Made by a program: the position numbers and the translations under genes
Source: a virus
Lineage: Duplodnaviria > Caudoviricetes
DNA length: 62,623 bases
Strand: one strand, 5' to 3'
Virus record (IMG/VR): IMGVR_UViG_3300042452_000337
Location: 1 to 62,623 of that record
Shown here: piece by piece, positions 1 to 62,623 of the stretch
Layout of the letters: each line of letters opens with the position of its first letter
Numbering within the stretch: position 1 is the stretch's first letter
Notes under the pieces: model-generated
Told to the model about the DNA's origin: nothing
Seen by the model: the letters and a program-made list of their open reading frames with translations, nothing else
Databases searched by the model: none

Positions 1-99
1 CGTGACGCGGCTGGGGGGGCTCGGGGGTAGGGGGTATCGCGTGCGTTCCATCTATATGCGGCACAACGGGTTCCGTTTCACGCTGTCGACCCCGAGCGT
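1..99. repeat. Terminal direct repeat, copy 1 (circular assembly overlap)
   Basis: Identical to 62525-62623. Confidence 0.95.
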
Positions 100-215
100 G
101 AATCGGCCTGCGGAAACCCCACGAATCCCAGTCCATTCCTCGCTGCGGAGTCTGTCTTTTGTCGGAACGGTGATCGGCGTTCGACCGTCGCTGTGACCGG
201 CTGGAGGGACGAACG

Positions 216-455
216 ATGAACGGCAACATGATCTGCGTCTGGAACGGCTACACGATCTCTTGCAACGTCAACGTCGGCGAGATCGCCGTCTACCACCGGG
301 ACGACATGGAATGGTGCCCGGTGTATCGCGGTCATGGCTACGTTTTGCGTGCCACCTACGCCCGCATCTGCGACATGGCTCGCGAAGGTTCGCAGATCGA
401 CCTGTATCGCTACGGCTGGAACGGTCGCGAGGTCGTGGCGGAGTTCTGGGGCTGA
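216..455 (+). CDS. Hypothetical early protein
   Basis: GGAGGG RBS upstream; bounded by repeat copies. Confidence 0.7.
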   Translation: MNGNMICVWNGYTISCNVNVGEIAVYHRDDMEWCPVYRGHGYVLRATYARICDMAREGSQIDLYRYGWNGREVVAEFWG

Positions 456-536
456 AACGCCCGCTGCGGAGTCTGTTTCTTGTCGGCACCACGTTGGTGC
501 TGGCTGTCCCGTGTTCTCTCACTGAGGGAGTGTTCC

Positions 537-653
537 ATGCGTGAGTTCAACTACTGGTACTGCTACATGCGGCTGTCGGGCTACGACCACTGGGCGGGCC
601 TGTTCCTCGCCATCGAATTGCGTCGCGCTGAGCGCAAGGGCTATCTCGTCTGA
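537..653 (+). CDS. Small hypothetical protein (38 aa, MREFNYWYCY...)
   Basis: GAGGGAG RBS; stop codon directly before repeat at 658; below ORF-track cutoff. Confidence 0.6.
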   Translation: MREFNYWYCYMRLSGYDHWAGLFLAIELRRAERKGYLV

Positions 654-760
654 TTCCCCGCTGCGGAGTCTGGATGTCGGTGGGGCTGAGTGTGACAGCC
701 CCATCCTCACCCGCACTTCGCGGGAATGGTTCGATTGTTTCTTTCTCTGAGGAGGTTCCT

Positions 761-1201
761 ATGTCCACTGCTGACTTCAAGGCCGCTGTTCAACTCGCTG
801 TCGAAACCGCTCTCGGGCTGGTCAAGACCGACAAAGCCCCGCCGGTGCCTGCCGCTGATCCCACCCCAGCCCCCGTGCAGAAGCGCAAGGGCAACCCCGA
901 AGCCCTCAAGCGGTGGCGTGAGGAGCAGAAGGCCGCAAAGGCCGCTGGTACGGCTGCGCCTGCCAAGAAGGCGAAGCCCAAGCCGGAGCCTGTCGCTGCC
1001 ATCAAGGCCGACGCCCCCGCGTGGGTCGTGAAGCCTCACACCACGCAGAAGGGCGTGAAGGGCAAGATCATCAACGTCGGCCCGTTCAATGCGTGGCTGG
1101 CCGATGGCGATGAGGAGAAGCGGGTCGCCATCATCGCCGCCATCAACGGCGTGTTCCGCCACGCCCAGTGCAACGACCTCGTGAAGGCCATCTGCGGCTA
1201 A
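761..1201 (+). CDS. Lys/Ala/Pro-rich hypothetical protein, possibly nucleic-acid binding
   Basis: GAGGAGG RBS before ATG 761; basic low-complexity linker. Confidence 0.75.
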   Translation: MSTADFKAAVQLAVETALGLVKTDKAPPVPAADPTPAPVQKRKGNPEALKRWREEQKAAKAAGTAAPAKKAKPKPEPVAAIKADAPAWVVKPHTTQKGVKGKIINVGPFNAWLADGDEEKRVAIIAAINGVFRHAQCNDLVKAICG

Positions 1202-1278
1202 CCGCTGCGGAGTCTGGGATACGGGGCAGGACTGACACTGCCCCCAATTTTGTTCACACCCAACAGGAGAACGTCGCT

Positions 1279-1527
1279 ATGGCTGGTTTGCCGACATACG
1301 CCCCCGAAGAAGCACCGCAGTGGGTTCACGATGTAGTCGAGAACCTGCAACGTGAGCACGACAATCGCGTTGAGGAATACATCGCTCTTGAGAAGATGCT
1401 GCCCGCTGGCAAGGAGCGTGCGGCCATCCATGTCGCCATCAACGCCCTGCGTGAGAGCGGGCACGGCTACATTGCCGACATTCTCGACGGCTACATCAAG
1501 CGACTCGCCGCCAGCCCGCTCGGCTAA
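1279..1527 (+). CDS. Hypothetical protein
   Basis: AGGAGA RBS; TAA abuts repeat at 1528. Confidence 0.7.
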   Translation: MAGLPTYAPEEAPQWVHDVVENLQREHDNRVEEYIALEKMLPAGKERAAIHVAINALRESGHGYIADILDGYIKRLAASPLG

Positions 1528-1595
1528 CCGCTGCGGAGTCTGACCAGTGAGGGCCGACGACGGCTCGGGCAGGTTCGTAGCCTGCCCCCTCACCT

Positions 1596-1631
1596 ACGCC
1601 CATCGCAACTTCGCGGTGGGCGTTTTTGTTT
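1596..1631 (+). terminator. Intrinsic-terminator-like hairpin plus T tract
   Basis: ACGCCCATCGC-AACTTC-GCGGTGGGCGT-TTTTGTTT. Confidence 0.6.
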
Positions 1632-1654
1632 CCCTTGTGTCAAGGAGTTTTCCC

Positions 1655-1858
1655 ATGATCGTGACGAAGTTTCGCGGCAACGACGGGCGTATGTACCTGC
1701 TCACCAACACGGCATCCATGCCCGTGCCGGTGTTCAACGAGGAGAACGCAGACCACGTGGCGTCTGCGCTCATCGTGCAGGAGATCGCGGACGAGATCGC
1801 CCGCCTGGACAGTGAGCCCCAGCCCGCTGCCCGTGCCCTCCCTGTGTTCGTGAGGTAA
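1655..1858 (+). CDS. Hypothetical protein
   Basis: AAGGAG RBS before ATG 1655. Confidence 0.7.
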   Translation: MIVTKFRGNDGRMYLLTNTASMPVPVFNEENADHVASALIVQEIADEIARLDSEPQPAARALPVFVR

Positions 1859-1860
1859 GC

Positions 1861-2091
1861 ATGAGCAACACGCTCACGAAGCCCACTGTGTTCGCGGTCT
1901 GCCTGACACGGCAGGAGTTGCACGCGGCACGTGCCGTCCTGCGCTTCATGCACGGCCACTCACACGAGGCGGAGTTCTGCCCGTCCCTGTCCATGCACGA
2001 GGCGGACGAAGCCCGTCATGCACTCGGGCGGGCACTGACGAAAGTCCACAACGCCCTGCTCGATGCAGGCGGAGCGGACGACACGAAGTAG
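1861..2091 (+). CDS. Hypothetical protein
   Basis: GAGG RBS; follows previous stop by 2 nt. Confidence 0.65.
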   Translation: MSNTLTKPTVFAVCLTRQELHAARAVLRFMHGHSHEAEFCPSLSMHEADEARHALGRALTKVHNALLDAGGADDTK

Positions 2092-2178
2092 CGGCGGCTT
2101 CCCCGCTGCGGAGTCTTGATTCTGACCGGCGGCACGTTGCCGCTGGCTGTCCCTTGTCCCTAGTTCTGAGGAGTTCCC

Positions 2179-2343
2179 ATGCGCAAGAAGAACCATCTGC
2201 CCCACACCCTGCACTTCATCCGCCTCGACAACGCGGCGAAGCAGTTGGGGGCACAGTCGAAGCGTCAATTCGTGGCCGATCTTCGCACGCTGTCAGACGC
2301 ACAGCGCCGCGAGATGGCTGACCTCGTGAAGAAGGAGGGCTGA
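2179..2343 (+). CDS. Small hypothetical protein (54 aa, MRKKNHLP...)
   Basis: GAGGAG RBS; open frame to TGA 2341-2343. Confidence 0.6.
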   Translation: MRKKNHLPHTLHFIRLDNAAKQLGAQSKRQFVADLRTLSDAQRREMADLVKKEG

Positions 2344-2346
2344 TAC

Positions 2347-2577
2347 ATGGAGTGGGTCAAGTGCAACGACAGGCTCCCGGTTCCTGAGCCGGGAATGAAC
2401 GACGCGCTGGTTCTTGCGTTCGCAGAGGGACGCACGTACGCCATGCACTACTACCCGCCGTTCGATGGCTTGCCGGGCGCGTGGGCGTGCGCGCAGGGCG
2501 ATGGCTGGGGTGTTCCAAGTCATCGCGTCACGCACTGGATGCCCATGCCTGCACCTCCCGCTGCGGAGTCTGCGTGA
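2347..2577 (+). CDS. DUF551-like phage protein
   Basis: MEWVKCNDRLP...VTHWMPMPAPP signature. Confidence 0.75.
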   Translation: MEWVKCNDRLPVPEPGMNDALVLAFAEGRTYAMHYYPPFDGLPGAWACAQGDGWGVPSHRVTHWMPMPAPPAAESA

Positions 2578-2702
2578 TGGGCAACAAGTGGAACGACCAG
2601 TGGTGGTCACTGGTCAAGGCCGAACGCATCAAGGAGGAGCAACGTCTGCGGGTGGTTCGCAAGAGCAAGCGAGCCACCCGACGCAAGCAGAAGCAGCGGT
2701 GA
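2577..2702 (+). CDS. Small basic protein
   Basis: TGATG coupling to previous gene; Arg/Lys-rich C-terminus. Confidence 0.5.
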   Translation: MGNKWNDQWWSLVKAERIKEEQRLRVVRKSKRATRRKQKQR

Positions 2703-2731
2703 AGTAGCCGCTGCGGAGTCTGGTTTTCGGC

Positions 2732-2766
2732 AAGGCCATCCCACTTCGGGGTGGCCTTTTCTTTTT
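2732..2766 (+). terminator. Intrinsic-terminator-like hairpin plus T tract
   Basis: AAGGCCATCCC-ACTTC-GGGGTGGCCTT-TTCTTTTT. Confidence 0.65.
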
Positions 2767-2784
2767 CACTGAGGAGATGGGCAC

Positions 2785-4116
2785 ATGCCTACCAATGAGG
2801 ACACTGGCACTCTTGCGGATCGCCTTCTGTCGGAGGTGCCGCAGCACGACGCGAACGGGTTTGCTATCGCTCACCCCTACTTGCATCGTGAAACCAACAC
2901 GCTGTACGGGCCCGATGGATTCAACATCGACGGCTTCAATCTGTCCGGGTTTGACAGGGAAGGGTACGACGAGCGCGGGTTCAACGAAAACAACCTGCAT
3001 CGTGAGACAGGCACGCACTACCACCCCGTCGATCACCTGACATGGGATCGCGGACGATACAGCGAGGACAACAACGACCTCGACTGGCGTGGCCGTGACC
3101 GCTGCGACAACGGCGAGTGCGAGGACATGGAATGTGAGTCCTGCAACCCGCCGGATGACGACGAGGAGCCCGTCGATGCGTCTTTCAACGACCGACTCGA
3201 CTCATACGGCGAGAAAGCACCCCGCAAGTTGGGCTGGTCTGACCACAGCCATCGCACGTTCGACGGCGAGTACGTGGCAGACCGCACGCTCTATGCGGGC
3301 CACGAGATCGAGATGTATGCGGACGACGAGGACTACAGCAGCGTCGAGCACGTTCTCGACCAACTCAACTCCGCGTACCGCAACTTCAAGCCGCAGACGC
3401 GGACGCTACGTTGCGCCATCGCCAAGTACGACGGCTCGCTTGAATACAAAGACGGCGGCTTCGAGGCGGTGACTGTTCCGCTCACACGCGAGCAGACCTA
3501 CGGAATCTTCGGGTCGTTTCGCGTACTGGGTGGCGGCTCCTGCTCGGCGTGGGACTGCGGCCCTGAGGTCGGCCATCACATCCACCTGTCACGTGCAGCG
3601 ATAGGCCCGCTGACGCTTGGCAAGTTGCTTGTGTTCGCCAACGTCGAGTGCAACCAGTTGTTCATCGAGCGGGTGGCCGGGCGCAAGGCGGACTACAACA
3701 CGTTCGCTTCCAAGAAACTGACCGATGCCATGCACGACAGACCCAATGCGGACAGGCACGAGGTCATCAACGTGACGAATCACACCGTCGAGTTCCGCAT
3801 GTTCAAATCCAACCTGCTCAGTCGTGGCATCCTCAAGAACTACGAGTTCGCCGTGTCGCTTGTGCGGTACTGCGAGCAAGTGGACTACGGCAACGGCGAG
3901 GAGCCGGAAGATAGCGACCACCCGCTGCACTACCTGTCGTACCGGCGGTGGCTTGCGGCCAAGCACGCAGAGTACCCGTACCTGCACCAGTTCTTCCTGT
4001 CTCACGGGAGCATGGCCCGCAACTACCGCCAGCACGCGGGCCTCGCCAAGAACGCTGTCCCAACCGAACGCAGCCCGAAGTTCGCCCTCATCCGGACGTC
4101 GGCTATCGGTGCCTGA
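2785..4116 (+). CDS. Putative amidoligase (COOH-NH2 ligase, glutamine-synthetase-like fold) with N-terminal GF/YD repeats
   Basis: GHEIE, DGSL..GFEAVTVP, GHHIHLS and TVEFRMF motifs; adjacent glutamine amidotransferase. Confidence 0.75.
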   Translation: MPTNEDTGTLADRLLSEVPQHDANGFAIAHPYLHRETNTLYGPDGFNIDGFNLSGFDREGYDERGFNENNLHRETGTHYHPVDHLTWDRGRYSEDNNDLDWRGRDRCDNGECEDMECESCNPPDDDEEPVDASFNDRLDSYGEKAPRKLGWSDHSHRTFDGEYVADRTLYAGHEIEMYADDEDYSSVEHVLDQLNSAYRNFKPQTRTLRCAIAKYDGSLEYKDGGFEAVTVPLTREQTYGIFGSFRVLGGGSCSAWDCGPEVGHHIHLSRAAIGPLTLGKLLVFANVECNQLFIERVAGRKADYNTFASKKLTDAMHDRPNADRHEVINVTNHTVEFRMFKSNLLSRGILKNYEFAVSLVRYCEQVDYGNGEEPEDSDHPLHYLSYRRWLAAKHAEYPYLHQFFLSHGSMARNYRQHAGLAKNAVPTERSPKFALIRTSAIGA

Positions 4117-4159
4117 CTTTTCATTCCCATTCATCATTCACACACAGGAGACACACGCT

Positions 4160-4990
4160 ATGTGCCTTGCAATCTACAAGCCCGCCACCACCGCCGCCGA
4201 CTGGGACGCCTACGCGGCGGGCCACAACTCCAACGCCCACTCATGGGGTTTCGCCGCCGTCGTTGACGGCCAACTCGTCACGCGATGCGGCATCGGTACG
4301 TTCGCAGAGTTCAAGCAGGCGTTCGAGCCTTACGCTGACAAGCAGGCCATCATCCACTTCCGATGGGCCACGCACGGCAGCAAGACGGAGGCCAACTGCC
4401 ACCCGTTCCTTGTGAGCGACGACCTCGCCGTCATTCACAACGGCATCATCCACATCGAGTGCAGCGTCCACTCCGACCGCTCGGACACGTGGCACTTCAA
4501 CGAGTTGGTGCTGCGGCCCATGCACTCACGCGATCCGGACTTCTACTCCCGGCCCGATGTGATCTACACGATGGAGCAGGCACACGGGGGCAACAAGTTC
4601 GTGTTCCTGCGTGCGGACGGGGACTGCGGAATCTGGAACGCCGACGCTGGCAAGTGGGAGTCCGACGGCCACTGGTATTCCAACAGTGACTACAAGGGAT
4701 ACAGCATCGGCTATCGCTGGGCCCGCCAGTCCACGCCCGCCGTCACGGCGGAGCCCCGCTGGTGGGAGGCCGACGAGGGAAAGTTCCAGTACGACGAGGA
4801 CACGCTCGGCGGCACCGCCTCCGCAACCATCGACATCGAGGCCGACGACGACGAGATGGATGACGCGATGGAGTACACCGACCTTCGGCTGTACGACCTT
4901 CGCATGTACGGGTTCAGTCGCAAGACCCTGACCGAAGTGTTCGAGTTGACGGGTCACTTGGGGATCGAGGCACTGCACGACGCTATCTAG
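4160..4990 (+). CDS. Class II (Ntn) glutamine amidotransferase
   Basis: N-terminal M-C nucleophile; HFRWATHG, HPF, HNGII, SDT motifs; CAGGAG RBS. Confidence 0.85.
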   Translation: MCLAIYKPATTAADWDAYAAGHNSNAHSWGFAAVVDGQLVTRCGIGTFAEFKQAFEPYADKQAIIHFRWATHGSKTEANCHPFLVSDDLAVIHNGIIHIECSVHSDRSDTWHFNELVLRPMHSRDPDFYSRPDVIYTMEQAHGGNKFVFLRADGDCGIWNADAGKWESDGHWYSNSDYKGYSIGYRWARQSTPAVTAEPRWWEADEGKFQYDEDTLGGTASATIDIEADDDEMDDAMEYTDLRLYDLRMYGFSRKTLTEVFELTGHLGIEALHDAI

Positions 4991-4999
4991 GAGGGAAGC

Positions 5000-5224
5000 A
5001 TGAACGCTTTCTGGTTTCACTACAACAAGCCGCTGTCTCAGCAGCGGGGGCAACCGACGATGACGTTGCATCACAAGGGTGCGTGCGTGTTCGTGCGCCG
5101 CATCGTGTGCAACGTCCCAACCCACAGCCGTGAGCGAACCCGCCAGCCACGCATGGTCATTGCCGGTGTCGGCAACGTGCGTATCTCGGGCGACACGGCG
5201 TACATCACAGGAGATAAGGCATGA
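5000..5224 (+). CDS. Hypothetical protein
   Basis: GGAGGG RBS; tight operon packing. Confidence 0.7.
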   Translation: MNAFWFHYNKPLSQQRGQPTMTLHHKGACVFVRRIVCNVPTHSRERTRQPRMVIAGVGNVRISGDTAYITGDKA

Positions 5225-5556
5225 GTACCACGATCAGTCACGTTGATGCGGTGCGGCAGGCAGTCCGCAACTTCAAGCAGGTGCAGCAAGAGCATCGTGA
5301 GTTCGGGGCGTGCGACACGGAGCCGGACGGACAGTTCCAAGTGCGCATGCACCGTGCAGCACACGGGCTGAGGCCCACCTCCCCGCAGGGGTGCGCCGGA
5401 TGGGAACTATTCAGCGGCATGAAGGGCGTCCGCTCTGCCGCAAGCAGGCTCACCGCTGCCTGTGATGCGGTCATCAAGGCCATCGAATCCTGCCCGACCG
5501 GCGAGCGGGACGAACTGATGGCGTACGTCCGCGACTACTGCTGGCGAGTGTACTGA
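5221..5556 (+). CDS. Hypothetical protein
   Basis: ATGA overlap; AGGAGA RBS. Confidence 0.7.
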   Translation: MSTTISHVDAVRQAVRNFKQVQQEHREFGACDTEPDGQFQVRMHRAAHGLRPTSPQGCAGWELFSGMKGVRSAASRLTAACDAVIKAIESCPTGERDELMAYVRDYCWRVY

Positions 5557-5584
5557 CCACCGCTGCGGAGTCTGGTTGATAGCG

Positions 5585-5619
5585 GCCGGTGGCATGGTGC
5601 CATCGGCTTTCTCTTTTTC
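5585..5619 (+). terminator. Intrinsic-terminator-like hairpin plus T tract
   Basis: GCCGGTGGCA-TGG-TGCCATCGGC-TTTCTCTTTTT. Confidence 0.6.
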
Positions 5620-5630
5620 TGGAGGTTCAC

Positions 5631-6341
5631 ATGAAGATTCCTCAGTTCATCAAGCAACTCGTGAAGGTGTGCGACCACGAGTCCAGTCGCTACGCACTGG
5701 GTGGTATCAAGTGCGAGAGCGATGGCACCACCGCCAAACTCACGGCTACGGACGGTCGCATCCTCGCCTCCGTCCACTACCCGGACGATGACAAGCCGGT
5801 GGATGTGATCGTGGAGACACGGGAACTAGCCCGTGCCCCGTCCGTACTGTGGAAGAAGGGGCCACCGCCTCGCTTCGACGGCAAGGCTTTGTGCGTGGGC
5901 AAAGACAGCACGCCCATCGACACAGTGGACGGCAGGTTCCCCAAGTACGAGTCCATCTTCACCATCCACGACCAGCCCGATGGGTACGTGGCGGTGAACT
6001 TGGACGCTGCCCTGCTTGCCAAGTTGTGCGCCCTGTCGCACGCCATGAACGACGACCAGCACAAGGGCAAGGGCATCACGCTGTTCGTGAAGGACGCTAC
6101 CTCCTGCGTGTTCGCAACCACCAAGAGCGAGGACGGCAAGCACGTTGCCCGCCTCGCCATCATGCCACTGGCTGCGGACGAGGAGGGATACAAGCACGTT
6201 TTCCCGGCTCGTCCCGGTGCGGAGTCTGAGGATCGGGAGCCAGCCCCGCCGCCGGAAGTTCTTGACGACGACGCCATCGCTGAGGCGGTGACTCGCGAGC
6301 CGGAGCCCATCGGGGAATACGGCACGCTCGCCCCCGTCTGA
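5631..6341 (+). CDS. DNA polymerase III beta-clamp-like protein (partial)
   Basis: SRYALGGI, ATDGRILA and GRFPKYESI resemble DnaN central/C-terminal motifs; GGAGG RBS. Confidence 0.65.
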   Translation: MKIPQFIKQLVKVCDHESSRYALGGIKCESDGTTAKLTATDGRILASVHYPDDDKPVDVIVETRELARAPSVLWKKGPPPRFDGKALCVGKDSTPIDTVDGRFPKYESIFTIHDQPDGYVAVNLDAALLAKLCALSHAMNDDQHKGKGITLFVKDATSCVFATTKSEDGKHVARLAIMPLAADEEGYKHVFPARPGAESEDREPAPPPEVLDDDAIAEAVTREPEPIGEYGTLAPV

Positions 6342-6366
6342 CTGTCACTACAAGGAGGGCAACTCA

Positions 6367-6462
6367 ATGTCACACGGATGGACACACACGGAGATCGAAC
6401 TGTTCCTGCTCATGGCACTGGTGCTGATGAAGGCACTGGTGGTGTGGGCCAAACTCGACTGA
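6367..6462 (+). CDS. Small membrane peptide (31 aa)
   Basis: AAGGAGG RBS; hydrophobic stretch LFLLMALVLMKALVVW. Confidence 0.5.
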   Translation: MSHGWTHTEIELFLLMALVLMKALVVWAKLD

Positions 6463-6474
6463 AAGGAAACGAAC

Positions 6475-6759
6475 ATGGCTCGTGTTCTTGACGACATCGT
6501 GCATTACTTCAAGCAGCGTGGAGTGGACATACTCGCCACGAAAAAGAACCTCTACACGCTCTGCCTCGACCACTGCGACAGCGTGTATGAGTCGCTGCAA
6601 GCACGCTCGTACCCCAAGCCCGACCTCATCCGCTCGGTGATCGAGGCGGAGCAGCACGTGCTGATGCTTGAGGAGGAACTGCGGGAGGCGTGGGCTGACA
6701 AGCGTCGCCTCATGCAGCAACTCGCCGCCGCCCTCAAGAAGGAGGAGTCCAATGCATGA
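6475..6759 (+). CDS. Hypothetical coiled-coil protein
   Basis: AAGGA RBS; helical charged C-terminus. Confidence 0.7.
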   Translation: MARVLDDIVHYFKQRGVDILATKKNLYTLCLDHCDSVYESLQARSYPKPDLIRSVIEAEQHVLMLEEELREAWADKRRLMQQLAAALKKEESNA

Positions 6760-7120
6760 CCTCACCCCACGTGAGCGAGAGATTCTCACGCTCATCGCCC
6801 GCTCGATAGAAGCCAACGGCTACCAGCCCACGTACCGGGACATCGCCCGGCACTTGGGGTGGGCAAGTCTCGGCTACCTCCACCACCTCTCCCGCTCACT
6901 CACCCGCAAGGGCGTGGTGACCGTGAACGGGGCGAGGGCGTGGTCGTTTGATTGGAAGTCCTACCTCACACAGGAGAAAAAGCATGACGCTCGCAGAACT
7001 GATGGAACTGTTGCGGCCCGTAGCACCCGACGCAATGTACGACGAGGACGGGGAGGGGCAGGTGATCGTGTTCACGGGACTCCTCCTCGAACCCGACGCC
7101 GACTGGCAGCGGCCCGCTGA
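6752..7120 (+). CDS. LexA-type winged-helix DNA-binding protein without peptidase domain
   Basis: LTPREREIL...GYQPTYRDIARHLG...L.RKG matches the LexA N-domain pattern. Confidence 0.75.
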   Translation: MHDLTPREREILTLIARSIEANGYQPTYRDIARHLGWASLGYLHHLSRSLTRKGVVTVNGARAWSFDWKSYLTQEKKHDARRTDGTVAARSTRRNVRRGRGGAGDRVHGTPPRTRRRLAAAR

Positions 7121-7148
7121 TTGTGACCTTACCCACTACTCAATGTAG
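6984..7148 (+). CDS. Hypothetical protein overlapping the LexA-like C-terminus
   Basis: CAGGAG RBS before ATG 6984. Confidence 0.5.
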   Translation: MTLAELMELLRPVAPDAMYDEDGEGQVIVFTGLLLEPDADWQRPADCDLTHYSM

Positions 7149-7156
7149 GTGTACCT

Positions 7157-7348
7157 ATGTATACTCTCGACCATCGTCCGATCCCCACTGCGTCCCTCAC
7201 CCTCAGCCCACGCGAACTCGAACTCATCGAAATCTCCCTGCGAGATTCCGCTGCGGAGTCTGAGGAGTGTGGCGAAGGGCAGGCGGTGGAGTTCACCGTT
7301 CTGCTACGCAAGTTCGTGAAGGCGCACGCCTCACTCATCACCCACTAA
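7157..7348 (+). CDS. Hypothetical protein
   Basis: ORF in operon; contains repeat copy 7248. Confidence 0.6.
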   Translation: MYTLDHRPIPTASLTLSPRELELIEISLRDSAAESEECGEGQAVEFTVLLRKFVKAHASLITH

Positions 7349-7358
7349 GGAGGTTCCC

Positions 7359-8225
7359 ATGACCGACGCTATCTCAATCGGTGCCCGCTCTGGCGGTGTC
7401 TGCATCCTCAATGCGGCGACCGCTCGGCGTGACACCGTGTTCGCTGCGGCCGATGCGGTTGGCTGCGGCAGGTACGTGCCTGCCCAGCCAGCCACTACCA
7501 CCACCCTCTCGATTGCCATGAAGGCGGTGGGCCGCACGCTGTATGGCAAGAAGCGCAAGCAGCCGATCAGTACCCGTCACATCGACGGCGACTCGTTCGA
7601 GTGCGTGCGTGTCGTGCCGTCGAGCGACCGCAACGACTACGTTCACCTGTTCTCTGCCCGGATCGACCGGGACTGGAACGTGAAGGTACTGGCACACAAC
7701 CACGACCAGCAATCGTGGACGCTGGATGCCGCACTCAGCAGTGCGGTCGTGACCATGCGTGACTTCCTGCCGTCGCCCATCGTGTCGCAGGTGGCGGTCA
7801 AGATGCTCACCTCATGGAAGGGTGTGCTGCTCAAAGACGACGGCGGTGTGTGGTTCCTTGCCGACGAGCATCTCGACAAGTACCGCACGTTCGCCGCTGG
7901 CCTGCGACAGAACGGCAGTAGCCCGAACTTCACACTCACCACCTTCCCCATCGACGCCAACCCTGACACGGTGGCACACGTGATCCAGAAGGTGCGTGAC
8001 ACGGTGAACGAGGGCGTCCAGCAGATCATGCAGGATGTGCTGGAGGCAGGCGGCGGGATGAACGACCGCTCGATCAACGTCCGCCTGTCCCGTGCCAACA
8101 AACTGCTCGCCCTCGTGGAGCAGTACCAGTCCCTCACCGGCATCGCTATGCCGGAACTGACCGATGCAATCGAGCAGTGCAAGCAGGCGGTTGCGGTCAA
8201 CCGTCTCCTCGCTGCTTCTGTCTGA
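7359..8225 (+). CDS. Hypothetical protein (288 aa) upstream of the AAA/VWA pair
   Basis: AAGGAGG RBS; long ORF. Confidence 0.8.
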   Translation: MTDAISIGARSGGVCILNAATARRDTVFAAADAVGCGRYVPAQPATTTTLSIAMKAVGRTLYGKKRKQPISTRHIDGDSFECVRVVPSSDRNDYVHLFSARIDRDWNVKVLAHNHDQQSWTLDAALSSAVVTMRDFLPSPIVSQVAVKMLTSWKGVLLKDDGGVWFLADEHLDKYRTFAAGLRQNGSSPNFTLTTFPIDANPDTVAHVIQKVRDTVNEGVQQIMQDVLEAGGGMNDRSINVRLSRANKLLALVEQYQSLTGIAMPELTDAIEQCKQAVAVNRLLAASV

Positions 8226-8253
8226 TCCCAACCCCACTGAAAGGAACTCAGTC

Positions 8254-8661
8254 ATGGCTATCAAGTACGACGTTGAGCAGTTCGTCAAGGAGTACACGGA
8301 GGCGGCTGCGGCTGGCCTGTCCACCAAAGAGTTGGCTGCGTTGATCGGCATTACGCAGTCCTCCCTGTGGTCGCGAGTTGATCGGTGCCGTCGCTTCGGC
8401 ATCGACCTTCCCGTGCTGCGTGGCGGACACAAACTCCCGCCCGCCACACGGGCTGCGAAGAAGGCGAAGTATCGCCGCACTCGCACCCGCAAACTGCGGA
8501 AGGCTGGGGCTGTGTCCGCCACGCCCAAGCCGCAGCCCGCAGCCAGCCTGCCCCACCCCGACATCGAGGCGTTGTCGGAGCGGGTGGCGGACAAGGTGTA
8601 CGACCGGCTGCGTGAGACGCTCCGGTTCCAGTTCTTCGTCGGCCCCGAAATCCCGGCCTAA
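8254..8661 (+). CDS. Putative HTH DNA-binding protein with basic tail
   Basis: STKELAALIGITQSSLWSRV HTH-like segment; AAGGA RBS. Confidence 0.6.
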   Translation: MAIKYDVEQFVKEYTEAAAAGLSTKELAALIGITQSSLWSRVDRCRRFGIDLPVLRGGHKLPPATRAAKKAKYRRTRTRKLRKAGAVSATPKPQPAASLPHPDIEALSERVADKVYDRLRETLRFQFFVGPEIPA

Positions 8662-8745
8662 TCGCCGGTGCGGAGTCTAGTTTCTGGGGAGGGGTGGTAA
8701 CGTACTGCCCCTCCCCTTTCCCTTCACTTGAGGAGTTGATCCATC

Positions 8746-9849
8746 ATGGCCCGTACCAATCTCGGCAATACCCCTGCGTTCCTTGCCTGTCAGGTGGTGC
8801 CCGTCCTTGTGCGTGGCGGCACCGGCGTCGGCAAGTCATCAACGTGGGAGGCCCTTGCCGCTGCACTCAAGCGGACATTCATCCCGCTGCTCGGTGCAAC
8901 CCACCTGCCCGAAGACTTCTCCGGCTACCCGACGCCAGACCACAAGGCACAGGTCACTCGCATGATGGCCTCGTCGTGGGTCGCCAAGACTCGTGACGGC
9001 AAGGCACTCGTGCATGTGGACGAGGTGACGAACGTCCCTCCTGCCACACAGGGTGGCCTGCTCTCCGTGATCTCGGAGCGGCGAGTCGGTGACGAGGTGA
9101 TGCCCGAGTCCACCATCGTGGTGGGTTCATGCAACCCGCCGGAACTGTGCCCAAATGCAGTGCCTCTGTCGCCTGCCATGCGGGCACGGTTCTTCCACCA
9201 CGACTGGGTTGTGGACTACGACCACTGGTTCGCTGGCCTGCGTGCTGGCTGCGAGTGGACGGCACCGGAGTTTCCCATTGTCCCGGATCACTGGCGTGAC
9301 TTCCTCCCTCAGTTCGGCTCGCTCGTGGAGGCGTTCCTCCGTGCGGCCCCCGACTGCCGGGAGAAGTTGCCGACCGATGACGAGACGATGAGTTTCCCCA
9401 ACTGCCGCACGTGGACGTACCTCGTCAAGTGCTTCGCCGCTGCGGAGGCGTGCGGGTACGAGCGTGAGCACGCCATCTACAAGGCACTCGCACTAGGCAA
9501 CGTGGGCGAGGGCGTCGGCGGTGAGTTCCTCCGCTACTGGCGGAACCTTGACCTCGCCAACCCGGAGGCGTTCCTCTCGGGCGAGGAGAAGTACGAGTAC
9601 GTGAAGCGGCCGGATGCCAACATCTGCCTGCTCACTGGTCTGGTCAAGGGGCTGCGTGATAACACCAGCGAGGAGCGTTGGGTCAACGCAGCGAAGGTGT
9701 TCATCACCATCGGGGAACAGGAGATCGAGTCGTTCCTCATGCAGTTCAAGTCCTTGTGGCGTCCGGTCAAGGACGGTGGCGTGCGGCCCGATGGCTGGAC
9801 TCCCCCGAAGGATGTGCTTGCGAAGATGATGGCTCTGGTTCAGTCGTGA
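8746..9849 (+). CDS. MoxR-like AAA+ ATPase
   Basis: Walker A GGTGVGKS, Walker B VHVDE, sensor CNP, MRARF. Confidence 0.85.
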   Translation: MARTNLGNTPAFLACQVVPVLVRGGTGVGKSSTWEALAAALKRTFIPLLGATHLPEDFSGYPTPDHKAQVTRMMASSWVAKTRDGKALVHVDEVTNVPPATQGGLLSVISERRVGDEVMPESTIVVGSCNPPELCPNAVPLSPAMRARFFHHDWVVDYDHWFAGLRAGCEWTAPEFPIVPDHWRDFLPQFGSLVEAFLRAAPDCREKLPTDDETMSFPNCRTWTYLVKCFAAAEACGYEREHAIYKALALGNVGEGVGGEFLRYWRNLDLANPEAFLSGEEKYEYVKRPDANICLLTGLVKGLRDNTSEERWVNAAKVFITIGEQEIESFLMQFKSLWRPVKDGGVRPDGWTPPKDVLAKMMALVQS

Positions 9850-9871
9850 TTCACACACACAGGAGATACCA

Positions 9872-10090
9872 ATGGGACGCATACTTCAATGGGAAACAGT
9901 CGTGATGAGCCGCGAGAGTGCGGAACATATTTGGAAATCGTTCGAGCCGACAGACCCACTGATCGCTTTCTATATCCGCAAAGACCTCGACACGCAGGAC
10001 GGCCACTTCGTGAACGTCGAACTTCCGTTGAGCGATGTGGCGAAGGTGAAAGAAGTTGTTCGTAAGTTGGCAGAAGGGAGGGCTGAGTGA
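9872..10090 (+). CDS. Hypothetical protein
   Basis: CAGGAG RBS. Confidence 0.7.
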   Translation: MGRILQWETVVMSRESAEHIWKSFEPTDPLIAFYIRKDLDTQDGHFVNVELPLSDVAKVKEVVRKLAEGRAE

Positions 10091-10314
10091 TGTGCGTGTG
10101 GTATGAGGTCGATCAAGGCGAAGAGCGATGCCTCCCCGACAAGGAGAGGCGTGTGCTTGTCGCACAGGATGATGGCTACATAGAGATGGCGTACTGGAAC
10201 GGTCAAGACTTTGAGTTTGACTGGCCGACACTGGCCGTCGCACCAGCACCTCGCGTGCGGTACTGGTGCGACCTGCCAGAGACACCTACGGAGGACGGCG
10301 AAGCGCCGTACTGA
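10090..10314 (+). CDS. Hypothetical protein (DUF551-like)
   Basis: LP...VLV...VRYWCDLP pattern. Confidence 0.6.
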   Translation: MCVWYEVDQGEERCLPDKERRVLVAQDDGYIEMAYWNGQDFEFDWPTLAVAPAPRVRYWCDLPETPTEDGEAPY

Positions 10315-10315
10315 C

Positions 10316-11719
10316 ATGACACCACGACAACTACTGGGCCAAGCACGGGTGCATACCTTCGAGTACGTGCCCTACCTTGCGTCCTACATCTACAGCCTGC
10401 GTGAGCAGGAGACACCGGGCATCGGCACGGCTGCGGTGGACGAGGCGGGCAACCTCTACTGGTGCCCGAAGTTCGTGTCGGAGATCGGCCGTGACCAGAC
10501 GGCGTACCTCGTGGCACACGAGGCACTGCATCTGGGGTACGACCACCACTCACGGGCGAGGGAGATCATCGGTGAACACGCCGACGAGTTCCATCGCTTC
10601 GTGTGCAACGTGGCGGGCGACCTCGTGATCGAGCAGACCCTTCACATGATGCGGCACCTGCGACCGGAGGGGTGCGTGCATCTAGGCTGCAAGATCGAGG
10701 CGTGGGGTATCACGCTGGACTTCCCCGAGAACAAGTCCATGCAGGAGTACTACCGGCTGATCCTTGAGAAACTCAAGGGCCAGCAATCACCCAAGCAGGA
10801 GCAAAGCAATGACGGCCAGCACGGCAATGACAATCAGAATCCCGGAGATGCGAACGCTGACAGCGATGGAGAAACTGAGGGCAGTCAGGGCGATGGCTCG
10901 CAGGTTCCGCCTCCAAGCGGAGCGGGACAGCCTCCGTCTGGGCAGGGCCAAGTACCACCACCGCCCGGTGCGCCGGGTACGGGTGGCTCGTGCGGCGACG
11001 GTCAGGCCCGTCCGTACGAGATAGAGAACGACGGCTCGTGGGAAACATGGGGCAGCGACATGGCCGCAGCCAAAGCGGAGGAGGCCATCGCTGAGTACGA
11101 GCAGCAGCACGGCAAGGGTTCGGTTCCCGGCAGCATCAAGCAGGCACTCGACTGCAAGTTGCGTCCGCAGCCAGACCCCTTTGACAAACTGCGGTCGGCT
11201 GTGTGTACGAGCGTGGCATCGCCGGTCGGCGGGCGGGACTTCTCGCACCGCCGCCGGTCACGCAAGCAGCCGCCGGGTGACGACGACCCGCTGCTGCATG
11301 GCCGCATCACAGTGCAGCCTCACGCCGTCGTGATCGTGGATACCTCCGGCTCGATGATGGACAAGGACACGCAAGCCCGTGCCCTGTCAGTAATCAGTCA
11401 GGGCATCCGCAAACTGTCCCGCGTCAAGGTGTTCTGTGCCGACACGCACGTGCGCTCACACGCTCTGGTCGCTACGACGAAGGCGTTCGAGTGGCACGGC
11501 GGTGGCGGCACCAGCATGGCACGTGCCATCGCGGAGGTGGATCGCACGGACAAGCCGGACTCCATCATCCTCGTCACCGATGCCATCACCGCCTGGCCCG
11601 CCAAGAAGCCACGTGCCCGCGTGGTCGTCGCGTACACGGGCGTGGTCGGCAGTACCTATCACAAGCGCATCCCATCGTGGTGCCGCACTGTTCCACTGGA
11701 AGGAGGAGCCAATGCCTGA
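10316..11719 (+). CDS. Metallopeptidase-like plus VWA domain protein (DUF2201-like), MoxR partner
   Basis: HEALH (HExxH), MIDAS DTSGSM, GGGGT, ILVTD. Confidence 0.85.
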   Translation: MTPRQLLGQARVHTFEYVPYLASYIYSLREQETPGIGTAAVDEAGNLYWCPKFVSEIGRDQTAYLVAHEALHLGYDHHSRAREIIGEHADEFHRFVCNVAGDLVIEQTLHMMRHLRPEGCVHLGCKIEAWGITLDFPENKSMQEYYRLILEKLKGQQSPKQEQSNDGQHGNDNQNPGDANADSDGETEGSQGDGSQVPPPSGAGQPPSGQGQVPPPPGAPGTGGSCGDGQARPYEIENDGSWETWGSDMAAAKAEEAIAEYEQQHGKGSVPGSIKQALDCKLRPQPDPFDKLRSAVCTSVASPVGGRDFSHRRRSRKQPPGDDDPLLHGRITVQPHAVVIVDTSGSMMDKDTQARALSVISQGIRKLSRVKVFCADTHVRSHALVATTKAFEWHGGGGTSMARAIAEVDRTDKPDSIILVTDAITAWPAKKPRARVVVAYTGVVGSTYHKRIPSWCRTVPLEGGANA

Positions 11720-12602
11720 GGTCAAGCGGCGGGTTCGTACTTACGAGCAACTGGATCGGATGCTGTGCAAGCGGCCGACACGAGGGAACTTCCTTGTGTC
11801 CACCAATGTGTACGGCAAGGTCAATGCGTCTGCGGACTTCACGAACTCCAGCCCGGAGATCGTGCTGAAGTACGTGGCACAGGGAGGCCACTACTTCTTC
11901 GAGGTCGCCCGTGTGTGGCGTGTGTCGGGCGGCGACACCGTGTACAGGGTGTCTGGGTGCAGGGCGGAGATACGCAAGGAGGCGGTCGGCCGGAAGCGTT
12001 ATCGCAAGTACGTCCAGCGGCTCACCCCTCGTGACATCACTGGCCGCACGCCACGTGAACACGACGTTCGGTGGTATCGGATACGGGATGGGGTGGCGAC
12101 GCAGATCGAGGGCCCGCCGAAAGGCAGGCCGTTCTGCTGGACGTCCTTGCCTCAGTGCATCACGCCCTCGCTCAAGGAGTGGCTTGCCTCGCACGGCACC
12201 CTGCCCAAGTTCGTAGCCCGCAGCAGGGCGTTCGCCATCAACCTGCGGAGGGGACTGGCGGACGGACTGCCGTGCCAAGTGCAGTTGCTTACGCACCGGC
12301 AGGCTCCGGCAGGCGGGCTCAGCAGCAAGACGAGTTCCCTGTGGCTACACGTTTGCACGCCACCGACGGGCACGAGCAACGGGCGGCGGCTTGTGATCGA
12401 GACGTTCACGCACTCCCGAGAGTCCCGCACCCACTTCCACGTGGACGGCGACTACGGGATGCGGCACTCGCAGTTCGCTGCCCTTGAGCCAAAGGGGCCG
12501 CACGGCTGGCGAGTGGTTGACCGATGGCCGTGTGCCCGCGACGCCATCGCTGGCATCAAAGAGTGGGTTCTTTCGACGGTCTACATTCCCGGCCCCATGT
12601 GA
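11712..12602 (+). CDS. Hypothetical protein
   Basis: GGAGGAG RBS before ATG 11712. Confidence 0.7.
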   Translation: MPEVKRRVRTYEQLDRMLCKRPTRGNFLVSTNVYGKVNASADFTNSSPEIVLKYVAQGGHYFFEVARVWRVSGGDTVYRVSGCRAEIRKEAVGRKRYRKYVQRLTPRDITGRTPREHDVRWYRIRDGVATQIEGPPKGRPFCWTSLPQCITPSLKEWLASHGTLPKFVARSRAFAINLRRGLADGLPCQVQLLTHRQAPAGGLSSKTSSLWLHVCTPPTGTSNGRRLVIETFTHSRESRTHFHVDGDYGMRHSQFAALEPKGPHGWRVVDRWPCARDAIAGIKEWVLSTVYIPGPM

Positions 12603-12613
12603 GGAGCACCATC

Positions 12614-12769
12614 ATGTTCACTTGGATCATTCGTATTGCACTGTTTTGTTTCATGGCGTGGACGATGAGCATTCCCGGAACGGAGTGCTATATCTCACCA
12701 GGCATCTGGTCGTGCATCATCCTCGCCTACTGGTTCTGCAATCACCCCATGCACACGAAGTGGAGGTAA
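12614..12769 (+). CDS. Small membrane protein
   Basis: GAGGAG RBS; two hydrophobic segments. Confidence 0.55.
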   Translation: MFTWIIRIALFCFMAWTMSIPGTECYISPGIWSCIILAYWFCNHPMHTKWR

Positions 12770-12771
12770 TC

Positions 12772-13512
12772 ATGCCAGTCGTTTATTGCTACGGTCGGGC
12801 CAGCACGAGCAGCCAGACCCTCACCGAAGACAATCAGCGTTCCGTGTGCGAGGAGTACGTGACTCGCTCGCTCGTGCCGGAGGGATACACCTATGGCGGG
12901 TGGCTGTACGACTCTGCCACCAGCGGCAGCAGGCCCATGTTCGAGCGGGAGGAGGGCCGCAAGTTGTGGGCCCTTGTCCAGCCGGGAGACAAGATCGTGT
13001 GGGCGAAGTTGGATCGGGCGTTCCGCTCCGTCCTCGACGCCGCCCAGACCATGATGCTCCTGTCGCAGAAGGGCGTGTCGTTCAACTCGCTGGACTTGGG
13101 CCTCGACACCAGCACGCCCATCGGCCGCTGTGTGTTCACCATCCTGACGGCGTTTGCCGAACTCGAACTAGAGTTTATCCGGCAACGCACGAGGGAGGGG
13201 CTGCGGGCCAAGCGGAAGTCCGGCAAGCCGCACGGCAGGCACGCCCCGATTGGCTGGCAGAAGATCGGCAAGAAGAAGGACTCGTACTACCTGCCCTGCC
13301 AGGAGGAGCGGGCTCAGGTCGCCACCATGCAGGCCATGCGGCGGGACGGGGCATCCCTCGAACGCATCACCCTCCACATGCACGGGGTTCGTCGGCCCAA
13401 TGGCAAGAGGTGGAACATCAACTCCATCACCCGTGCCCTCAGGGCGGCGGAGGCTCGCTTTCCAAAAGCCTTTGGAGAATCTCCAAAGCGGAGGCGAGCC
13501 GTCGCCGGATAG
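12772..13512 (+). CDS. Serine recombinase (resolvase/invertase family)
   Basis: YGRAST catalytic Ser motif, KLDRAFRS, AELELEFIRQRTREG. Confidence 0.9.
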   Translation: MPVVYCYGRASTSSQTLTEDNQRSVCEEYVTRSLVPEGYTYGGWLYDSATSGSRPMFEREEGRKLWALVQPGDKIVWAKLDRAFRSVLDAAQTMMLLSQKGVSFNSLDLGLDTSTPIGRCVFTILTAFAELELEFIRQRTREGLRAKRKSGKPHGRHAPIGWQKIGKKKDSYYLPCQEERAQVATMQAMRRDGASLERITLHMHGVRRPNGKRWNINSITRALRAAEARFPKAFGESPKRRRAVAG

Positions 13513-13957
13513 TGCGTGGGTCGCAGCCTGCTTGCTCGCCAATCTCCCGGAGAGACAGGCCCCGATAGAACCGGGCTTGGATCAACTTGCGGGACTTGGC
13601 GGGCAGGCGGGCGATGCACACGTGGAGCCTGCCTGTCAGCCCCTTCTGGGATGTGACCAGCACCTCCGCCAACTCCATCGGCACCCTGTCCGGTGAGTCG
13701 TAGCGGGCCCGGCGGTTCCGGTCGATCTCCTTGAGGATCGCATTGCGGATGGCGGTCGAGAAGTACGTCGTGACCTTCGACTGGGCAGGGTCGTACGTCA
13801 GGGCGGCACGGCAGATGGCAAGGTATGCCACGCTCGTGGAATCAATCGCCGCCACCTGCCTGCGAAGCGTGGGGTAGCGGCAGCGGAAGGCGGCCATCGC
13901 CTTCGGCACCACCGGCAGTGCGGATTCTACGAGCCTCTGCTGTTCGGGCGTGAGCAT
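13439..13957 (-). CDS. Sigma-70 family RNA polymerase sigma factor (regions 2 and 4)
   Basis: YDP...TTYFSTAIRNAILKEI; RFYRGLSLREIGEQAG...TIRRR HTH. Confidence 0.8.
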   Translation of the reverse strand: MLTPEQQRLVESALPVVPKAMAAFRCRYPTLRRQVAAIDSTSVAYLAICRAALTYDPAQSKVTTYFSTAIRNAILKEIDRNRRARYDSPDRVPMELAEVLVTSQKGLTGRLHVCIARLPAKSRKLIQARFYRGLSLREIGEQAGCDPRTIRRRLASALEILQRLLESEPPPP

Positions 13958-14041
13958 CCATGCGGCCAATCAACGGGACGTACCGTTTCATGGGAGCATG
14001 GACAGGAGGCTCTCGATAGTCTCTCCCTTCGCTCAAGAGCG

Positions 14042-14326
14042 TCACTGATCCATTCTTGGGCTTGGCTTTCTGAACGACTTCATGCTTTCGTTCGTAGCCT
14101 TTTCCGCTGCGGACTCGGTTTCGGCAAGAAACGATTCGGCTTCGCGGATTTCATACCAGCGGCATTCATGCCATTCCATGTCGGCAGACTTTGCGTCTAC
14201 GCCTGCCCGCTTGGGCGGCGGCTTGGGTATTCCGTTCTCCATGACATCTTTGAAATATCCCGTCATCCCTGCGAGCAGGGATCGCATACGAACTAGATCG
14301 TCGGCATCGTAGGTATCGGCAGCCAT
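14042..14326 (-). CDS. Hypothetical protein, moron-like
   Basis: AGGAGG RBS; AT-richer than neighbours; possible own promoter. Confidence 0.65.
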   Translation of the reverse strand: MAADTYDADDLVRMRSLLAGMTGYFKDVMENGIPKPPPKRAGVDAKSADMEWHECRWYEIREAESFLAETESAAEKATNESMKSFRKPSPRMDQ

Positions 14327-14411
14327 AGTGGTGTCCTCCTACCTACCTATACGCCGCAGGGGTCTAGTTTGGTAACCCCCGATTTTTCGTCCCTCTCTGC
14401 GGCGTGTAGTG

Positions 14412-14618
14412 TCAGTGTTCTAGCAGTTCGCTTGGGATCATCGTCCGAATATGCGCCGCCAGCCGCCCCTCATCCGGCGTTGTCTCGCCATGCTTCAGCA
14501 GCGTGCGGCAGTGCTGGTCGATCTGCCACAGCGTAGACAACGCCTCGCCGCCCAGCCGGGCGGCGTCGTACTCGCTCTGTTCGTCTGGCAGCGTGAATCG
14601 GAGGGTGACGGTCGGCAT
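14412..14618 (-). CDS. Hypothetical protein
   Basis: ORF with typical phage small-protein composition. Confidence 0.6.
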   Translation of the reverse strand: MPTVTLRFTLPDEQSEYDAARLGGEALSTLWQIDQHCRTLLKHGETTPDEGRLAAHIRTMIPSELLEH

Positions 14619-14865
14619 GGCTCACATTCTAACGCCTCGCATAGCGGGCGCAATGCCGTTTTCGTACCAAAAACGGTACACGGCTGGCGCAAGTTGGCCG
14701 GAAGTTTGGCCGTTACAAAACCCCTGCCGGACTCGTTGCAAAGCAGAGGTTGCGTAACAGGCTGGCCGGTTCGATGGCCGGTATCGCAGTTTGCGATTGC
14801 CGCACGACTCTGGTGCAAGAGCGTCATACCCAAATGGGTATAGCCGTCTCTAAAGGCGAAGAGCG

Positions 14866-15183
14866 TCACACCACCGGATCGGGCGGCAGCAACGCGATAG
14901 CCTCCGCAATCGGCACTACCTCCACCGCTGGCAACAGAATCGTTTTGTCCGCAGCCTCCCACATCTCATGTAGGTAGCCGCCGGGTTCCGTTGCGAGCAG
15001 AATGTCGGCCATGTGCATGAACCTCCCGTCTGTCAACTGGCGAGGAATCGCCGTGCAGTCGGGTCGGCCGTACTCGGCGTGCAGTTCCGCGAGGCGTTGG
15101 GCTAACTGCGCCGAAAACAGGAGGGCGTGCGCCCGCCCCCATTCGTCCGTGATCGGCATGGCAACATCCGCCAGCGTCATCAT
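14866..15183 (-). CDS. Hypothetical protein (possible fibre-associated)
   Basis: ATGA overlap with upstream fibre gene; GGAGG RBS. Confidence 0.7.
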   Translation of the reverse strand: MMTLADVAMPITDEWGRAHALLFSAQLAQRLAELHAEYGRPDCTAIPRQLTDGRFMHMADILLATEPGGYLHEMWEAADKTILLPAVEVVPIAEAIALLPPDPVV

Positions 15184-17537
15184 GTCCTCCCCAGTGCTGT
15201 CTGAAAGGTGGTCATGGCTGTGTTGTAGTCAGACACCTGTTGCGGCGTCATGCCCAGCCCGACGCTGTATCCTCGCATTCTGTGGCCGAAATGCCCGAAC
15301 GTGGAAGTGCCGTTCCAGCGGGCGAAGATGGACACGGGGTTAGTTGGCACTCCAGCGCCCGTCACGCTGACCGCCGTGCTGGCCTGTTCCGTGTTACCGT
15401 TATACAGTTTGAGGTCTGTACCGCTGACGCGGGACGCAACCCACAGCCCACCGGGTATCGTCGCGCCATTTGTGGCCGCGATGTTTTTGGTAGCCAGAGA
15501 AGTGCCACCGCTACCCAATATGGCCTGCGACTCCGTATTTCCAGAATAGGCGTTGTAGTTAAGCCAGAATCGCTCGTTGACGGCGGCGTTGATAATCGAC
15601 ACAGCAAACCAGTTATTATTGGCTGGATGGGAATACGCAGGGAAAACCGTACTCAGGTGCATACTGTTTACGGTAAGACCGGCGGTGTTGGCGTTGAGCC
15701 CCGTGTTCAGCCACTTGGACGAAGCCGTACTCCCCAGCAGGCCATTGTTCTCTGCGTAGTCGGTCTGCTGAAATGCGTTGTTCGCGTCGGTGGCATCGCC
15801 GTACTGCGTCCCGGTGCGCGACTGCCCGCGATAGAGTGGCGTCCGCACGGCGTTGAGCGAGGCGTCGGAGTTTCCGCAGAACAGGTTCAGCCGGTAGAAC
15901 CGATCCCGAATCACAGCGGCGTCGATGTCATTGCAGAACGTATTCACCGCAGCCGCAGTGCTGGTGCTGACGGTGCCGCCGTTGGCATAGACGCGGTTGA
16001 TCCAGTCTTGGGCGTCGGCGTTGGACGCGGTGGGGGCGAGGGTGATGCCCCACTTGGAGGCGAGGTAGCGTTCGACTCGCTGGCGGTCTGCGTCGGACAG
16101 GACGGACGGGTACGCGATCAACTCCGCGATGTTGCCGGTGAATGGGCTCGCCCCATTGGTAGACGAGCCGATGTTGCGCAACAGGTTGGCGAGGTTGTAT
16201 CCAGAAAACGCACCGCCCTCATCGTTGATAGTTCTCGCGCCGTTATAGTAGCCGCGAAGCAGCGTGGACGAGTTCTTTTCGGTACCATAGAGGACGGTCG
16301 CCCCTCCGTGAAGCGGATAGATCAGTTCAGTGCGGCCTGCGGGATACAAAGTGAGCCGATTACCGCCGGAGTTCTGGAAGTGCAACGCTATTGTGAAGTT
16401 GCCACCCCGCTCTCCCATTAAAACTCCGCTGCCCGAAGTAGCGTTCCGAACCACAGCCAGCAGCGTAAACAGTTGCGAGTCGTTGCCGGGAACGACGGCT
16501 CCGAGCCTCTGCGCCGATGCCCCAGCGAACGACACTGTGTTGCGAGAGTTGATCGAAGCCGTCGCCAGCGTCGGACGATTCGTCCCGCTGGCCTGCGTGG
16601 CGTGCCGCCCGTTCCCGCTCTTGTCGCCCCAGTATCCCACCGGATCGCTGGTTGCGGTGGCTGCGGCGTGGACTCCCGAGACACCCCACTTCGCGGCGAG
16701 GTAGGCTTCGACGCGGGCTCGGTTAGTGGTGGTGAGGGCGGAGTTGAAGGCGATGATCTCGGCAATCTCGCCGTTCCAGAAGCCGTAAGTCCCACCGGCT
16801 TGTGTGCCGACCGAGACGGAAGACGCCACATTCTCGCTGACGCCCGCCGCCATGTAGGTGGTGTCGGCGGCGTATGTTGCACCGTTGCGAATCCCTGCGA
16901 GCGACTGCGTTGTGTGGTTGACAACCGCCGACTGAATGAAAGTAGCACCAACGGACAGTTCACTTGCTGTCCCGGTAACGCTCTCCAGAGTGTCTGCACC
17001 AACGCGCCGACCGCCCATAAACGAGCGGCTATCAGTCTGCCCGGTGCGGAACAGCACAGTTGCCCCCACGCCAAACGCAAGACGCTCGCCAGCCGCGATG
17101 CTGGCCGTCCGCAGTACCGTGAAGACGGTGTAGCCTGCGAGGTTGCGGATAACATCTTGTGCAGCCGCGTTTCCGGTCAGCGTGTTAGTTGATCCGTTGA
17201 ACGTGACGGCACTGCGCGAGTTGATGACTGACGCCGTGAGCGTTGGCCGTGCGGTACTGGTAGCAGTGAAGTCTCGCCCGTTCCCGCTCTTGTCTCGCCA
17301 TGAGGAAACTGCCGTACCGTCCAGCGTCATGCTTGCCGCCGATGAGTCAGCCCCGTCCAGCCACAACGCACACCCCGTAATGTCTCTCGGGTCGGTCACC
17401 GCCGTCACCGGACCCGCGTCTGTGGTGTAGGTAGTGCTGGAGTCCGCACCGTCCAGCCACAGGGCGAGGCCGGAGATGGAGCGGGGGTTGAAGCCTGTCT
17501 GGCGGGGCCGTAACAGGCGGGGTGACATCGGGCACAT
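15180..17537 (-). CDS. Tail fibre/receptor-binding protein with LamG/concanavalin-like domains
   Basis: Repeated LWLDGADS, DKSGNGR, G.IAE.I and VE.YLA.KWG motifs. Confidence 0.75.
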   Translation of the reverse strand: MCPMSPRLLRPRQTGFNPRSISGLALWLDGADSSTTYTTDAGPVTAVTDPRDITGCALWLDGADSSAASMTLDGTAVSSWRDKSGNGRDFTATSTARPTLTASVINSRSAVTFNGSTNTLTGNAAAQDVIRNLAGYTVFTVLRTASIAAGERLAFGVGATVLFRTGQTDSRSFMGGRRVGADTLESVTGTASELSVGATFIQSAVVNHTTQSLAGIRNGATYAADTTYMAAGVSENVASSVSVGTQAGGTYGFWNGEIAEIIAFNSALTTTNRARVEAYLAAKWGVSGVHAAATATSDPVGYWGDKSGNGRHATQASGTNRPTLATASINSRNTVSFAGASAQRLGAVVPGNDSQLFTLLAVVRNATSGSGVLMGERGGNFTIALHFQNSGGNRLTLYPAGRTELIYPLHGGATVLYGTEKNSSTLLRGYYNGARTINDEGGAFSGYNLANLLRNIGSSTNGASPFTGNIAELIAYPSVLSDADRQRVERYLASKWGITLAPTASNADAQDWINRVYANGGTVSTSTAAAVNTFCNDIDAAVIRDRFYRLNLFCGNSDASLNAVRTPLYRGQSRTGTQYGDATDANNAFQQTDYAENNGLLGSTASSKWLNTGLNANTAGLTVNSMHLSTVFPAYSHPANNNWFAVSIINAAVNERFWLNYNAYSGNTESQAILGSGGTSLATKNIAATNGATIPGGLWVASRVSGTDLKLYNGNTEQASTAVSVTGAGVPTNPVSIFARWNGTSTFGHFGHRMRGYSVGLGMTPQQVSDYNTAMTTFQTALGRT

Positions 17538-17567
17538 ATGAATGTCGCTACTGCAGGTGATGTAAGG

Positions 17568-17846
17568 TCAGTTCTTCGGCTCGTCTTCCGGTTCGTACAC
17601 ACCCGTCGTGTACATCTTTTCCGGCCCGGCGCGCATGGCGTAGATCAGCCTCGTCTGCTCTTGGATAGCACGGGAGATGTCGTGCTGGGTGGCGGACATC
17701 TCCCGGAGGAATGACTTGTGTGCGTCCACCATTGGCAGCACGAGGTCGGTGCGGACGAACCACAGGATCGCCGTCGCCAGCACAAGTCCGAACCCGTACC
17801 GCTCCAGCATCCGAAGCGCCGCTTCGTAAACGTCCACGCTACTCAC
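17568..17846 (-). CDS. Holin-like membrane protein
   Basis: One TM segment (YGFGLVLATAILWFV) followed by a coiled coil; lysis-like context. Confidence 0.5.
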   Translation of the reverse strand: MSSVDVYEAALRMLERYGFGLVLATAILWFVRTDLVLPMVDAHKSFLREMSATQHDISRAIQEQTRLIYAMRAGPEKMYTTGVYEPEDEPKN

Positions 17847-18217
17847 GACCCACCTTTCATTGCGTATTGCCATGCCGCCATTTTCACCCTGTTCGACGCT
17901 CTCGATAGCCACCATTGCAGTACCAGTTGCACGATTGCCGAGACTACGGAGGACAGCACAAATGCCCAGAGAAACCCGTAGCGTTTTTCGGAGCCATGAA
18001 CGGATTCGTACGTCCGGGCCACGCTCTTGGACACAGAGTCGAGCAGCCGTTCCTCGTCGCCCGACCCCCTGCGGGAATCCATGAGGGGCTGGATCGGCCA
18101 CTCTGTGATCGCCATGAGCGTGAGGTCGTTCAGCCGCTCCTTGCCCACGAGACGGGCGCGCAGCGGCAGCGCGCTCCGAACGTACTCGCACAGTTCGTGC
18201 GGGCCTTCACCGGACAT
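17843..18217 (-). CDS. Membrane protein
   Basis: C-terminal TM segment FLWAFVLSSVVSAIVQLVL. Confidence 0.65.
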   Translation of the reverse strand: MSGEGPHELCEYVRSALPLRARLVGKERLNDLTLMAITEWPIQPLMDSRRGSGDEERLLDSVSKSVARTYESVHGSEKRYGFLWAFVLSSVVSAIVQLVLQWWLSRASNRVKMAAWQYAMKGGS

Positions 18218-18452
18218 GGCAACTCCCGCTGGTGCAGATGGTGCCTGACATTGTGACCTTAGGTCGGTTCTTAGCGCAAGCGCAGGTGGGTGGGCAGGAG
18301 CATGGGAACCGATGGAGTTTGTCGCCCGACCACACCATGCCCGTGCCGCCGCACTCAGAGCAGCACTTGGCGGGCTGCGGTGCGGGAGCGGGGCCAGCGC
18401 CCGGCGAGGAGAAGGCGAGCCAGACGGCGACAGTAGCAACGGAAAGGTTCAT
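18207..18452 (-). CDS. Small secreted Cys-rich protein
   Basis: Signal-like N-terminus, Pro linker, CSECGGTG and CSC..C.C. Confidence 0.6.
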   Translation of the reverse strand: MNLSVATVAVWLAFSSPGAGPAPAPQPAKCCSECGGTGMVWSGDKLHRFPCSCPPTCACAKNRPKVTMSGTICTSGSCHVR

Positions 18453-19387
18453 CCCAGCACCTCCTTCGCGCCCCAGTCCTTGAGTTCTCGCTTCGGGAAC
18501 CCAACCACATTCGATACTGCATACGTGCCCCCCTGACCTATCATCCGCTGGGCGACGTCCTGGCTGATCCAGAACGATCCTTCGGGCTGGTCGTGTACCT
18601 TCGGCCCGGATACCCACGTGTAACCCCATGAGTTCTGCACGAGGAACCGGCACTCTCCACTGCGGGTGTCGTCAGCCGCCGTCCACTGCATCGCGTGGTG
18701 CCACGTGCCTCGTGGGAAGCACATGCCCTCTGCGTTGCGCTGGGAGTTGAAGCCCACGCTGGAGCAGCACACCAGCCCGTACCCCGATGCGATGCAGTCA
18801 CGGGCCTGCTGCCATGTCGTGACCAGAGAGATGGTGCCAATGCGGTGCTTCGCCGCAGTGGATGTGATGTTGTCTGGCACTCCCCTGCTGCCCCAGCCGA
18901 TACCGAGACGGGCGTTGTAGAGAGACAGGTCGATGTTGAGTTCCGGGTAGTTCTGCCGGAGCATCAGCCCGCCGGTCTTGTGCGCCCAGCCCACGATCTC
19001 GGAGCAACTGGCACCCTCGCCGCCATGACCACGAGCCCCGTACAGTGGCTCCGTCGCAGTCCGGTCTACCCAGTCCTCCGTCTTGTGCAGGTCAGGGTCG
19101 TTGGCCCGTGCTTGATCGGCCGCTCCACGCACGCCATGACTGACGCAATCGCCCGTCGTTTGGGCCTCGTCGTACGGCTTACGCCCAGCCGACATCTCGA
19201 ACGCCACGACCGCCTTGAAGCCCAGCGAGAGTTTGCCCTCGCCAGACCCGGATAGCGTGTCGCCAAACAAGGGGAGCGGCAGAGTGGCGAGCAGTTTCTC
19301 GGTGGCAACCGGATCGCAGTACGAGCCCACGAGCCCATGCTCGTACGCCTCGATCAAGTCTCTGGTGGACGAGAACAACTCACTCAC
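18449..19387 (-). CDS. Papain-like (C1 family) cysteine peptidase
   Basis: Q-TTGD-C catalytic Cys, HAM His, QNSWG Asn motif, GSFW. Confidence 0.8.
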   Translation of the reverse strand: MSELFSSTRDLIEAYEHGLVGSYCDPVATEKLLATLPLPLFGDTLSGSGEGKLSLGFKAVVAFEMSAGRKPYDEAQTTGDCVSHGVRGAADQARANDPDLHKTEDWVDRTATEPLYGARGHGGEGASCSEIVGWAHKTGGLMLRQNYPELNIDLSLYNARLGIGWGSRGVPDNITSTAAKHRIGTISLVTTWQQARDCIASGYGLVCCSSVGFNSQRNAEGMCFPRGTWHHAMQWTAADDTRSGECRFLVQNSWGYTWVSGPKVHDQPEGSFWISQDVAQRMIGQGGTYAVSNVVGFPKRELKDWGAKEVLG

Positions 19388-19395
19388 CGTCCACC

Positions 19396-19809
19396 TCAGC
19401 GAATCTCAGCGAACGCCTTCGCAGCGGAGCGTCGGCTTTCTTGGGTGAGCGGGACGTCCAGTTTCCCGATGGCGTCGAGTAGGTACGTGTCGAGCCTGTC
19501 TCCCAGACCGGGATACTTCCCGACCATCTCGGTCTTCTCGAACGCCAACTGGAGTGCGTCCTTGTGGCGGTTCCGCAGGTCGAACGTGGTCTTCACCACC
19601 TGACTGTCCCGCAACACGATGTCGGCCATAGCGGCGTAGAAGTCACGCAACTGCTTGGCGTCGGCGTTGCTGACCCCAGCCAGGATGGCGGAGGGTACGA
19701 CGACAGGCCGGTCCACCGGCTTGAGTACCGACTGCACCCAGCCCACGCCAGCGGCACCAGCGGCCACCGTAACGCCAGCAGCGATCACCGCCACACGTAG
19801 CCAGTTCAT
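19396..19809 (-). CDS. Membrane-anchored hypothetical protein
   Basis: Hydrophobic N-terminus. Confidence 0.7.
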   Translation of the reverse strand: MNWLRVAVIAAGVTVAAGAAGVGWVQSVLKPVDRPVVVPSAILAGVSNADAKQLRDFYAAMADIVLRDSQVVKTTFDLRNRHKDALQLAFEKTEMVGKYPGLGDRLDTYLLDAIGKLDVPLTQESRRSAAKAFAEIR

Positions 19810-20051
19810 CGTCCACCCCTCTTGGCTGGCTCCTGCTGGTTGACCAGCGAGGCTATGAGAGCGCGAGCGGACGAGGCCACCAGCGTCTCTCCGGCAGCGT
19901 CTGCGTCCGACGCGAGCGAGAACAGGCGGTTGACCCACCACGCCCGGTCGGATGGGGACAGTGAGGCGGGCCGCAGTTTGAGGATGTACGGCCACGCCAG
20001 CGCAGCGGCAGCCGCCACCCCGCCAACGATAGCCACCCAGTACGGGCTCAT
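19806..20051 (-). CDS. Membrane-anchored hypothetical protein
   Basis: N-terminal TM segment; ATGA overlaps on both sides. Confidence 0.7.
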   Translation of the reverse strand: MSPYWVAIVGGVAAAAALAWPYILKLRPASLSPSDRAWWVNRLFSLASDADAAGETLVASSARALIASLVNQQEPAKRGGR

Positions 20052-20323
20052 ACCTCGATCTCCGTCTCGCTCACGGCCGTCGCCAGCCGAACGATGTAGT
20101 CCACGAGTTCCTGTCCCGGAGGGCTGAGAAGCACGTTCTCCACCCGCTCCAGCAATTCGTCGTCAATCGGGGTCGCCGTCTTAGCGGCGACAAACTGCAT
20201 GAGATTGAGCACCCCTGCGACCTTCTTTTGCACTGTTTCTGCGCCGGAGATTTCCGACACGATGGACAATGCTGGGGCCCACTCGACCAGTTGCCGAATC
20301 TTGTCGCCTACGGTCGTGACCAT
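20048..20323 (-). CDS. Hypothetical protein
   Basis: GGAGGAG RBS; first gene after late-promoter-like box. Confidence 0.7.
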   Translation of the reverse strand: MVTTVGDKIRQLVEWAPALSIVSEISGAETVQKKVAGVLNLMQFVAAKTATPIDDELLERVENVLLSPPGQELVDYIVRLATAVSETEIEV

Positions 20324-20702
20324 TTGGTTTCTCCTCCAAGTAGCAGGCACACCATCTCACTAGGAGATTTATGTCCGGCCGGAGTCTGGCCCGTGACACG
20401 AGTTTGGCCCGCACTAGGCGGGGGTCGAGGCCCAAATCCTCGCAGGTCTGGGCGAAGGTGAACTCCCCGCCCGTGTCCTCGAAGGCCCAGCGGTAGGCCG
20501 CTATCTGGCGGCGGAGGTCTTCCGCAGCCTTGCGGTGGCGAGGGCGTGTCAGGGCCATACCGTACCTCCGGTGGTCACGGGCCAGCCTGCACAAGTGGAA
20601 GTTGGTGCGGACAAGAACCTCTATGCAAAACCGCCTCCAGCCAGTCTCGCACTCCTCAACGATGTTCTGGTCGTCGTAATCCTTTACGGCGACGGCGATC
20701 AT
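20181..20702 (-). CDS. Hypothetical protein
   Basis: ATG immediately after the upstream TAA; 3' end overlaps next gene. Confidence 0.55.
   Translation of the reverse strand: MIAVAVKDYDDQNIVEECETGWRRFCIEVLVRTNFHLCRLARDHRRYGMALTRPRHRKAAEDLRRQIAAYRWAFEDTGGEFTFAQTCEDLGLDPRLVRAKLVSRARLRPDINLLVRWCACYLEEKPNGHDRRRQDSATGRVGPSIVHRVGNLRRRNSAKEGRRGAQSHAVCRR
20367..20376 (-). promoter_or_regulatory. Putative late promoter GGACATAAAT
   Basis: One of four copies upstream of late-type gene blocks. Confidence 0.55.
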
Positions 20703-21062
20703 TTATTTTCGTGGTGCCTCACAGTAACCCGTGCGGAGAGTTCCCTCGTTGAGTTCGGGCCAGACTTCGAGGGAGTGGATCGCCCCGATGACGTTCCACG
20801 CGGCGTGCCCCAAATGGTCTTCGTCCCTGTTCCCAGACAGGAACAGGTAGATGTGCCGCAGGGCATGGTTAATCATGTCGTGGGCGGGCATTCCCTTCTC
20901 CCAGTTGTAGTCCCCGTACTTGGACGCTCCCTCCGCGCACGCAGCGGCCACAGCCGCCAGTCCGACGGGGGAGATGAGGTCGTACCTCGTCCCCTCTGCG
21001 TCCGACGACCGTACGGCACCACTACCAAACTTTACGGACGAACTCTCAGTGTGCTTTATCAC
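20703..21062 (-). CDS. dATP/dGTP diphosphohydrolase-domain protein (DUF5664-like)
   Basis: SGAVR...RYDLISP...GASKYG.YNWEKG...RH...HLGHAAWN. Confidence 0.75.
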   Translation of the reverse strand: MIKHTESSSVKFGSGAVRSSDAEGTRYDLISPVGLAAVAAACAEGASKYGDYNWEKGMPAHDMINHALRHIYLFLSGNRDEDHLGHAAWNVIGAIHSLEVWPELNEGTLRTGYCEAPRK

Positions 21063-21574
21063 TTCACGATCTCCTTGAAACGGTCCTCGAACATCTGCTT
21101 AGACTCTTGCCACCCGCGCGGGAGGACGGCCTCACACGCGGGCTCTATGTCGATCCCCCAGTCCACTCCGCAGGGGATGATGTCTCTCTTCTCCCCCATG
21201 AGGGCCCGCAGGTCCGCGATCTTGACGTCGGGCGGAATGGGCCAGGGGAGAAAGAATGCTTTGGCAATCGTTTGCTGTACGTGTTCCTCCAGTTCCCGGT
21301 ACTGGGGAAGCATGGCCTTGAGAGGAGTTGCCATGTCGCCCAGATACGCCTCGCTTGCGTCGTGCAGCAGCCCCCACAGCGCATTCTCCGGATTGCACAT
21401 GCGGCTGACCATGACGCTGTGCTGCGCCACCGAGTACGGCACCTTGCTGTGGCCGGTGAATCGGTTGAGGAGCGCGAGGGAATGGGCGATGTCCGGCAGG
21501 CGGACATCCTCGACGGTGAATCTGGACAGGTCTACCAACTTGCCGGTGAATGTCTGCATGGTCGTAGCGTTCAT
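21059..21574 (-). CDS. HD-domain phosphohydrolase (5'-deoxynucleotidase-like)
   Basis: DIAHSL, RFTGH, YSVAQHS, LLHDASEAYLGD. Confidence 0.85.
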   Translation of the reverse strand: MNATTMQTFTGKLVDLSRFTVEDVRLPDIAHSLALLNRFTGHSKVPYSVAQHSVMVSRMCNPENALWGLLHDASEAYLGDMATPLKAMLPQYRELEEHVQQTIAKAFFLPWPIPPDVKIADLRALMGEKRDIIPCGVDWGIDIEPACEAVLPRGWQESKQMFEDRFKEIVK

Positions 21575-22047
21575 GTGGCCTCCTCGCAAACGAATCGGTC
21601 AATCGGGTGCAGGTCTGCGGCAGGGACGAAGAACGCCTCCCCGTACTGTCCGTAGTTCGCCCGATACTTGTCCTGCTTGGCCTCCTCCGCACCCATCCAA
21701 CCACGTATCTCGTACTCGTTCGGGCCTCCCGTGACGAGAACGAAGACGTCCTCATCCTTGTCGCCATCCCGGACGATGAGGTCGTAGCAGTGCTGGGATC
21801 GTGTACGCACCTGTATGTTCCTGCCTATGTCGCCGCCGCTCTTGAACGTGTTCACGCTGCCCGACCAGTACCGCCCCGTTGCTTTCGCGAACGCACACTC
21901 ACCTAGCGCGCCGAGAATGTGGATGTGCCACTCGTTTTCTTTTGTTGGCCTTGAGTTTTGCAGGCCCTTTCTTAGCGCTTCGACGTTTCGGCTTACGCCT
22001 ACGAGCGCCGCCCTGCTTACCTCGAACCACTCCAGATTGACTCTCAT
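21571..22047 (-). CDS. PD-(D/E)XK-like nuclease-fold protein
   Basis: GALGECAFAK...GD...IQVRT pattern. Confidence 0.55.
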   Translation of the reverse strand: MRVNLEWFEVSRAALVGVSRNVEALRKGLQNSRPTKENEWHIHILGALGECAFAKATGRYWSGSVNTFKSGGDIGRNIQVRTRSQHCYDLIVRDGDKDEDVFVLVTGGPNEYEIRGWMGAEEAKQDKYRANYGQYGEAFFVPAADLHPIDRFVCEEAT

Positions 22048-22149
22048 TGCCCTGCTCCTTCTTGAGGCGCACCCAGCCATCGTCGTCGGGGATAGGACTT
22101 CCAATGTCCTCCTCGTCCTCGTCGTCGTGCGGCAACATCTCTGCGTGCA

Positions 22150-22854
22150 TCACAACGCTCCATCCACCTGCTGAACGAATCGCTTGATCTGCTCCAGCGG
22201 GAACGTGACCATCCATTCCCCTCCGTTCTTGCGGTGCAGCACGACCGGGCACAGTTCCCCGCACTGCTCACGAGACTTCTCCATCACGGCATCGAGGTTC
22301 AGCCCACGCTCGACACGCTTCACCTCCAGCCAGAGGTGCGGCGTGCCCGGCGAGATGAGGTCGCTGGCCGACTCCGTTCCGCTGTGTTGCTGGCTGCGAC
22401 GGCTGTGGGCGTTGGGGACGAGTCGGTTCCATTCCGCCGACGCCTCCAACTCGCCGCGCTTGCCTTTGGCCCGACTCATCTTTCCCATGTCAATCAACTC
22501 CTTTGGGATTCCGTGCTTCCTTCGCCACCCGAACACACGCGCCGGGTAGCGTTGCGGGCCATAACCCAGATGAGCCTTGTGGCGGAGGCGAGCCAGGAAC
22601 TCCGGGTCGTAATGCTCGTCGTCCACCTCTCGCTTGGCGGTGAGGCACATGCCTTTTGTGAGGTCGTGCTTGCCGCCGAAGTGCAGCCCGTCGTGGCACC
22701 AGTGGCAGAGCCGCAACAGGTTCCTCCTGTCGTGCTTCCGCCCTGCCCCCTGTTGCAGGTGGTGGATGTGCAGCGCTTCCGTCCGCGTCCAGCACACCGC
22801 ACAGAACTGGTACTCGCTGGCGAAGGACGATAGTTCTTCACGCTCATCGCTCAC
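22150..22854 (-). CDS. HNH-like zinc-finger domain fused in frame to a Holliday-junction-resolvase-like nuclease
   Basis: CAVC..HIHH..NLLRLCHWCH, then KGKRGELE..SDL..LEVKR; internal AAGGAG RBS before Met at 22488. Confidence 0.7.
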   Translation of the reverse strand: MSDEREELSSFASEYQFCAVCWTRTEALHIHHLQQGAGRKHDRRNLLRLCHWCHDGLHFGGKHDLTKGMCLTAKREVDDEHYDPEFLARLRHKAHLGYGPQRYPARVFGWRRKHGIPKELIDMGKMSRAKGKRGELEASAEWNRLVPNAHSRRSQQHSGTESASDLISPGTPHLWLEVKRVERGLNLDAVMEKSREQCGELCPVVLHRKNGGEWMVTFPLEQIKRFVQQVDGAL

Positions 22855-23096
22855 CGCTCCTCTCCCGTGACGGTCTTCACAATTCCCCGCAGTGAGTCGC
22901 TGAACAGGTCGGCGTCCTCCTGTGACTTGAACTCGATCTGCCAGCGGTACACCCGCTCGCCAGTGTCGTAGTTCGTCGCCGTCTCCCGGCGGCACAGGCG
23001 GCACGCCGCCACCCCCGCCAGCACCTTCGCGTTCGAGATCAACTCCTCGTTCTCCACAAGCAGGCCGCTCAACGCCTTGCCAAGAAATCCAGCCAT
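22851..23096 (-). CDS. Hypothetical protein
   Basis: GGAGGG RBS; CxxC. Confidence 0.65.
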   Translation of the reverse strand: MAGFLGKALSGLLVENEELISNAKVLAGVAACRLCRRETATNYDTGERVYRWQIEFKSQEDADLFSDSLRGIVKTVTGEER

Positions 23097-23127
23097 GAGA
23101 ATCCCTCCCTTCGTGGTTGCGGTCATG

Positions 23128-23394
23128 TCATCCTCCGTGAGTCTTCAACCAGTTCGCCGCCGTCGCCAGCCAGAACGACAGCATCGTCAAGTGTTCGTGA
23201 TCCGTGACTGTGACCAGACCTTCTGTGGCGATTGCCACCAGCGACTTGTCCGGCAACTGCTTCCACTCCTCGCCGTCCGGGTCGTTACCCACGATGGCGC
23301 TGAGTACGTCCATGCCCTCGCGTGGTCGGCACAGAGCCGCCAATCGCTGGCCGTTGTTTCCGGAAAACTTCAGTAGTACGAGGTCTTTCGCCAT
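23128..23394 (-). CDS. Hypothetical protein
   Basis: ORF in the - strand operon. Confidence 0.65.
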   Translation of the reverse strand: MAKDLVLLKFSGNNGQRLAALCRPREGMDVLSAIVGNDPDGEEWKQLPDKSLVAIATEGLVTVTDHEHLTMLSFWLATAANWLKTHGG

Positions 23395-23723
23395 TGGTGT
23401 CTTGTGCGCTCTAAGCGCTCTTAGTAACCAACCTGCTCACTGTTTGAAGGCTCGCTGCGGGTGGACGGCGACTATCCCCAGCCAGAAGGCTAGGGTTAGC
23501 CGCCACCTGCCCACTGTTCGTTAGGACGCAGTAGGGGTGTCCTCCTTGCCGCAGGGGCGGAGGCATGAGTCCTGCTTATCGGGCATCCTGCTACCCGCGT
23601 GACTTGGCCCTGACTCTTGCGGCTGGCCTACCCACTCTCGTCACGATCCCTTCTGGTCGTGGGTCATGCGTCTGCGTGCCAGAGGTTGCCCCAACCCACG
23701 CAGCCGTTCGTGTTGTGTGTTAG
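23395..23723 (-). ncRNA. Candidate structured non-coding RNA or origin region
   Basis: Gap without a convincing ORF; several stems; 20-bp stem at 23464-23507 gains four G-U pairs on the - strand. Confidence 0.45.
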
Positions 23724-24116
23724 TTACCTGTGCTGTCGCAGCCTCCTGAGTACGCCAAAATCCGAATGGCGATCAGCGTCACTCCAGTTGAACCATGCGC
23801 GACCAGAAGCAACTGCAACTGGAACGCAGGCGATGACTCGGGTGTTTGTGTTGACGAGGATGAATGCGTCCACGTGCTTCCCGCAGTAGTGCGTGGTCTT
23901 TCTCTTGCCGTGCCGAATGCGGATGCGGGAACGGTTCTTCCCCTGAGAACCGCTGGCCTTGACTTGAAGCCTCCAATACAGGCGCTCTTGAAAGGCCAGC
24001 AGGTCATACCCGTCATCGACCAGCGGAATGGCGACCGCGAAGCCTTCGCGGAGCAGACGCTCCACAGCCATCGCGATCCCGATTTCACATATGACGCGAC
24101 CATCTGGTGCCTCCAT
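23724..24116 (-). CDS. PD-(D/E)XK endonuclease resembling group I intron-associated homing endonucleases
   Basis: LLREGFAVAIP..DDGYDLL....RLQVKAS...Y....VDAF. Confidence 0.7.
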   Translation of the reverse strand: MEAPDGRVICEIGIAMAVERLLREGFAVAIPLVDDGYDLLAFQERLYWRLQVKASGSQGKNRSRIRIRHGKRKTTHYCGKHVDAFILVNTNTRVIACVPVAVASGRAWFNWSDADRHSDFGVLRRLRQHR

Positions 24117-24128
24117 GCACGCCTCCTG

Positions 24129-25691
24129 TTAGGACGGGCGAGCCTCCTTCGAGCGGCGATCCAGTTCCTTGCGGATCGCGGACTTGAACGGCGACTCCTT
24201 CTTCGTGGACGCCATGACCCAAGACAGGTAGCCCTCAGGAATCGAGGTCAGCGGCTGGCCCCGATACTTGCCGTACATCATCCTCCAGCCACGCTGCTTC
24301 TTCCCCTCAGGCTTGGCGAAGGGATCGCGTGACTCGTGGTCGAACGTCACTCCGACCAGCAGCGACTTGCGCTTCTCGAACAACTCCTGCGCTTGCCGCT
24401 CCAGCGCCTCATGGTCGGCAGCGTCTGCCTCTCGGATGGCCTCCAGCGGATCAACGCCGTCCATCGAGAGCGTGCCCGCCAGTTGCTCACGGCGCGTGGG
24501 TGACTTGCGAACCTTCGCGTCGAGAATGTCGAACACCGTGAGGAGTTGCTGGTTGCGGATGTTGCCCGTGATGTCGTAGTAGTTGAAGTGCGGCTTGCCG
24601 CTGGCAAGGATCGCTGCCCGACGTTCATCGACAGTCATCTCCGGGTGAAGGGTGCCGGTCTTGGCACGGGTTCCGCGACCGATGCGTTGCTCCAGTTTCG
24701 AGGGGCTCTTGGTCGGTGCGGCCGAATAGATGTTGACCAGTTCTGGAAAGTCCCAGCCGAAGCCCAAGATGCCCACGTTCACGATGATCTTGGTGGCACC
24801 CGACAGGAACGCATCCATGTTCGCCTTGCGCTCGTCCGGACGCTGCTTTGAGTAGACGATGCTGACTCGGGTGCCGTAGCGCCCGAACACCTCCGCCAGC
24901 AACTGGGCCTGCCGGACGTTGTGGGCGTAGACCACGCTTGGCTGCTGCCGGAACGTGGAGAGCACGAGCGATGTCACCTCTTGGGCGCAGTGTTCGGCCG
25001 TGAGGATGTCGCTCAACTGCTTGCGATCCCACTCGCCAGCCACCTCGTCCACGAGCGTGAGGTCGAACGACTTCGATTCGCTGACGAAGCACTTGGGTGG
25101 CACCAGCCACGCATCATCGAGCGCCTGCCGCAGCGTGTAGACCGACTGCGGTCTGGGGAAGTACCGCAACCCCTTGCCCTTGCCCTTGTAGGGCGTGGCA
25201 GAGAAGCCCACGACGGTCGCCCCCTGCTGCTCGAAGTGGCACAGCATCCGCTCCATCTCAGCCGTCATCTTATAGTGGCACTCGTCCACGCACACGAGGG
25301 ACACGCGGTCGTACGCACGGGCCTTGAACCGGTCTTGAGAGAGCAGGCTGTCTCGTGAGCCGACGATCACCCGGCTCCGCAGGCCGTCGATCCACTCCGC
25401 CCGACTGCCTTGATGCTCGACGTCGCACTTCTCCCCCAGTCGCAATTCCAGACGGTCACGGCCCTGCCGCATGAGGTCGATCAGCGGGACGATAAACAGC
25501 GGATGTTTGGCGATACGGCACAGTTCCGCCACCACCTCCGTCTTGCCGGTGCCGACAGGCTGGCAAACGGTGATGCGGCGCTCGCCGTTCTTGGCGGCAC
25601 GGCAAACGTCCTCGACCGCACGCAACTGGTAGTCGCGGAGGAACTGACGCTTGGCGGCACGCTCGACTTGGCGGGACACTTCTTCGGTCAT
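24129..25691 (-). CDS. SF2 DEAD/DEAH-box helicase with C-terminal GKY.G domain
   Basis: LRDYQ, PVGTGKT, DECH, SATP, QRIGRGTR; YGKYRGQPL..IP..YL.W. Confidence 0.9.
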   Translation of the reverse strand: MTEEVSRQVERAAKRQFLRDYQLRAVEDVCRAAKNGERRITVCQPVGTGKTEVVAELCRIAKHPLFIVPLIDLMRQGRDRLELRLGEKCDVEHQGSRAEWIDGLRSRVIVGSRDSLLSQDRFKARAYDRVSLVCVDECHYKMTAEMERMLCHFEQQGATVVGFSATPYKGKGKGLRYFPRPQSVYTLRQALDDAWLVPPKCFVSESKSFDLTLVDEVAGEWDRKQLSDILTAEHCAQEVTSLVLSTFRQQPSVVYAHNVRQAQLLAEVFGRYGTRVSIVYSKQRPDERKANMDAFLSGATKIIVNVGILGFGWDFPELVNIYSAAPTKSPSKLEQRIGRGTRAKTGTLHPEMTVDERRAAILASGKPHFNYYDITGNIRNQQLLTVFDILDAKVRKSPTRREQLAGTLSMDGVDPLEAIREADAADHEALERQAQELFEKRKSLLVGVTFDHESRDPFAKPEGKKQRGWRMMYGKYRGQPLTSIPEGYLSWVMASTKKESPFKSAIRKELDRRSKEARPS

Positions 25692-25984
25692 TTCGCCCTC
25701 GCCTTCTTCTTGCGTGGCTTGCGTGGCTTTTTGACTGCGGCAGCGGGCTCCGGCTTCTTCCACCGGTCGCTGCAAATCGTCGCCTCGCAGGGCTTTGCCT
25801 CCGGCTGCGGAGTCAGTTGCAGCACCGTCTCGAACTTCGCGTTGACGCGAGACAGCACCTCCAGTTCCGCCAGCAGTTGCGGGACGGCTTGGGCGCAGAA
25901 CGTCAGTGCAGCCTCCGCATCCAGACGGTTCTGGGCTGCGGCGATTGCGACAAGTCGTGAGTAGGCCAGGAGTTTTTCGTTCAT
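25688..25984 (-). CDS. Hypothetical protein with basic tail
   Basis: ATGA overlaps. Confidence 0.6.
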   Translation of the reverse strand: MNEKLLAYSRLVAIAAAQNRLDAEAALTFCAQAVPQLLAELEVLSRVNAKFETVLQLTPQPEAKPCEATICSDRWKKPEPAAAVKKPRKPRKKKARAK

Positions 25985-26062
25985 AGGAAAAAGTGCCGGA
26001 TGATCTGGTTCCGCCGTCCGGCACGGCGCTGAGGTTCCACCCAGACCTCGTGGTGTGTGGGA

Positions 26063-26743
26063 TCAAGCCAACGCTGGTTCACGCTCCTTCTGGCCGGACG
26101 CCTTTGCGTCGAGGTCAGCCGCCAACTTCTCGATCCGTTCCGCAGCAGCGGGTGGCAGCATTCCCTCGCTGACGCCCTTCTTTGCACGAGCAACCTCTGC
26201 CTTGCGGGCAGCGGCGTCCTTTGCCGACCGCACCTTCGACACAAGGGCCTGCTCGATGCGAACCTCGTCGTTCGCCACCGCCACCGCCGTCGAGCGGTTG
26301 GCCGTTTCGCCGTCGTCGTCGTCGTCCGCAGCGATGCCCACCGCCGCACACAGGGCAACGCGCTTGAGGTAGGTCGCCGTCTTGGCGATCTCCTGCGGCG
26401 GGATGTTGCCCTTCATGGGGAGGTACGAACGCTCGAACTGCCCACTGCTGTGACCGATGGTGGTCACGAGCATGAGCGTCCCGTCGTCCTTGTGGGGGTG
26501 AAACGTCTGGCGGATGCTCAGTCCGTTCTTGCCGTACACCGCACGGATGGTGTCGAACACGGTGGCGAGGTCGGCGTAGTCCGGCACCAACTCGCCGGTC
26601 TTGCGATCCTTCTTCGCCCAGTTGGAGTAGCAGGTGCGAGGAGCGTTCTTGAGTTCACCGAACGCCTTCGCCATTGCGGCGTAGAGTTCGTCAACGTGTT
26701 CGCTCTGCTCCTGCCACACCGATGTATAAATGCCAGCCATCAC
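26063..26743 (-). CDS. ERF-family single-strand annealing protein
   Basis: YADL, HSSGQ, TYLKR..L.A.VGIA.DDDDDG. Confidence 0.85.
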   Translation of the reverse strand: MMAGIYTSVWQEQSEHVDELYAAMAKAFGELKNAPRTCYSNWAKKDRKTGELVPDYADLATVFDTIRAVYGKNGLSIRQTFHPHKDDGTLMLVTTIGHSSGQFERSYLPMKGNIPPQEIAKTATYLKRVALCAAVGIAADDDDDGETANRSTAVAVANDEVRIEQALVSKVRSAKDAAARKAEVARAKKGVSEGMLPPAAAERIEKLAADLDAKASGQKEREPALA

Positions 26744-27579
26744 AGTCTCCTCAGTGCATGAGCCGGAAATGGAAGTTCAACAACGCGACCGTGCGTTTCC
26801 GGCAACCACCAGTCGAGTTCTTCACGGAGTCGGAGGTCAGCCAGCGCCTTGTCCATGAGGCGGCGACCGGCGTCGATCACCTCCTGCGGGAGAGTCACGA
26901 CCTGACAGTCGTGGGCGGCGGAGGTGCTGATGACGATGAAGCGGAGCGGCTGCGGGGTCATGCCCATCGCCGCCATCCCGCACTGATACCAAGCGTCTTG
27001 GAGGTGGTACTTGAACCGCACCACCGAATCGTGGAACGAGGCGAGGATGTCCTCCTCGCGAGTCGTCTTGAGGTCGAGGGCGAACTCGTCGGTCAAGGCG
27101 TCGAACTTGCTCTTGAGCCGGTGCCCGTCCTGCTCCCAGCGAACGGAGATTTCCCGATCCACTACACGTTCGTTCAGTTCAACGAACGCCGGGTTGGCAA
27201 GCAGGGCATCTCGCTCCCTGCGCAACTGTCCAACCTCCTTCGGAGCCACGATTTTGGCCCCAGCCGGGAAGTGGTCGGCGCAATGCTGCTTGGCTTCTTT
27301 GCCAATCAGTCCCGTGCTGGTTAGGGTTGATTCCGGAGGAACCGCTAGGGTGGCAAGGAAGCCGTCGCTGAAATCGGCTTCCCACCATTCGTGCAGGAGG
27401 GAGCCGTGATACACGGCATCGCCACTCAGCGGCGGCAGCGTCTGCGTCACATGGCGGGCGTGGTATAGCCGGACGCTCTCGCAAAACGTCTTGACCGGGC
27501 TGCACGACTTGTGGCCGTCTTTGGCGTGGTACGACTCGTTCGGTTCGCCACGCCGAACCTCCGCACCCACACACTGCAT
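26740..27579 (-). CDS. RecE/exonuclease VIII-like PD-(D/E)XK nuclease (DUF3799-like)
   Basis: YHA, GSLLH, KSKFD, DLKT, YHLQDAWY; start chosen at Met 27579. Confidence 0.85.
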   Translation of the reverse strand: MQCVGAEVRRGEPNESYHAKDGHKSCSPVKTFCESVRLYHARHVTQTLPPLSGDAVYHGSLLHEWWEADFSDGFLATLAVPPESTLTSTGLIGKEAKQHCADHFPAGAKIVAPKEVGQLRRERDALLANPAFVELNERVVDREISVRWEQDGHRLKSKFDALTDEFALDLKTTREEDILASFHDSVVRFKYHLQDAWYQCGMAAMGMTPQPLRFIVISTSAAHDCQVVTLPQEVIDAGRRLMDKALADLRLREELDWWLPETHGRVVELPFPAHALRRL

Positions 27580-27712
27580 GTACGGTTCCGTTGCGACCGT
27601 ACATGGTGCTTGTAGGTGCCCGTCGACTGTGCGGGCTGTAGCGGTCGTAGCGGGGGATTTACTCCCCTCGACGACGACGGCATCATCCCGACTACTGAGC
27701 GAGGCCACCACC

Positions 27713-28537
27713 ATGAGAGTCCCTTCTTTGCCAGTGCTTTGCGAGCGCTACCTGCGCTCACGAGTTGTCAGTCCTCACTACGCCTACAACGTGCGGCACA
27801 CCTGCGGGCAGTGCCGAACCCTGTCCGTCGATTCCATCAACCGATACCTACAAAAGCGACTCACGGAAGTGGCGTCCATCACTGTCTCCACCGAGCGAGC
27901 CATCCTCGTGGGTATCTGGAGGTGGGCCTACGACACCGGAGTAGTGGACACCCTTCCACGAGGACTTGTCAAGATCAAAGTGGCAAGGCGTCCTACTCGG
28001 GCGTGGACTCTAGAACAGTGCTGTACGGCTGTCAAGGGCACTTTCCTGCTGGCCGAACCGATCCGCAAGAGGGGCGTGACACTTGGCCTGTTCCTCCGGG
28101 CATGGATGCTCTTGGGGTACGAGGTGGGGGCGAGGCAGGGCGACCTCTGGAAACTGCGGGCCGAAGACTTCGATGGCGATGTGGTGCGGTGGTCGCAGCA
28201 CAAGACGGGCGAGCCGCACCTCAAGACCCTTTCCCCAGCCTGCCTCGATGCTGTCAATGCAATGCTGGCAAAGTCTCCGGACGGGAGAGTGCTGGGCTGG
28301 GTGATGACCCGGAACTCAGGTCGCCGCCGGATGCGGGCCTACCTCAAGTCCATCAAGTTCACCGGCAGCAGTAAGTGGTTGAGGCGGTCTGGGGCGACCC
28401 ATGTGGAAATGGAGAATCCTGGCAAGGGCAAACTCCACTTGGGTCACAAGACGCCGGGCCTAGCAGAACGCTGCTACATAGATTGGTCGCAGGTCAGGCG
28501 GGACATCCCTCGCGTGCCGCAACTAATCGAACAGTGA
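27713..28537 (+). CDS. Tyrosine recombinase/integrase
   Basis: GAR.GDL, KTG, KWLRRS (HxxR variant), HLGH, catalytic Tyr in RCYID. Confidence 0.8.
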   Translation: MRVPSLPVLCERYLRSRVVSPHYAYNVRHTCGQCRTLSVDSINRYLQKRLTEVASITVSTERAILVGIWRWAYDTGVVDTLPRGLVKIKVARRPTRAWTLEQCCTAVKGTFLLAEPIRKRGVTLGLFLRAWMLLGYEVGARQGDLWKLRAEDFDGDVVRWSQHKTGEPHLKTLSPACLDAVNAMLAKSPDGRVLGWVMTRNSGRRRMRAYLKSIKFTGSSKWLRRSGATHVEMENPGKGKLHLGHKTPGLAERCYIDWSQVRRDIPRVPQLIEQ

Positions 28538-31500
28538 GGGCGTCTGCGTGTCGGACTTCCTCTTCTTCTTCCGCTTGTCTCGCTCGCTGCGAGGCTTGCG
28601 GAGGTCGCGGCGTTCCCGTGCCAGACCACGAGCGACGGCCTGCCGCTGGAGCGCCCACGCTGGCACCTCCGGCTCCATGTCCTTCGGGATGTAGACTTGT
28701 TTGAACTCGCGGGTGTACGGGTCGATGCTCCCCTCGATCTCCCGGATGGCGTCGGCCAGTGCCTCCTCCTGCGAAACGTCCCGGAACTTCGTGCCGGTCA
28801 ATGCGTTCACCGCAGTCTTGGCAACGCGGGACGAGAGCGGAGCGTCTCCTCGCAGGTCGGTCAGTGAGCGGGCCATATAGAGTGGACGGCCGACGAACGG
28901 CAGTGCCTCGATGGGCTTCTCCAGAATCGCCGGAACGTCGAACGAGCGGTCGCCCGTGACGTTCCGGCCGATGGCGTCGAGGGTAGAAGTGGATTCCCCC
29001 AGCGGGCGGCGAGTGAAAAAGTCCTGCCCGGAGAGTAGTTCTGCACCCATGCGATACGCCGGATGCAACTGCAACCCGAGTTGACGAGCCGTGCCGTATA
29101 TCGCCCCCGAAGGAGTGCCGGGAGTCTCGATCATGTTGATCTGATCGAAGCCGGGAAAATCGAGGTCTGTCCAGTACCGCTGCGTGCCCGGCGCAGGACG
29201 TCCGCCCAGCATCTCCGGCACCGGAACGGCGAACTGCGAGCGGAGCGACGACGGGATGTACTGTCCGTCGTTCGACTCCTGCGCGTTCTCGGTTCCCTGC
29301 AAGATTTGGCCGTACCGTCCGCCCGGTCGCTCGACCAACTGCTTGAGAATCTCCCGGAAAATCCTGCTCTGGTACGTGTACCAGGGGAAAATGTTCTTGA
29401 GATAGCGGCGTTCGAAGTCACTAAGGCTGCTCATATCAGCCTGCACACCCTTGATTCGCGCAGCCGCAGCGGCGGGGTCGAAGCCCTGCCCGACGAGCGA
29501 CATGAAACCGCTGATGCGGTTGATGCCGTCCGTCAGGGAGTTCATCTGCTCACCTGCCCGCAGGACTGGGTTCTTCGTCTCCACGTACGGGTCGAGTTGT
29601 GACCGCCAAGTCTTGAAGTCCTGCCACGCCTGCGTCCACGAGCGGCCCTGCTGCGGAGCAAACTCGCCCAGCATGGTGCCGATGTTGATGGGCCGAGCGC
29701 CAACGATGGGATCGAGGGCGGCGTTGCCCAGCGTGCTGGCCTGCAACTCGCCGTACATCTGGCCGTTACCCTGCACCAGTTGGTTGGCGTGCAGGTCTTG
29801 GAAGAACAGGGCCAGCCCGTCGTCTCCGGAGTAGCGGCTCTGGCTCGCAAGCCACTTGCGGAACGCAGGGCTGTTGGGGCCATCGGACATGAGGCCCGCT
29901 GCGGCACCCACCGCACCCGGCTCGAACGCACCGGCGAGCCAGTTGCTCACCGCACCGGAGTAGAGGTCACGCACTGCACGGGAGGGCCACGTAAGGATCG
30001 AGCCACGCCATGCCGCCGTGTAGCGGTCGAGGTACTTTGCCAGCGCTCCTGCCGCTTCGCCGCTGGAGTAGACGTCCCTCGCCCTCGTCAGCCGCTCGAC
30101 GGCCTCCTCCGGAATGGACACCTCAGACAACTTGATGTCGTCCGGGTCCATGCCCCAGAGTTTGCCAAGACGCTCCCGCATCTGCTGGGCACCGCCCTCT
30201 TGGGCATTGCGGACAAACTGCCCAGCCTCGTCGGTGATGAACTCGGAGGCGTCGTCGTAGGTCTTGGAGCCGATCCGGTTGAGCGCCTCTTGCATGGAGA
30301 TGTGGCGACTCTTGCCGCTGTACGCACCCCTTGCAGCAAACGTCGCCAGCGAGTCGTGCATCGTACTCATCGTGGCTTCGGCCTCCGCCCGCCCCGTCAG
30401 GTACGAGCCGATGCTCTCGACTGGGTGCTGGCCGAACAGCGGAGCCTGCTTGATAACGTCGTCCGGGAGTTCGTTCAGCGTGCGAGCGACCTTGATCGCC
30501 TGCTTCATTTCGATGGGAGGCTGTCCTGGCTGCACGAGCGGAGTCAGTTTGTCGATGATGTGCTGGGCAGCAGCCTCGTCGCTGCCTGCCGTCCGCTTCG
30601 CGCCCGCCACCACAGGGTCTTGCGACAACTCCATGATGGTGTTGCGTCCGCCTGGCAACTGAAACGCATCGGTGCGGCGGAGCATATCGCCCGTGAATGC
30701 GGAGAGGACGTCGCCCAGTTTCTTGTCCCGCTTGCCAGCCATCTCCAGTGCGGCAGCGGCCCGGCGAGGGAGGTACTCGGTGCCGTAGGCGTCGATGGCC
30801 TCTGCGTCGGAGAGCCCGGCCTTGCGGGAGCGATCCAGAGCCTCGTCACGAATGTCCTTCCAGTAGCCGATGTAGTTCTTGGCACCCGGTCGGGCGTCGA
30901 GCCACGCCTTGTCGGCTGCATCCCACGCCTCCTCAGGCGTCTCGATCAGCCGCCCCATGATCCGGTTGCCGTCTTCGGTGAAGGCTTCTGGAGTGGACTC
31001 CCAGAGTTTGGTGACGTTGTAGGCGTGGGAGCCACGAGCCAGCGATCCTGCCTTGCGGCGGGCCTCGAAGTTGGCGATGTTCGTCAGTTGCTCCTCTGGG
31101 TCAATCGCTCCGAACACCTTGTTGTTGAACATGGCGGCGGCAACGCGGCCCGGCCCCGACCACCGAACCTTCTGCCCCAGCGTGTCGAGGGCGTCGGCGT
31201 AGGCGTTGCCAAATCCCTCGCCCAGAAAGTCTCCGGTGATCTTCGCATCGCCCAGCGGGAGCCCTAGACCGAACGAGTCAGAGAGCCGCTGCCCACGAGC
31301 AGCCTCAAACCCATCCCCCAGAAACCGTCTAGCGGCCTCTGCGGCCTTCTCTGGGTCGTCTGCGTACTGGATGAGGTCGTCCAGCGTGACGGCTCTACGG
31401 GCCGTTCTGGTGCCGTATAGAGGGCGTCCCACGACGGCGGGATCAAAGGTGCTGAGAGTGCGTCCGGTCTTTTGCAACTCACCCAGTGTGTTCTTTGCAA

Positions 31501-31987
31501 CCTGCGGGATGTCGCCTGCGGCCACCGCACCTGAGGAGATGGCCTTCTTGGTGGCGACGGTCGCCGCATTGTCGAGCAGGCCCGCCGCCTCTGCGGCCCG
31601 ACCGGCCTTCGTCAGTGCGGTCGCCGGACCCGAGACGAAACTGAGGGGGTCCGTTACGAGGTCAACCCCCAAGCCCGCTACGAATGATCCCCAGTTGTCC
31701 TCTTGGGGAACGATGCCGTAGGACTTGAGGAGGTCGCGTCCGCTCACCCGTTCGCCAGCCCGACCGGCGAGGGCACCTCGCAGGTAGTCGCCTGGAGCGG
31801 AGAGCGTGTCGGCTACGCGGCCAACGGTGCCACCGGCCAGTTCTCCGGCTTGCCGCAGCACGGAGTCGCGCTCGAAAGGGCTGACCACACCCTGACGAAC
31901 GTCCTCGTCCGCCAGCGCCGCTTCGTCAAACAGCGGCAGATAGCCGGGAGGCCGCTTGCCGATTCGTGGGCGGTCGAAGAGTTCCAT
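28523..31987 (-). CDS. Large virion/ejection-like protein (1154 aa)
   Basis: Size, position at the end of the structural operon, Ala/Gly-rich helical composition. Confidence 0.6.
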   Translation of the reverse strand: MELFDRPRIGKRPPGYLPLFDEAALADEDVRQGVVSPFERDSVLRQAGELAGGTVGRVADTLSAPGDYLRGALAGRAGERVSGRDLLKSYGIVPQEDNWGSFVAGLGVDLVTDPLSFVSGPATALTKAGRAAEAAGLLDNAATVATKKAISSGAVAAGDIPQVAKNTLGELQKTGRTLSTFDPAVVGRPLYGTRTARRAVTLDDLIQYADDPEKAAEAARRFLGDGFEAARGQRLSDSFGLGLPLGDAKITGDFLGEGFGNAYADALDTLGQKVRWSGPGRVAAAMFNNKVFGAIDPEEQLTNIANFEARRKAGSLARGSHAYNVTKLWESTPEAFTEDGNRIMGRLIETPEEAWDAADKAWLDARPGAKNYIGYWKDIRDEALDRSRKAGLSDAEAIDAYGTEYLPRRAAAALEMAGKRDKKLGDVLSAFTGDMLRRTDAFQLPGGRNTIMELSQDPVVAGAKRTAGSDEAAAQHIIDKLTPLVQPGQPPIEMKQAIKVARTLNELPDDVIKQAPLFGQHPVESIGSYLTGRAEAEATMSTMHDSLATFAARGAYSGKSRHISMQEALNRIGSKTYDDASEFITDEAGQFVRNAQEGGAQQMRERLGKLWGMDPDDIKLSEVSIPEEAVERLTRARDVYSSGEAAGALAKYLDRYTAAWRGSILTWPSRAVRDLYSGAVSNWLAGAFEPGAVGAAAGLMSDGPNSPAFRKWLASQSRYSGDDGLALFFQDLHANQLVQGNGQMYGELQASTLGNAALDPIVGARPINIGTMLGEFAPQQGRSWTQAWQDFKTWRSQLDPYVETKNPVLRAGEQMNSLTDGINRISGFMSLVGQGFDPAAAAARIKGVQADMSSLSDFERRYLKNIFPWYTYQSRIFREILKQLVERPGGRYGQILQGTENAQESNDGQYIPSSLRSQFAVPVPEMLGGRPAPGTQRYWTDLDFPGFDQINMIETPGTPSGAIYGTARQLGLQLHPAYRMGAELLSGQDFFTRRPLGESTSTLDAIGRNVTGDRSFDVPAILEKPIEALPFVGRPLYMARSLTDLRGDAPLSSRVAKTAVNALTGTKFRDVSQEEALADAIREIEGSIDPYTREFKQVYIPKDMEPEVPAWALQRQAVARGLARERRDLRKPRSERDKRKKKRKSDTQTPSLFD

Positions 31988-31990
31988 TCA

Positions 31991-33895
31991 TCACGATCCG
32001 CGACGATATGGGTGGTTCGTATTAGGGAGTCGCGGGCCGGTGCCGGAAAAGAAATCCCTAATGGCTGTATCTGCCGCATCCGCCATTGCTCCACGACCAG
32101 ATGCGGGCGGAGCGGTGCCGGGCGTTGCCGCCTGCTGGGGCGGAAGGGCCGGACCCGGCACGCCAGCGGGCAGTGGTTTGGGTTGCTGTGGTGCCGCCGG
32201 AGTTTGCGGCGTGCCAGTGAGCCACTGCCACCACGTGCGCGTTTGCTCAGGCGTAACGGCACCGCCGGAGGCCGACATGATGAGGGCGTCGGCCACCTTC
32301 TCGACTTGATCGGGAGGCACAACCTCCATCTTGGTGAGGATGCCGATGAGTGCGGTGCGTCTCGTCACGGGGTCCGGGTTCCGCATCGCAGCCGCCACTT
32401 CTTCGCTGAACCGTTCGGCGTACGGCTTGTCCGCTGGCGTATCCTGATCCCTCGCCCGCGCGGCCGACTCTCCCGCCGCCACCACCGCAGCCGCATCGGC
32501 CTGCTGTGCAGCCAGCGACATATAGTCACGAGCCGCACGGTCGTTGCCGAATGACGAATGAACTGCCGCCACCCGGAACGGATCACCGCTTTCGGCGGCG
32601 GCTTGCAGGCTCCGCATGTACAAGCCCTGAGCGACCATCGGGTTGTTCGCAGCAATCGTCATGTTGCGGTTGGCCCAGTTGTTGCGGACGTTCTGTGCCC
32701 GCATCCCGCCAGCCATTGCATTGGCCGACTGGTTCAGCATTCGCAGTTCTGCGAAGCCGTTGGGCGTAGAGGCTTTGTTCATGACGTCCTCGAACGTCAG
32801 GAACGGCTTGCCGTCCTCGCCGGTCAACCCCCTGTGGCGGGCGTAGATTTCTTTGGCGAACTGCAACTTCCGCTGATCGCTCATCCCTGCTTCGCGGTCA
32901 GCGACGGCTTCGTTCGACTTCTGCTGGTTGAACTTGTAGCGGAAACCGCCCATGCCGTTGTCAACGACGTCGTAGGACTTCCCCAGCGCGTCGTGCCGCT
33001 GCTTCTCTCGCATGACGTCAGCCTTGAGCAAGTCCATGTCATCGCCGTACTGCGAGGCGTCGATGCCGTAGGCCATAGCAAGCGCCATCGTGTGTGACGC
33101 AGAGCCAGCCCCCTGCTCCGGGTCGGCGGCGATCTGGTCGGCCGTCTCAAGCATCTGTGGATTCGGTGCCCGCGACGACACGGACCCGTCCACGTTATGA
33201 GTGAACGTGCCGCCGAAGCGAGTCATCGGAACTTCTGGGCTGTGGACGTTCCGCTGCATTCGGCGGCGTTGCTCCTCGCTGTACTGGCTGGCCTCGCGGC
33301 CTTCTGGCAGCGGCTTCCCGGCGGCTACCCGAGACTGAGCGACGGCACTGTTCTGGCCCGGTTCGAGCGTGGGGTCTTTGCCGCCTTGAATCCGGACGGT
33401 GCGGCCAGCGGCCGTTTCCACTTCGTGCGGGAACGAGCCGGTGAAGTTGTCTTGATACCAGTCCTCGAACGGCATGGTCTGGGTGTGGCCGCTGTTCTCG
33501 TACTTCTTGCGCAAGTTGGCCTGTGCGGCCGGAGACAGGGTTGCGAAACCGGCCGCAGGGGCGTCTGCGGATGCATCGCCGCCCTCTTGCCATGCCCGTT
33601 GACCACGAGCCAAAGCGCCCTGCGCAGAACCGCCCTGCGCAGCAGCCTGCCGTGCGGTATTCGCAGCCGCATCTCGCGTCTGCTGCTGGCGGGCTTCTTG
33701 CGACCGCATCCTCGCCTCTGCATCCGGCCGCAGGTCAGGCTCAAACGCGCCAGTCGCAGGGTTCATGCGCTCGACCGTGACCTCCGGCAACTCCATCGGG
33801 TCTGGGCGAGCATCCGGAAGATCGAGGACCGGAGCCTGTCGCGCTTGCCGCTGGAGTTCCAGAAGCATCCGTGCTTTGTCTTGTGCGGGCGTCAT
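31991..33895 (-). CDS. Internal virion-like protein (634 aa)
   Basis: Operon context; Ala/Gln-rich. Confidence 0.6.
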   Translation of the reverse strand: MTPAQDKARMLLELQRQARQAPVLDLPDARPDPMELPEVTVERMNPATGAFEPDLRPDAEARMRSQEARQQQTRDAAANTARQAAAQGGSAQGALARGQRAWQEGGDASADAPAAGFATLSPAAQANLRKKYENSGHTQTMPFEDWYQDNFTGSFPHEVETAAGRTVRIQGGKDPTLEPGQNSAVAQSRVAAGKPLPEGREASQYSEEQRRRMQRNVHSPEVPMTRFGGTFTHNVDGSVSSRAPNPQMLETADQIAADPEQGAGSASHTMALAMAYGIDASQYGDDMDLLKADVMREKQRHDALGKSYDVVDNGMGGFRYKFNQQKSNEAVADREAGMSDQRKLQFAKEIYARHRGLTGEDGKPFLTFEDVMNKASTPNGFAELRMLNQSANAMAGGMRAQNVRNNWANRNMTIAANNPMVAQGLYMRSLQAAAESGDPFRVAAVHSSFGNDRAARDYMSLAAQQADAAAVVAAGESAARARDQDTPADKPYAERFSEEVAAAMRNPDPVTRRTALIGILTKMEVVPPDQVEKVADALIMSASGGAVTPEQTRTWWQWLTGTPQTPAAPQQPKPLPAGVPGPALPPQQAATPGTAPPASGRGAMADAADTAIRDFFSGTGPRLPNTNHPYRRGS

Positions 33896-33900
33896 AGTGC

Positions 33901-36900
33901 TTACCTCCAGCCAGTCCAGTTCTGTATTACTTGTGTCGTCGGCATACCGTCATTGCGGCGGGAGCCACGAATCCGCTCCAATGCACGGTCGATGGCGTCC
34001 ATCTCTGCTGCGGCGTCGTCCATGCCCACGCCACCGCCGCCGGGCGGGACGGGGATGGGGCCACCGGCCATGACGTTGGCCGACCGTCCGCCCATGTTTG
34101 CCGCAATCAAGCCACCGGCCGTAGCCGCACCCACGAGAGCGCGGGGCCACGTAAACCAGCCCTTCTTCGGTGGCGGCGTCTTGTCTTTGCCGGACGGATC
34201 GGAGTCGGACTTCTTGGCGGGGGTGTCGCCGTCTTTGGCGGGCTTGGTCGGACCGTCATCGGCGGGTTTTGTGCTGGCGTCTGCCGCTTCGCTCTTGGTG
34301 CTGCTGCCATTCGCCTGCGGGTCAGCGACGGGATCGAGTGTTTCCCCGTCCGCCTTTGGGGCAGAGGCCGGGTCGGTCTTTGTCGCAGCCTCTGGCTTGG
34401 GGGCGGCGGTCGAACCGTCTGCCGGTGGCAGGGTGCCGCTCGCTTGCATCTCGGCCCGCACCTTGTCGGCGGCGTCTCGTGCCACAGCCTGTGCGTCCGC
34501 GTTGCCCATGCCTTCGTCTTTTGCCGTTTGGTAGGCCATCCCGTATGCCTCTGTCGCGGCGTCTTCAATCTCTTCCGGCGTGTAGGCCCGCGTTGCTTTG
34601 GCGGACGATGCGCCGCCGCTGCCCGTTGCGGCCGTAGCAAGGGGGTCCGCGACGGGCGACACCTCGCCCAGTTCTGTGGCTGAGGAGTTGAGGTTGACTT
34701 GATTAGGCAGCGGCTTCGGGCCCGGAAGGGCCAACTGGCCTGCGGGCGGCAGGGTTTGTCCGGAGTTGGTCGTGCTGCCAACCACTGTCGCCGTCACGGT
34801 CTTGGGCTGCTTTGGTTTGCCGCCAAGAGAGGATCGCGCCCACTCGCCTGTCTTGGGGTCAAACCGCTTGACACCGGCCGACGCTGGCGTGGCGGTGGAC
34901 GGCAGGTCGTCGGCCAATGATCCCGGAGATGGCTCAAACAGCGACACCGAGTTCGCCATGTCGTTGTACGTCAGGCCCGGACGAGAGGCATCGGCACTGT
35001 CCACCTGCGCAAATGCAGACTCAGCAGCCCCGAGTTCATCGGCGGACTGGCGGGCTGCTTGGCGTGCTGCCTGCACCGCCGCAGGGTCGTAGTTCTTTGC
35101 GTTCTCCGCCTTTGCGACAGCGCGGACTGCACGGTCATGCGCAATGCGAGCCCGCACAACCTCCACCCGCCGCTGGTCGTACTCCTCGACTCCCGACCAG
35201 GGGTTGGCGCGGCCCGGCACTCGTGTCTCAACTTGGCTTTCAATCAACTCCTGCCGTGCGGGCGGCGGGAGGTCGGCCTCGCTCATGTAGGCAGGGTTGC
35301 CATCGCTGTCTGTCGTAATGCGGTTGGTAGTGATGAGGCCCGGCTGGAACTGCCGCTCCTCGCCAGGACTCACCTGCGACGTCATGGCAGGCGCGTTAGA
35401 CAGGTCGTCAGCGCTCTCCCCGCCGTAGAACTGCTCGATGTTGCGAACAATGCCCTCACGAGCCATGTCGTAGTCGGCCGTGCCGATCTGGTATGGCCCC
35501 TTCGACAGAATCTCGTCGGCAACTTGTTCGGCCGTCATGCCATAGGACAGCGGGTTGCGACCGCCGAACAGGTACTGCCCAGCGCCCATCAACCGCTCGT
35601 TAGACAGTCGCCCGCCACGCACGCGACCACCGCCGCCGGGATTGTTCGCCCGCAGGTCGGCACCAGAGACTTCTCCGGAATCCGGAAGCATGGCGGCTGC
35701 GTCGTCCCCGAACTCGTCAACAACTTCGTCGGCAAGGGTGGCCCGATCAGCGGGCGACAGTGAGTCGGATGCACGATTCAATCGCTCCGCACCGCGCGGC
35801 CTGCTGCCACCCGCAAACGCAATCACCGCATCGTCGTAGTGGCGGCGCTGCCCCACGTTCGTGTCTTGGAATCCAGGGGCGTTCGGATCGACGCGCGGCT
35901 CAAACGCACCGAGCATGTCGTCTTCGCCCTTGAGCCACAGGGGAAGTTTCCTAATGGCGTTCGTGCGGACGCGCTTCAGTTGCGCCAACGCATCAGTCTT
36001 CTGCTGACTGTCGGGCAGTGCCTCCACAGCCGCCTGCTGTTGCGTCAGGTAATCAACGGCCTCGTCGCCGTAGTGCAGTCGCAGCCGCTTGTCCATGTCC
36101 ATGCCCGGAGCATTGCGGGCCTGAGTCTGCGCCGCCTCCGCTTGCCGCATGGCCCCTAGTTCATCGTCCAACCACGTGGGCGGCTCGACGGCAGCGTTAG
36201 TCGCAACCTCTGGAGACATAGCGCCGGGACGACGCAAGGAAGGCTGACCGGCGCTGGCTGCGGCCTGCGGAGCGGGGTCTGCCTGCTGCACAGCGTTTCG
36301 CAGTTCGGCCTCAATGGCTGAGCGTCGGCGGACGGCGGCTATGGCTGCTGCTCGCTGATCGGCGGGCAGTTCCCGCACAAGGGATCGCAGCGTGTCAGCC
36401 GTTTCCACGTTGTGGTACGGGTCTGCGATTAGGGTGTTGAGTTCTTGCACCAAATCGTCGCCGGAGTTGACCGGCGTCATCAGTGCATCGACGGCCTCTG
36501 GGCTGACGGACGCACCGTCCGCGTCCTGAGCCAAAATCGCACGAGCCTCTGGGCTCAGTTTCTCGACAATCTCTGCGCGGATTGAGGGGGGCAGTTCGTT
36601 GAACCGTGACGCGATGGACGGAAGGCCGGGACCGACGCCCTCCATGAACGAGGTTCGCGGCGAGCGTGGTGTTCCAGATGCGGCGCGCTCGTCGGCGGCT
36701 TCGGCAACCTGCTGGGCAGCGCGAGCATTCGGGTCACGGCGGAAGTCGCCCGCCATCTCGGCAATGAGGTTGAGGCGACGGCGAGCCACACGATCATCGC
36801 CGTACGATGCGATGAGATCAGCGCGCTCTTCCGGCGTCAGGGCGTCAATGCTTTTCTGTACGCCACGAACGAACTGCGGCTTTGCCGCCTCCTGCGATGC

Positions 36901-37596
36901 TCCATCCCCAGCGTACTGGTCGATGAGGTTTCGCAGCCGCTCCACCTTCGTCTCGCGCTTGGTGCGTCCCTTGCGGAGGTTCGGGTTGGTGGCCTGTCGA
37001 GGAACGTCCGGCCCCTCACCAATCTCGACGGCCGACTGCTCAAGGTTGCCGTCAAGCGGCGTGGCGTCAGCGGTGGCTGTCAGGTCGGGGGATGCGTCTG
37101 CCGTGACTGTGTTGGTCAGTACGGCCCGCCCTTCCTGCAAGTCTTCTATGAGAATGAGGTCTTCGACGGCGAGGGAGTCCTGCCCCTCCTCCTGCACTTT
37201 GCGGAAAATCTCACGGGCTCTGTCCATCGTCACGGGGTACGGGCCCGGAATGTCCGGCTCTGCGGCCGGGACAGGAGAAGCGGGTGATGCCGGGCGTGGT
37301 CGCGGGATGTCTTCGCCAACGCCAGCCTGTCGCGCACGCATCTCTTGCAGGACTGGCCCTGCCTGTGCCTCGCGAGCGGCAGCACGGGCCTGCGCAGCAG
37401 CACGGTTCTCGGCGGCAATGGAGGCCCGCAACTCCATGCCCTCCGGGCCAGCGCCAGTCAGCAACTCTTGAAGTTGCCGCAGACGCAACGCCCGAGACTG
37501 GGGCGTCATCTTGGCCGCGAGGACTTGGCGAGGCGTGAGCGAAGCCGCGTTACTGGCCGCCCTCGCCGCCTTCTGTGCTGCCTGCGAGATTCCCAC
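33901..37596 (-). CDS. Large low-complexity internal virion-like protein (1231 aa)
   Basis: Ala/Pro/Asp-rich; hydrophobic segment near C-terminus. Confidence 0.6.
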   Translation of the reverse strand: MGISQAAQKAARAASNAASLTPRQVLAAKMTPQSRALRLRQLQELLTGAGPEGMELRASIAAENRAAAQARAAAREAQAGPVLQEMRARQAGVGEDIPRPRPASPASPVPAAEPDIPGPYPVTMDRAREIFRKVQEEGQDSLAVEDLILIEDLQEGRAVLTNTVTADASPDLTATADATPLDGNLEQSAVEIGEGPDVPRQATNPNLRKGRTKRETKVERLRNLIDQYAGDGASQEAAKPQFVRGVQKSIDALTPEERADLIASYGDDRVARRRLNLIAEMAGDFRRDPNARAAQQVAEAADERAASGTPRSPRTSFMEGVGPGLPSIASRFNELPPSIRAEIVEKLSPEARAILAQDADGASVSPEAVDALMTPVNSGDDLVQELNTLIADPYHNVETADTLRSLVRELPADQRAAAIAAVRRRSAIEAELRNAVQQADPAPQAAASAGQPSLRRPGAMSPEVATNAAVEPPTWLDDELGAMRQAEAAQTQARNAPGMDMDKRLRLHYGDEAVDYLTQQQAAVEALPDSQQKTDALAQLKRVRTNAIRKLPLWLKGEDDMLGAFEPRVDPNAPGFQDTNVGQRRHYDDAVIAFAGGSRPRGAERLNRASDSLSPADRATLADEVVDEFGDDAAAMLPDSGEVSGADLRANNPGGGGRVRGGRLSNERLMGAGQYLFGGRNPLSYGMTAEQVADEILSKGPYQIGTADYDMAREGIVRNIEQFYGGESADDLSNAPAMTSQVSPGEERQFQPGLITTNRITTDSDGNPAYMSEADLPPPARQELIESQVETRVPGRANPWSGVEEYDQRRVEVVRARIAHDRAVRAVAKAENAKNYDPAAVQAARQAARQSADELGAAESAFAQVDSADASRPGLTYNDMANSVSLFEPSPGSLADDLPSTATPASAGVKRFDPKTGEWARSSLGGKPKQPKTVTATVVGSTTNSGQTLPPAGQLALPGPKPLPNQVNLNSSATELGEVSPVADPLATAATGSGGASSAKATRAYTPEEIEDAATEAYGMAYQTAKDEGMGNADAQAVARDAADKVRAEMQASGTLPPADGSTAAPKPEAATKTDPASAPKADGETLDPVADPQANGSSTKSEAADASTKPADDGPTKPAKDGDTPAKKSDSDPSGKDKTPPPKKGWFTWPRALVGAATAGGLIAANMGGRSANVMAGGPIPVPPGGGGVGMDDAAAEMDAIDRALERIRGSRRNDGMPTTQVIQNWTGWR

Positions 37597-37881
37597 TTAC
37601 TTCCCTCGCTTCTTGGCCGGGACGTCTTCGCTCTCAGAGTCCGCGTCGTCGTCCTCGCTCTTGAGGGCTTCCGGGAGGTCGTCGTCGGTGACGGGGATGT
37701 CAGGGCCCTTGCCCTTGTGTTCGGCGTGGAGGTCAGCCAAGTCCTCCCGCTCCTTCTCGGCAGCATCCTCCGCCTCTTCGCCCTGCTCTGAGCGAGGCTT
37801 GCCCTTCTTCGCCATGAGTTGCCGCAGCATCTTGCGCAGCACCTTCGGCGGGAGATCGTCAATGTCCAGTTCGGCATCCAT
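37597..37881 (-). CDS. Acidic hypothetical protein
   Basis: Operon packing. Confidence 0.65.
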   Translation of the reverse strand: MDAELDIDDLPPKVLRKMLRQLMAKKGKPRSEQGEEAEDAAEKEREDLADLHAEHKGKGPDIPVTDDDLPEALKSEDDDADSESEDVPAKKRGK

Positions 37882-37894
37882 GCCTTGCTTGCTC

Positions 37895-38431
37895 CTAATT
37901 GCGAAGTAACGAGTCGATCAGCGGCGTCTTGTCGAGGTAGATGGAATCCAGCCCAAACTGACCACGACGAATTGCCTCTAGTAAGTCCTGCTGCCAGCCT
38001 TGTTTCGCGTAACGCTCACGCACGTTGGCCGCACGGAGTCCTTCAAGCAGCCCGGCGTTGCCCAGTTGCTCGCCACGCATGGTCGTCTCGTACGCCTGAC
38101 GAGCCCGTTGGTTGGCGTCCTGCACGCCCATCTCGACCTGCGCTGCACCAGTAGCGGCCTGCACATCGGCTCCGGCCTGCGCCATGTCGGCACGCAACTG
38201 CTGACCACGCCCGCGAGAGACGCCAGCCCGATCCATGCCCTGCATGGCTGCGCGGCCCGCACCAGCGGAGGCGGCGTAGAGGTTGTTCGTCTGGTCGTTC
38301 ACCTTCGAGTCGGAGATCATCGGCGGCATATAGCCGTACGACGGCGGGGATGCCTGCTTCGTGCCCACAGGCTTGGGGGCCAGCGGGGAAGGCGTCTGCT
38401 GCGGGAGCGAGCGGTCGGCAAACACCGCCAT
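37895..38431 (-). CDS. Hypothetical virion protein
   Basis: TGATG coupling; Gln/Ala-rich. Confidence 0.7.
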   Translation of the reverse strand: MAVFADRSLPQQTPSPLAPKPVGTKQASPPSYGYMPPMISDSKVNDQTNNLYAASAGAGRAAMQGMDRAGVSRGRGQQLRADMAQAGADVQAATGAAQVEMGVQDANQRARQAYETTMRGEQLGNAGLLEGLRAANVRERYAKQGWQQDLLEAIRRGQFGLDSIYLDKTPLIDSLLRN

Positions 38432-38805
38432 CAGAAGTCCCTCGCCATGTTGTTGAGGAGGGCTTGCTGGAGGTTCGTCTGCTTCCGCTTCCGCAGGGCT
38501 GCGTAGTCGAAGTTCATGCCGGTGTCGAACACCGACCTTCGGGAGTCCAGTGCCCCCTTCTGCATCCGGGCGTCCACTTCGTTGCCTGCACGCTGCGCCA
38601 TGTTCTGGTTGCCCTGCTGACGAAGTTGGCTGTCCTCCTTCATCTGCTGGACGCCAAACTCTTGGTTCTTCTGCTCACGGTCCATGCCGAGCCCGGCCGC
38701 AGCCGCCATCGCCTGACCCTTGCCAAACGCACCCGCATCGCCGGTCTTCTTGGTGAGCCCGGAGAGCAACTGCTTCGAGGGGTTCTGGCCGACAGCCGCG
38801 TACAT
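38431..38805 (-). CDS. Hypothetical virion protein
   Basis: TGATG coupling; Gln-rich. Confidence 0.7.
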   Translation of the reverse strand: MYAAVGQNPSKQLLSGLTKKTGDAGAFGKGQAMAAAAGLGMDREQKNQEFGVQQMKEDSQLRQQGNQNMAQRAGNEVDARMQKGALDSRRSVFDTGMNFDYAALRKRKQTNLQQALLNNMARDF

Positions 38806-39116
38806 CAGAAGCCCCTCAGGAGCCCGCCAAGCAGGCCGTACTTCTTGTCCTGTCCCATGCGGGCCGTCTCGGAGTCGTACTGGCGGCGCTGTGCCTCAGA
38901 CGCTTGCAGGTTGCGTTCATGGGCTGCTTGCCAAGTGGCTTGAGCGCGGTTCTGGTGGTACTCCTGCCGCCCCTCCTCGTCCTGTCGATCAAGGTGCTCG
39001 TGGGCCTTTGCCATCTCGTTGCCTCTGTCCATTCCGACAAGGCTGCCACTCCACTGGGCCTTCTTCGTGTCGATGGGGTCGTACACACCAACGCCTCTTG
39101 AACCCATGTAGGGCAT
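38805..39116 (-). CDS. Hypothetical virion protein
   Basis: AGGAG RBS; C-terminal GLLGGLL. Confidence 0.65.
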   Translation of the reverse strand: MPYMGSRGVGVYDPIDTKKAQWSGSLVGMDRGNEMAKAHEHLDRQDEEGRQEYHQNRAQATWQAAHERNLQASEAQRRQYDSETARMGQDKKYGLLGGLLRGF

Positions 39117-39126
39117 CTCTCGTCTC

Positions 39127-39603
39127 CTATGCGTAGAAGTTGCCAAGCGACCGGCCGTCGTTGCCGATCCCTTGAGGGTTGCCTGCGATGTTGTTGCTCA
39201 TCGCTTTCTTGCGGAAACCCGAGTTCTGCCTGTTCGGGGGCTTGTATCCAGCCACGACGGACGGGCTGCCTGCGGGTCGGTTTTCCTTCGGCTCGTCGTG
39301 CGTGCCCCCCAACTCGGCGCTTTCGCTGGGGCCGTCGTAGTCCTGCGACTGGCCCGCAATCCGGACGGGGGCGATCTCGTTGAGCGACGACAGGAGATTG
39401 CGGATGCGATGGCCCGTAGACACAGAAGCCAGCGGGTCGTTCATCAACTGGTCGGAGTAGGCGGCAGAGAGGTCGCCAGCCTCCTTCTTCCGCTTGAGAA
39501 TCTCGTCCGACCCGCTGTAGTCGTACGTGGTGGACGAACGCAGTCCGGGAGCGCTGACGGTGCGGCGGGCGCTCGTCAGATATGGGGGCAGATACGAAGC
39601 CAT
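39127..39603 (-). CDS. Hypothetical protein
   Basis: First gene after late-promoter-like box at 39626. Confidence 0.7.
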   Translation of the reverse strand: MASYLPPYLTSARRTVSAPGLRSSTTYDYSGSDEILKRKKEAGDLSAAYSDQLMNDPLASVSTGHRIRNLLSSLNEIAPVRIAGQSQDYDGPSESAELGGTHDEPKENRPAGSPSVVAGYKPPNRQNSGFRKKAMSNNIAGNPQGIGNDGRSLGNFYA

Positions 39604-39625
39604 AAACCTGTGGCCTTTCCACAGG

Positions 39626-39635
39626 ATTTATGTCC
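39626..39635 (-). promoter_or_regulatory. Putative late promoter GGACATAAAT with start-codon-sequestering hairpin
   Basis: CATAAA-T-CCTGTGG-AAAGG-CCACAGG-TTTATG on the - strand. Confidence 0.6.
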
Positions 39636-39644
39636 CCCGACTGC

Positions 39645-40130
39645 CTACCGAGCGACCTTTTTCCGTGCCCGCCGAATCGCCAGTTTCACGGCCTGTTCTG
39701 CGGCAAAGCGCACGAACGGGAGTTTCCTGGCCGTCGCCTGCTCCTCCAGCCAGCCCACGATGGTCGGGATGTTCTGCTCGCAGAGGTCCGGACCCCACTC
39801 GTCCATCTGGCGGGCTCTGGCGTTACACGAGCAGTTGGGGCTGGCTTGGATGCCGAGCCAGTCTTTGAGGAGGGCTTTGAGTTCTGTGCCGGGCCCGGAG
39901 GCTGGGGGCTGTGGTGGTGGCGGCGGTGGCTCCTCCACCTCCTGAGGAACGTACCCTTCGCGGTACTTGGCTTTGAGGGCTTCGTACGCTTTCGCGGAGA
40001 GCGTTACCCCGATCTTTTGGTCGCCTGCCGTGTGCAGAGTTCCGGCAGCAATTATGTCCTGTATGTAGCCCTGAGGCCGCTCGGAAGCCGCACGCTCGAT
40101 AGATTCCCAAGAAAAGTGGACTGTGTTCAT
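39645..40130 (-). CDS. Hypothetical protein with poly-Pro linker and CxC motif
   Basis: ATGA overlap with the Cys-rich gene. Confidence 0.7.
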   Translation of the reverse strand: MNTVHFSWESIERAASERPQGYIQDIIAAGTLHTAGDQKIGVTLSAKAYEALKAKYREGYVPQEVEEPPPPPPQPPASGPGTELKALLKDWLGIQASPNCSCNARARQMDEWGPDLCEQNIPTIVGWLEEQATARKLPFVRFAAEQAVKLAIRRARKKVAR

Positions 40131-42004
40131 GGTGGTGGAAGGCAGGTGGGGGCGGTGTCAAAAAATCCAGTGTCCGGCTCGACAGCATCGCATTCGGCGC
40201 ACGGCATACACTCTCGGGGGTTCATTTTCACGCAGTACGTGCCTTCCGGGCAGTTCCCGAGATTGACGATAACCGCGCCGAACGGCGGCCCGGAGTTGAC
40301 TTGGCAATCATCTATGGGGTCGCCAACGCAATCGGCTTTGCTGACGTAATAATCTTCTGTAACGTCGCGAAGGCGGTCGCCATCACACACGTACAGTTTT
40401 TTCTTGAACTTCACCTTTACGCAGCAGGAGTAGTTGGGATTCCCCGTCGGGCAATCGCCGGGCTCTTGGTATCTGCCATACGACGTAGACGCATACAAGA
40501 TTCGTTTGTGGCATCCCAGCAGGTTCTTTCCGGGCTTGAGCGGCGTGCTGGGCTCGCTAAATAGTCCGGAGGGTTCACCGTAATACACTGCTTGCGTGTC
40601 GTTCTCGCACTCGCATGGCGGATAGAACAATGCACCGCCGCCCGGGCACGGCGCAGACCATACGTTGCCCTTAGGCTGGCAAAACGTATCAATTCCGTCC
40701 GCGATACCATCGCATTCGCATGGCTTGGCGCACACGCCTCCGCAGCACGCGCACTCCGGGCCGCAGTCGTTTCCGTCGACGCACATGCAGCGCGCTATCT
40801 CAAGGTCGTCGCACGCGTCGTCGCACTTGATGTCGAGTTGCACGCTGATGCCGAACACGGGGCACGGGTTCAGAACAACCACCTCGAATTGCGTTGCGCC
40901 CGCAGGCTTGCTCCACGTGAGCGTGCCGTGCGGCTCCCCGTCTAGGTCGCCTCCGTTCCTGTCGTCCGGGCAGTCGCAGCACTCAAAACCTCGCCAGCCT
41001 GAGTCGCGCTTTATTACTCGACTTCCGGGCTGCGGGCAGCCGTCGACCATGATCGGCCCCCAAATCTGCACGCGGATCGGTCGTCCCGCAGGGCTGCTGT
41101 AGTTCACGCAAATCTCGCGCTCGCAGCCGTCTATGGAGTAGACGCCCGGAGCGTTGCCACCCGCAAACGAGCACGGTAATGCGCACGGGTCTTCCGGACA
41201 CGAATCACGGCATTCCGCGAGTGTGTCGTACGGGCCATCGGGGTCGGGCTGGCAGGACAGGGTGCCGCAGCCGTCCTGCTTGCAGTCGTAGCGCCGACAG
41301 TTGGAAATGCACGATGTAGTAGCGCTTCCAGTATTTGTGCTGTACGGCCCGCTTTTGGTGAGGCTGCACTGAACTGTGCCAGTGCCTCCTCCGGGCGATG
41401 GAACGGTCGCGAAGCCGCACGGGCTCTGTGGCTGGCCGAAGGCGTCGTACGATGCGGGCTTGCAGGTAGTTGTGGGCGGCGGGTCTTTTGGATTACCGTT
41501 TTCGTCGTTGGGGCACTCGTCCCAGCAGCAGTAGTGAGATTCGACTCTTGGGAGACACTCGCCGCCCACGCAGTTTTCTTCTGGTCCGCAGGGATAGCAG
41601 AACCCCTCAACGCAGACCGTGCATGGGCCGCATGGCAGGCAGTATCCATCGACGCACTCTTCGCACGGCCCGCACGGGACGCACACACCATCCTCGCACT
41701 TGTGGCATGGTGGGCATGGCCCACCGTCAGCGCAGCACTCCTCGATACGCTCGCACTTGCGGTCAACGCACTCGTAGCACTGCGGGCAGGGAACGAACGG
41801 CCCGCACTCGCAGGGAGTTGTAGGCGGCACGCACGACTCGGTGCATGGCTCCTGCGAGTCGCCCGGATCGTTGCTGCACTCCTGCACGGGATTGCCGCAC
41901 TCGTCGGGTCTGGTGCGGCAGAAGCGATTGCAGCAGCACTGCACGCCAGCGGCAAGTGCGGCACCAACTCGCAGAAGGCTTCCGCGAAGCGTCCGGAGTG
42001 TCAT
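40127..42004 (-). CDS. Extremely Cys-rich protein (625 aa)
   Basis: Tandem C.PC..C.DG.C repeats; signal-like N-terminus. Confidence 0.75.
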   Translation of the reverse strand: MTLRTLRGSLLRVGAALAAGVQCCCNRFCRTRPDECGNPVQECSNDPGDSQEPCTESCVPPTTPCECGPFVPCPQCYECVDRKCERIEECCADGGPCPPCHKCEDGVCVPCGPCEECVDGYCLPCGPCTVCVEGFCYPCGPEENCVGGECLPRVESHYCCWDECPNDENGNPKDPPPTTTCKPASYDAFGQPQSPCGFATVPSPGGGTGTVQCSLTKSGPYSTNTGSATTSCISNCRRYDCKQDGCGTLSCQPDPDGPYDTLAECRDSCPEDPCALPCSFAGGNAPGVYSIDGCEREICVNYSSPAGRPIRVQIWGPIMVDGCPQPGSRVIKRDSGWRGFECCDCPDDRNGGDLDGEPHGTLTWSKPAGATQFEVVVLNPCPVFGISVQLDIKCDDACDDLEIARCMCVDGNDCGPECACCGGVCAKPCECDGIADGIDTFCQPKGNVWSAPCPGGGALFYPPCECENDTQAVYYGEPSGLFSEPSTPLKPGKNLLGCHKRILYASTSYGRYQEPGDCPTGNPNYSCCVKVKFKKKLYVCDGDRLRDVTEDYYVSKADCVGDPIDDCQVNSGPPFGAVIVNLGNCPEGTYCVKMNPRECMPCAECDAVEPDTGFFDTAPTCLPPP

Positions 42005-42006
42005 GG

Positions 42007-42696
42007 CTATCCGCAGGAGGTGGTGGAGATGGTGTCAGGCGCTATGTCTTCGGCCGCCAGCACCCGAATCCGCTTCTTCGGGAACGTGAGGGTTGTGCCG
42101 TCGAATGTGGCACCAGTGACCACATCAATTTCTTGACCGAATGCCGAAAGGAAATCGCTCAACTGCAACCGCCACACCAATTCTGTACCCGTCTCCTCGA
42201 TGAAGAAACGCAGGCCGGAGTCGTCTGCTTCGCAGCGGACGTTCTTCCCTAGAACAGTGTTGCTCTGCGGGTCCAAAAGCGCGACCCTACCGCTACCGTT
42301 CACCTTCAAGTCCACCTGCACCGACTCGCCCCTGCCCTTCGCCTCCGTGTACTGCCCACCCTGCACGCGGTAGGTGGCAGTGGTCTGCTGCGGCGACGGC
42401 TCCCGGCGCACCGTACTGGCCTGCTGGGCAACCCGCCTCTCTTCGCTCGTCTCCAGCAGCGTCGGCCGGTAGTCGGGGTCGCCCTGACGGAAGTCGAGTC
42501 CGGGCAGTTGGTACGTCCTGCGTTCAGGCGTCACGTACCGCATGGCCTCCGGAGTCAGGTCAACCGTCTCCGGGTTTGTGCGGACGAGAGTCTGGACGCC
42601 GTTGCCGAGAATGGCGGCGATCTTCTGGGCCGCATCGGGGGCCAGCCCCGCCGCTTTGAGGGCGTTCGCGATCTGACCGGCCTGTGCGGAGAACAT
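42007..42696 (-). CDS. Tail-associated hypothetical protein
   Basis: TAATG coupling; structural context. Confidence 0.7.
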   Translation of the reverse strand: MFSAQAGQIANALKAAGLAPDAAQKIAAILGNGVQTLVRTNPETVDLTPEAMRYVTPERRTYQLPGLDFRQGDPDYRPTLLETSEERRVAQQASTVRREPSPQQTTATYRVQGGQYTEAKGRGESVQVDLKVNGSGRVALLDPQSNTVLGKNVRCEADDSGLRFFIEETGTELVWRLQLSDFLSAFGQEIDVVTGATFDGTTLTFPKKRIRVLAAEDIAPDTISTTSCG

Positions 42697-45659
42697 TAGC
42701 CACCCGCCTTGCCTGCGGTGCCTGCGATCTCAAGCCCGTAGAACGTGACCGTATCGGCGTTCTTGCGGGCACCGGCCAACTCGACGGCGATATGCCGGTC
42801 GGCCGACTTCACATCTGCAAGCGTGCGGCCCGTGAACATGGCGGTGGCAACGCCGCTATCCGCCCCAGTGGACTGCGTGGGTGCGGCCATGTCGTAGCGG
42901 GCACCGGCGTCTACCGTGCTGTGCGTGAACCCCACGCCTCTGTTGCGGGGAGCGACGTTGTATCGTGGCGAGTGAGAGTTGTTGTAATACGTCCGCAGAG
43001 CCACCTCGCAGGTGTTTGGCTGCGGATCGTAGGCGAGCGTAATGCCACGCTGCATCTCGCTTGCGGCCTTCGGGTCGAGGGCCTCAGAGATGAGTTCCGC
43101 ATTGCCGCCCTTGAAGCGGTAGGTCGGGTATAGCGGCATATCGGAGGTCTTGTCGGTCGTGGTGTACACGGCGACCGCATTCGTCTTGTTGGTGGCCTTC
43201 GGGTCGTCGGGAGCGCTGATCGTCAGCCCGCCGCCCGAGTACCCGTATCCCGGAGAGTTGATCCAGATGGCCGTGACGGAACCCTGAGCGTTGATGCTGG
43301 CTTGGAACTCCGCTCCGCTCCCGCCGGTGGCGGTGACGGCAGGTGGGGTGCGGTAGCCAGTCCCGCCGTTCACGAGGGCCACCGACACGACAGAGCCTCG
43401 ACCTAGATCGGCCATGCCTTCGTTGAGCAGGAGCGGCCCGCTCTGGCCTGCATACGCGCACCGGAAGTCGCCGTTGGAAAGGCGGACCTGCGCACCGCCA
43501 GTGATGCGCTGAGGGTACTTCTCGTACCACCACGCCTTCGAGTCGAGCGAGTAGCACAGCACGCGAGTGGGGTATCCGGAGGGGTTGTCCTCCTTGAACG
43601 GCACGAACGCCCTCAACGTCTTGGTCTTGGCATCCACCAGCAGGAACGCCCACTTCATCGACCCGTAGTCAACGTGATCCCGGAACAGGTTCTCGATGGA
43701 GTCTGAGAGGTTCTCGATCTGCCCGGTCGGAGCGATTCCGTAGATTCCGTACTGGTCGAGAACGTAGCACGTCCCGTCGTAGATGTCCCAGCAACGCTGG
43801 TTCACGCACCCGCGATACGCTATGGGTGTCACCTGCGCATCAAGCAGCGGAGTCTTGGCGAACGTGAGCGAGTACGAGTGCCGCTCCTGCATCAGCAGCA
43901 GGGCGGAGCCGAACGGAATCATGGCTCGCAGCCGGTCGGCGTCTCTGGCGTTCTGCTGGAGGATGATCTCGTTGGCGTCAGGGACGCTCTCCGGCTCGTC
44001 CACCTCCGAGTAGTAGATGTGGTTCGGTTCGTCGCCGCTTGTGTCCACGCCATACCAGAAACGGTCTTGGAACCGCACGACCACCGACTTGTCGCTGGGT
44101 GGAACTCCAAACCGGTTTGCGTTGAGTTCGCCGTTCGGCAGGACGATGGGCATGGCGGCGTAGCCATCGCGATCTGGGTCGCGCAGTTCGTCGTCTGTCA
44201 GGTCGTCGGTGAAGGTGGTTCCTGTCAGAGTCGTCACGCGGTACAGGGTCGTAGCCTGATTGCCGGTCGAGCGCCACAACTCGATCTTTTTGGCACGCCC
44301 GGTTGCAGCAGGAACCGTCCACGACACAGACGCCTTGCCCTCGCCTGCGTCAATCTCCTTGAGCGGAGAGAGATTGCTGGGGATCGGCCCGCCTTTGTCC
44401 TCTGCTGTGTCGTCCGCGTAGCGGTAGTAGCACTGGTACGTTCCGCGCAGGTGCGGCCGGGATACGGCGAATGCCTCTGCCCCGCCAGACACCACCTCCA
44501 CCTTCGGGGCCGTCTTGTATCCGCCACCGCCGTTCTCCAGTGTCACCTCTGTGATTTTGCCGTTCTTCACCTTGCATGTGGCGTAGGCACCAAAGCCGGA
44601 GTCGCTGGTGATCTTGATTTGCGGGGCGACGAGATAGCCGCTGCCGCCGTTCTTGAGAAGGAGTTCTTTGACTTTGTAGCGCGGAGCCCCAGCATTGTTA
44701 TCGTTCCCGCGCGTCAGCCCCTCAATGATGACCTTGTTCGCGGAGTCTCCAAGAATGGGGTTGATGGTGACGCGGATGGTGGACTTGTCGGAGTAACCTG
44801 CACCGTATCGCCTTCGCTCCGCAAGCCGCAGAGACGGTGCGCCGTCGTAGAAGAACGTGCTCGCGCCACCTGCGTTGGTGCAACTACTGTTGAAACTCCC
44901 GCCGTTCCACTGAATTCTCAACACCGCGCCACTTCCTGTCGTAACGCCAGACACCGTGTAGGTAAGGATGTTGGTGTAGCCGATGTACGGTGGGGTGAAG
45001 CACACGATGCGGGTCGCGGCGGCGTTGCGGATGTAGTACCACCACGTGTAGGTAAACGTGCCGTTGCGCGTGATCGGCAGGTCAACATAAAAAGGAGTGG
45101 CGTTAGCGCCTCCTATGCCAGCGAACAGTGCGTCTTGCCCTCCGTTCTCGATAATCTCCCAATCGGTGATGCCGGTCTTGGGATCGTTGGTCGGGTCTTC
45201 TGGAGCGCTGCTGCCATCGCCGTCCAGCACCGCCTCGATCACCGCACCCTTGCCGTGCGAGTCGCTCAACTCCACCGACGGCTGCTCGCTGTACCCCTTG
45301 CCACCATCGAGGACGAGAATCTCTCCGACGGCGGATTGGTTGAGGTACGACGCCGCTTTGGCCGGGCGGGTGCTGCTGCCGCCGGACGAGAACGTCACCT
45401 CCGGCGGGCCGTAGTAGCACGCTCCAGGCTTCGTCATGTCTACGCGGGCGACGTAGTGCAAAGCGGGGCCGTTTGCCGTAATGGCTGGCGCTGCGGTCGG
45501 GGCGTCCATCCCGGCGTCCACTGCTGCCGCAGACCCGTCCCATCGGGCGGGGCGGATGTTGTTGCCCTGCGCAATGATGAGTTCCTCGTGCCGCCCCTGC
45601 GCCATGCTGACGGGGGAGTCTTTCGAGAACCGGGATGTGATGGTTGATGGGGCCGTCAT
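42696..45659 (-). CDS. Tail tubular B/stabilisation-like protein with GG.GY repeats
   Basis: Beta-propeller-like C-terminal half (YYSEVDEPESVP); repeated NGG.GY..AP.V. Confidence 0.6.
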   Translation of the reverse strand: MTAPSTITSRFSKDSPVSMAQGRHEELIIAQGNNIRPARWDGSAAAVDAGMDAPTAAPAITANGPALHYVARVDMTKPGACYYGPPEVTFSSGGSSTRPAKAASYLNQSAVGEILVLDGGKGYSEQPSVELSDSHGKGAVIEAVLDGDGSSAPEDPTNDPKTGITDWEIIENGGQDALFAGIGGANATPFYVDLPITRNGTFTYTWWYYIRNAAATRIVCFTPPYIGYTNILTYTVSGVTTGSGAVLRIQWNGGSFNSSCTNAGGASTFFYDGAPSLRLAERRRYGAGYSDKSTIRVTINPILGDSANKVIIEGLTRGNDNNAGAPRYKVKELLLKNGGSGYLVAPQIKITSDSGFGAYATCKVKNGKITEVTLENGGGGYKTAPKVEVVSGGAEAFAVSRPHLRGTYQCYYRYADDTAEDKGGPIPSNLSPLKEIDAGEGKASVSWTVPAATGRAKKIELWRSTGNQATTLYRVTTLTGTTFTDDLTDDELRDPDRDGYAAMPIVLPNGELNANRFGVPPSDKSVVVRFQDRFWYGVDTSGDEPNHIYYSEVDEPESVPDANEIILQQNARDADRLRAMIPFGSALLLMQERHSYSLTFAKTPLLDAQVTPIAYRGCVNQRCWDIYDGTCYVLDQYGIYGIAPTGQIENLSDSIENLFRDHVDYGSMKWAFLLVDAKTKTLRAFVPFKEDNPSGYPTRVLCYSLDSKAWWYEKYPQRITGGAQVRLSNGDFRCAYAGQSGPLLLNEGMADLGRGSVVSVALVNGGTGYRTPPAVTATGGSGAEFQASINAQGSVTAIWINSPGYGYSGGGLTISAPDDPKATNKTNAVAVYTTTDKTSDMPLYPTYRFKGGNAELISEALDPKAASEMQRGITLAYDPQPNTCEVALRTYYNNSHSPRYNVAPRNRGVGFTHSTVDAGARYDMAAPTQSTGADSGVATAMFTGRTLADVKSADRHIAVELAGARKNADTVTFYGLEIAGTAGKAGG

Positions 45660-45661
45660 GG

Positions 45662-46318
45662 CTACGTCAGGTCTGTCGGATAGTCGTAGGTGGCAATGAA
45701 GTATTCTTTGAATGGCACGGCGCGACTGAATCCTTCTGACGTTCCGGAAGGCACGCCGTCCACAATCCTAGTGGCGGTGACGCGGCAACGAACCTCCCAG
45801 TAGTTGCTTGGGAATACGACGTTTGCATGCACGGGGGAGCCGCCGTACCCCTGCCAATAGTAAATGTTCCAGAGGACATTGGGCGTGGGGCCAGCGCGAT
45901 GGAATCCCGGATTCTGTAATATGCTCCCTGTGGCAAGCGTAATGGTTTCCCATGACGAAGACGCCGGAGTGGTGAACCGGCACGCTGGGCCTATGCAAAG
46001 CGCTGGGCTGATCGTGCGTAAAAATCTCCCCTGCCAGGTGTAAACCACATTCGCGAGCGTCGCGCCATCGGCTGAGGCGGCAGCGGTCACGGAAGACGCT
46101 ATGCCGCCTGTAGTCCCCGTAGCCGGAGTCAAACTTAGACTGACTTGAAGTGCTGGAGCGGGCGGCGTGGTGGTGCCGCCGGTCGGCGTGCCCGGCGTAG
46201 ACCACTGGCTGAACGGCCCGAAGCCGACGGCATTCTTGGCCCGCACCCGGAATCGGTATTGCGTGCCGGGAGTGAGTCCAGTGACGGTGGTGGTTGTTTC
46301 TGTGACTGTGGTGCCCAT
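45662..46318 (-). CDS. Fibronectin type III domain protein
   Basis: VTGLTPGTQYRFRVRAKNAVGFGPFS. Confidence 0.75.
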   Translation of the reverse strand: MGTTVTETTTTVTGLTPGTQYRFRVRAKNAVGFGPFSQWSTPGTPTGGTTTPPAPALQVSLSLTPATGTTGGIASSVTAAASADGATLANVVYTWQGRFLRTISPALCIGPACRFTTPASSSWETITLATGSILQNPGFHRAGPTPNVLWNIYYWQGYGGSPVHANVVFPSNYWEVRCRVTATRIVDGVPSGTSEGFSRAVPFKEYFIATYDYPTDLT

Positions 46319-46347
46319 GAAGAATCTCCTTTGTGCTGCTGCGGTAC

Positions 46348-47529
46348 TTAGGTCACCGTAAAGGGCGCGGACTTCGGGCCTTCGCCAACGGCGTTGACTG
46401 CGGCCACCCGCACAGTCTCACCGCCGGACGGCTCGGGGTCTGGTTCAAAAAACGCGCTCGTCGCGGTGCCGGACGCCTGCACAGATGCGACGGTCGCGCC
46501 GTTGTAGTAGACGCGGTAGGCCGTAATCGCAGAGCCGCCGTTGCTGGCGGGCGCGCTCCATGTCGTCGTGATCCGGCCGAAGCCGCCGTCGTAGACCGAC
46601 GACGTAATCGTGGGTGCGCCCGGAACAGTTGCGAAAACCTCTTGTTCCAAATCCAGCGTCCATCCAGACGGAAGCGACTGCCCGATGGGCCACAGTCGCA
46701 AGGTAGCGGACGTATTACCCCAAGCGGTGACAATCGGTGGATCAAGTGCGTCCGGGAGCGGGGTGGGCGTGTTCCCGCCCACCGTAGACACCTCCATGTC
46801 ATAGGACAGCACCGGAGAGCCGCCGTCGTAGAGCGGAGCCTGCCATGCCACCGTAGCGCCCGATGCAATGAAGGAAGCGTTGACGTTTCGCGGAGCGGAC
46901 GGGACAGCGCCTTCGGGCGGGGTTGGGTTGGGGTTGGTGTCGGCTCCGCACAGGCCAGTAACGACTTCCAAGCAATCGGCAACAGACGACGCCGTTCCTC
47001 CGTCGAACGCCTGCTCAAGCGGCTGCTCGGCGCATCCAGAGGCGTCGAGTCGCGGTGTAGCGACGAACGTGTAGGCTGTTCCGCCAAGCAGTGATTCCTT
47101 GCAGTCGGAGGCATCGCCGCCACTCCACCCTCCACCCGGATTCGGGTCAAGTTCCGGATCGGGGGGATCGAAGGAGTCTGCTGGCCCCTCGACAAAACGC
47201 TGTGTGTAGCCGGTGGTCACAAGAGGAGAGCCGCCCAAGTCAGGCTCGTACGGCACCTTCGACTGCCAGCCGTACGCTGGGCTGGGCTGGAACACAATCC
47301 GACCGTCAGGCAGCATCGAAATGAGCGCCGACCTGCCGTCTTTCTCGTAAGGAAAACAGTCCAGAATATCTGGCGATCCGCCAACAACGGCGACCTTTCG
47401 CATCCCTCCGCGAACGTAAACCTGACCGGGAACATTGCAGGCGAGGTTCGTCTGCTCTACGGCGGCTGTCGGCGGGATTGCAAATGGGCTGGCGGCTGTC
47501 ACCAGACCGGGCCACTGGGATGTGGGCAT
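46348..47529 (-). CDS. Tail protein with FN3 domains
   Basis: PSAP...WQAP.YDGGSPV.SY; WSAPASNGGSAITAY...VAAVNAVGEG. Confidence 0.75.
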   Translation of the reverse strand: MPTSQWPGLVTAASPFAIPPTAAVEQTNLACNVPGQVYVRGGMRKVAVVGGSPDILDCFPYEKDGRSALISMLPDGRIVFQPSPAYGWQSKVPYEPDLGGSPLVTTGYTQRFVEGPADSFDPPDPELDPNPGGGWSGGDASDCKESLLGGTAYTFVATPRLDASGCAEQPLEQAFDGGTASSVADCLEVVTGLCGADTNPNPTPPEGAVPSAPRNVNASFIASGATVAWQAPLYDGGSPVLSYDMEVSTVGGNTPTPLPDALDPPIVTAWGNTSATLRLWPIGQSLPSGWTLDLEQEVFATVPGAPTITSSVYDGGFGRITTTWSAPASNGGSAITAYRVYYNGATVASVQASGTATSAFFEPDPEPSGGETVRVAAVNAVGEGPKSAPFTVT

Positions 47530-47532
47530 GGC

Positions 47533-48423
47533 TCACGCTCCCAGAGGGGTGTCCGGGCCGGGTGGCGAGTAATACCCAAGTGCGCGGGCGGCGCTGATTG
47601 AGCCGCCGCCGGTACGCTGTCCACTGACGGGCACCACAGAGTCCGCCTCGAACGCCAGCCGCAGGTCGCGGTTATAGATCGTGAGGGCACCTTCGACGTT
47701 CTTGCCGTACAGTCTGGCAAGCCACACCTCCGCACCGGAGAGGACCGCAGTGAACATCGAGTCGCTGGCGTCAACGTAGTCGGACACCACCGTCTTCGCC
47801 CCAGTGGGCGGGGTGCCGACCATGCTTCCAGTCAGGCCGATAATCTCTTGGGCGGTGAACGGATACAGACCGGACAGACCCTCCGGGAAGGCGTTGGCCG
47901 TGCCGTACCTACGCACCGCACCGGCCAGCGTGAATCCGGCCTGACGGGCCTCCGGTTCCACGCCGAAGTACCGCAGGGGCGAGGGGCGTCTACGGAAGAT
48001 GTAGTTGAAGGTGACATCCGGCGGTGCCCCAGCCATGCGAATCTGCCACCGATCCGGCAGGGACGGGTCTTTCATCACCGTCCAGTAGATCGGGGCGTTG
48101 AGGGCGGGCAGCATGATGTTGATACGCTGCCACTCTGTCGGCGTGACGTAGGTCGTGACGGTAGGGTTGGTGACGGGCGGGATCAGCGAGTCGATGTTCT
48201 TGACGTTCTCCGGCAGCGTGAACGAGGTCACTCCGTTGCCGCTGCCGCCGCCGCCGCTGGTCAGCGTCCCGGTGGCGACATGGAAGTTCCAGTCGCGGGC
48301 GTTCATCACATCGCGATAGCCGTGATGTGCCGCAGACCGGAGCAGCCGGTTCTCTGTGTCCTGCGCACCTCCTCCAACGGAGTTGAGCAGGTATTCCATG
48401 ATGTCTTGGGCGGCGTAGTACAT
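47533..48423 (-). CDS. Tail tubular A/head-tail adaptor-like protein
   Basis: RDWNF...FTLP motif; position after portal. Confidence 0.55.
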   Translation of the reverse strand: MYYAAQDIMEYLLNSVGGGAQDTENRLLRSAAHHGYRDVMNARDWNFHVATGTLTSGGGGSGNGVTSFTLPENVKNIDSLIPPVTNPTVTTYVTPTEWQRINIMLPALNAPIYWTVMKDPSLPDRWQIRMAGAPPDVTFNYIFRRRPSPLRYFGVEPEARQAGFTLAGAVRRYGTANAFPEGLSGLYPFTAQEIIGLTGSMVGTPPTGAKTVVSDYVDASDSMFTAVLSGAEVWLARLYGKNVEGALTIYNRDLRLAFEADSVVPVSGQRTGGGSISAARALGYYSPPGPDTPLGA

Positions 48424-48425
48424 GC

Positions 48426-49928
48426 TCAGGACACCGTAGTAAATGTGACGTAGGAGAAGGGGCCGTACACGCCGTTGAGGTACGCTGCGCGAACCCGAGC
48501 CACATACGGAGTGGCGGGGCTCAGGAAGTCAATCGTGTTGCCACTCTGGCTGTATGGCCTGCCGGACAAAAGCGGCATGACGTCCGTCCAATTTTCACTT
48601 ACAGTCGCCTGCGTCGAGGACGCAAGTGATTGCACTTGGATTTGGAACGCTGGCTGCTGCGGGTTGGCGCTCATGCCAGCGATGGTGGCGCTGGGGGCGC
48701 TCCACGCCAGAGTGACGGCCCGAGCGGCGCTGCTGTATGCGTAGGTGCTTCCGCCGGGATAGGAAAACATCGCACCCGCCGCGAGAGGAGTGGCCGTCAG
48801 GCTGGTGATTTGGAACACGTGATCGACGATTGGCGGCACGCGCACCGTCACCTTTGGGCTCTCTCCGGCACTATTCACCGCCGACACCGAGATGTACCGC
48901 TCTGCCGAGATGGCGCTCCACGTGACAGTAGCAGTTCGATACTTGCCGACGGCCGTGCGCTCGTATTGCCCAGCGTCGGAGGCGGCGATAGTCAGAACTG
49001 AAGTCGTGGACGCAGCGCCGTCGTACACTCGATAGGAGGTGACGGCCGATCCGCCCGAGTACGTCGGGCCCGTGAAACGCACAACTGCGCCGCCAGTGTT
49101 CTGGACGGTGACGGAGGTGCGGAATGGCTCGTACAGCCGCCCCAGTTCAGGAGTCCCCTCCAGTTTCGGAGTGCCGGGAACTGTCGTGGGGGCAGTGATC
49201 GAGCCCGTTGCTGTGCTGTACCCGGAGATGGGGGCGTACACGCTGTCTGCGGTGCTTGGAACGTATCCGGCATAGACGCGAAACCGATAGGCGGTGCCGG
49301 GCACCAGAGGCAGACTCCCGCCGATGGTGATGTTGTAGTACGTCTGGGACGTTCCTGTGGCACTGAGAAACGACCACGTGGTTCCGCTGTCGGCGCTGTA
49401 TTGCACCCAGTAGTAGATCGGGCCCGATCCGGTCGAGGCCGACCACGACAGGGTGATTCCGCCAGCGTTCGTGGTTCCTGTAAGCCCAGTGGGAGTCGTT
49501 GGCGCGGAGTGAACAGTCGCGCCTGCGGATGCGTTGCTGTATTGCCCAACCCCAGAGGCCGTAGTGGCGGCAACCCTGAACGTATATCGCGCACCCGCAG
49601 TGGGAGCCGCTAACGTGGCCGTGCCAGTGATGACGCCAGCCGCAGTAGTGCTTGTGGCCGTGAGTCCCGAATCAAGCCACTGCGCGCCGCCGTTCGTGCT
49701 GAACTGCACCTGAAAGCCTGTGGGGCCCGTTGCGGACTGCCACTGCACGACGATGGTGCCGGTGTTTGTCGCCGTTGCAGTGACGGCGATTGGCGTCGGT
49801 ATGCCGGGCGTTGGAGCCACCGGCCCGTCGGTCGCGCTGTAGGCAAGAGCAGACCCCAAGTACATGCGTGACACGGCGGATGTGCCAAGCCGCAAGGTTG
49901 GTGTCGCCGTGCCAGCACGAACGGGCAT
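48426..49928 (-). CDS. Multi-FN3 domain virion protein
   Basis: Several FN3-like repeats (YTFRVAA, YRFRVYA, VSAVNSAGES). Confidence 0.75.
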   Translation of the reverse strand: MPVRAGTATPTLRLGTSAVSRMYLGSALAYSATDGPVAPTPGIPTPIAVTATATNTGTIVVQWQSATGPTGFQVQFSTNGGAQWLDSGLTATSTTAAGVITGTATLAAPTAGARYTFRVAATTASGVGQYSNASAGATVHSAPTTPTGLTGTTNAGGITLSWSASTGSGPIYYWVQYSADSGTTWSFLSATGTSQTYYNITIGGSLPLVPGTAYRFRVYAGYVPSTADSVYAPISGYSTATGSITAPTTVPGTPKLEGTPELGRLYEPFRTSVTVQNTGGAVVRFTGPTYSGGSAVTSYRVYDGAASTTSVLTIAASDAGQYERTAVGKYRTATVTWSAISAERYISVSAVNSAGESPKVTVRVPPIVDHVFQITSLTATPLAAGAMFSYPGGSTYAYSSAARAVTLAWSAPSATIAGMSANPQQPAFQIQVQSLASSTQATVSENWTDVMPLLSGRPYSQSGNTIDFLSPATPYVARVRAAYLNGVYGPFSYVTFTTVS

Positions 49929-50656
49929 TAGGTAATCACGTACAGGGTGGTTGCGTTCTTGGTGGTCAGTGCGTCGTACGCCGTCTGGGAGAGCGACACG
50001 ATGTTGGTAATCGCGGTCGAGTTGGGCACCGACGTCACATCGCTCGTCGGACGTATGGCGAGAGCGTCACCCAAGCCGGTGACGTCGATGATGGCGTGCC
50101 CGTGAACGATGGCGGGCTTCCCGTCGAGTTCCGCCTGCAATCCCGTGATGGTGGAAATCGCCTGATTGTGCGAGCCGACAGCGACGGTGAGTTTGTTGGC
50201 AAACTCGACGTACGTAAGGGAGATGCCAGTGCCCTGTACGAGCAAAGTAGCCACACGGTCATCTATTGCATCGCCCAAGTCCGGGATGTTGCCTGCCGAA
50301 ATGGACTGACTGGCGGCAGTGAGCGTTCCGGTCACGGACAGGTTGCCGCCAATGGTCGCGTTCCCGCTCGTGGCGAGCGTTGCGACAGAGAGGGCTGTCG
50401 GCATGGCGTGAACGTGGTCGGCACGTGCGGCCGTGAGGGCAGTGCCGGAGGCGGCGGTGCCTACGGCGGCAGGCGTGGAGCCGGAGAGAAACGGCTCGAT
50501 GTCATACGGCAGCGTAGTCCAGTTGCGGATGCCGTCGCCAGTCTTGGTCTTGCCGGTATCCGTTTCCACTGCGGGCTCACCAGCCGCCAGCACGGGGTTG
50601 GAGGCCGTCCAGTTGGCGGCAGTGTCCCTGCGGATTTGGATGCGTACGAGGGGCAT
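49928..50656 (-). CDS. Fibre protein with Mtd/hyaluronidase-like N-terminal domain
   Basis: IQIRRDTAANWTASNPVLAAGE..VETDTGK.KTGDG; H.H.I.DV.GL repeats. Confidence 0.75.
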   Translation of the reverse strand: MPLVRIQIRRDTAANWTASNPVLAAGEPAVETDTGKTKTGDGIRNWTTLPYDIEPFLSGSTPAAVGTAASGTALTAARADHVHAMPTALSVATLATSGNATIGGNLSVTGTLTAASQSISAGNIPDLGDAIDDRVATLLVQGTGISLTYVEFANKLTVAVGSHNQAISTITGLQAELDGKPAIVHGHAIIDVTGLGDALAIRPTSDVTSVPNSTAITNIVSLSQTAYDALTTKNATTLYVIT

Positions 50657-50659
50657 GGG

Positions 50660-50998
50660 TTACCCCTTGATGCAAAAGCGAAGTGCGGCCGACCCGGTGT
50701 TCGTTACGACCGAAATAAACGGGGCCCCGAACACTGCGTCCGGTATCGGGTAGCACGTATTGGCGGTCACTGAGGTCGTGACTGCCGCCGAGCCGTCGTT
50801 GACGGGGCGCGGTGTGAGTTCGTCCCCAAAGGCCACGTGCCACGTAAGCGTGGTCGGAGAGGTGGTCAGGCTGTCCACGATGAAAACGCCACCGGCGGCA
50901 GAACCGAAATTGATTCTTGGGGTCGTGGCACTCGGTGCGGCGTTGGTCGCGGTGATCGTTCCCGTAACTACGCTCAGACGCTCAATCTTGTTGGGCAT
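50660..50998 (-). CDS. Hypothetical virion protein
   Basis: Beta-rich; TAATG coupling. Confidence 0.7.
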   Translation of the reverse strand: MPNKIERLSVVTGTITATNAAPSATTPRINFGSAAGGVFIVDSLTTSPTTLTWHVAFGDELTPRPVNDGSAAVTTSVTANTCYPIPDAVFGAPFISVVTNTGSAALRFCIKG

Positions 50999-51552
50999 TA
51001 CTTCTTCTTCCTTTTCCAGTGCGGCACGATTCGGTCCTTCACTTTCTCGACGGCCTCTCCGCGAGAGAGTTTCGGGTTCTCCTTCATCTCCTTGCGAACG
51101 TGTTCGTTGAGGATGCGCGGGTTGATGTCGATTTCCTTCGGCGGTCCCTTCTGGGGGGGCACGTATTCCACGATGCCGTGAACCTCAAGGTCGCGCTTCT
51201 TTGCCACCCGCAGGATGTCGGCGGTGCTATCCACCCACGCCTCTGGATCGCGGTGGGCCCGCAAGTCCGCGATGCCGCCCATGTAGAACTTGCCGGAGGT
51301 CGTGATGCCAGCGGCCTTAGCCTCACGCAGCATCCTCTCCGTGAGCGCCTTCGGCTGATGCTTCATCCACTCGTTCGCATAACGGCCCTGCATGAACGCA
51401 CGGTCGGTGCCACGAGTTCCCGGAGGCTGCTGGAGGGCACACATCTCCGCCCACCGCTCGCTCATCCCCTCTGCGATCATGCGGCGATAATGCCCCTGCA
51501 CCTCCGCAGGCGCTGCGGCGATTTCCGGCGGATAGGAGGCGGTTTTCGGCAT
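50998..51552 (-). CDS. Hypothetical protein
   Basis: Follows portal; AGGTG RBS. Confidence 0.75.
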   Translation of the reverse strand: MPKTASYPPEIAAAPAEVQGHYRRMIAEGMSERWAEMCALQQPPGTRGTDRAFMQGRYANEWMKHQPKALTERMLREAKAAGITTSGKFYMGGIADLRAHRDPEAWVDSTADILRVAKKRDLEVHGIVEYVPPQKGPPKEIDINPRILNEHVRKEMKENPKLSRGEAVEKVKDRIVPHWKRKKK

Positions 51553-51576
51553 GGAGTCACCTACTTACTTCTTGTC

Positions 51577-53622
51577 TCACTGGGGCTGCATTTCCGGCGG
51601 AACTTGCGGCAACTCCGGGTTTAGTGCTGGTTCTGGCGGTAGTCCGGGAGGAGCCTGTTCTGGGGGAGGCGGAGGCATCCCACCCGCCCCCTCCGGGCCT
51701 GCGGGCGGCTGCTGGGAGGGGTCAGCGGCTGGCGGCGGCGGCGGAATGAGATACGGTTTGGCGTCAATGTCGAGGCTGTCTGCCCAGTCAGAGATGAGCG
51801 AGTTCATCGGTTCCACAATGCCCATCGGGATGAGCCCTTGCAGGATCGGCCCCAGCGTCTGGAGTGCAGCCTGCATCTGCTCGACTCTCGTCGCTTTGTT
51901 CGGTTTCCTCGCAGAACCCGACTCGATCCGGTACTCAAACTCACGGGCAATGGTGGACGGGTCGAGCATCTTCACGTGCTGCGCCCATGCCGCAGCACCA
52001 AGCGGGCCCAGAATCGGCTCCACATCCTGAGGCTCAAGCAGCCAGCGGGACGCAAACGCCTCCCTGCGGGCCAGTAGGCTCATGGCGTCTTCGAGCCGGT
52101 TCGCCATGTCGTCCGGCCTCACGGACAGTTGCTCGGCCTTCACGCTCGCTTCTGTGGCGCTGCGTATCTGGCTGGAGGTCATGGCGTAGGCGAGTTCGGT
52201 GAGTCCGACCCGCTTGTCGAACATATCCGTGACCTTTTCCACGATCTTCCAGAGTTCCGGCGATACCTCCGGCAACTGGAACACTGAAATCAGATCGTTG
52301 ACCGACCGGCCTAGCGTCTCGCTGATCTCGCACACCTTGAATCCACGTTCCGACTGCGCAAGGATTTGATCCTTGATGTCTTGATCCGCAGCCTTGCTCA
52401 CGCCGATGAGCGTCTCGCAACTCGTGGCGACACGCTGGGCGATGAACGACAACGCGAAGTTGATGAACCGCAGTTCGCCCACGCCGGGCTTGATGTGGCT
52501 GATCGGCCAGACGTAGCCCGGCTTGCGGTGGAAATCGAGCGTCACAAACGGCCACCCATTGGCCTCCGCCCAGAAGGGGATCGGCCACTGCACGGCACGG
52601 AACAGGCTGGCGGGCACGCCAGTGTTCGGGTCTACCTCCTCCTCCAACGAGGCGGGCGGCATATTCAGCGGGTACGGGATGCCTTCGCAGACGACGATGT
52701 AGCAGTTGTCGCCAACGCCATCGAACGACCCGACGATCTCCGACGGCATTTCCCTGAGCCGGTCGCCCAGACCCGTCTTGCTGTAAATCTTCCAGTACGT
52801 GACCAGTTCGTTGCTCTTGCCGACGCGACGGCCCTTGAGCGGCGCATCTTCGTCTGTGAAAATCTGATCGTCCGCCTCACGGTCGATGGGCTTGGCTCCT
52901 TCGAGGTGGCCCTTCAACTGCTCGCGATCCAGACCATACTGCCGGGCCACGACGTCAATCGGGTGGACGCAGCGGCGGGCACACCACGTGATGTCCTCGA
53001 TCTCGGTGGCGTCCGGGTCCATCGTGAAGTTGTCCACGCTGTCCGCGAACGACCCGACCATCGCCATCCCCGATCCGGGAAGCGTGACGAGTTCCGTCCA
53101 CCACAGGCCCATGCCCTTGATGATCGCCTCGTCCACGACCCGTCGGCTGTGCGTCTTGAGGTCGAGTTCGTTGGGCGTGTAGTTCAGCAGCCGCTCCATG
53201 AGCAGGGACGCTGCCTTGCGAACCTCCGTCCGCTGCACCGTCTCCTGAGCGGCCTGCTGGTAGGCCATCATGCTCTGGTCGTCCATCACGCCGATCACAT
53301 CGGGGCTGACGAACGGGTAGCGGGCGGGAGTCACCTGACGCACCGGATTGCGGTGGTAGATGACTGAGCCAAACAACTTTACGGCCTCGAAAACACGGTT
53401 GCACTGCATACGAAATGCGGGGGGCGCAATCGTGCGGTTGTAGCCGTACTCGTGGCGGGCGTAGGTGTCCTTCCAGAACCAGTTGTGCGGGCCGTCAAAG
53501 AAGCACATCGCCTCCTTCGCGTCTTCCGTGAAGGGGCGCTTGTGCTTCAGTGACAGTTCGATCTTCTTCAGCCAGCCCGTCGCAATGGCGCGAAGGGCAT
53601 CTTCACCGGTTCTGGTTTCCAC
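51577..53622 (-). CDS. Portal protein
   Basis: About 680 aa, downstream of terminase; SATE motif; Pro/Gln-rich C-terminus. Confidence 0.75.
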   Translation of the reverse strand: METRTGEDALRAIATGWLKKIELSLKHKRPFTEDAKEAMCFFDGPHNWFWKDTYARHEYGYNRTIAPPAFRMQCNRVFEAVKLFGSVIYHRNPVRQVTPARYPFVSPDVIGVMDDQSMMAYQQAAQETVQRTEVRKAASLLMERLLNYTPNELDLKTHSRRVVDEAIIKGMGLWWTELVTLPGSGMAMVGSFADSVDNFTMDPDATEIEDITWCARRCVHPIDVVARQYGLDREQLKGHLEGAKPIDREADDQIFTDEDAPLKGRRVGKSNELVTYWKIYSKTGLGDRLREMPSEIVGSFDGVGDNCYIVVCEGIPYPLNMPPASLEEEVDPNTGVPASLFRAVQWPIPFWAEANGWPFVTLDFHRKPGYVWPISHIKPGVGELRFINFALSFIAQRVATSCETLIGVSKAADQDIKDQILAQSERGFKVCEISETLGRSVNDLISVFQLPEVSPELWKIVEKVTDMFDKRVGLTELAYAMTSSQIRSATEASVKAEQLSVRPDDMANRLEDAMSLLARREAFASRWLLEPQDVEPILGPLGAAAWAQHVKMLDPSTIAREFEYRIESGSARKPNKATRVEQMQAALQTLGPILQGLIPMGIVEPMNSLISDWADSLDIDAKPYLIPPPPPAADPSQQPPAGPEGAGGMPPPPPEQAPPGLPPEPALNPELPQVPPEMQPQ

Positions 53623-53962
53623 CGCTTTGCTTCCTTGCAAGTGATGCCTGTTCCGTCAGGCTGGCAATCTGGGCCATCATCCCATCCAACTTCTTCAACT
53701 GAGCCGTCTGTGGGGCGTACTCCCACGCTCCCCACTGCCGCCAGTCGCCGTTCTCCTGCAAGCCGGGATCGTCCTTGTGGCGGACGGACGGCTTTTCTTG
53801 AAACCCGACGAACGGCGTGAACACGATGATGTTGACGGTCGAAACGCCGGGAGCCTGTGAAACCCAGCCGAGACATGGGTTCGTGCAGGAGAGGGCGTCG
53901 TGATACCAGTAGACGGCATCCCCGATCTTGAGCGGCGGCGGGCTAAAAGACTCGGCTTCCAT
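53603..53962 (-). CDS. Hypothetical protein
   Basis: Between terminase and portal. Confidence 0.7.
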   Translation of the reverse strand: MEAESFSPPPLKIGDAVYWYHDALSCTNPCLGWVSQAPGVSTVNIIVFTPFVGFQEKPSVRHKDDPGLQENGDWRQWGAWEYAPQTAQLKKLDGMMAQIASLTEQASLARKQSGGNQNR

Positions 53963-55652
53963 ACTTTGCTCCGGATTGTGGGCCTAAAAAGATGTAGTCG
54001 TCGGCTTCTCCGGCGAGGCGCTTTTTGCGCTTCCGCATCCACTCGACGTACCAGGGTTCTGGTCCGGCCTCCACCTTAGGCTTGTGGTATCGAGGTCGAT
54101 AGGCACAGAGGTACTCCAGACACTGGCAGGCGTGGACTTCGCCCCTCGTGTTCGGGACGTCCGTGACCACGTACGTGCCGCCGATCAACTGGGTCTTGTG
54201 CTTGTACCGCCGGAGTTCCCGCTCCAAGTCAGGGCAGGCACCCTTGAGAATCCGCAGCGTAGGGGTGCCCTCAGGGCGGATATGGAGGTAGTTCCGGACA
54301 GAGGACATGCGTGCCTGGATGTCATCACAGCCAGCAAGAAAACTGTGCCCGGTCGTCTCGGACGAGACGTTCTGCTTCTTGAGTTCCTCCGTGTACAGTT
54401 CGACCGGCAGCCTGCCGGAGCCGATTTCCCGCAGCCGACCGCCGTGCATGTCGATTAAGAAGGCGTAGAAGTTCTGGCCCATGCACTTCTCCCTCATCTT
54501 CTCCCCGAAGACGATGGCGTTGCAGTTGCGGATGTAGAGTTGGTCGTACACGAGCAGCATGGACTCGTCCGGCGGCACGGCGGCAAACAGCACGCTCGTG
54601 ACGGCATGGCCGGGATCAATGGCGGCGTAGCGACACCAGTCGCCGGGAACCGTCATGTTCTCCAGATTGGAGCGGTCGTACCCGTGAACGTGCATGGCGA
54701 ACGTGGGGTAGCAGAGGATCGAGTCGCTGATGAACTCGCCCTCGCTGCGCATCCGCAGGACGTCCTCGCCAAGAGCGGCCCACGATTCGATACGCTTCCG
54801 CTTCTCCTCGTCTGCGATGTGCGGGTTGTCGAGGAACCGCAGAACGAACTTCACGATGTCCGGGTTCTCGACCCCTGCCTCCACCAACTTGTCCGCTCGT
54901 TCGGCAAGGTTCTGGAGCGAGTCATTCCGGCTGTGCGGCATGGCCGACCACGACAGCACGCCACGCAAGTCAGAGAGACGAGCCTGCATTTCGGGAATCC
55001 ACGCATCGCCGTTGTTGACGTCCTCGTCAATGTGGACACGCGAGGCTTTCCAGCCCTGCGGCGGCTCGCCCTCTGAGGAGAAGAAGTAGATTTGCCAGCC
55101 GTTCGTGAGTTCACACGACTGGATGTAGCGGGCACTCTTGAGTACCCACGACTTCTTCTTCACCATTCGCGGCGGAATGAGCGGAGGCGCTGGCTTGGCC
55201 TCCTTTTCTCTCGCAGCGTCCGTGCTGGGGTTGTACGCCCGCCACTCGCCCGTCTGTTCGTCCCGAATGATCTTGAACGCCCCAGCCATGAACAGCATGG
55301 GGTAGACCACGAGCCCGATGTGCTTCCAGTCCTTGCCCACGATGGCGAGAATCCCGTCCTTCTCCGGGTACTTGCCATACGGGTCTTTGCCGCAGACGGC
55401 TCTGGCGTCCTCCACGAACGTGCAGAGACTCTTGCCCGACCGATTGCCACCGATGACGAGGATTTCACTGGCCTTGCTCTGGTGAACCAACTCCTGCTGC
55501 GGCGTCGGCCGGTACAACCGCAAGGCTTCGATGCGGCGGCTCGCCAACTCCGCCTGCATCTCCTTCAGTTCGTTCCGCTGGTGTTCCCCCAAGCGCTTGA
55601 CTGACGGCAGCGGCGAAATCTGAGGGGGTTTGCGGCGGCGTGATTTGGACAT
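53943..55652 (-). CDS. terL: Terminase large subunit
   Basis: Walker A GGNRSGKS, Walker B VHIDE, nuclease AIDPG; position. Confidence 0.85.
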   Translation of the reverse strand: MSKSRRRKPPQISPLPSVKRLGEHQRNELKEMQAELASRRIEALRLYRPTPQQELVHQSKASEILVIGGNRSGKSLCTFVEDARAVCGKDPYGKYPEKDGILAIVGKDWKHIGLVVYPMLFMAGAFKIIRDEQTGEWRAYNPSTDAAREKEAKPAPPLIPPRMVKKKSWVLKSARYIQSCELTNGWQIYFFSSEGEPPQGWKASRVHIDEDVNNGDAWIPEMQARLSDLRGVLSWSAMPHSRNDSLQNLAERADKLVEAGVENPDIVKFVLRFLDNPHIADEEKRKRIESWAALGEDVLRMRSEGEFISDSILCYPTFAMHVHGYDRSNLENMTVPGDWCRYAAIDPGHAVTSVLFAAVPPDESMLLVYDQLYIRNCNAIVFGEKMREKCMGQNFYAFLIDMHGGRLREIGSGRLPVELYTEELKKQNVSSETTGHSFLAGCDDIQARMSSVRNYLHIRPEGTPTLRILKGACPDLERELRRYKHKTQLIGGTYVVTDVPNTRGEVHACQCLEYLCAYRPRYHKPKVEAGPEPWYVEWMRKRKKRLAGEADDYIFLGPQSGAKYGSRVF

Positions 55653-56148
55653 TGAGGAGTCTCCCTTCGTAACTCACGGCGATGCGACGGAGACGCTGGT
55701 CGAGTTCGGCCTCGATCTCTTCGTCCGTCCACTGCATCAGAGGCTTCTTGGCACCGCCCAGTTCCGTGTTCTTCGTGACCAGCCGGACCACACCCTCCAA
55801 CAACTTTGTGCGGTGGGCACCGCCGGGAGGGGAGTCGAAATACTGTTTGACCATCAGTGCGGCGAAGCCGGAACTCCCGCCGAAGTAGTCCATCAGCCGC
55901 TCCAGCAGTTCGCTGGAGTGCGGGATGTTCTCCCCGCCACGCTGCGCGGCCTTGAGGAAGGCACCCATTGCCCCCTGCTCGATGGCCTTCATGTCGCCAG
56001 TCTTCTGCTTGGCCTTTTTCCCCCTGTTCACTTTTGCCCGACAGATGACGCAGCGGGTGTCCCAACTGCCGTCCTTCTTCTTCCGGAAGTGGTCGGCGTT
56101 GATCGGGAAGGACTCGCCGCAGTCGTTGCAGAGTTTGTCGTCGGCCAT
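55465..56148 (-). CDS. Putative terminase small subunit with N-terminal zinc finger
   Basis: CNDC...CVIC; directly upstream of terL; W.DEE.EAEL tail. Confidence 0.5.
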   Translation of the reverse strand: MADDKLCNDCGESFPINADHFRKKKDGSWDTRCVICRAKVNRGKKAKQKTGDMKAIEQGAMGAFLKAAQRGGENIPHSSELLERLMDYFGGSSGFAALMVKQYFDSPPGGAHRTKLLEGVVRLVTKNTELGGAKKPLMQWTDEEIEAELDQRLRRIAVSYEGRLLNVQITPPQTPSDFAAAVSQALGGTPAERTEGDAGGVGEPPHRSLAVVPADAAAGVGSPEQGQ

Positions 56149-56149
56149 G

Positions 56150-56425
56150 TCAGCAGTTCCAGGCCCGGAGGCTCTTGTTGATCCGGCTGTCCGGGTCGTT
56201 GGCCGTCTCCTTGCTAGTCAACTTCCGCTTCATGCCCTTCATGCGGGCACAGAACGAGTCCCGTCTCGGCCCCCCCTCCGGCTGCGGCGGCTTGAGGTTG
56301 CCGCCCGTCTCCCGGTTGTAGGAGGCCCGCCCAGCGGCGTTCAGCCCGCCATCCGGGTCTTTCCCTTCCTTGCGCGTCCACGCCGCAGACTTGGCCTTAC
56401 GCACCCGTTCGCCGTGCGAGTCCAT
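56150..56425 (-). CDS. Conserved small phage protein (DUF6321-like)
   Basis: AWTRKEGK...GGLN..GR...RR.SFCARM. Confidence 0.75.
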   Translation of the reverse strand: MDSHGERVRKAKSAAWTRKEGKDPDGGLNAAGRASYNRETGGNLKPPQPEGGPRRDSFCARMKGMKRKLTSKETANDPDSRINKSLRAWNC

Positions 56426-56428
56426 GCG

Positions 56429-56629
56429 TCACCTGTCCGCCTGCGGGACAGAGGAGATCATCGGGGCCATGCCTGAGCGGGGGGCCGGAACCTTGCCAGC
56501 GCCAGCCTCCTGCTTGGCACGGAACTCAGAGAGTTCCTCGATGTCGAGAAGCCCCGCCCTCTGCAACTGATCCATGATGGACGCACGGTCGTCCTTGAAC
56601 TGCGTCATGGGGGTCGGCTGATTTTGCAT
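56429..56629 (-). CDS. Hypothetical protein
   Basis: GGAG RBS. Confidence 0.6.
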   Translation of the reverse strand: MQNQPTPMTQFKDDRASIMDQLQRAGLLDIEELSEFRAKQEAGAGKVPAPRSGMAPMISSVPQADR

Positions 56630-56643
56630 TCGTCACTCCAACG

Positions 56644-56683
56644 AAAAGGCCGCTGGTAGGGCGTCCCTTCCCCACCAGCGGCC
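56644..56683 (-). terminator. Intrinsic terminator after capsid genes
   Basis: GGCCGCTGGT...ACCAGCGGCC-TTTT on the - strand. Confidence 0.7.
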
Positions 56684-56709
56684 ACTCGTCACGACGCTAC
56701 GGACAAGGA

Positions 56710-57297
56710 TCAGAAACCAGCGGTCGTACGCACGAGGACTCGGCCGGTCGTGGTGCCGGTGCCCGCGTCACTGATGGCGTAGCCGAGCAGGGCGTTTGCG
56801 CCCTGAGCAGCGGCCTGACCGTCCGTCGCGGACGGGCCATACGCAGCACCCGCACTGACGGCCGTCGAGGTCTTCCTGACCGTCGAGGGGCCACGCACCA
56901 CCAGCCAGAACACTTCGCCGTTCGCCGCGCCACCGGAGGGCAGGTACTCGTCCACCACGCCGAACAGGGCCGCATTGGCTCCGGTGGGGGTCGTGGTGTT
57001 AGCCTTCGCCTTGATCTCTCCGAGAATACCGCCGACAGTCGGAATGTCCGCCGAAGCAGCGCTCTGGAACATGGCGATCTCGCCCGGAAGCAGGGCTGCT
57101 CCAGACGAGTTCTTCACGGCGATGCACTCAACGGTGCGGTTGCTGTTGATGACGCCCGTAATCGGGCTCTCGTCGCGAAACGCCTTGCGAGCGCCGATTA
57201 CAGTCGTACCGTCGCCGTTCTCGGCCTCGTACAACTTGACGGTAATGCCAAGCGTCTGGCCGCGACCGAATCCGGGATCAGCATACAACGTACTCAT
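56710..57297 (-). CDS. Capsid decoration/cement-like protein
   Basis: Directly after the capsid gene; Gly/Ala-rich; FWLVVRGP. Confidence 0.6.
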   Translation of the reverse strand: MSTLYADPGFGRGQTLGITVKLYEAENGDGTTVIGARKAFRDESPITGVINSNRTVECIAVKNSSGAALLPGEIAMFQSAASADIPTVGGILGEIKAKANTTTPTGANAALFGVVDEYLPSGGAANGEVFWLVVRGPSTVRKTSTAVSAGAAYGPSATDGQAAAQGANALLGYAISDAGTGTTTGRVLVRTTAGF

Positions 57298-57321
57298 CTG
57301 TCGTCAGTCTCCTAGAAAAGG

Positions 57322-58458
57322 TCAGGCGAGGGCAGCGAACTTCACAAAGTTGCGGGGCGACTTCATCTTGATGTTGGCGAGGACGCTCACCGCGTAGCGA
57401 TACGAAGAAAGTTCCTCGTTAAAATAAGGGCCCTCTGCTTCGAGCAACTGGCCGGTCATCACCTTCATCTCCATGTTCCCAATCGACAAGGCGTACCCCA
57501 TACCGGCTCCGCAGCCGTAGTCGCTGGCGACTTCGATGCCGTCGATCTCGGTCGTGTCGAAGCCGAACGACCGGAGGCCGTTGCTCTTAGTCACGATGGC
57601 ACGCTCGCGAGCATCGAGCCGGTTCAGCAGTTCGATGTACATGGAGCGGTCGAGGAGGATCATGTCAATTTGATTCTCCTTCGTATCATTTCGCTTCGCG
57701 TGGTTCACCGAGAGGCGGATGGCCTCAAGGCAGTTGTTCCGCCACGTGAGCAGCGGCGTCGAAGCGGCCGCACCGAAGTAGGTGCTGGTGTAATTACAGA
57801 CCAGGGGCGACCAAAAGTCGTACTCCGGATCGGCTGCGGCTGCGGGCCACGCACCCGTGCCGGTCTGCGAGCCAGCGTACTGACCCAGACCGCACTTGAG
57901 GCCCGCGTACTCGTCGTTCGGGAAGCCGAACGGATCGGCGGCGTTGGCCGCACGCTGCTGGCCTGCGCTGGCACCGCTGATCGTGACCGTGCCGTTCACC
58001 GAAAACATGGACTCAAGCCCATGCCACCGGTTCTCGTTGCCCGGCGCGTTCCCGTCAACGAACACTTCCTTCGCGAGGTGTTCCTCGATGCTCTCCTTGA
58101 GCCGGTTCGCCATCTTGCCAGCGACGTCGATCAGTTGCGCCTGACCTCTGTTTTCGAGCATCTCTCGCTTGCTGATCTGATCCGTGACCGTATACCCCCG
58201 ATAGGGGAGGTTTGCCCTCTGCCAGAGGGCGTGGCGTGCGAAGACGCGCGGCGACTCGCCCGTGTACGAAGACACAGGGACGTTTCTGTAGCGGACCTGC
58301 CAATCAAAGCCCCTTCCCCCTTGATTCATCGCGACGTTGCCGTTGGCCTGCAGCGCGGCGAAGACCTTGAACTTGCGAAAGGTGGTCTGTTCCTCTTCCT
58401 TCAAATGAAGGGTCAGAGTCGTGCCAATAGAACGGGCCCAATCTACGCTCGACGCCAT
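57322..58458 (-). CDS. Major capsid protein
   Basis: 378 aa, after scaffold; GG..F...V.Y N-terminus and SFGF....IDG; terminator downstream. Confidence 0.75.
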   Translation of the reverse strand: MASSVDWARSIGTTLTLHLKEEEQTTFRKFKVFAALQANGNVAMNQGGRGFDWQVRYRNVPVSSYTGESPRVFARHALWQRANLPYRGYTVTDQISKREMLENRGQAQLIDVAGKMANRLKESIEEHLAKEVFVDGNAPGNENRWHGLESMFSVNGTVTISGASAGQQRAANAADPFGFPNDEYAGLKCGLGQYAGSQTGTGAWPAAAADPEYDFWSPLVCNYTSTYFGAAASTPLLTWRNNCLEAIRLSVNHAKRNDTKENQIDMILLDRSMYIELLNRLDARERAIVTKSNGLRSFGFDTTEIDGIEVASDYGCGAGMGYALSIGNMEMKVMTGQLLEAEGPYFNEELSSYRYAVSVLANIKMKSPRNFVKFAALA

Positions 58459-58471
58459 GTCGCTTTACCTT

Positions 58472-59584
58472 TCAGTTGATTCCGTCCCGCGAGATTTGTT
58501 TCGCGAGACGCTGTTCAAAGGTCAGGGGTGCTTGAGGTGTTCTCGGGTCGTTCGTTCCCGCACTCCTGCTCGGATTGCGAGACGCTTCCCTTCTAAGAAA
58601 CTCTATGTCCTTTTGCGCCTGAGTTGAGACATCGGCAGGTGCTTCCGGCGCAGCAGGAGCGTAAGCCTGAGGTGCGGTTTGCTGCGGTAATCCAGCCTCA
58701 AACGCACTTCGTTGCTGGGTGCCCTTGTACTGCTCCACGAGTTTCGCAAGGAGATCACGCTCCACTGCAATCGTGGCCCATTCCCAGCGCTGCTCGGGAG
58801 TTCCTATGCCCGCTTCTGCGAGTTGGTCGATGTACTTGTTCGCAGCCAAACCCTCCGGAGTGGGCTGGCCCTGCTCGTCGTACAGCCAGTCGCGATTCTC
58901 CTTCTCCAGCCCCGCAACGTACTGCGTGCGCTGCACTTCCTCGAACTGCTTCTGCACGATCTCTTGAGCAATGTTCTTGGCTTGCTCTTGGATCATCGGC
59001 CCGAGAGCCTCCTCAGGATTGGTGAGGAACTTCTGGGCGAAGTCGGCCTTGTACTTCTGGTACTCGTACAGCGCGTGGCGTGCGTCGAGCGGAGCGTTCT
59101 CCGCAATCACCTCACGGCCGTTCTCGTCCTTCACGAGGTACTGCTTGTACGACTCGCGAACCTCCGGAGGGTTCCACCACTTCTTCATCGCCTCCTGTGC
59201 GGCCGACTGCTGCGGCTGCTGCGGGGCTACGGGCTGCTGGGCCTGTCCTCGCCGGGAGGCAAGGTACTGCTCGAAGGGTTCTCGGTGTTCGAGGTACTGT
59301 TGGGCGTAGGGGATGTACTGCTGATACTGGGCAAGTGCTTGTGTTGCTGCTTTCTCTCGCTCCATCGAGGCGTAGAGGCGGCGAGCAATCGCCACATCGT
59401 CTGCCCCCTTGAAGTCAGGGAGAGCCTTGAAGGCATCCCACACCGACTGCTGCGCCGGTGCAGCGGGTGCAGCAGTTTGCGGCGTCGTGGTTTCTGGTGC
59501 AGATGCCGCACTGGTGTCTACCGTGTCGGTTGAGGTGGAGGTGTCGAGTCCCGAATCGGCTTCCATGACGGCTTCGTCTGACAT
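58472..59584 (-). CDS. Capsid scaffolding-like protein
   Basis: Acidic disordered N-terminus, coiled-coil body, upstream of capsid gene. Confidence 0.6.
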   Translation of the reverse strand: MSDEAVMEADSGLDTSTSTDTVDTSAASAPETTTPQTAAPAAPAQQSVWDAFKALPDFKGADDVAIARRLYASMEREKAATQALAQYQQYIPYAQQYLEHREPFEQYLASRRGQAQQPVAPQQPQQSAAQEAMKKWWNPPEVRESYKQYLVKDENGREVIAENAPLDARHALYEYQKYKADFAQKFLTNPEEALGPMIQEQAKNIAQEIVQKQFEEVQRTQYVAGLEKENRDWLYDEQGQPTPEGLAANKYIDQLAEAGIGTPEQRWEWATIAVERDLLAKLVEQYKGTQQRSAFEAGLPQQTAPQAYAPAAPEAPADVSTQAQKDIEFLRREASRNPSRSAGTNDPRTPQAPLTFEQRLAKQISRDGIN

Positions 59585-59598
59585 GACGGCTTCCTGCG

Positions 59599-60837
59599 TT
59601 AGAGATTGGTGCGGCTGGGTGCCAGCCCTGACTGTTGCAATCTCTTGTACGCCTCCGCATCTGCTGTAGATACACCCGGCACGCTGGCTCTCCGCTCCAT
59701 GCCCTGCCCGTATTGCCGCTGGCGGGCTTCGTTCGCCGCCTGGACTTCGGCAGGTGACTTCAACTTGGCGGGCTCAGGAATCAAGTTCACGTAGTCAGCC
59801 CACGTGCGTTCTGGATTGGCTCCAATCGCACCGATGATCCCTGCGGTGGTGCCCTGCTCCATCAAGTGGTCCGCCGCCAACCCACGTGCCGCACCGGCTG
59901 CTGCCGTGCCCATCGCAGCCCTGCCGCCGATCTTTGCCGCCGTGCCGATGGCTTTCGCCGCGCCCGCCATTGGGAACAGGATCGTGGGGTCGGCGCTCGA
60001 CATAGACGCATCGCCCATGTCTTGCAGGAACGGGGCTGGCGTGAATCCTGCCGTCCGCTGCCACCGCTCTCCGGCGTCCGGGATCGCCGCTGCACCCTGC
60101 AACTCCCGTAGTTCGGCAAGCCGCTGGCGGATGGCTTCGGGGCTTGAGCCGGAGGGCAGGTCGAGGATAGGGGCTGGTGAGTCTGGCCGGACGTCGGTCT
60201 GCATCATGTATTTGCCGGTGGCCGTCCGCCACGAGTCGTTCGCCGTCTCGGACTCACCGCTGCCCTGCATCCGCAGGAAATCCGGGATGAGTTCTGTCAT
60301 GCCCAAGTACTGCCCGGACGTAAGGTCGGGGTTCGAGACGGCGTTCGCCGTCGCCATACCCACGCCATCCTGCGACTTCCACCCGCCGGAATCCCGCCAG
60401 TTGTTGCGGTACAGCGGGTTGTTGTTCGTGGCGTCCCACGCGACGACGGCTTGCTGCAACGCCGCCTTCGCCGGGCTGTACCCCCTGCCAGCGTCTGCCA
60501 TTGAGCGGGATGCGTCCACACCAGTCATCCGCTCAAGGAACTCCTTGTCTCGGAGGAACCGCTGGCGGAACTCGTGCGTGGCGGGATCGACCAGATAGAT
60601 CGACTCCTCCCATCGCTTCTGCACTTCGTCGGGTGTGCTGCCGACTTTGGCGTACTCCGCCCGTGCGGTGGCCCGCTCCTCCGGGTTGGCCCAGCCAGCG
60701 GGAGCCTGCTTGTGCAGTTGGGCACGATCCTCGATCCACTTGATCGCATCCTCGTCCGACACATCCTGCGGGATGAAATGCCGGGCGAAGATGTCTCGGC
60801 GGAGGGAGCGGGCACGGATTTCGTTTGGGTCAGCCAT
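59599..60837 (-). CDS. Hypothetical virion-associated protein
   Basis: 412 aa ORF; TAATG coupling. Confidence 0.7.
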   Translation of the reverse strand: MADPNEIRARSLRRDIFARHFIPQDVSDEDAIKWIEDRAQLHKQAPAGWANPEERATARAEYAKVGSTPDEVQKRWEESIYLVDPATHEFRQRFLRDKEFLERMTGVDASRSMADAGRGYSPAKAALQQAVVAWDATNNNPLYRNNWRDSGGWKSQDGVGMATANAVSNPDLTSGQYLGMTELIPDFLRMQGSGESETANDSWRTATGKYMMQTDVRPDSPAPILDLPSGSSPEAIRQRLAELRELQGAAAIPDAGERWQRTAGFTPAPFLQDMGDASMSSADPTILFPMAGAAKAIGTAAKIGGRAAMGTAAAGAARGLAADHLMEQGTTAGIIGAIGANPERTWADYVNLIPEPAKLKSPAEVQAANEARQRQYGQGMERRASVPGVSTADAEAYKRLQQSGLAPSRTNL

Positions 60838-61103
60838 TACTTTCTCAGTAGGTTGCTGATGATCGAGGGAACCTGTCCCGACTTTGGGAGGTCGCGCTGC
60901 ATCTCAGCCTCACGCCAGAACTCGTCGTCGGACATATACTTTGGCCCGTCGATGCTCTGGGCGCGCTTCTCCACCGCACTGGTGTGCTGGTTGTCCGCGA
61001 TGGTCTGGTGCGGCGTGCCAAGCGGGCGGAACGCCTCGTAGATGCGCCAGTTCTTCCGGCGATCATCGACGTTCGTGCTTTGGCGGCGACCGGTGAAGTC
61101 CAT
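60837..61103 (-). CDS. Hypothetical protein with GRRQSTNVDDRR N-terminal motif
   Basis: GAGGG RBS; downstream of late-promoter-like box. Confidence 0.65.
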   Translation of the reverse strand: MDFTGRRQSTNVDDRRKNWRIYEAFRPLGTPHQTIADNQHTSAVEKRAQSIDGPKYMSDDEFWREAEMQRDLPKSGQVPSIISNLLRK

Positions 61104-61118
61104 GCAATCCCTCACGGG

Positions 61119-61128
61119 ATTTATGGCC
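61119..61128 (-). promoter_or_regulatory. Putative late promoter GGCCATAAAT
   Basis: One mismatch to consensus; overlaps hairpin AATCCC-GTGA-GGGATT. Confidence 0.55.
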
Positions 61129-61139
61129 GCACCGGGAGG

Positions 61140-61487
61140 CTATCGGTCCATGTCCTTCGGGAGGTAGCCGCCCTTGATCTTGGGAATGTCCTTGAGCAGG
61201 CCGTCTAGCAGCCGCTTTGCGGACCGGCTCACGCCATCGGAGCCGTCGTAGAGGGGCTTGCTGGCCGCACGCTGGTACGCCCCCGTATTGTCTGGCTCCG
61301 ACGACCCGTCTTCGTAATGAATCGGGTCGCCAGCCTTCCGCATGTACTGCGTCTGCTTCTTGGGAGCAGGCGGCTTTCCGGGCGGCTCGTCTCTGAATGG
61401 GTAGGGCACCGGCCCGTCGCCGGAACTCTTCCTCTTCGTGGTGGATGGCTTTCCCGGCGGCTCGTCGCTGAATGGATTCTTCGGCAT
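61140..61487 (-). CDS. Hypothetical protein with duplicated PF.DEPPGKP motif
   Basis: AGGAG RBS; 29-bp imperfect repeat at 61372 and 61447. Confidence 0.65.
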   Translation of the reverse strand: MPKNPFSDEPPGKPSTTKRKSSGDGPVPYPFRDEPPGKPPAPKKQTQYMRKAGDPIHYEDGSSEPDNTGAYQRAASKPLYDGSDGVSRSAKRLLDGLLKDIPKIKGGYLPKDMDR

Positions 61488-61504
61488 GGAGGTTCTCCTG
61501 CCGT

Positions 61505-61514
61505 ATTTATGTCC
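61505..61514 (-). promoter_or_regulatory. Putative late promoter GGACATAAAT
   Basis: Intergenic, at the start of the structural arm. Confidence 0.6.
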
Positions 61515-61516
61515 CG

Positions 61517-61660
61517 TCAGCGGGCCAGCAGATACAGCCCGACGTTCGAGAAGGCGTACCCCAGATACGCGATGCCCATGCCGGTATTGCCCCGCCAGAA
61601 CTGGTCTGCGGAGACGTAGGCGTAAATCACGCCGGTCAGGGCTATGAGAGGGCCGCTCAT
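61517..61660 (-). CDS. Small membrane protein
   Basis: Two hydrophobic segments; GGAGGG RBS. Confidence 0.6.
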   Translation of the reverse strand: MSGPLIALTGVIYAYVSADQFWRGNTGMGIAYLGYAFSNVGLYLLAR

Positions 61661-61664
61661 TCCG

Positions 61665-61916
61665 TCACCCCTCCCACTCTGCGGAATGGAACCGCCCGCC
61701 GTGATACGCATGGTCGGCACGACTTTGCGGGGAGCCGCCGTACCCGCCGGTCGCGTGAACCGAACAGGAGCCGCATTGCGGGGCATCGCCGCCAAACTCC
61801 TCGACTATGGCCTTGCTTGTCACGACCATCCGCCCTCCGCAGAACCGACACCAAGCGTCGAACATCCCGTCTGGGCGACTCCTGCGTTCAGCGAATTTGA
61901 CGAGCGGACTACTCAT
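61665..61916 (-). CDS. Small zinc-finger protein
   Basis: CRFC...CGSC. Confidence 0.55.
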   Translation of the reverse strand: MSSPLVKFAERRSRPDGMFDAWCRFCGGRMVVTSKAIVEEFGGDAPQCGSCSVHATGGYGGSPQSRADHAYHGGRFHSAEWEG

Positions 61917-62020
61917 GGCTTGAAAATAGGCGGCGCTGGCGGTGGCGTAAGGGATGAAACCACCACCGCCAGCAGCACGCCAGCGCAAAAGCACAGGAAC
62001 AGGAGAAGGTGGAGTCGCAC
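61913..62020 (-). CDS. Small hydrophobic peptide
   Basis: GTG overlaps the ssb stop; TGA overlaps the next ATG. Confidence 0.4.
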   Translation of the reverse strand: MRLHLLLFLCFCAGVLLAVVVSSLTPPPAPPIFKP

Positions 62021-62394
62021 TAGAACGGGATGACCTCATCCACCTCACTGACACCGGCACCGACCGCCTCCCGATCCTTCGGCATCCACCGGAGGCTCCT
62101 GCCCACCTCATCCGCCATTAGACGCAATGAGGAGCCCGGAGTGCCGTCCTTCTTCTGGTACGTCTCCAGAGCCAGCCGACCGGTGACGACCACCCTGTCG
62201 CCCTTCTTGAGCGTCTGGGACACCATGTCAGCCTGCTCGTCAAAACAGACGACATCGACCCACGTGGTCTGAGGCTCCTGCCCGTCCTTCTTGTAGGTCG
62301 AGGCGACGGAGAACGAGAGCATGGGCTTGCCGGAACGGGTGGTGCGGGGCTCCTGCACCTTCCCGACGTTGCCCGTAATCGTAGCGGTAATCAT
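62020..62394 (-). CDS. ssb: Single-stranded DNA-binding protein
   Basis: ITGNVG..E.R, TTWVDVVCF, KKGDRVVVTGRL, C-terminal DEVIPF. Confidence 0.9.
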   Translation of the reverse strand: MITATITGNVGKVQEPRTTRSGKPMLSFSVASTYKKDGQEPQTTWVDVVCFDEQADMVSQTLKKGDRVVVTGRLALETYQKKDGTPGSSLRLMADEVGRSLRWMPKDREAVGAGVSEVDEVIPF

Positions 62395-62524
62395 GGGAAT
62401 CCTTTCACCGTAGGGGGACGATAACTGGGCAGCAGTATAGCGGATCACGGGCGTACAGATACCCACCCAGCGGAGGGGTTGCAATGAAACTGGGAAAAAA
62501 TCCAGGAGGCGTACGTAACTAATA

Positions 62525-62623
62525 CGTGACGCGGCTGGGGGGGCTCGGGGGTAGGGGGTATCGCGTGCGTTCCATCTATATGCGGCACAACGGGTTCCGT
62601 TTCACGCTGTCGACCCCGAGCGT
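62525..62623. repeat. Terminal direct repeat, copy 2
   Basis: Identical to 1-99. Confidence 0.95.

Follow-up and report, generated by a model that had tools for sequence, protein, structure and literature searches.

Genes and a repeated element of the plus-strand arm

The stretch of DNA analysed here (the window; 62,623 nt) comes from an uncultured freshwater phage. Its virus record is complete and has a terminal repeat of 99 bp, which places window position 1 inside a divergent control region of ~255 nt. The structural genes are found in a 49-kb minus-strand block. The plus-strand arm holds conserved operons at 2785, 5631 and 8746, and ends with genes 8746-13512, including a small serine recombinase gene at 12772-13512. 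Within this arm the 15-bp element CCGCTGCGGAGTCTG is present in eight exact and four near-exact copies, all on the plus strand in the range 140-8679 and all oriented like the genes:

140..154, plus strand: copy 1, TCGCTGCGGAGTCTG (one mismatch; 34.2 bits), in the divergent control region, 61 nt ahead of the first gene start (216)
461..475, plus strand: copy 2, exact, 5 nt past a stop codon, start 537 lying 61 nt on
658..672, plus strand: copy 3, exact, 4 nt past a stop codon, start 761 lying 88 nt on
1202..1216, plus strand: copy 4, exact, stop codon directly 5', start 1279 lying 62 nt on
1528..1542, plus strand: copy 5, exact, stop codon directly 5', 112-nt leader with two hairpins, start 1655
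2103..2117, plus strand: copy 6, final G to T (one mismatch), 11 nt past a stop codon, start 2179 lying 61 nt on
2558..2572, plus strand: copy 7, exact, within the 3' end of ORF 2347-2577
2708..2722, plus strand: copy 8, exact, 5 nt past a stop codon, start of an amidoligase-like gene (2785) 62 nt on
5560..5574, plus strand: copy 9, exact, 3 nt past a stop codon, start 5631 lying 56 nt on
6214..6228, plus strand: copy 10, CCGGTG variant (one mismatch; 17.5 bits), within gene 5631-6341
7248..7262, plus strand: copy 11, exact, within the conserved 63-aa gene 7157-7348, start 7359 lying 96 nt on
8665..8679, plus strand: copy 12, CCGGTG...TCTA (two mismatches), 3 nt past a stop codon; the last copy, with the MoxR-type ATPase gene (start 8746) 66 nt after it

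This count, already reported in the initial annotation, was confirmed by mismatch and position weight matrix (PWM) scans. Allowing up to one mismatch, the window gave 11 forward and 0 reverse matches (reversed-pattern control 0/0), and 0 of 100 dinucleotide-preserving shuffles contained any exact match. The PWM, which was 25 nt long and built from 126 sites of relatives with the window excluded, returned the same 12 sites and no others at 17.5-35.8 bits; its next-best sites, both on the plus strand, at 14104 (11.4 bits) and 9437 (9.8 bits), fall in the range given by 10 shuffles (maximum 11.3), and no site on the minus strand of the window reached 8 bits. Extra plus-strand matches with two mismatches at 14104 and 25802 are at chance level. 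The PWM scan found no copy in the 49-kb minus-strand block, and across the other 54 kb both scans yielded chance-level matches only on either strand, in agreement with the earlier report that no full copy lies there; the motif is restricted to the plus strand rather than spread over both.

As previously described, eight copies (461, 658, 1202, 1528, 2103, 2708, 5560 and 8665) lie 0-11 nt 3' of a stop codon, copy 140 stands ahead of the first gene, and copies 2558, 6214 and 7248 are inside ORFs. The two CCG-GTG-CGG variants had both been called internal, which is true of 6214 only; 8665 is intergenic and differs in its last base as well. Motif-to-start-codon leaders measure 61, 61, 88, 62, 112, 61, 62, 56 and 66 nt. 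Among the internal copies, 2558 carries a GGAG 8 nt upstream of the ATG of a conserved 41-aa ORF (2577-2702), 6214 has a counterpart at the same place in relatives L131, L135 and L137, and 7248 is translated in gene 7157-7348 as D-S-A-A-E-S. The motif itself forms a mini-hairpin, CCG-CTG-CGG, in which 11 of the 15 stem-position variants seen (C0>T, C6>T) retain G-U pairing.

Conservation in relatives and the leader hairpins

Co-oriented motif matches were found in all ten related viral contigs examined (5-14 in each), grouped in one arm save for occasional weak ones, and the core is exact in relatives with flanking DNA that is ~75% identical and a sigma factor that is 66-79% identical. The GTC at motif positions G10-T11-C12 is conserved in 100, 99 and 99% of sites, respectively. 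The motif is one contiguous block: no conserved element was found at -35 distance, and no motif-flank covariation was seen. The functional core of the 15-mer is CCGCTGCGGAGTC, followed by 5-6 T-rich nucleotides and then a pyrimidine-purine step. Bacterial genomes gave at least 120 matches to the 15-mer, of which the 80 listed come from unrelated phyla and are all single-copy, none of these genomes carrying it in multiple copies, a pattern that does not match a host promoter or REP element. The relatives retain the motif, and its conservation across the phage family strongly supports the phage-specific cis system that the initial annotation had proposed.

In each unit the motif is followed by a T-rich spacer, a stable hairpin, the RBS and the gene, with the hairpin usually starting 6-8 nt past the 15-mer. 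Hairpins of -10 kcal/mol or lower were present in 124 of 158 distinct leaders, compared with 115 of 400 random positions, and their first stem base fell at positions 20-22 in 63 of the 124, with a mode at 21 (n = 36) and a flat control. The hairpins of the window are listed below, where the predicted transcription start (+1) is motif start + 21:

167..194, plus strand: leader hairpin of the first unit, 11 pairs, -11.1 kcal/mol, without U-tract, abutting the RBS
482..504, plus strand: leader hairpin, 10 pairs, -14.7 kcal/mol, starting at the predicted +1
679..705, plus strand: leader hairpin, 10 pairs, -17.6 kcal/mol, starting at the predicted +1
710-724: second, small hairpin of the 658 unit
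1223..1244, plus strand: leader hairpin, 7 pairs, -14.5 kcal/mol, starting at the predicted +1, tail moderately T-rich
1596..1623, plus strand: second, terminator-like hairpin of the long leader, 11 pairs, -21.0 kcal/mol, tail TTTTGTTTC
2124..2147, plus strand: leader hairpin, 10 pairs, -15.1 kcal/mol, starting at the predicted +1
2733..2757, plus strand: leader hairpin with canonical U-tract, 10 pairs, -19.0 kcal/mol, tail TTTCTTTTT
5584..5608, plus strand: leader hairpin with canonical U-tract, 11 pairs, -18.6 kcal/mol
8686..8716, plus strand: leader hairpin, 14 pairs, -26.2 kcal/mol, starting at the predicted +1, T/C-rich tail

The sequences and loops of the leader hairpins vary freely; stem pairs were changed on both sides in 5 of 10, so the hairpin is kept by compensatory changes, through which hairpin 2733..2757 is preserved in relatives. 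Canonical terminators, with a U-tract, account for 26 of the 124 (21%), and the units ahead of operons 2785, 5631 and 8746 are among these. Position 20 is a pyrimidine in 143 and position 21 a purine in 147 of the 158 distinct leaders. The same preference is seen where the hairpin starts at least 3 nt later (40/43 and 42/43) and in leaders without a strong hairpin (27/34 and 28/34), and the step is present in 12 of 12 window copies; it is only partly independent evidence of a start site, since the T-rich spacer meets the G-rich stem at this same point.

Proposed promoter function and its candidate reader

Because copy 1 stands before the arm's first gene (there is no plus-strand gene upstream of it), no copy follows the last genes (8746-13512), and all copies are co-oriented, the motif is placed as the 5' element of units. 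Of the options in the initial annotation, which had included an early promoter, a promoter is the best supported. We infer, at about even chances, that the motif is a phage-specific promoter, a cassette head that would start each unit of the plus-strand arm. Such a promoter would probably be read by host RNA polymerase with the phage's ECF-type sigma factor; the choice of this sigma as reader, taken alone, is tentative. Its gene is the following:

13439..13969, minus strand: ECF-type sigma factor gene, candidate motif reader (TIGR02937, 72.2 bits; cut-off 42.9)

The sigma gene is convergent with the end of the plus-strand arm and present in all five relatives' genomes searched, and all five sigma loci with 8.6 kb or more of sequence past the gene carry motif copies (3-6 each). 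Its product is the sole universal, recognisable sequence-specific DNA reader that we found. E. coli sigmaE is described as flipping out T-10 and C-9 when it reads its -10 'GTC' (PMC6648896), and this register, when applied to the invariant GTC, puts +1 at motif position 21. In the proposed mechanism, host core RNA polymerase with the phage sigma would recognise the one-block element, with G10-T11-C12 acting as the ECF -10 core, and transcription would start ~7 nt past the 15-mer, at that position. As the stable hairpin usually begins at this predicted start, the mRNA would be born with a protective 5'-terminal stem-loop, and in a minority of units the same hairpin plus a U-tract may also insulate one unit from the next by terminating or attenuating transcription.

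Several features count against this reading. The phage sigma retains region 4, yet the -35 element that ECF sigmas normally require, 16-17 bp upstream, is not conserved here, and none of the runs listed as containing this DNA was an RNA run. A canonical terminator in 26 of 124 leaders should stop the transcripts of its own motif, and copy 2558 must itself be transcribed, since its GGAG is the RBS of ORF 2577. Phage sigmas usually act on structural genes, as in phiEco32 and 7-11 (PMC4331800), and the motif is missing from the structural-gene block.

Canonical ECF promoters, as described for E. coli sigmaE (GGAACTT...GTC; PMC6648896), share the invariant GTC with the window, which in the sigmaE register also has a conserved pyrimidine-purine step at the predicted start and encodes an ECF-superfamily sigma alongside; the window differs in having no conserved -35 and 10 invariant bases directly upstream of GTC, at ~-21 to -12. 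Like the window, phiEco32 and 7-11 have genomes of two divergent gene clusters and encode a sigma70-family factor of their own, which is reported to read one contiguous and very well conserved motif; this spans 9-12 bp and occurs in low copy number (6-10; PMC4331800). Those motifs are described as AT-rich and -10-like (tAATGTAtA; tgTGATGTtata) and as preceding middle/late (structural) genes, whereas the window motif is GC-rich, spans 13-15 bp, occurs 12 times and does not appear in the structural block, and the window sigma is of ECF type, unlike theirs (PMC4331800).

A promoter scanner returned no sigma70-like sites in positions 1-14500. By eye, a 'host-type' sequence (TTGCGC-N16-TAGAAT) is visible before the sigma operon and a 'host-type' TAnnnT hexamer on the SSB side, neither flagged by the scanner; the leaderless arrangement is not conserved.

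Alternative readings and cassette exchange

A repressor site resembling the stoperators of cluster A mycobacteriophages, at which a phage protein would bind the asymmetric 13-15-mer as a monomer, repress initiation and block elongation in an orientation-dependent manner to silence or time the arm, is an unlikely alternative. Stoperators are described as multi-copy asymmetric 13-mers in short intergenic spaces with transcription-tied orientation (PMC9283540), which the window copies match in size, asymmetry, post-stop position and link to transcription direction, and the arm encodes a LexA-DBD protein (PHROG 'transcriptional repressor') and a wHTH protein (8254). They are reported to be genome-wide, however, and to occur in temperate phages that encode a dedicated two-domain repressor (PMC9283540), whereas the sites here all fall in 8.7 kb of a single arm, the remaining 54 kb has none on either strand, and no such repressor was identified in the window. 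The LexA-like gene, whose product had been proposed as the operator's ligand, is absent from G007, a relative with nine motif copies, and from the natural variant X4, which weakens that proposal; judged by gene content, the protein is dispensable. The wHTH protein, the other operator candidate, was detected in the arms of only 5 of 8 relatives. Lysogeny is unsupported, since no integrase above cut-off and no prophage relative were found. A repressor site would also leave unexplained the pyrimidine-purine step and the fixed-distance hairpin to which the family's sites, unlike stoperators (PMC9283540), are each coupled, and the arm would be without any recognisable promoter.

Less likely again is a signal in RNA or the non-template strand, in which the arm would be one long operon and each copy would load a factor as RNA or bubble ssDNA, giving either local antitermination (nut/ops-like) before the following hairpin or endonucleolytic processing into stable monocistronic mRNAs with a 5' hairpin. 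The order of stop codon, motif, hairpin (U-tract in 26/124) and RBS resembles nut-then-terminator layouts, the motif is strictly strand-specific, its mini-hairpin tolerates G-U pairs, and there is no doubt that copy 2558 is transcribed; a single-strand-specific RNase would find a suitable substrate in the T-rich spacer that precedes the hairpin. Against this, there is no recognisable promoter upstream of copy 1 to feed the operon, the freely varying hairpins do not form a conserved protein-binding box, and terminators are only 21% of them; the last two points weaken the nut/put-like antitermination suggested earlier. Moreover, the motif does not overlap the terminator stem, unlike antiterminator structures, its stem, of only 3 bp, is too weak to fold by itself, no Rfam match was obtained, and flanks do not covary with it. 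We consider still less likely a promoter with another reader, namely a host alternative sigma, a phage or virion RNA polymerase that escaped recognition, or the host polymerase after redirection by a small phage protein. All anatomical promoter evidence applies to it equally, and an arm that is truly early would have to be transcribed when no phage protein has yet been synthesised. Single-subunit polymerases typically use one-block elements of 13-22 bp, and several large ORFans have no assigned product, one of which (1154 aa) points weakly to a 'polyvalent protein' domain of virions. On the other side, the R...K...YG polymerase motif was found in 0 of 12 large proteins, the 785-aa protein adjoining the sigma gene has a lectin fold, and the 15-mer is single-copy in all 80 listed of the at least 120 bacterial matches; the missing PF00940 match is weak evidence, since the control also matched nowhere.

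Gene content between motif copies differs across the 10 arms, and 71 of 275 homology blocks start at the motif start in both genomes (~3 expected). The X4 variant skips exactly 1195-1520, one motif-to-motif unit of 326 nt with copy 1202 at its left end, where 22 letters fit both sides, and cassette Q occupies different relative positions in two genomes. Gain, loss and movement of cassettes exactly at motif copies, together with the serine recombinase gene (12772-13512), could suggest an integron-like system in which a recombinase moves single-gene cassettes; we regard this as highly improbable. Serine and tyrosine recombinase sites have paired inverted half-sites, which the asymmetric 13-15 bp motif lacks; recombination does not require the exactly conserved spacing to hairpin and start codon; and the one-sided breakpoints (71 vs 5 of 275) fit a conserved promoter-leader unit better than symmetric exchange. 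A tblastn search with the resolvase gave no match in the arms of eight relatives, but these are truncated near its gene and could lack it for that reason. The shuffling of single-gene cassettes proposed in the initial annotation holds as evolutionary behaviour, while a dedicated site-specific system is not indicated. In the promoter reading, the motif most likely also marks cassette swap points between related phages: being identical ahead of many unrelated small genes, it would serve as a homology patch for cassette gain, loss and movement, and the exchange looks homologous, at a conserved regulatory sequence.

Similar behaviour is described for the PeSLs (promoter-early stem-loops) of T4-type phages, which, like the window units, are small composites of a conserved transcription signal and a stem-loop, repeated within a plastic region ahead of many small ORFan genes, bound insertions, deletions and replacements between relatives, and may have the stem-loop just before the transcription start (PMC2839356, PMC4122927). 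In these accounts, PeSL promoters have a -35/-10 pair close to the sigma70 consensus, with AT-rich DNA upstream of it, their stem-loops are effective terminators, and five positional classes occur, whereas the window motif is one GC-rich 13-15 bp block that contains no -35 or -10 pair, the U-tract is found in only 26 of 124 leaders of its family, and the hairpin keeps a nearly fixed distance. The PeSL authors themselves draw the integron analogy (PMC2839356, PMC4122927).

Placement of the repeat in the + strand arm

The virus record is complete, with 62,623 bases at 62.6% G+C and an exact 99-bp terminal repeat. Genes on the + strand extend from ~216 to 13,512 and the remaining genes occupy the − strand from 62,484 down to 13,439, so that a control region of ~255 nt, with position 1 inside it, separates two divergent blocks. 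Most genes of the + strand block, which bears the repeat and is called the arm here, have no family assignment. In the control region (62485–62623 and 1–139), several blocks upstream of the first motif copy are kept among relatives, namely a 15-bp palindrome (ACGTA-N5-TACGT), a G run GGGGGGGCTC, GCGTTCCATCTA and TTCCGTTTCACGCT, which may serve as operators or as signals for packaging or an origin.

The initial annotation had counted eight exact and four near-exact copies of a 15-mer motif, and these counts were confirmed: CCGCTGCGGAGTCTG occurs eight times, always on the + strand, with 0 matches in 100 shuffles, and the near copies (named by start coordinate, as are all copies here) have one mismatch each at 140, 2103 and 6214 and two at 8665. 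No other word in the genome is repeated nearly as often as the 15-mer. Its one-strand orientation also stands, with 11 forward and 0 reverse matches at ≤1 mismatch, as does its confinement to 140–8679: a 25-nt position weight matrix (PWM) built from 126 sites of other genomes recovered the 12 sites (17.5–35.8 bits) and left other sites on both strands within the shuffle level. The − strand, structural block included, has no PWM site of 8 bits or more. With gene starts refined by ribosome-binding site (RBS), the placement described previously was reproduced, in that eight copies lie 0–11 nt after a stop codon, one precedes the first gene and three are inside ORFs:

2558, + strand: copy in the final codons of ORF 2347–2577
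6214, + strand: copy within gene 5631–6341
7248, + strand: copy within the conserved 63-aa gene 7157–7348, where it encodes D-S-A-A-E-S

The distances from the motif end to the next start codon are 61, 61, 88, 62, 112, 61, 62, 56 and 66 nt, and each unit follows the same order, i.e., motif, a T-rich stretch of 5–10 nt, a GC-rich hairpin, a pyrimidine-rich stretch, a GGAG-type RBS and the start codon. No + strand gene lies ahead of the first copy, and no copy comes after the arm's last five genes; the motif is therefore a 5′ rather than a 3′ element of these units.

Conservation of the motif and exchange of units

The motif is real and family-wide. Several further IMG/VR contigs contain the exact 15-mer in multiple copies, and all ten related viral contigs contain 5–14 co-oriented matches each (full records, ≤2 mismatches; 0 for the reversed-pattern control), with at most one match on the opposite strand. 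The matches form a single cluster, of ~6–9 kb in the fuller records, except for one two-mismatch match in each of the contigs G001 and G008; G001 and G005 each have one extra copy 2–4 kb past the others. A logo from 100 distinct copies, the flanks of which are unbiased by the search, has a near-invariant core (T4, G5, G7, G8 and G10 at 100%, C1, T11 and C12 at 99%, numbered from the motif start), with looser edges at positions 13–14, a weak gnTTnTG tail 3′ of the core and a T at −3 in 69%. CCGCTGCGGAGTC is kept in relatives whose phage sigma factor is only 66–79% identical, with positions 13–14 varying by lineage, and the core is thus under far stronger constraint than the genes, given a median identity of 75.5% for homologous DNA of different arms. 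The motif is not a bacterial repeat, in line with the phage-specific system first proposed: among the matches listed (80 of at least 120 stretches), all are single copies from unrelated phyla. Within the published text accessible to searching, the motif sequence does not appear, and the 13-mer is in print only in an unrelated mammalian study.

Shuffling of single-gene cassettes between copies had been put forward as one possibility, and gene content across relatives bears it out. When ten arms were cut at their motif copies and the pieces clustered, a conserved backbone was recovered together with variable single-gene pieces between copies, one of which (piece Q) follows the amidoligase operon in one genome and precedes it in another. 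A breakpoint test independent of this cutting used 275 arm-to-arm blastn blocks, each 100 nt or longer, leaving out the near-duplicate contig L133. Here, 71 blocks begin −8 to +3 nt from the motif start in both genomes (expected ~3) and five end in or just after the motif (expected ~8), which indicates that motif, leader (the stretch up to the start codon) and gene move as one, with the motif at the head. Natural deletions were found in X4, a set of contigs from a related population in another freshwater run, 90–95% identical to the arm. The stretch that X4 skips is exactly 1195–1520, which is the unit from copy 1202 to copy 1528, and 22 letters fit either side; X4 also lacks the first unit (joint at 460/461), and 1659–2098 is replaced, ending 4 nt before copy 2103. 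Two further stretches, 5220–5629 and 6466–7144, are missing from X4 and neither joint is at a motif copy; the loss of 6466–7144 removes gene 6475–6759 and the LexA-like gene 6752–7120.

A candidate promoter-leader cassette and its alternatives

Leader structure was tallied in 158 distinct leaders from 44 locus-strands with at least three co-oriented copies each. A hairpin of −10 kcal/mol or stronger lies within 65 nt in 124 of the 158, compared with 115 of 400 positions drawn at random from this DNA, and the first paired base of the stem falls at motif positions 20–22 in 63 of these 124 (mode 21, with 36), whereas the control is flat. A U-tract lies 3′ of only 26 of the 124 hairpins, and the window has five terminator-like sites located after motif copies. 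Twelve aligned leaders of the 2785- and 5631-operon types keep a 10-bp stem with five pairs changed on both sides, and all 12 contain the tract CTTTTCTTTTTC; some hairpins are therefore true intrinsic terminators. The motif's general partner is simply a stable hairpin at a fixed distance; a class of short leaders (22–39 nt) has no strong hairpin. Long leaders (87–113 nt; 710–724 in the window, and in relatives L128, L130, L131 and L135) contain additional small hairpins, e.g., CCGC-ACTT-GCGG and CTGC-ACTC-GCAG, whose stems echo the CCGC/GCGG palindrome of the motif around loops of 4–5 nt. For 2103–2192 and its orthologous F-type leaders (alignment A1, 10 sequences), RNAalifold pairs the motif CGCUGCGGAGUCU with the spacer/start-codon region ...GAGUUCCCAUGCG, which could reflect translational masking or chance; this motif–RBS/start pairing was rejected with 0 compensatory pairs, as was an extended hairpin between an upstream GATT and the motif's AGTC, for which A9>C copies show no covariation.

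We give about an even chance, judging from sequence, to the motif being a phage-specific promoter-leader cassette. The initial annotation saw no sigma70 −35/−10 pair in it, and indeed 1–14500 contains 0 sigma70-like sites and the logo is one GC-rich block. For the E. coli sigmaE promoter, a section of PMC6648896 describes a GTC at −10 with T−10 and C−9 flipped out; the same GTC core of ECF promoters is found here at 100/99/99% (G10, T11, C12), and placing these invariant bases in the sigmaE register would put +1 at position 21. Among the 18 runs listed with this DNA, none was an RNA run. Of the 158 leaders, 143 have a pyrimidine at position 20 and 147 a purine at position 21, a step that recurs in 12/12 window copies, holds where the stem begins at least three bases later or where no strong hairpin exists, partly overlaps the spacer/stem junction and is consistent with an ECF-type start ~9 nt after the C of GTC. 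In the window, the stem begins exactly at the predicted +1 in five copies and 3–6 nt later in three more.

As in ECF systems, a cognate-type sigma is encoded by the phage itself (13439–13969, −), with regions 2 and 4 of the ECF superfamily and a TIGR02937 score of 72.2 bits against a cut-off of 42.9. An ECF sigma was found in 5/5 relatives' genomes searched, and the motif in 5/5 sigma-bearing loci that extend far enough. Unlike ECF promoters, the motif has no conserved −35 element of the GGAAC type 16–17 bp upstream (no conserved block at −25 to −5 of the logo, maximum 0.46 bit), a weak point, as such an element should be required by an ECF sigma whose region 4 is intact. A contiguous motif read by a phage sigma in a two-cluster genome is described for phiEco32 and 7-11 in part of PMC4331800, and the present phage likewise combines a contiguous conserved motif, a sigma70-family factor and two divergent gene clusters. 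In those phages, however, the motif heads the structural (late) cluster, the usual site of action of phage sigmas, whereas here the structural block lacks it, which is a second weak point.

Tentatively, and as a less probable joint proposal, the ECF-type sigma of this lineage of abundant, uncultured freshwater phages (62–65 kb) may have left the two-part promoter for a one-block element of 13–15 bp, CCGCTGCGGA plus GTC, placed so that each transcript would start with a 5′-terminal hairpin. Such a promoter-leader module would be self-contained and resemble the head of an integron cassette, in that a small gene put behind it would be expressed, and identical modules would let co-infecting phages swap, lose and relocate cassettes. 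A difficulty for the promoter reading is that terminator-type hairpins should also stop transcripts begun at their own motif, and such units might therefore need antitermination or be deliberately attenuated.

The architecture and evolution of the motif cassette resemble those of PeSL elements, the promoter-early stem-loop cassettes of T4-type phages. A stable stem-loop is part of the element in both (here with compensatory changes), and both precede ORFans in a plastic region where indels between relatives are bounded by the element (here the 71 of 275 blocks and X4). The sigma70-like early −35/−10 promoter with an AT-rich upstream region that defines PeSL is absent here. The PeSL stem-loop is an effective terminator, and PeSL cassettes also give circular by-products (mini-circles); of the hairpins in our leaders, 26 of 124 have a U-tract.

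A repressor site of the stoperator kind is an unlikely alternative. The motif resembles the stoperators of cluster A mycobacteriophages in form (~13 bp, asymmetric, transcription-oriented, in short intergenic spaces), but its distribution does not fit, as stoperators number more than 20 genome-wide, compared with 12 copies all within 140–8679 and relatives clustered alike. Stoperators also go with an immunity repressor and a temperate life style. Here, the LexA-like protein is dispensable, integrase/tyrosine recombinase family scores are below cut-off and the portal protein had no relative, prophage or otherwise, in a search of species-representative genomes. The same dispensability weakens the earlier option of a LexA-like operator, the gene being absent from the contig G007, which has nine copies, and from X4; the winged-helix (wHTH) protein (gene 8254), for which an operator was also proposed, was detected in only 5/8 arms. 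A site acting on the transcript, for antitermination or processing, is quite improbable in our view. The terminator-type hairpins might give it a role, but the conserved RNA hairpin of lambda nut and HK022 put is lacking, stems and loops vary between units and no Rfam match was found, which counts against the nut/put-like option. A dedicated recombination site is very improbable. Integron attC cassettes have imperfect inverted core sites on either side of the hairpin and an integron integrase; here, no inverse motif copy is seen by eye 3′ of the hairpins, and the tyrosine recombinase family stays below cut-off.

That the motif is a promoter for a reader other than the phage sigma seems distinctly improbable; the searches for another reader gave the following. 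The universal 288-aa arm protein g18 (7359–8225, +) was set aside, as by eye its N-terminus resembles that of a dinucleotide-binding enzyme (IGxGxGG(I/V), present in all 16 orthologues viewed); apart from a sub-threshold Pfam hit to a TFA2 winged-helix domain, no family matches this protein. A PF00940 search for a T7-like RNA polymerase was silent here and in the control genomes alike, polymerase motif B was not found in 12 large proteins, and PDB sequence searches with the 1154-aa and 1231-aa proteins were empty. The 785-aa protein (15180–17537, −) was rejected as a polymerase on its Atlas model, a concanavalin A-like lectin/LamG-type fold (TM 0.60 by query, 0.86 by hit); lying beside the sigma operon and far from other structural genes, it probably functions in receptor binding or as a tail fibre. 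Among searches bearing on the host, no WhiB was found. In the phage collection, neither megablast with the arm nor tblastn with the portal protein yielded a cultured relative.

Other promoter and signal types were also discarded. The motif contains GAGTC, but A9>C variants (5/11 copies, L132/L133) lose it, against GANTC methylation of the CcrM/GcrA type; the GG-N10-GC spacing of sigma54 misfits the logo by eye; the sole other repeated word, a potential second motif for the sigma, sits in coding sequence; and non-coding gaps in the − strand block are too few to define a two-part promoter. Two host-type promoters seen by eye, TTGCGC-N16-TAGAAT-N7-ATG before the sigma operon and a TAnnnT hexamer on the SSB side, were not flagged by a consensus scanner, and the former, on which a leaning towards a host rich in leaderless mRNAs rests, is not conserved.

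If the sigma-read promoter-leader reading holds, the motif would head a compact, portable module of ~75 nt for a phage group without a cultured member and would place an ECF-family sigma on a promoter without a −35 element, a rare arrangement with implications for the bypass of sigma region 4 and for designing orthogonal expression parts. The reading would further extend the PeSL idea, that regulatory cassettes are recombination hot spots leading to accessory-gene mosaicism, from T4-type myoviruses, where the promoters are of the sigma70 type, to a high-GC phage lineage that is unrelated and uses another signal, which would suggest a general evolutionary principle. The motif would also be a practical marker, since an exact 13-mer search would find lineage members and delimit accessory-gene cassettes in metagenomes.

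Other loci in the window

Behind the last motif copy, the conserved distal portion of the arm encodes a MoxR-type AAA+ ATPase (AAA_5; 8746–9849, +) followed by a DUF2201 metallopeptidase/VWA protein (10211–11719, +), a classic MoxR–VWA pair. Further upstream, an amidoligase-like gene (2785–4116, +; weak PHROG match) precedes a class II glutamine amidotransferase-like gene (4160–4990, +); the pair is present in 8/8 relatives' arms and may act in base or small-molecule modification.

On the − strand, 20703–21062 matches a MazZ-like dATP/dGTP diphosphohydrolase (PF18909, 7e-19) and adjoins 21059–21589, which matches a DatZ-like HD 5′-deoxynucleotidase (YfbR-like, 1.4e-5, just below cut-off). MazZ and DatZ are a pair typical of 2-aminoadenine (Z-genome) phages; the genome has no match to the PurZ/adenylosuccinate synthetase family, and the phage may manipulate the dNTP pool by another route. 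The replication module includes a 329-nt gap (23395–23723, −) without a GC3-supported ORF, apparently rich in inverted repeats and with no Rfam match at the gathering threshold; it is a candidate for a non-coding RNA or an origin. Finally, the C-terminal tail of the 1154-aa ORFan (28523–31987, −) is rich in lysine/arginine, and searches of Pfam, PHROG and PDB sequences gave no match to this protein. It may be an injected virion protein; the one lead is an ESM Atlas neighbour cluster with the 'polyvalent protein' domain LPD38 (score 0.95, 167 shared features).

What the first reader, a model, noticed from the sequence alone, without database searches (positions are those of the whole stretch)
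461..8745. Recurring leader architecture: motif, GC hairpin, pyrimidine tract, RBS
Seen: intergenic motif copies are followed by stems at about 484, 679, 1223, 1566/1596, 2127, 2732, 5585 and 8686. Several end in T-rich tracts (1596, 2732, 5585) just before the next gene's RBS. Established: a hairpin plus U-tract is an intrinsic terminator. Inference: each early gene block is gated by a terminator placed downstream of the motif, which fits an antitermination or attenuation cascade. The alternative is that the motif is a promoter and the stems are 5' stabilisers or processing sites.
Basis: partly seen in the sequence, partly recalled or inferred. Interest (0 to 1): 0.75.

Follow-up and report, generated by a model that had tools for sequence, protein, structure and literature searches.

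The report
Repeated promoter-like motif plus RNA hairpin
An uncultured lake phage puts the same 15-letter signal, usually followed by a gene-specific RNA hairpin, in front of nearly every early gene; it is most likely a phage-specific transcription start with a tuning or stabilising hairpin, and its reader protein is unknown.

Summary
CCGCTGCGGAGTCTG occurs 12 times (at most 2 mismatches), all on the coding strand, between 140 and 8679 of a complete 62.6-kb phage genome. Nine intergenic copies are followed 4-9 nt later by a GC hairpin, a pyrimidine tract, an RBS and a start codon. About 20 related uncultured phages have the same plan. More distant relatives keep the plan, and some of the same hairpins, but use five other core motifs. 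The hairpins covary and fold better on the sense strand, so they act as RNA. Only about a fifth (26 of 120) have a canonical U-tract, so "a terminator gates every block" is true only for some leaders. My best reading (about 0.45) is a compact phage-specific promoter that starts at a fixed pyrimidine-purine step 6-7 nt after the motif, at the foot of the hairpin. The hairpin would then be a 5' stabiliser or, with a U-tract, an attenuator. The units also mark mosaic boundaries, like PeSL cassettes of T4-like phages and the promoter/RNase III pairs of T7. Rivals are an RNA-level antitermination or processing site, and stoperator-like repressor sites.

The parts
140..154 (+). Motif copy 1 (TCGCTGCGGAGTCTG, 1 mismatch), in the divergent control region before the first gene of the arm (ATG 216).
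   Evidence: alignment of this region in 5 phages
155..207 (+). Leader 1 hairpin (long, imperfect). Its 3' arm reaches the RBS. No U-tract.
461..475 (+). Motif copy 2 (exact), 5 nt after the stop at 455.
482..504 (+). Hairpin B of leader 2, no U-tract. Paralogous to the 2126 hairpin, with compensatory stem changes.
658..672 (+). Motif copy 3 (exact).
679..724 (+). Two hairpins (679-705 and 710-724), no U-tract, before gene 761-1201.
1202..1216 (+). Motif copy 4 (exact), abutting the stop codon.
1223..1244 (+). Hairpin with a weak T-rich tail (CAATTTTGTT).
1528..1542 (+). Motif copy 5 (exact), abutting the stop codon.
1547..1633 (+). Compound hairpin 1547-1593, then a canonical terminator-like hairpin 1596-1623 with TTTTTGTTT.
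   Evidence: z -5.4
2103..2117 (+). Motif copy 6 (1 mismatch, ...GTCTT).
2126..2146 (+). Hairpin, no U-tract. The same hairpin follows a different core motif in relative G002.
2558..2572 (+). Motif copy 7 (exact), overlapping the end of ORF 2347-2577. No hairpin. Its GGAG lies 8 nt before ATG 2577.
2708..2722 (+). Motif copy 8 (exact).
2732..2769 (+). Canonical terminator-like hairpin (11 bp) plus T-tract, before the amidoligase-like/GATase-like operon. Conserved with compensatory changes in relatives.
5560..5574 (+). Motif copy 9 (exact).
5584..5620 (+). Terminator-like hairpin plus T/C tract, before the clamp-like gene (ATG 5631).
6214..6228 (+). Motif copy 10 (1 mismatch) inside ORF 5631-6341, about 150 nt before gene 6367. 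The same intragenic copy is in G001. No convincing hairpin.
7248..7262 (+). Motif copy 11 (exact) inside ORF 7157-7348, 96 nt before gene 7359. Specific to the window; orthologues have only a related sequence there.
7278..7305 (+). Hairpin inside ORF 7157-7348, kept with compensatory changes in 5 phages.
8665..8679 (+). Motif copy 12 (2 mismatches, CCGGTGCGGAGTCTA), before the AAA ATPase gene (ATG 8746).
8686..8725 (+). 14-bp hairpin plus C/T tract. Covariation shown on 15 orthologous leaders.

Best explanation
Each unit is a compact, phage-specific transcription start signal followed by a gene-specific leader hairpin.

The signal spans about 35 nt. It holds a weak upstream (T)GATTYC, the invariant 15-mer, a T-rich 6-nt spacer and a fixed pyrimidine-purine step. 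I infer that host RNA polymerase is directed there by a factor not yet recognised (a phage sigma-like protein or activator, or a host factor). It would start at the purine 6-7 nt after the 15-mer, which is where the hairpin begins.

The hairpin acts as sense-strand RNA. That much is shown by sequence comparison. Its roles are inferred: a 5'-terminal stabiliser of the unit's own mRNA, and a 3' end or attenuator for transcripts arriving from upstream where a U-tract follows (about a fifth of leaders). Identical promoters with different hairpins would let each early gene block have its own expression level.

Because the 15-mer is identical at every boundary, the units also serve as recombination linkers that shuffle early genes between related phages. 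The boundary pattern is shown; the mechanism is inferred.
For: 1. Copy number and orientation. 12 copies, all on the coding strand, lie in the 9-kb early arm. The same holds in four related genomes: 14 forward/0 reverse, 1/11, 10/0 and 11/1. 20 of 35 examined loci carry at least 3 copies.

2. Position. The first copy sits before the first gene of the arm, in the divergent control region. Copies inside ORFs lie upstream of the next start (2558, 6214, 7248). Hairpin-less copies lie 20-29 nt before an ATG.

3. Fixed geometry in 164 distinct contexts. T at +17 in 125, a pyrimidine at +20 in 150 and a purine at +21 in 154. The hairpin starts at a median of 6 nt after the motif.

4. Hairpin prevalence and type. 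120 of 142 distinct W-type leaders have a hairpin, but only 26 of those 120 have at least 5 T after it. A general terminator role therefore fails.

5. RNA-level hairpins. 137 of 186 leaders fold better on the sense strand and 48 on the antisense strand (Wilcoxon p 2e-14). Controls split 195 to 202. In the ATPase leader, 6 of 15 pairs show compensatory changes and a U.G pair is kept in 13 of 15 sequences.

6. Type switching. Relatives carry other cores in the same slots: CTCGTTCGGCAGGTG, TTTCAGGGGYTGGCGAGT..GGCGATT..CTGGAGAAC, and a (GATC)3 box. Some keep the same hairpins. This is how promoters co-vary with their polymerase in T7-like phages (that comparison is recalled, not from a call).

7. 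No E. coli-type sigma-70 promoter in 1-12000 (0 found, 1.7 expected) and only one chance-level hit, inside a gene, in 56000-62623.

8. Mosaic boundaries. 19 of 49 homology blocks start within 12 nt of a motif (random mean 0.66, maximum 5). 12 of them cover the leader only.

9. Precedents in print. PeSL cassettes (PMC2839356, abstract, section 14 and matched passages read; PMC4122927, abstract only). T7 promoters with the start site just upstream of an RNase III site (PMC6938266, passages).
Against: - No phage RNA polymerase or sigma factor was found with Pfam, PHROGs, NCBIfam, PDB sequence search, the protein atlas, or simple catalytic-motif patterns. The one universal early protein I folded has no known fold match.
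- The motif does not match sigma-70, sigma-54, ECF or sigma-28 consensus sequences. That comparison was by eye, with consensus sequences recalled.
- Leaders with true terminators (1596, 2732, 5584) would stop transcripts that start 20-90 nt upstream unless read-through occurs.
- In the G006, L179 and L188 types a second hairpin lies just upstream of the core. Its arms covary within one genome and show T.G but no A.C pairs. So RNA spanning the motif from upstream matters there.
- No RNA data exist for this phage. The host is unknown.
Confidence: 0.45

Rival explanations
1. RNA-level site on a polycistronic early transcript. The motif is single-stranded RNA, flanked by hairpins, and is bound by a phage-encoded protein. 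That protein either lets polymerase pass the following hairpin (distributed nut/RAT-like antitermination, the reader's idea) or cuts there. A cut would leave the downstream mRNA with a protective 5' hairpin.
For: - The hairpins are sense-strand RNA structures.
- In three motif types a covarying hairpin A with T.G wobbles lies directly upstream of the core, so the core is transcribed from upstream.
- Terminators inside the arm must be read through.
- In the most distant type (L190/L191) most copies have a hairpin plus U-tract.
- Type switching fits a co-evolving phage RNA-binding protein.
- A block conserved across all motif types lies 190-250 nt upstream of copy 1 and could hold the single promoter.
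Against: - 94 of 120 hairpins lack a U-tract.
- Hairpin-less copies exist directly before an RBS.
- Exact copies inside ORFs (7248; G001 locus position 4537) would cut or regulate within coding RNA.
- In the W type, most copies would leave the upstream fragment without a 3' hairpin. Only 18 of 158 upstream contexts have the complementary arm.
- Where two hairpins are present, the terminator is 68 nt from the motif (1528 to 1596).
- No RNA-binding or RNase domain was found in the early arm.
- No Rfam family matches.
Confidence: 0.3
2. Stoperator-like operator sites. A phage DNA-binding protein binds the asymmetric 15-mer at every early unit. A candidate is the LexA-type winged-helix protein at 6752-7120, found only in phages with this motif. 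Binding would shut initiation or block elongation, as the L5-type repressor does in Cluster A mycobacteriophages.
For: - The sites are asymmetric, short, intergenic and locked to the direction of transcription, as described for stoperators (PMC9283540, passages read).
- The LexA-like protein and two small neighbours occur in nearly all W-type phages. They were not found in the fetched early arms of the other motif types.
- The core sits where a spacer operator would sit between a -35-like TTGACG and a T-rich box in G002.
Against: - The sites are confined to the early arm. None lie in the 48-kb structural arm.
- The tight coupling to a following RNA hairpin and the fixed pyrimidine-purine step are not explained.
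- There is no clear lysogeny module. The only recombinase is a small serine recombinase unique to this phage.
- The winged-helix proteins are 42-72% identical while the motif stays invariant.
- L175, which has a near-W motif, lacks a detectable homologue.
Confidence: 0.1
3. The motif is mainly a recombination linker or a mobile promoter-less cassette end (MITE- or attC-like), with no direct role in expression.
For: Homology blocks start at the motif, and 12 blocks cover the leader alone. Early gene content is highly mosaic.
Against: - All 15 positions are at or near invariance across about 160 distinct contexts, with a sharp drop in the flanks.
- Orientation is strict and spacing to the gene start is fixed.
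- Whole-genome replacement of the core by another motif in relatives points to a sequence-specific reader.
- No transposase or integron-type integrase is present.
Confidence: 0.05

Closest known systems
PeSL (promoter-early stem-loop) cassettes of T4-like phages (PMC2839356; PMC4122927)
   Same: A repeated composite unit between small, variable early genes: stop codon, conserved promoter-type motif, stem-loop, SD and start. The units mark the boundaries of insertions, deletions and replacements between related phages.
   Different: PeSL promoters match the host sigma-70 consensus. Their stem-loop lies within or upstream of the promoter, before the start site. Here the motif matches no consensus I compared it with, the hairpin lies downstream of it, and the core changes type between relatives. 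Mini-circles and promoter activity were shown for PeSLs; nothing is shown here.
T7 class II/III promoters paired with RNase III sites (phi3.8/R3.8, phi6.5/R6.5; PMC6938266, citing Dunn and Studier 1983)
   Same: The order is stop, identical phage promoter, structured RNA element just downstream of the start site, RBS, gene. It is repeated about 10-17 times in one orientation. Promoter sequence is specific to the phage type.
   Different: T7 encodes its own RNA polymerase; none was found here. T7 RNase III substrates are longer, bulged duplexes. Here the stems are simple, of 7-20 bp.
Stoperators of Cluster A mycobacteriophages (PMC9283540)
   Same: A 13- to 15-bp asymmetric site in short intergenic spaces. 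Orientation is tied to transcription, there are many copies, and the site co-varies with the phage type.
   Different: Stoperators are spread over the whole genome of temperate phages and carry no attached hairpin. Here the sites are limited to the early arm and each is tied to an RNA hairpin.
Lambda-type nut sites (boxA plus boxB) and intrinsic-terminator attenuators
   Same: A linear conserved box next to a hairpin, upstream of terminators that must be passed.
   Different: Two nut sites per genome with a conserved boxB loop. Here there are 12 sites with unrelated hairpin sequences, and most are not terminators.

Membership tests
Intrinsic (Rho-independent) terminator | GC-rich stem-loop followed immediately by a U-tract | tested here: inconclusive
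   Met at 1596, 2732 and 5584 (and weakly at 8686 and 1223) in the window. Across the family, 26 of 120 hairpins have at least 5 T in the next 8 nt and 35 of 120 have at least 4. The majority do not meet it.
PeSL cassette | Host sigma-70 consensus promoter (-35/-10) inside the repeat | tested here: not met
   0 sigma-70-like sites in 1-12000. The extended consensus shows no TTGACA/TATAAT-type boxes at proper spacing. Only the G002 type has a TTGACG box.
PeSL cassette | Stem-loop joined to the promoter motif between small early ORFs, ending in SD and start | tested here: met
PeSL cassette | Repeats coincide with the boundaries of gene indels or replacements between related phages | tested here: met
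   19 of 49 homology-block starts lie at a motif, against a random mean of 0.66. Gene content is mosaic.
Single-subunit (T7-like) or virion RNA polymerase promoter | A phage-encoded RNA polymerase is present | tested here: not met
   No RNA polymerase family hit in 56 ORFs (Pfam), 47 (PHROGs) or 23 (NCBIfam). No PDB sequence hits for the 1231-, 1154- and 785-aa proteins. No DxDxD motif in any large unannotated protein (its one occurrence is in the 987-aa fn3-repeat tail protein), and no motif B pattern in any. A very divergent enzyme cannot be excluded.
Stoperator / repressor system | Asymmetric sites in intergenic spaces, oriented with transcription | tested here: met
Stoperator / repressor system | Sites distributed across the genome of a temperate phage that encodes the cognate repressor | tested here: not met
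   Sites occur only in the early arm. No integrase-type lysogeny module is conserved in the family. Binding by the winged-helix protein cannot be tested here.
Lambda nut site | Conserved boxB hairpin loop recognised by N, few copies downstream of early promoters | tested here: not met
   Hairpin sequences and loops differ between leaders. There are 12 copies.
Any Rfam RNA family (ribozymes, leaders, riboswitches) | Covariance-model match | tested here: not met
   0 matches at E up to 1 in 1-15000.

The most novel reading that the evidence does not exclude
The family carries an unrecognised specificity system. A phage-encoded factor with no detectable similarity to RNA polymerases or sigma factors (or to known antiterminators, none of which showed up in the family searches) reads a 15-18-nt signal next to an RNA hairpin. 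It has diversified into at least six specificity types, while the gene-specific hairpins stayed in place. This would be a new way of redirecting, or licensing, host RNA polymerase at every early gene.
Probability: 0.3. Interest if true: 0.75.

Novelty: new variant of a known kind. Interest (0 to 1): 0.55.

Why it matters
Repeated promoter-plus-hairpin cassettes have been described, in what I read, for T4-like phages (host sigma-70 promoters) and T7-like phages (own polymerase). This is the same logic in an uncultured freshwater podophage family that has neither signal.

The invariant core is swapped for another in each sub-lineage, while orthologous hairpins persist. That gives a clean comparative handle on three questions:
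- how a phage marks its early transcription units;
- how identical start signals can be tuned gene by gene through leader hairpins;
- how conserved linkers drive shuffling of early (host-takeover) genes.

Tried and rejected
- **RNA evidence.** No RNA holder is listed for this sequence among public runs. I did not lay reads, because all 18 listed holders are DNA contigs.
- **Cultured relatives.** None found by megablast of 1-9000 or by tblastn of the portal protein against the phage collection.
- **Host.** Capsid relatives lie on contigs of 25-55 kb, about phage size, in MAGs labelled 'bacterium', uncultured Rubrivivax and Pirellulaceae. These are probably binned phage contigs, so they are not usable. 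The W motif is not enriched in those MAGs. The G006-type motif is confined to the phage contig of its MAG: 9 hits there and 7 scattered 2-3-mismatch hits elsewhere.
- **Phage RNA polymerase or sigma factor.** Not found. The 1231-aa protein is Ala/Pro-rich and low in complexity. The 785-aa protein looks like a repeat-bearing fibre. The atlas neighbours of the 1154-aa protein are unnamed viral clusters, and one carries LPD38.
- **The universal 288-aa early protein as a sigma-like reader.** The model is confident (pLDDT 86.7) but has no PDB fold match at E up to 0.001. Its divergence does not track motif identity inside the W type.
- **Sigma-54, ECF, sigma-28, extended -10 and Bacteroidetes-type readings of the motif.** I compared these by eye with recalled consensus sequences. 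None fits all motif types. The A-to-C variant (GGCGTCTG, 6 of 164 contexts) argues against a sigma-70-type -10 reading of GAGTCT.
- **N-terminal extensions starting right after the motif's GGAG** (TTG 480, ATG 674 and GTG 1547 are in frame in the window). Rejected: the G001 orthologue of the 658 leader runs into a stop (sequence).
- **Other ideas.** Chi-like, integron attC-like and self-cleaving ribozyme readings were considered and dropped: no Rfam hit, no fitting recombinase, and core switching between close relatives.
- **Earlier notes of this scan.** Nothing on this genome or on look-alike stretches.

Full report
**What the window is.** The window is one complete IMG/VR virus record of 62,623 bp. 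Its 99-bp end repeat is probably an assembly overlap of a circular or permuted genome. Genes run on the + strand from about 200 to 13,500. These are small ORFans plus an amidoligase-like/GATase-like pair, a clamp-like protein, a LexA-type winged-helix protein, HTH proteins, and a MoxR-type ATPase with a DUF2201/VWA partner. Genes run on the - strand from 62,500 down to 14,500: SSB, capsid, terminase-like, portal, tail and fibre proteins, three large unannotated proteins, an exonuclease, ERF, a helicase and RusA/HNH. No tRNA genes and no Rfam family in 1-15,000 were found. No cultured phage resembles it.

**The observation.**
- CCGCTGCGGAGTCTG has 23 matches at up to 3 mismatches, against 4.8 expected and a maximum of 11 in shuffles.
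- The 12 matches at up to 2 mismatches between 140 and 8679 are all on the + strand. Eight of them are exact.
- Sub-words of the motif are the commonest 9- to 12-mers in the genome.
- Nine copies are intergenic and start 0-11 nt after the previous stop codon.
A pyrimidine-rich tract, a GAGG-type RBS and a start codon come next.
- Three copies lie in or at the end of ORFs (2558, 6214, 7248), each upstream of the next gene.
- Canonical terminator-like tails follow the stems at 1596, 2732 and 5584, with weaker ones at 8686 and 1223. They do not follow the stems at 482, 679 and 2126.

**Relatives with the same motif.** A scan of viral contigs with the 14-mer found other records with many copies. 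Four related genomes hold 10-14 copies each, clustered and in one orientation: 14/0, 1/11, 10/0 and 11/1 forward/reverse. I then queried with an alignment of the ATPase that follows the last unit. That returned 39 loci, each with up to 10 kb of early arm. Of the 35 loci with more than 1.5 kb upstream, 20 carry at least 3 W-type copies. Some of these loci are the same records as G001-G005.

In the window plus 19 such loci there are 184 copies and 142 distinct leaders:
- 120 of 142 have a hairpin of -10 kcal/mol or better starting within 15 nt of the motif (median 6 nt).
- Only 26 of those 120 have at least 5 T in the next 8 nt; 35 have at least 4.
- 22 of 142 have no hairpin. Of these, 11 have a start codon 20-29 nt after the motif and 7 more have none found within 130 nt.

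In 164 distinct contexts the 15 core positions are at or near invariance: 92 are exact, and the main variants are ..GTCCG..GTCTT, TCG.. and GGCGTCTG. The flanks add a weak A/T-T-T at -5 to -3, S at -10/-9, T at +17 (125 of 164), a pyrimidine at +20 (150 of 164) and a purine at +21 (154 of 164).

**Relatives with other motifs.** More distant relatives keep the plan but not the core.

| Lineage | Capsid identity to the window | ATPase identity | Core, and copies seen |
|---|---|---|---|
| G002 | 58% | 37% | CTCGTTCGGCAGGTG; 5 copies on the coding strand (plus one 3-mismatch hit far upstream), preceded by TTGACG-like hexamers |
| G006 and L181/L184/L186/L187 | 69% (G006) | 56-57% | TTTCAGGGGYTGGCGAGT; 9 in G006 |
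| L179 | not measured | 56% | ..GGGCCGGCGATT |
| L188/L193 | not measured | 52% | TTTCAGGCACTGGAGAAC |
| L175 and L177 | not measured | 73% and 71% | CGATGCGGAGTC and CCGATCCGGAGTC |
| L190/L191 | not measured | 32-33% | a (GATC)3 box, then a UUCG hairpin and a U-tract |

Orthologous leaders keep their hairpins across this switch. The GGCGGCACGTTGCCGC hairpin of window 2126 follows the G002-type core in G002. The terminator before the amidoligase-like gene persists as well. In the MAG that holds the G006 contig, its motif is confined to that contig.

**The hairpins act as RNA.**
- In 186 distinct leaders of all types, the 60 nt after the core fold better on the sense strand in 137 cases and on the antisense strand in 48. 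The means are -24.6 and -21.7 kcal/mol (Wilcoxon p 2e-14). Four hundred control windows show no bias (195 against 202) and a mean of -17.9. Leaders share ancestry, so the p-value is descriptive only.
- In 15 orthologous ATPase leaders, 6 of 15 pairs show compensatory double changes, and one U.G pair is kept in 13 of 15.
- In the G006, L179 and L188 types a second, small hairpin A lies directly upstream of the core (for example CCCYTG-WTTT-CAGGGG). Its outer pairs covary within a single genome: GACCCTG/CAGGGTC, GCCCTTG/CAAGGGC and, read off the sequence, AACCC/GGGTT. The pairs listed show T.G and no A.C (small sample).
- In the W type only 18 of 158 upstream contexts have the matching arm (CCGCAG), against 102 of 5000 random windows.

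**Mosaicism.** Early gene content differs widely between these phages. In blastn of the window against four relatives, 19 of 49 homology blocks begin within 12 nt of a motif (random mean 0.66, maximum 5). None of the 49 ends there. Twelve blocks cover only the motif and leader. One example is the leader at 2708: it is 81% identical to that of G003, while the protein downstream is 29% identical.

**Who reads the motif?** No RNA polymerase or sigma family was detected, and the large unannotated proteins have no PDB sequence hit. They also lack simple catalytic-motif patterns. The 1231-aa protein is a low-complexity Ala/Pro-rich protein. The atlas gave no RNA polymerase lead. E. coli-type promoters are absent from the early arm and from the divergent region. 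The LexA-like protein and two small neighbours occur in W-type phages only. The one universal early protein apart from the ATPase (288 aa) gave a confident model with no known fold. G002 has a two-HTH protein at the equivalent place. None of these can be tied to the motif with the tools I had.

**Weighing the models.** A terminator gate at every unit fails on the counts, since 94 of 120 hairpins lack a U-tract, and on the hairpin-less units. A promoter reading explains the following:
- the strict orientation;
- the first copy lying ahead of the first gene;
- copies inside ORFs that lie upstream of the next start;
- hairpin-less copies 20-29 nt before an ATG;
- the fixed pyrimidine-purine step at the foot of the hairpin;
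- the change of core between lineages.

It also has direct precedents. PeSL cassettes of T4-like phages are sigma-70 promoters joined to stem-loops; they act as terminators and recombination linkers (PMC2839356, abstract, section 14 and matched passages; PMC4122927, abstract). In T7, the start sites of phi3.8 and phi6.5 lie just upstream of RNase III sites, and the paper calls that arrangement common in the genome (PMC6938266, passages).

Three things count against the promoter reading. There is no identifiable polymerase or factor. True terminators sit downstream of the putative starts. And hairpin A in some types shows that RNA from upstream runs across the motif. For that reason an RNA-level reading (a local or reloading antiterminator site, or a processing site between protective hairpins) keeps about 0.3. 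A stoperator-like operator reading (features from PMC9283540, passages) keeps about 0.1.

**Limits.** I had no RNA data, no host and no cultured relative. The supplements of the cited papers were not opened. Consensus sequences of alternative sigma factors, and the behaviour of 5'-terminal stem-loops as mRNA stabilisers, are recalled and not taken from a call.

Noticed in passing
window 62470-62524 joined to 1-30 (end repeat 1-99 = 62525-62623): A block GGAAAAAATCCAGGAGG(G)GAACGT, then about 10 AT-rich nt, then a G-run (GGGGGGGCTCGGGG). It is conserved in phages of every motif type, about 190-250 nt upstream of the first motif copy. It could be a shared host-type promoter, an origin or a packaging site. 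The record's ends fall inside it.
   Followed up: partly
window 86-111: Inverted repeat TTCACGCT-N10-AGCGTGAA between the conserved block and motif copy 1. The outer TTCACG/CGTGAA halves are partly kept in the four other W-type phages aligned. It looks like an operator for a dimeric regulator.
   Followed up: partly
window 7157-7348: The 63-aa ORF holds a hairpin (7278-7305) kept by compensatory changes in five phages. In this phage only, it also holds an exact motif copy created inside the coding sequence. The region may be a former leader that has been overprinted.
   Followed up: partly
window 2785-4990: An amidoligase-like (weak PHROG hit) and class-II glutamine-amidotransferase-like gene pair. 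It is conserved in most relatives, including G002, always behind the strongest leader terminator.
   Followed up: no
window 5631-6341: A DnaN/sliding-clamp-like protein (weak NCBIfam and PHROG hits) in a phage in which no DNA polymerase was detected.
   Followed up: no
window 7359-8225 and 8746-11719: A 288-aa protein present in every relative, next to a MoxR-type AAA ATPase and a DUF2201/VWA protein. Its AlphaFold model is confident (pLDDT 86.7) but has no PDB fold match at E up to 0.001.
   Followed up: partly
window 33901-37596 (-), 28523-31987 (-), 15180-17537 (-): A 1231-aa Ala/Pro-rich low-complexity protein. A 1154-aa protein whose atlas neighbours are unnamed viral clusters, one of them with LPD38. 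A 785-aa protein with internal repeats (WxDKSGNGR) that looks like a fibre. The first two are probably ejected or internal virion proteins.
   Followed up: partly
window 56683-56648 (-): A canonical 14-bp terminator with TTTTCGTT in the capsid-gene region of the structural arm. Ordinary intrinsic terminators are therefore in use in this phage.
   Followed up: no
window 12484-13512: A serine recombinase with its resolvase domain at residues 100-248 of the longest ORF, so probably a small invertase or resolvase. It was not found in the fetched arms of the relatives.
   Followed up: no
L190 3981-9908 and L191 889-4415: In the most distant relatives the repeated unit is TGATCGATCGATCG..., then a conserved CCCC-TTCG-GGGG hairpin, then GGCCACGGGGTTTT. 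Here the hairpin sequence itself is conserved and most copies carry a U-tract.
   Followed up: partly
window 2759-2779 and 5609-5624: In the minimum-energy folds the pyrimidine tract pairs weakly with the following GGAG/GAGGAG ribosome site, so the tract might also modulate translation.
   Followed up: no
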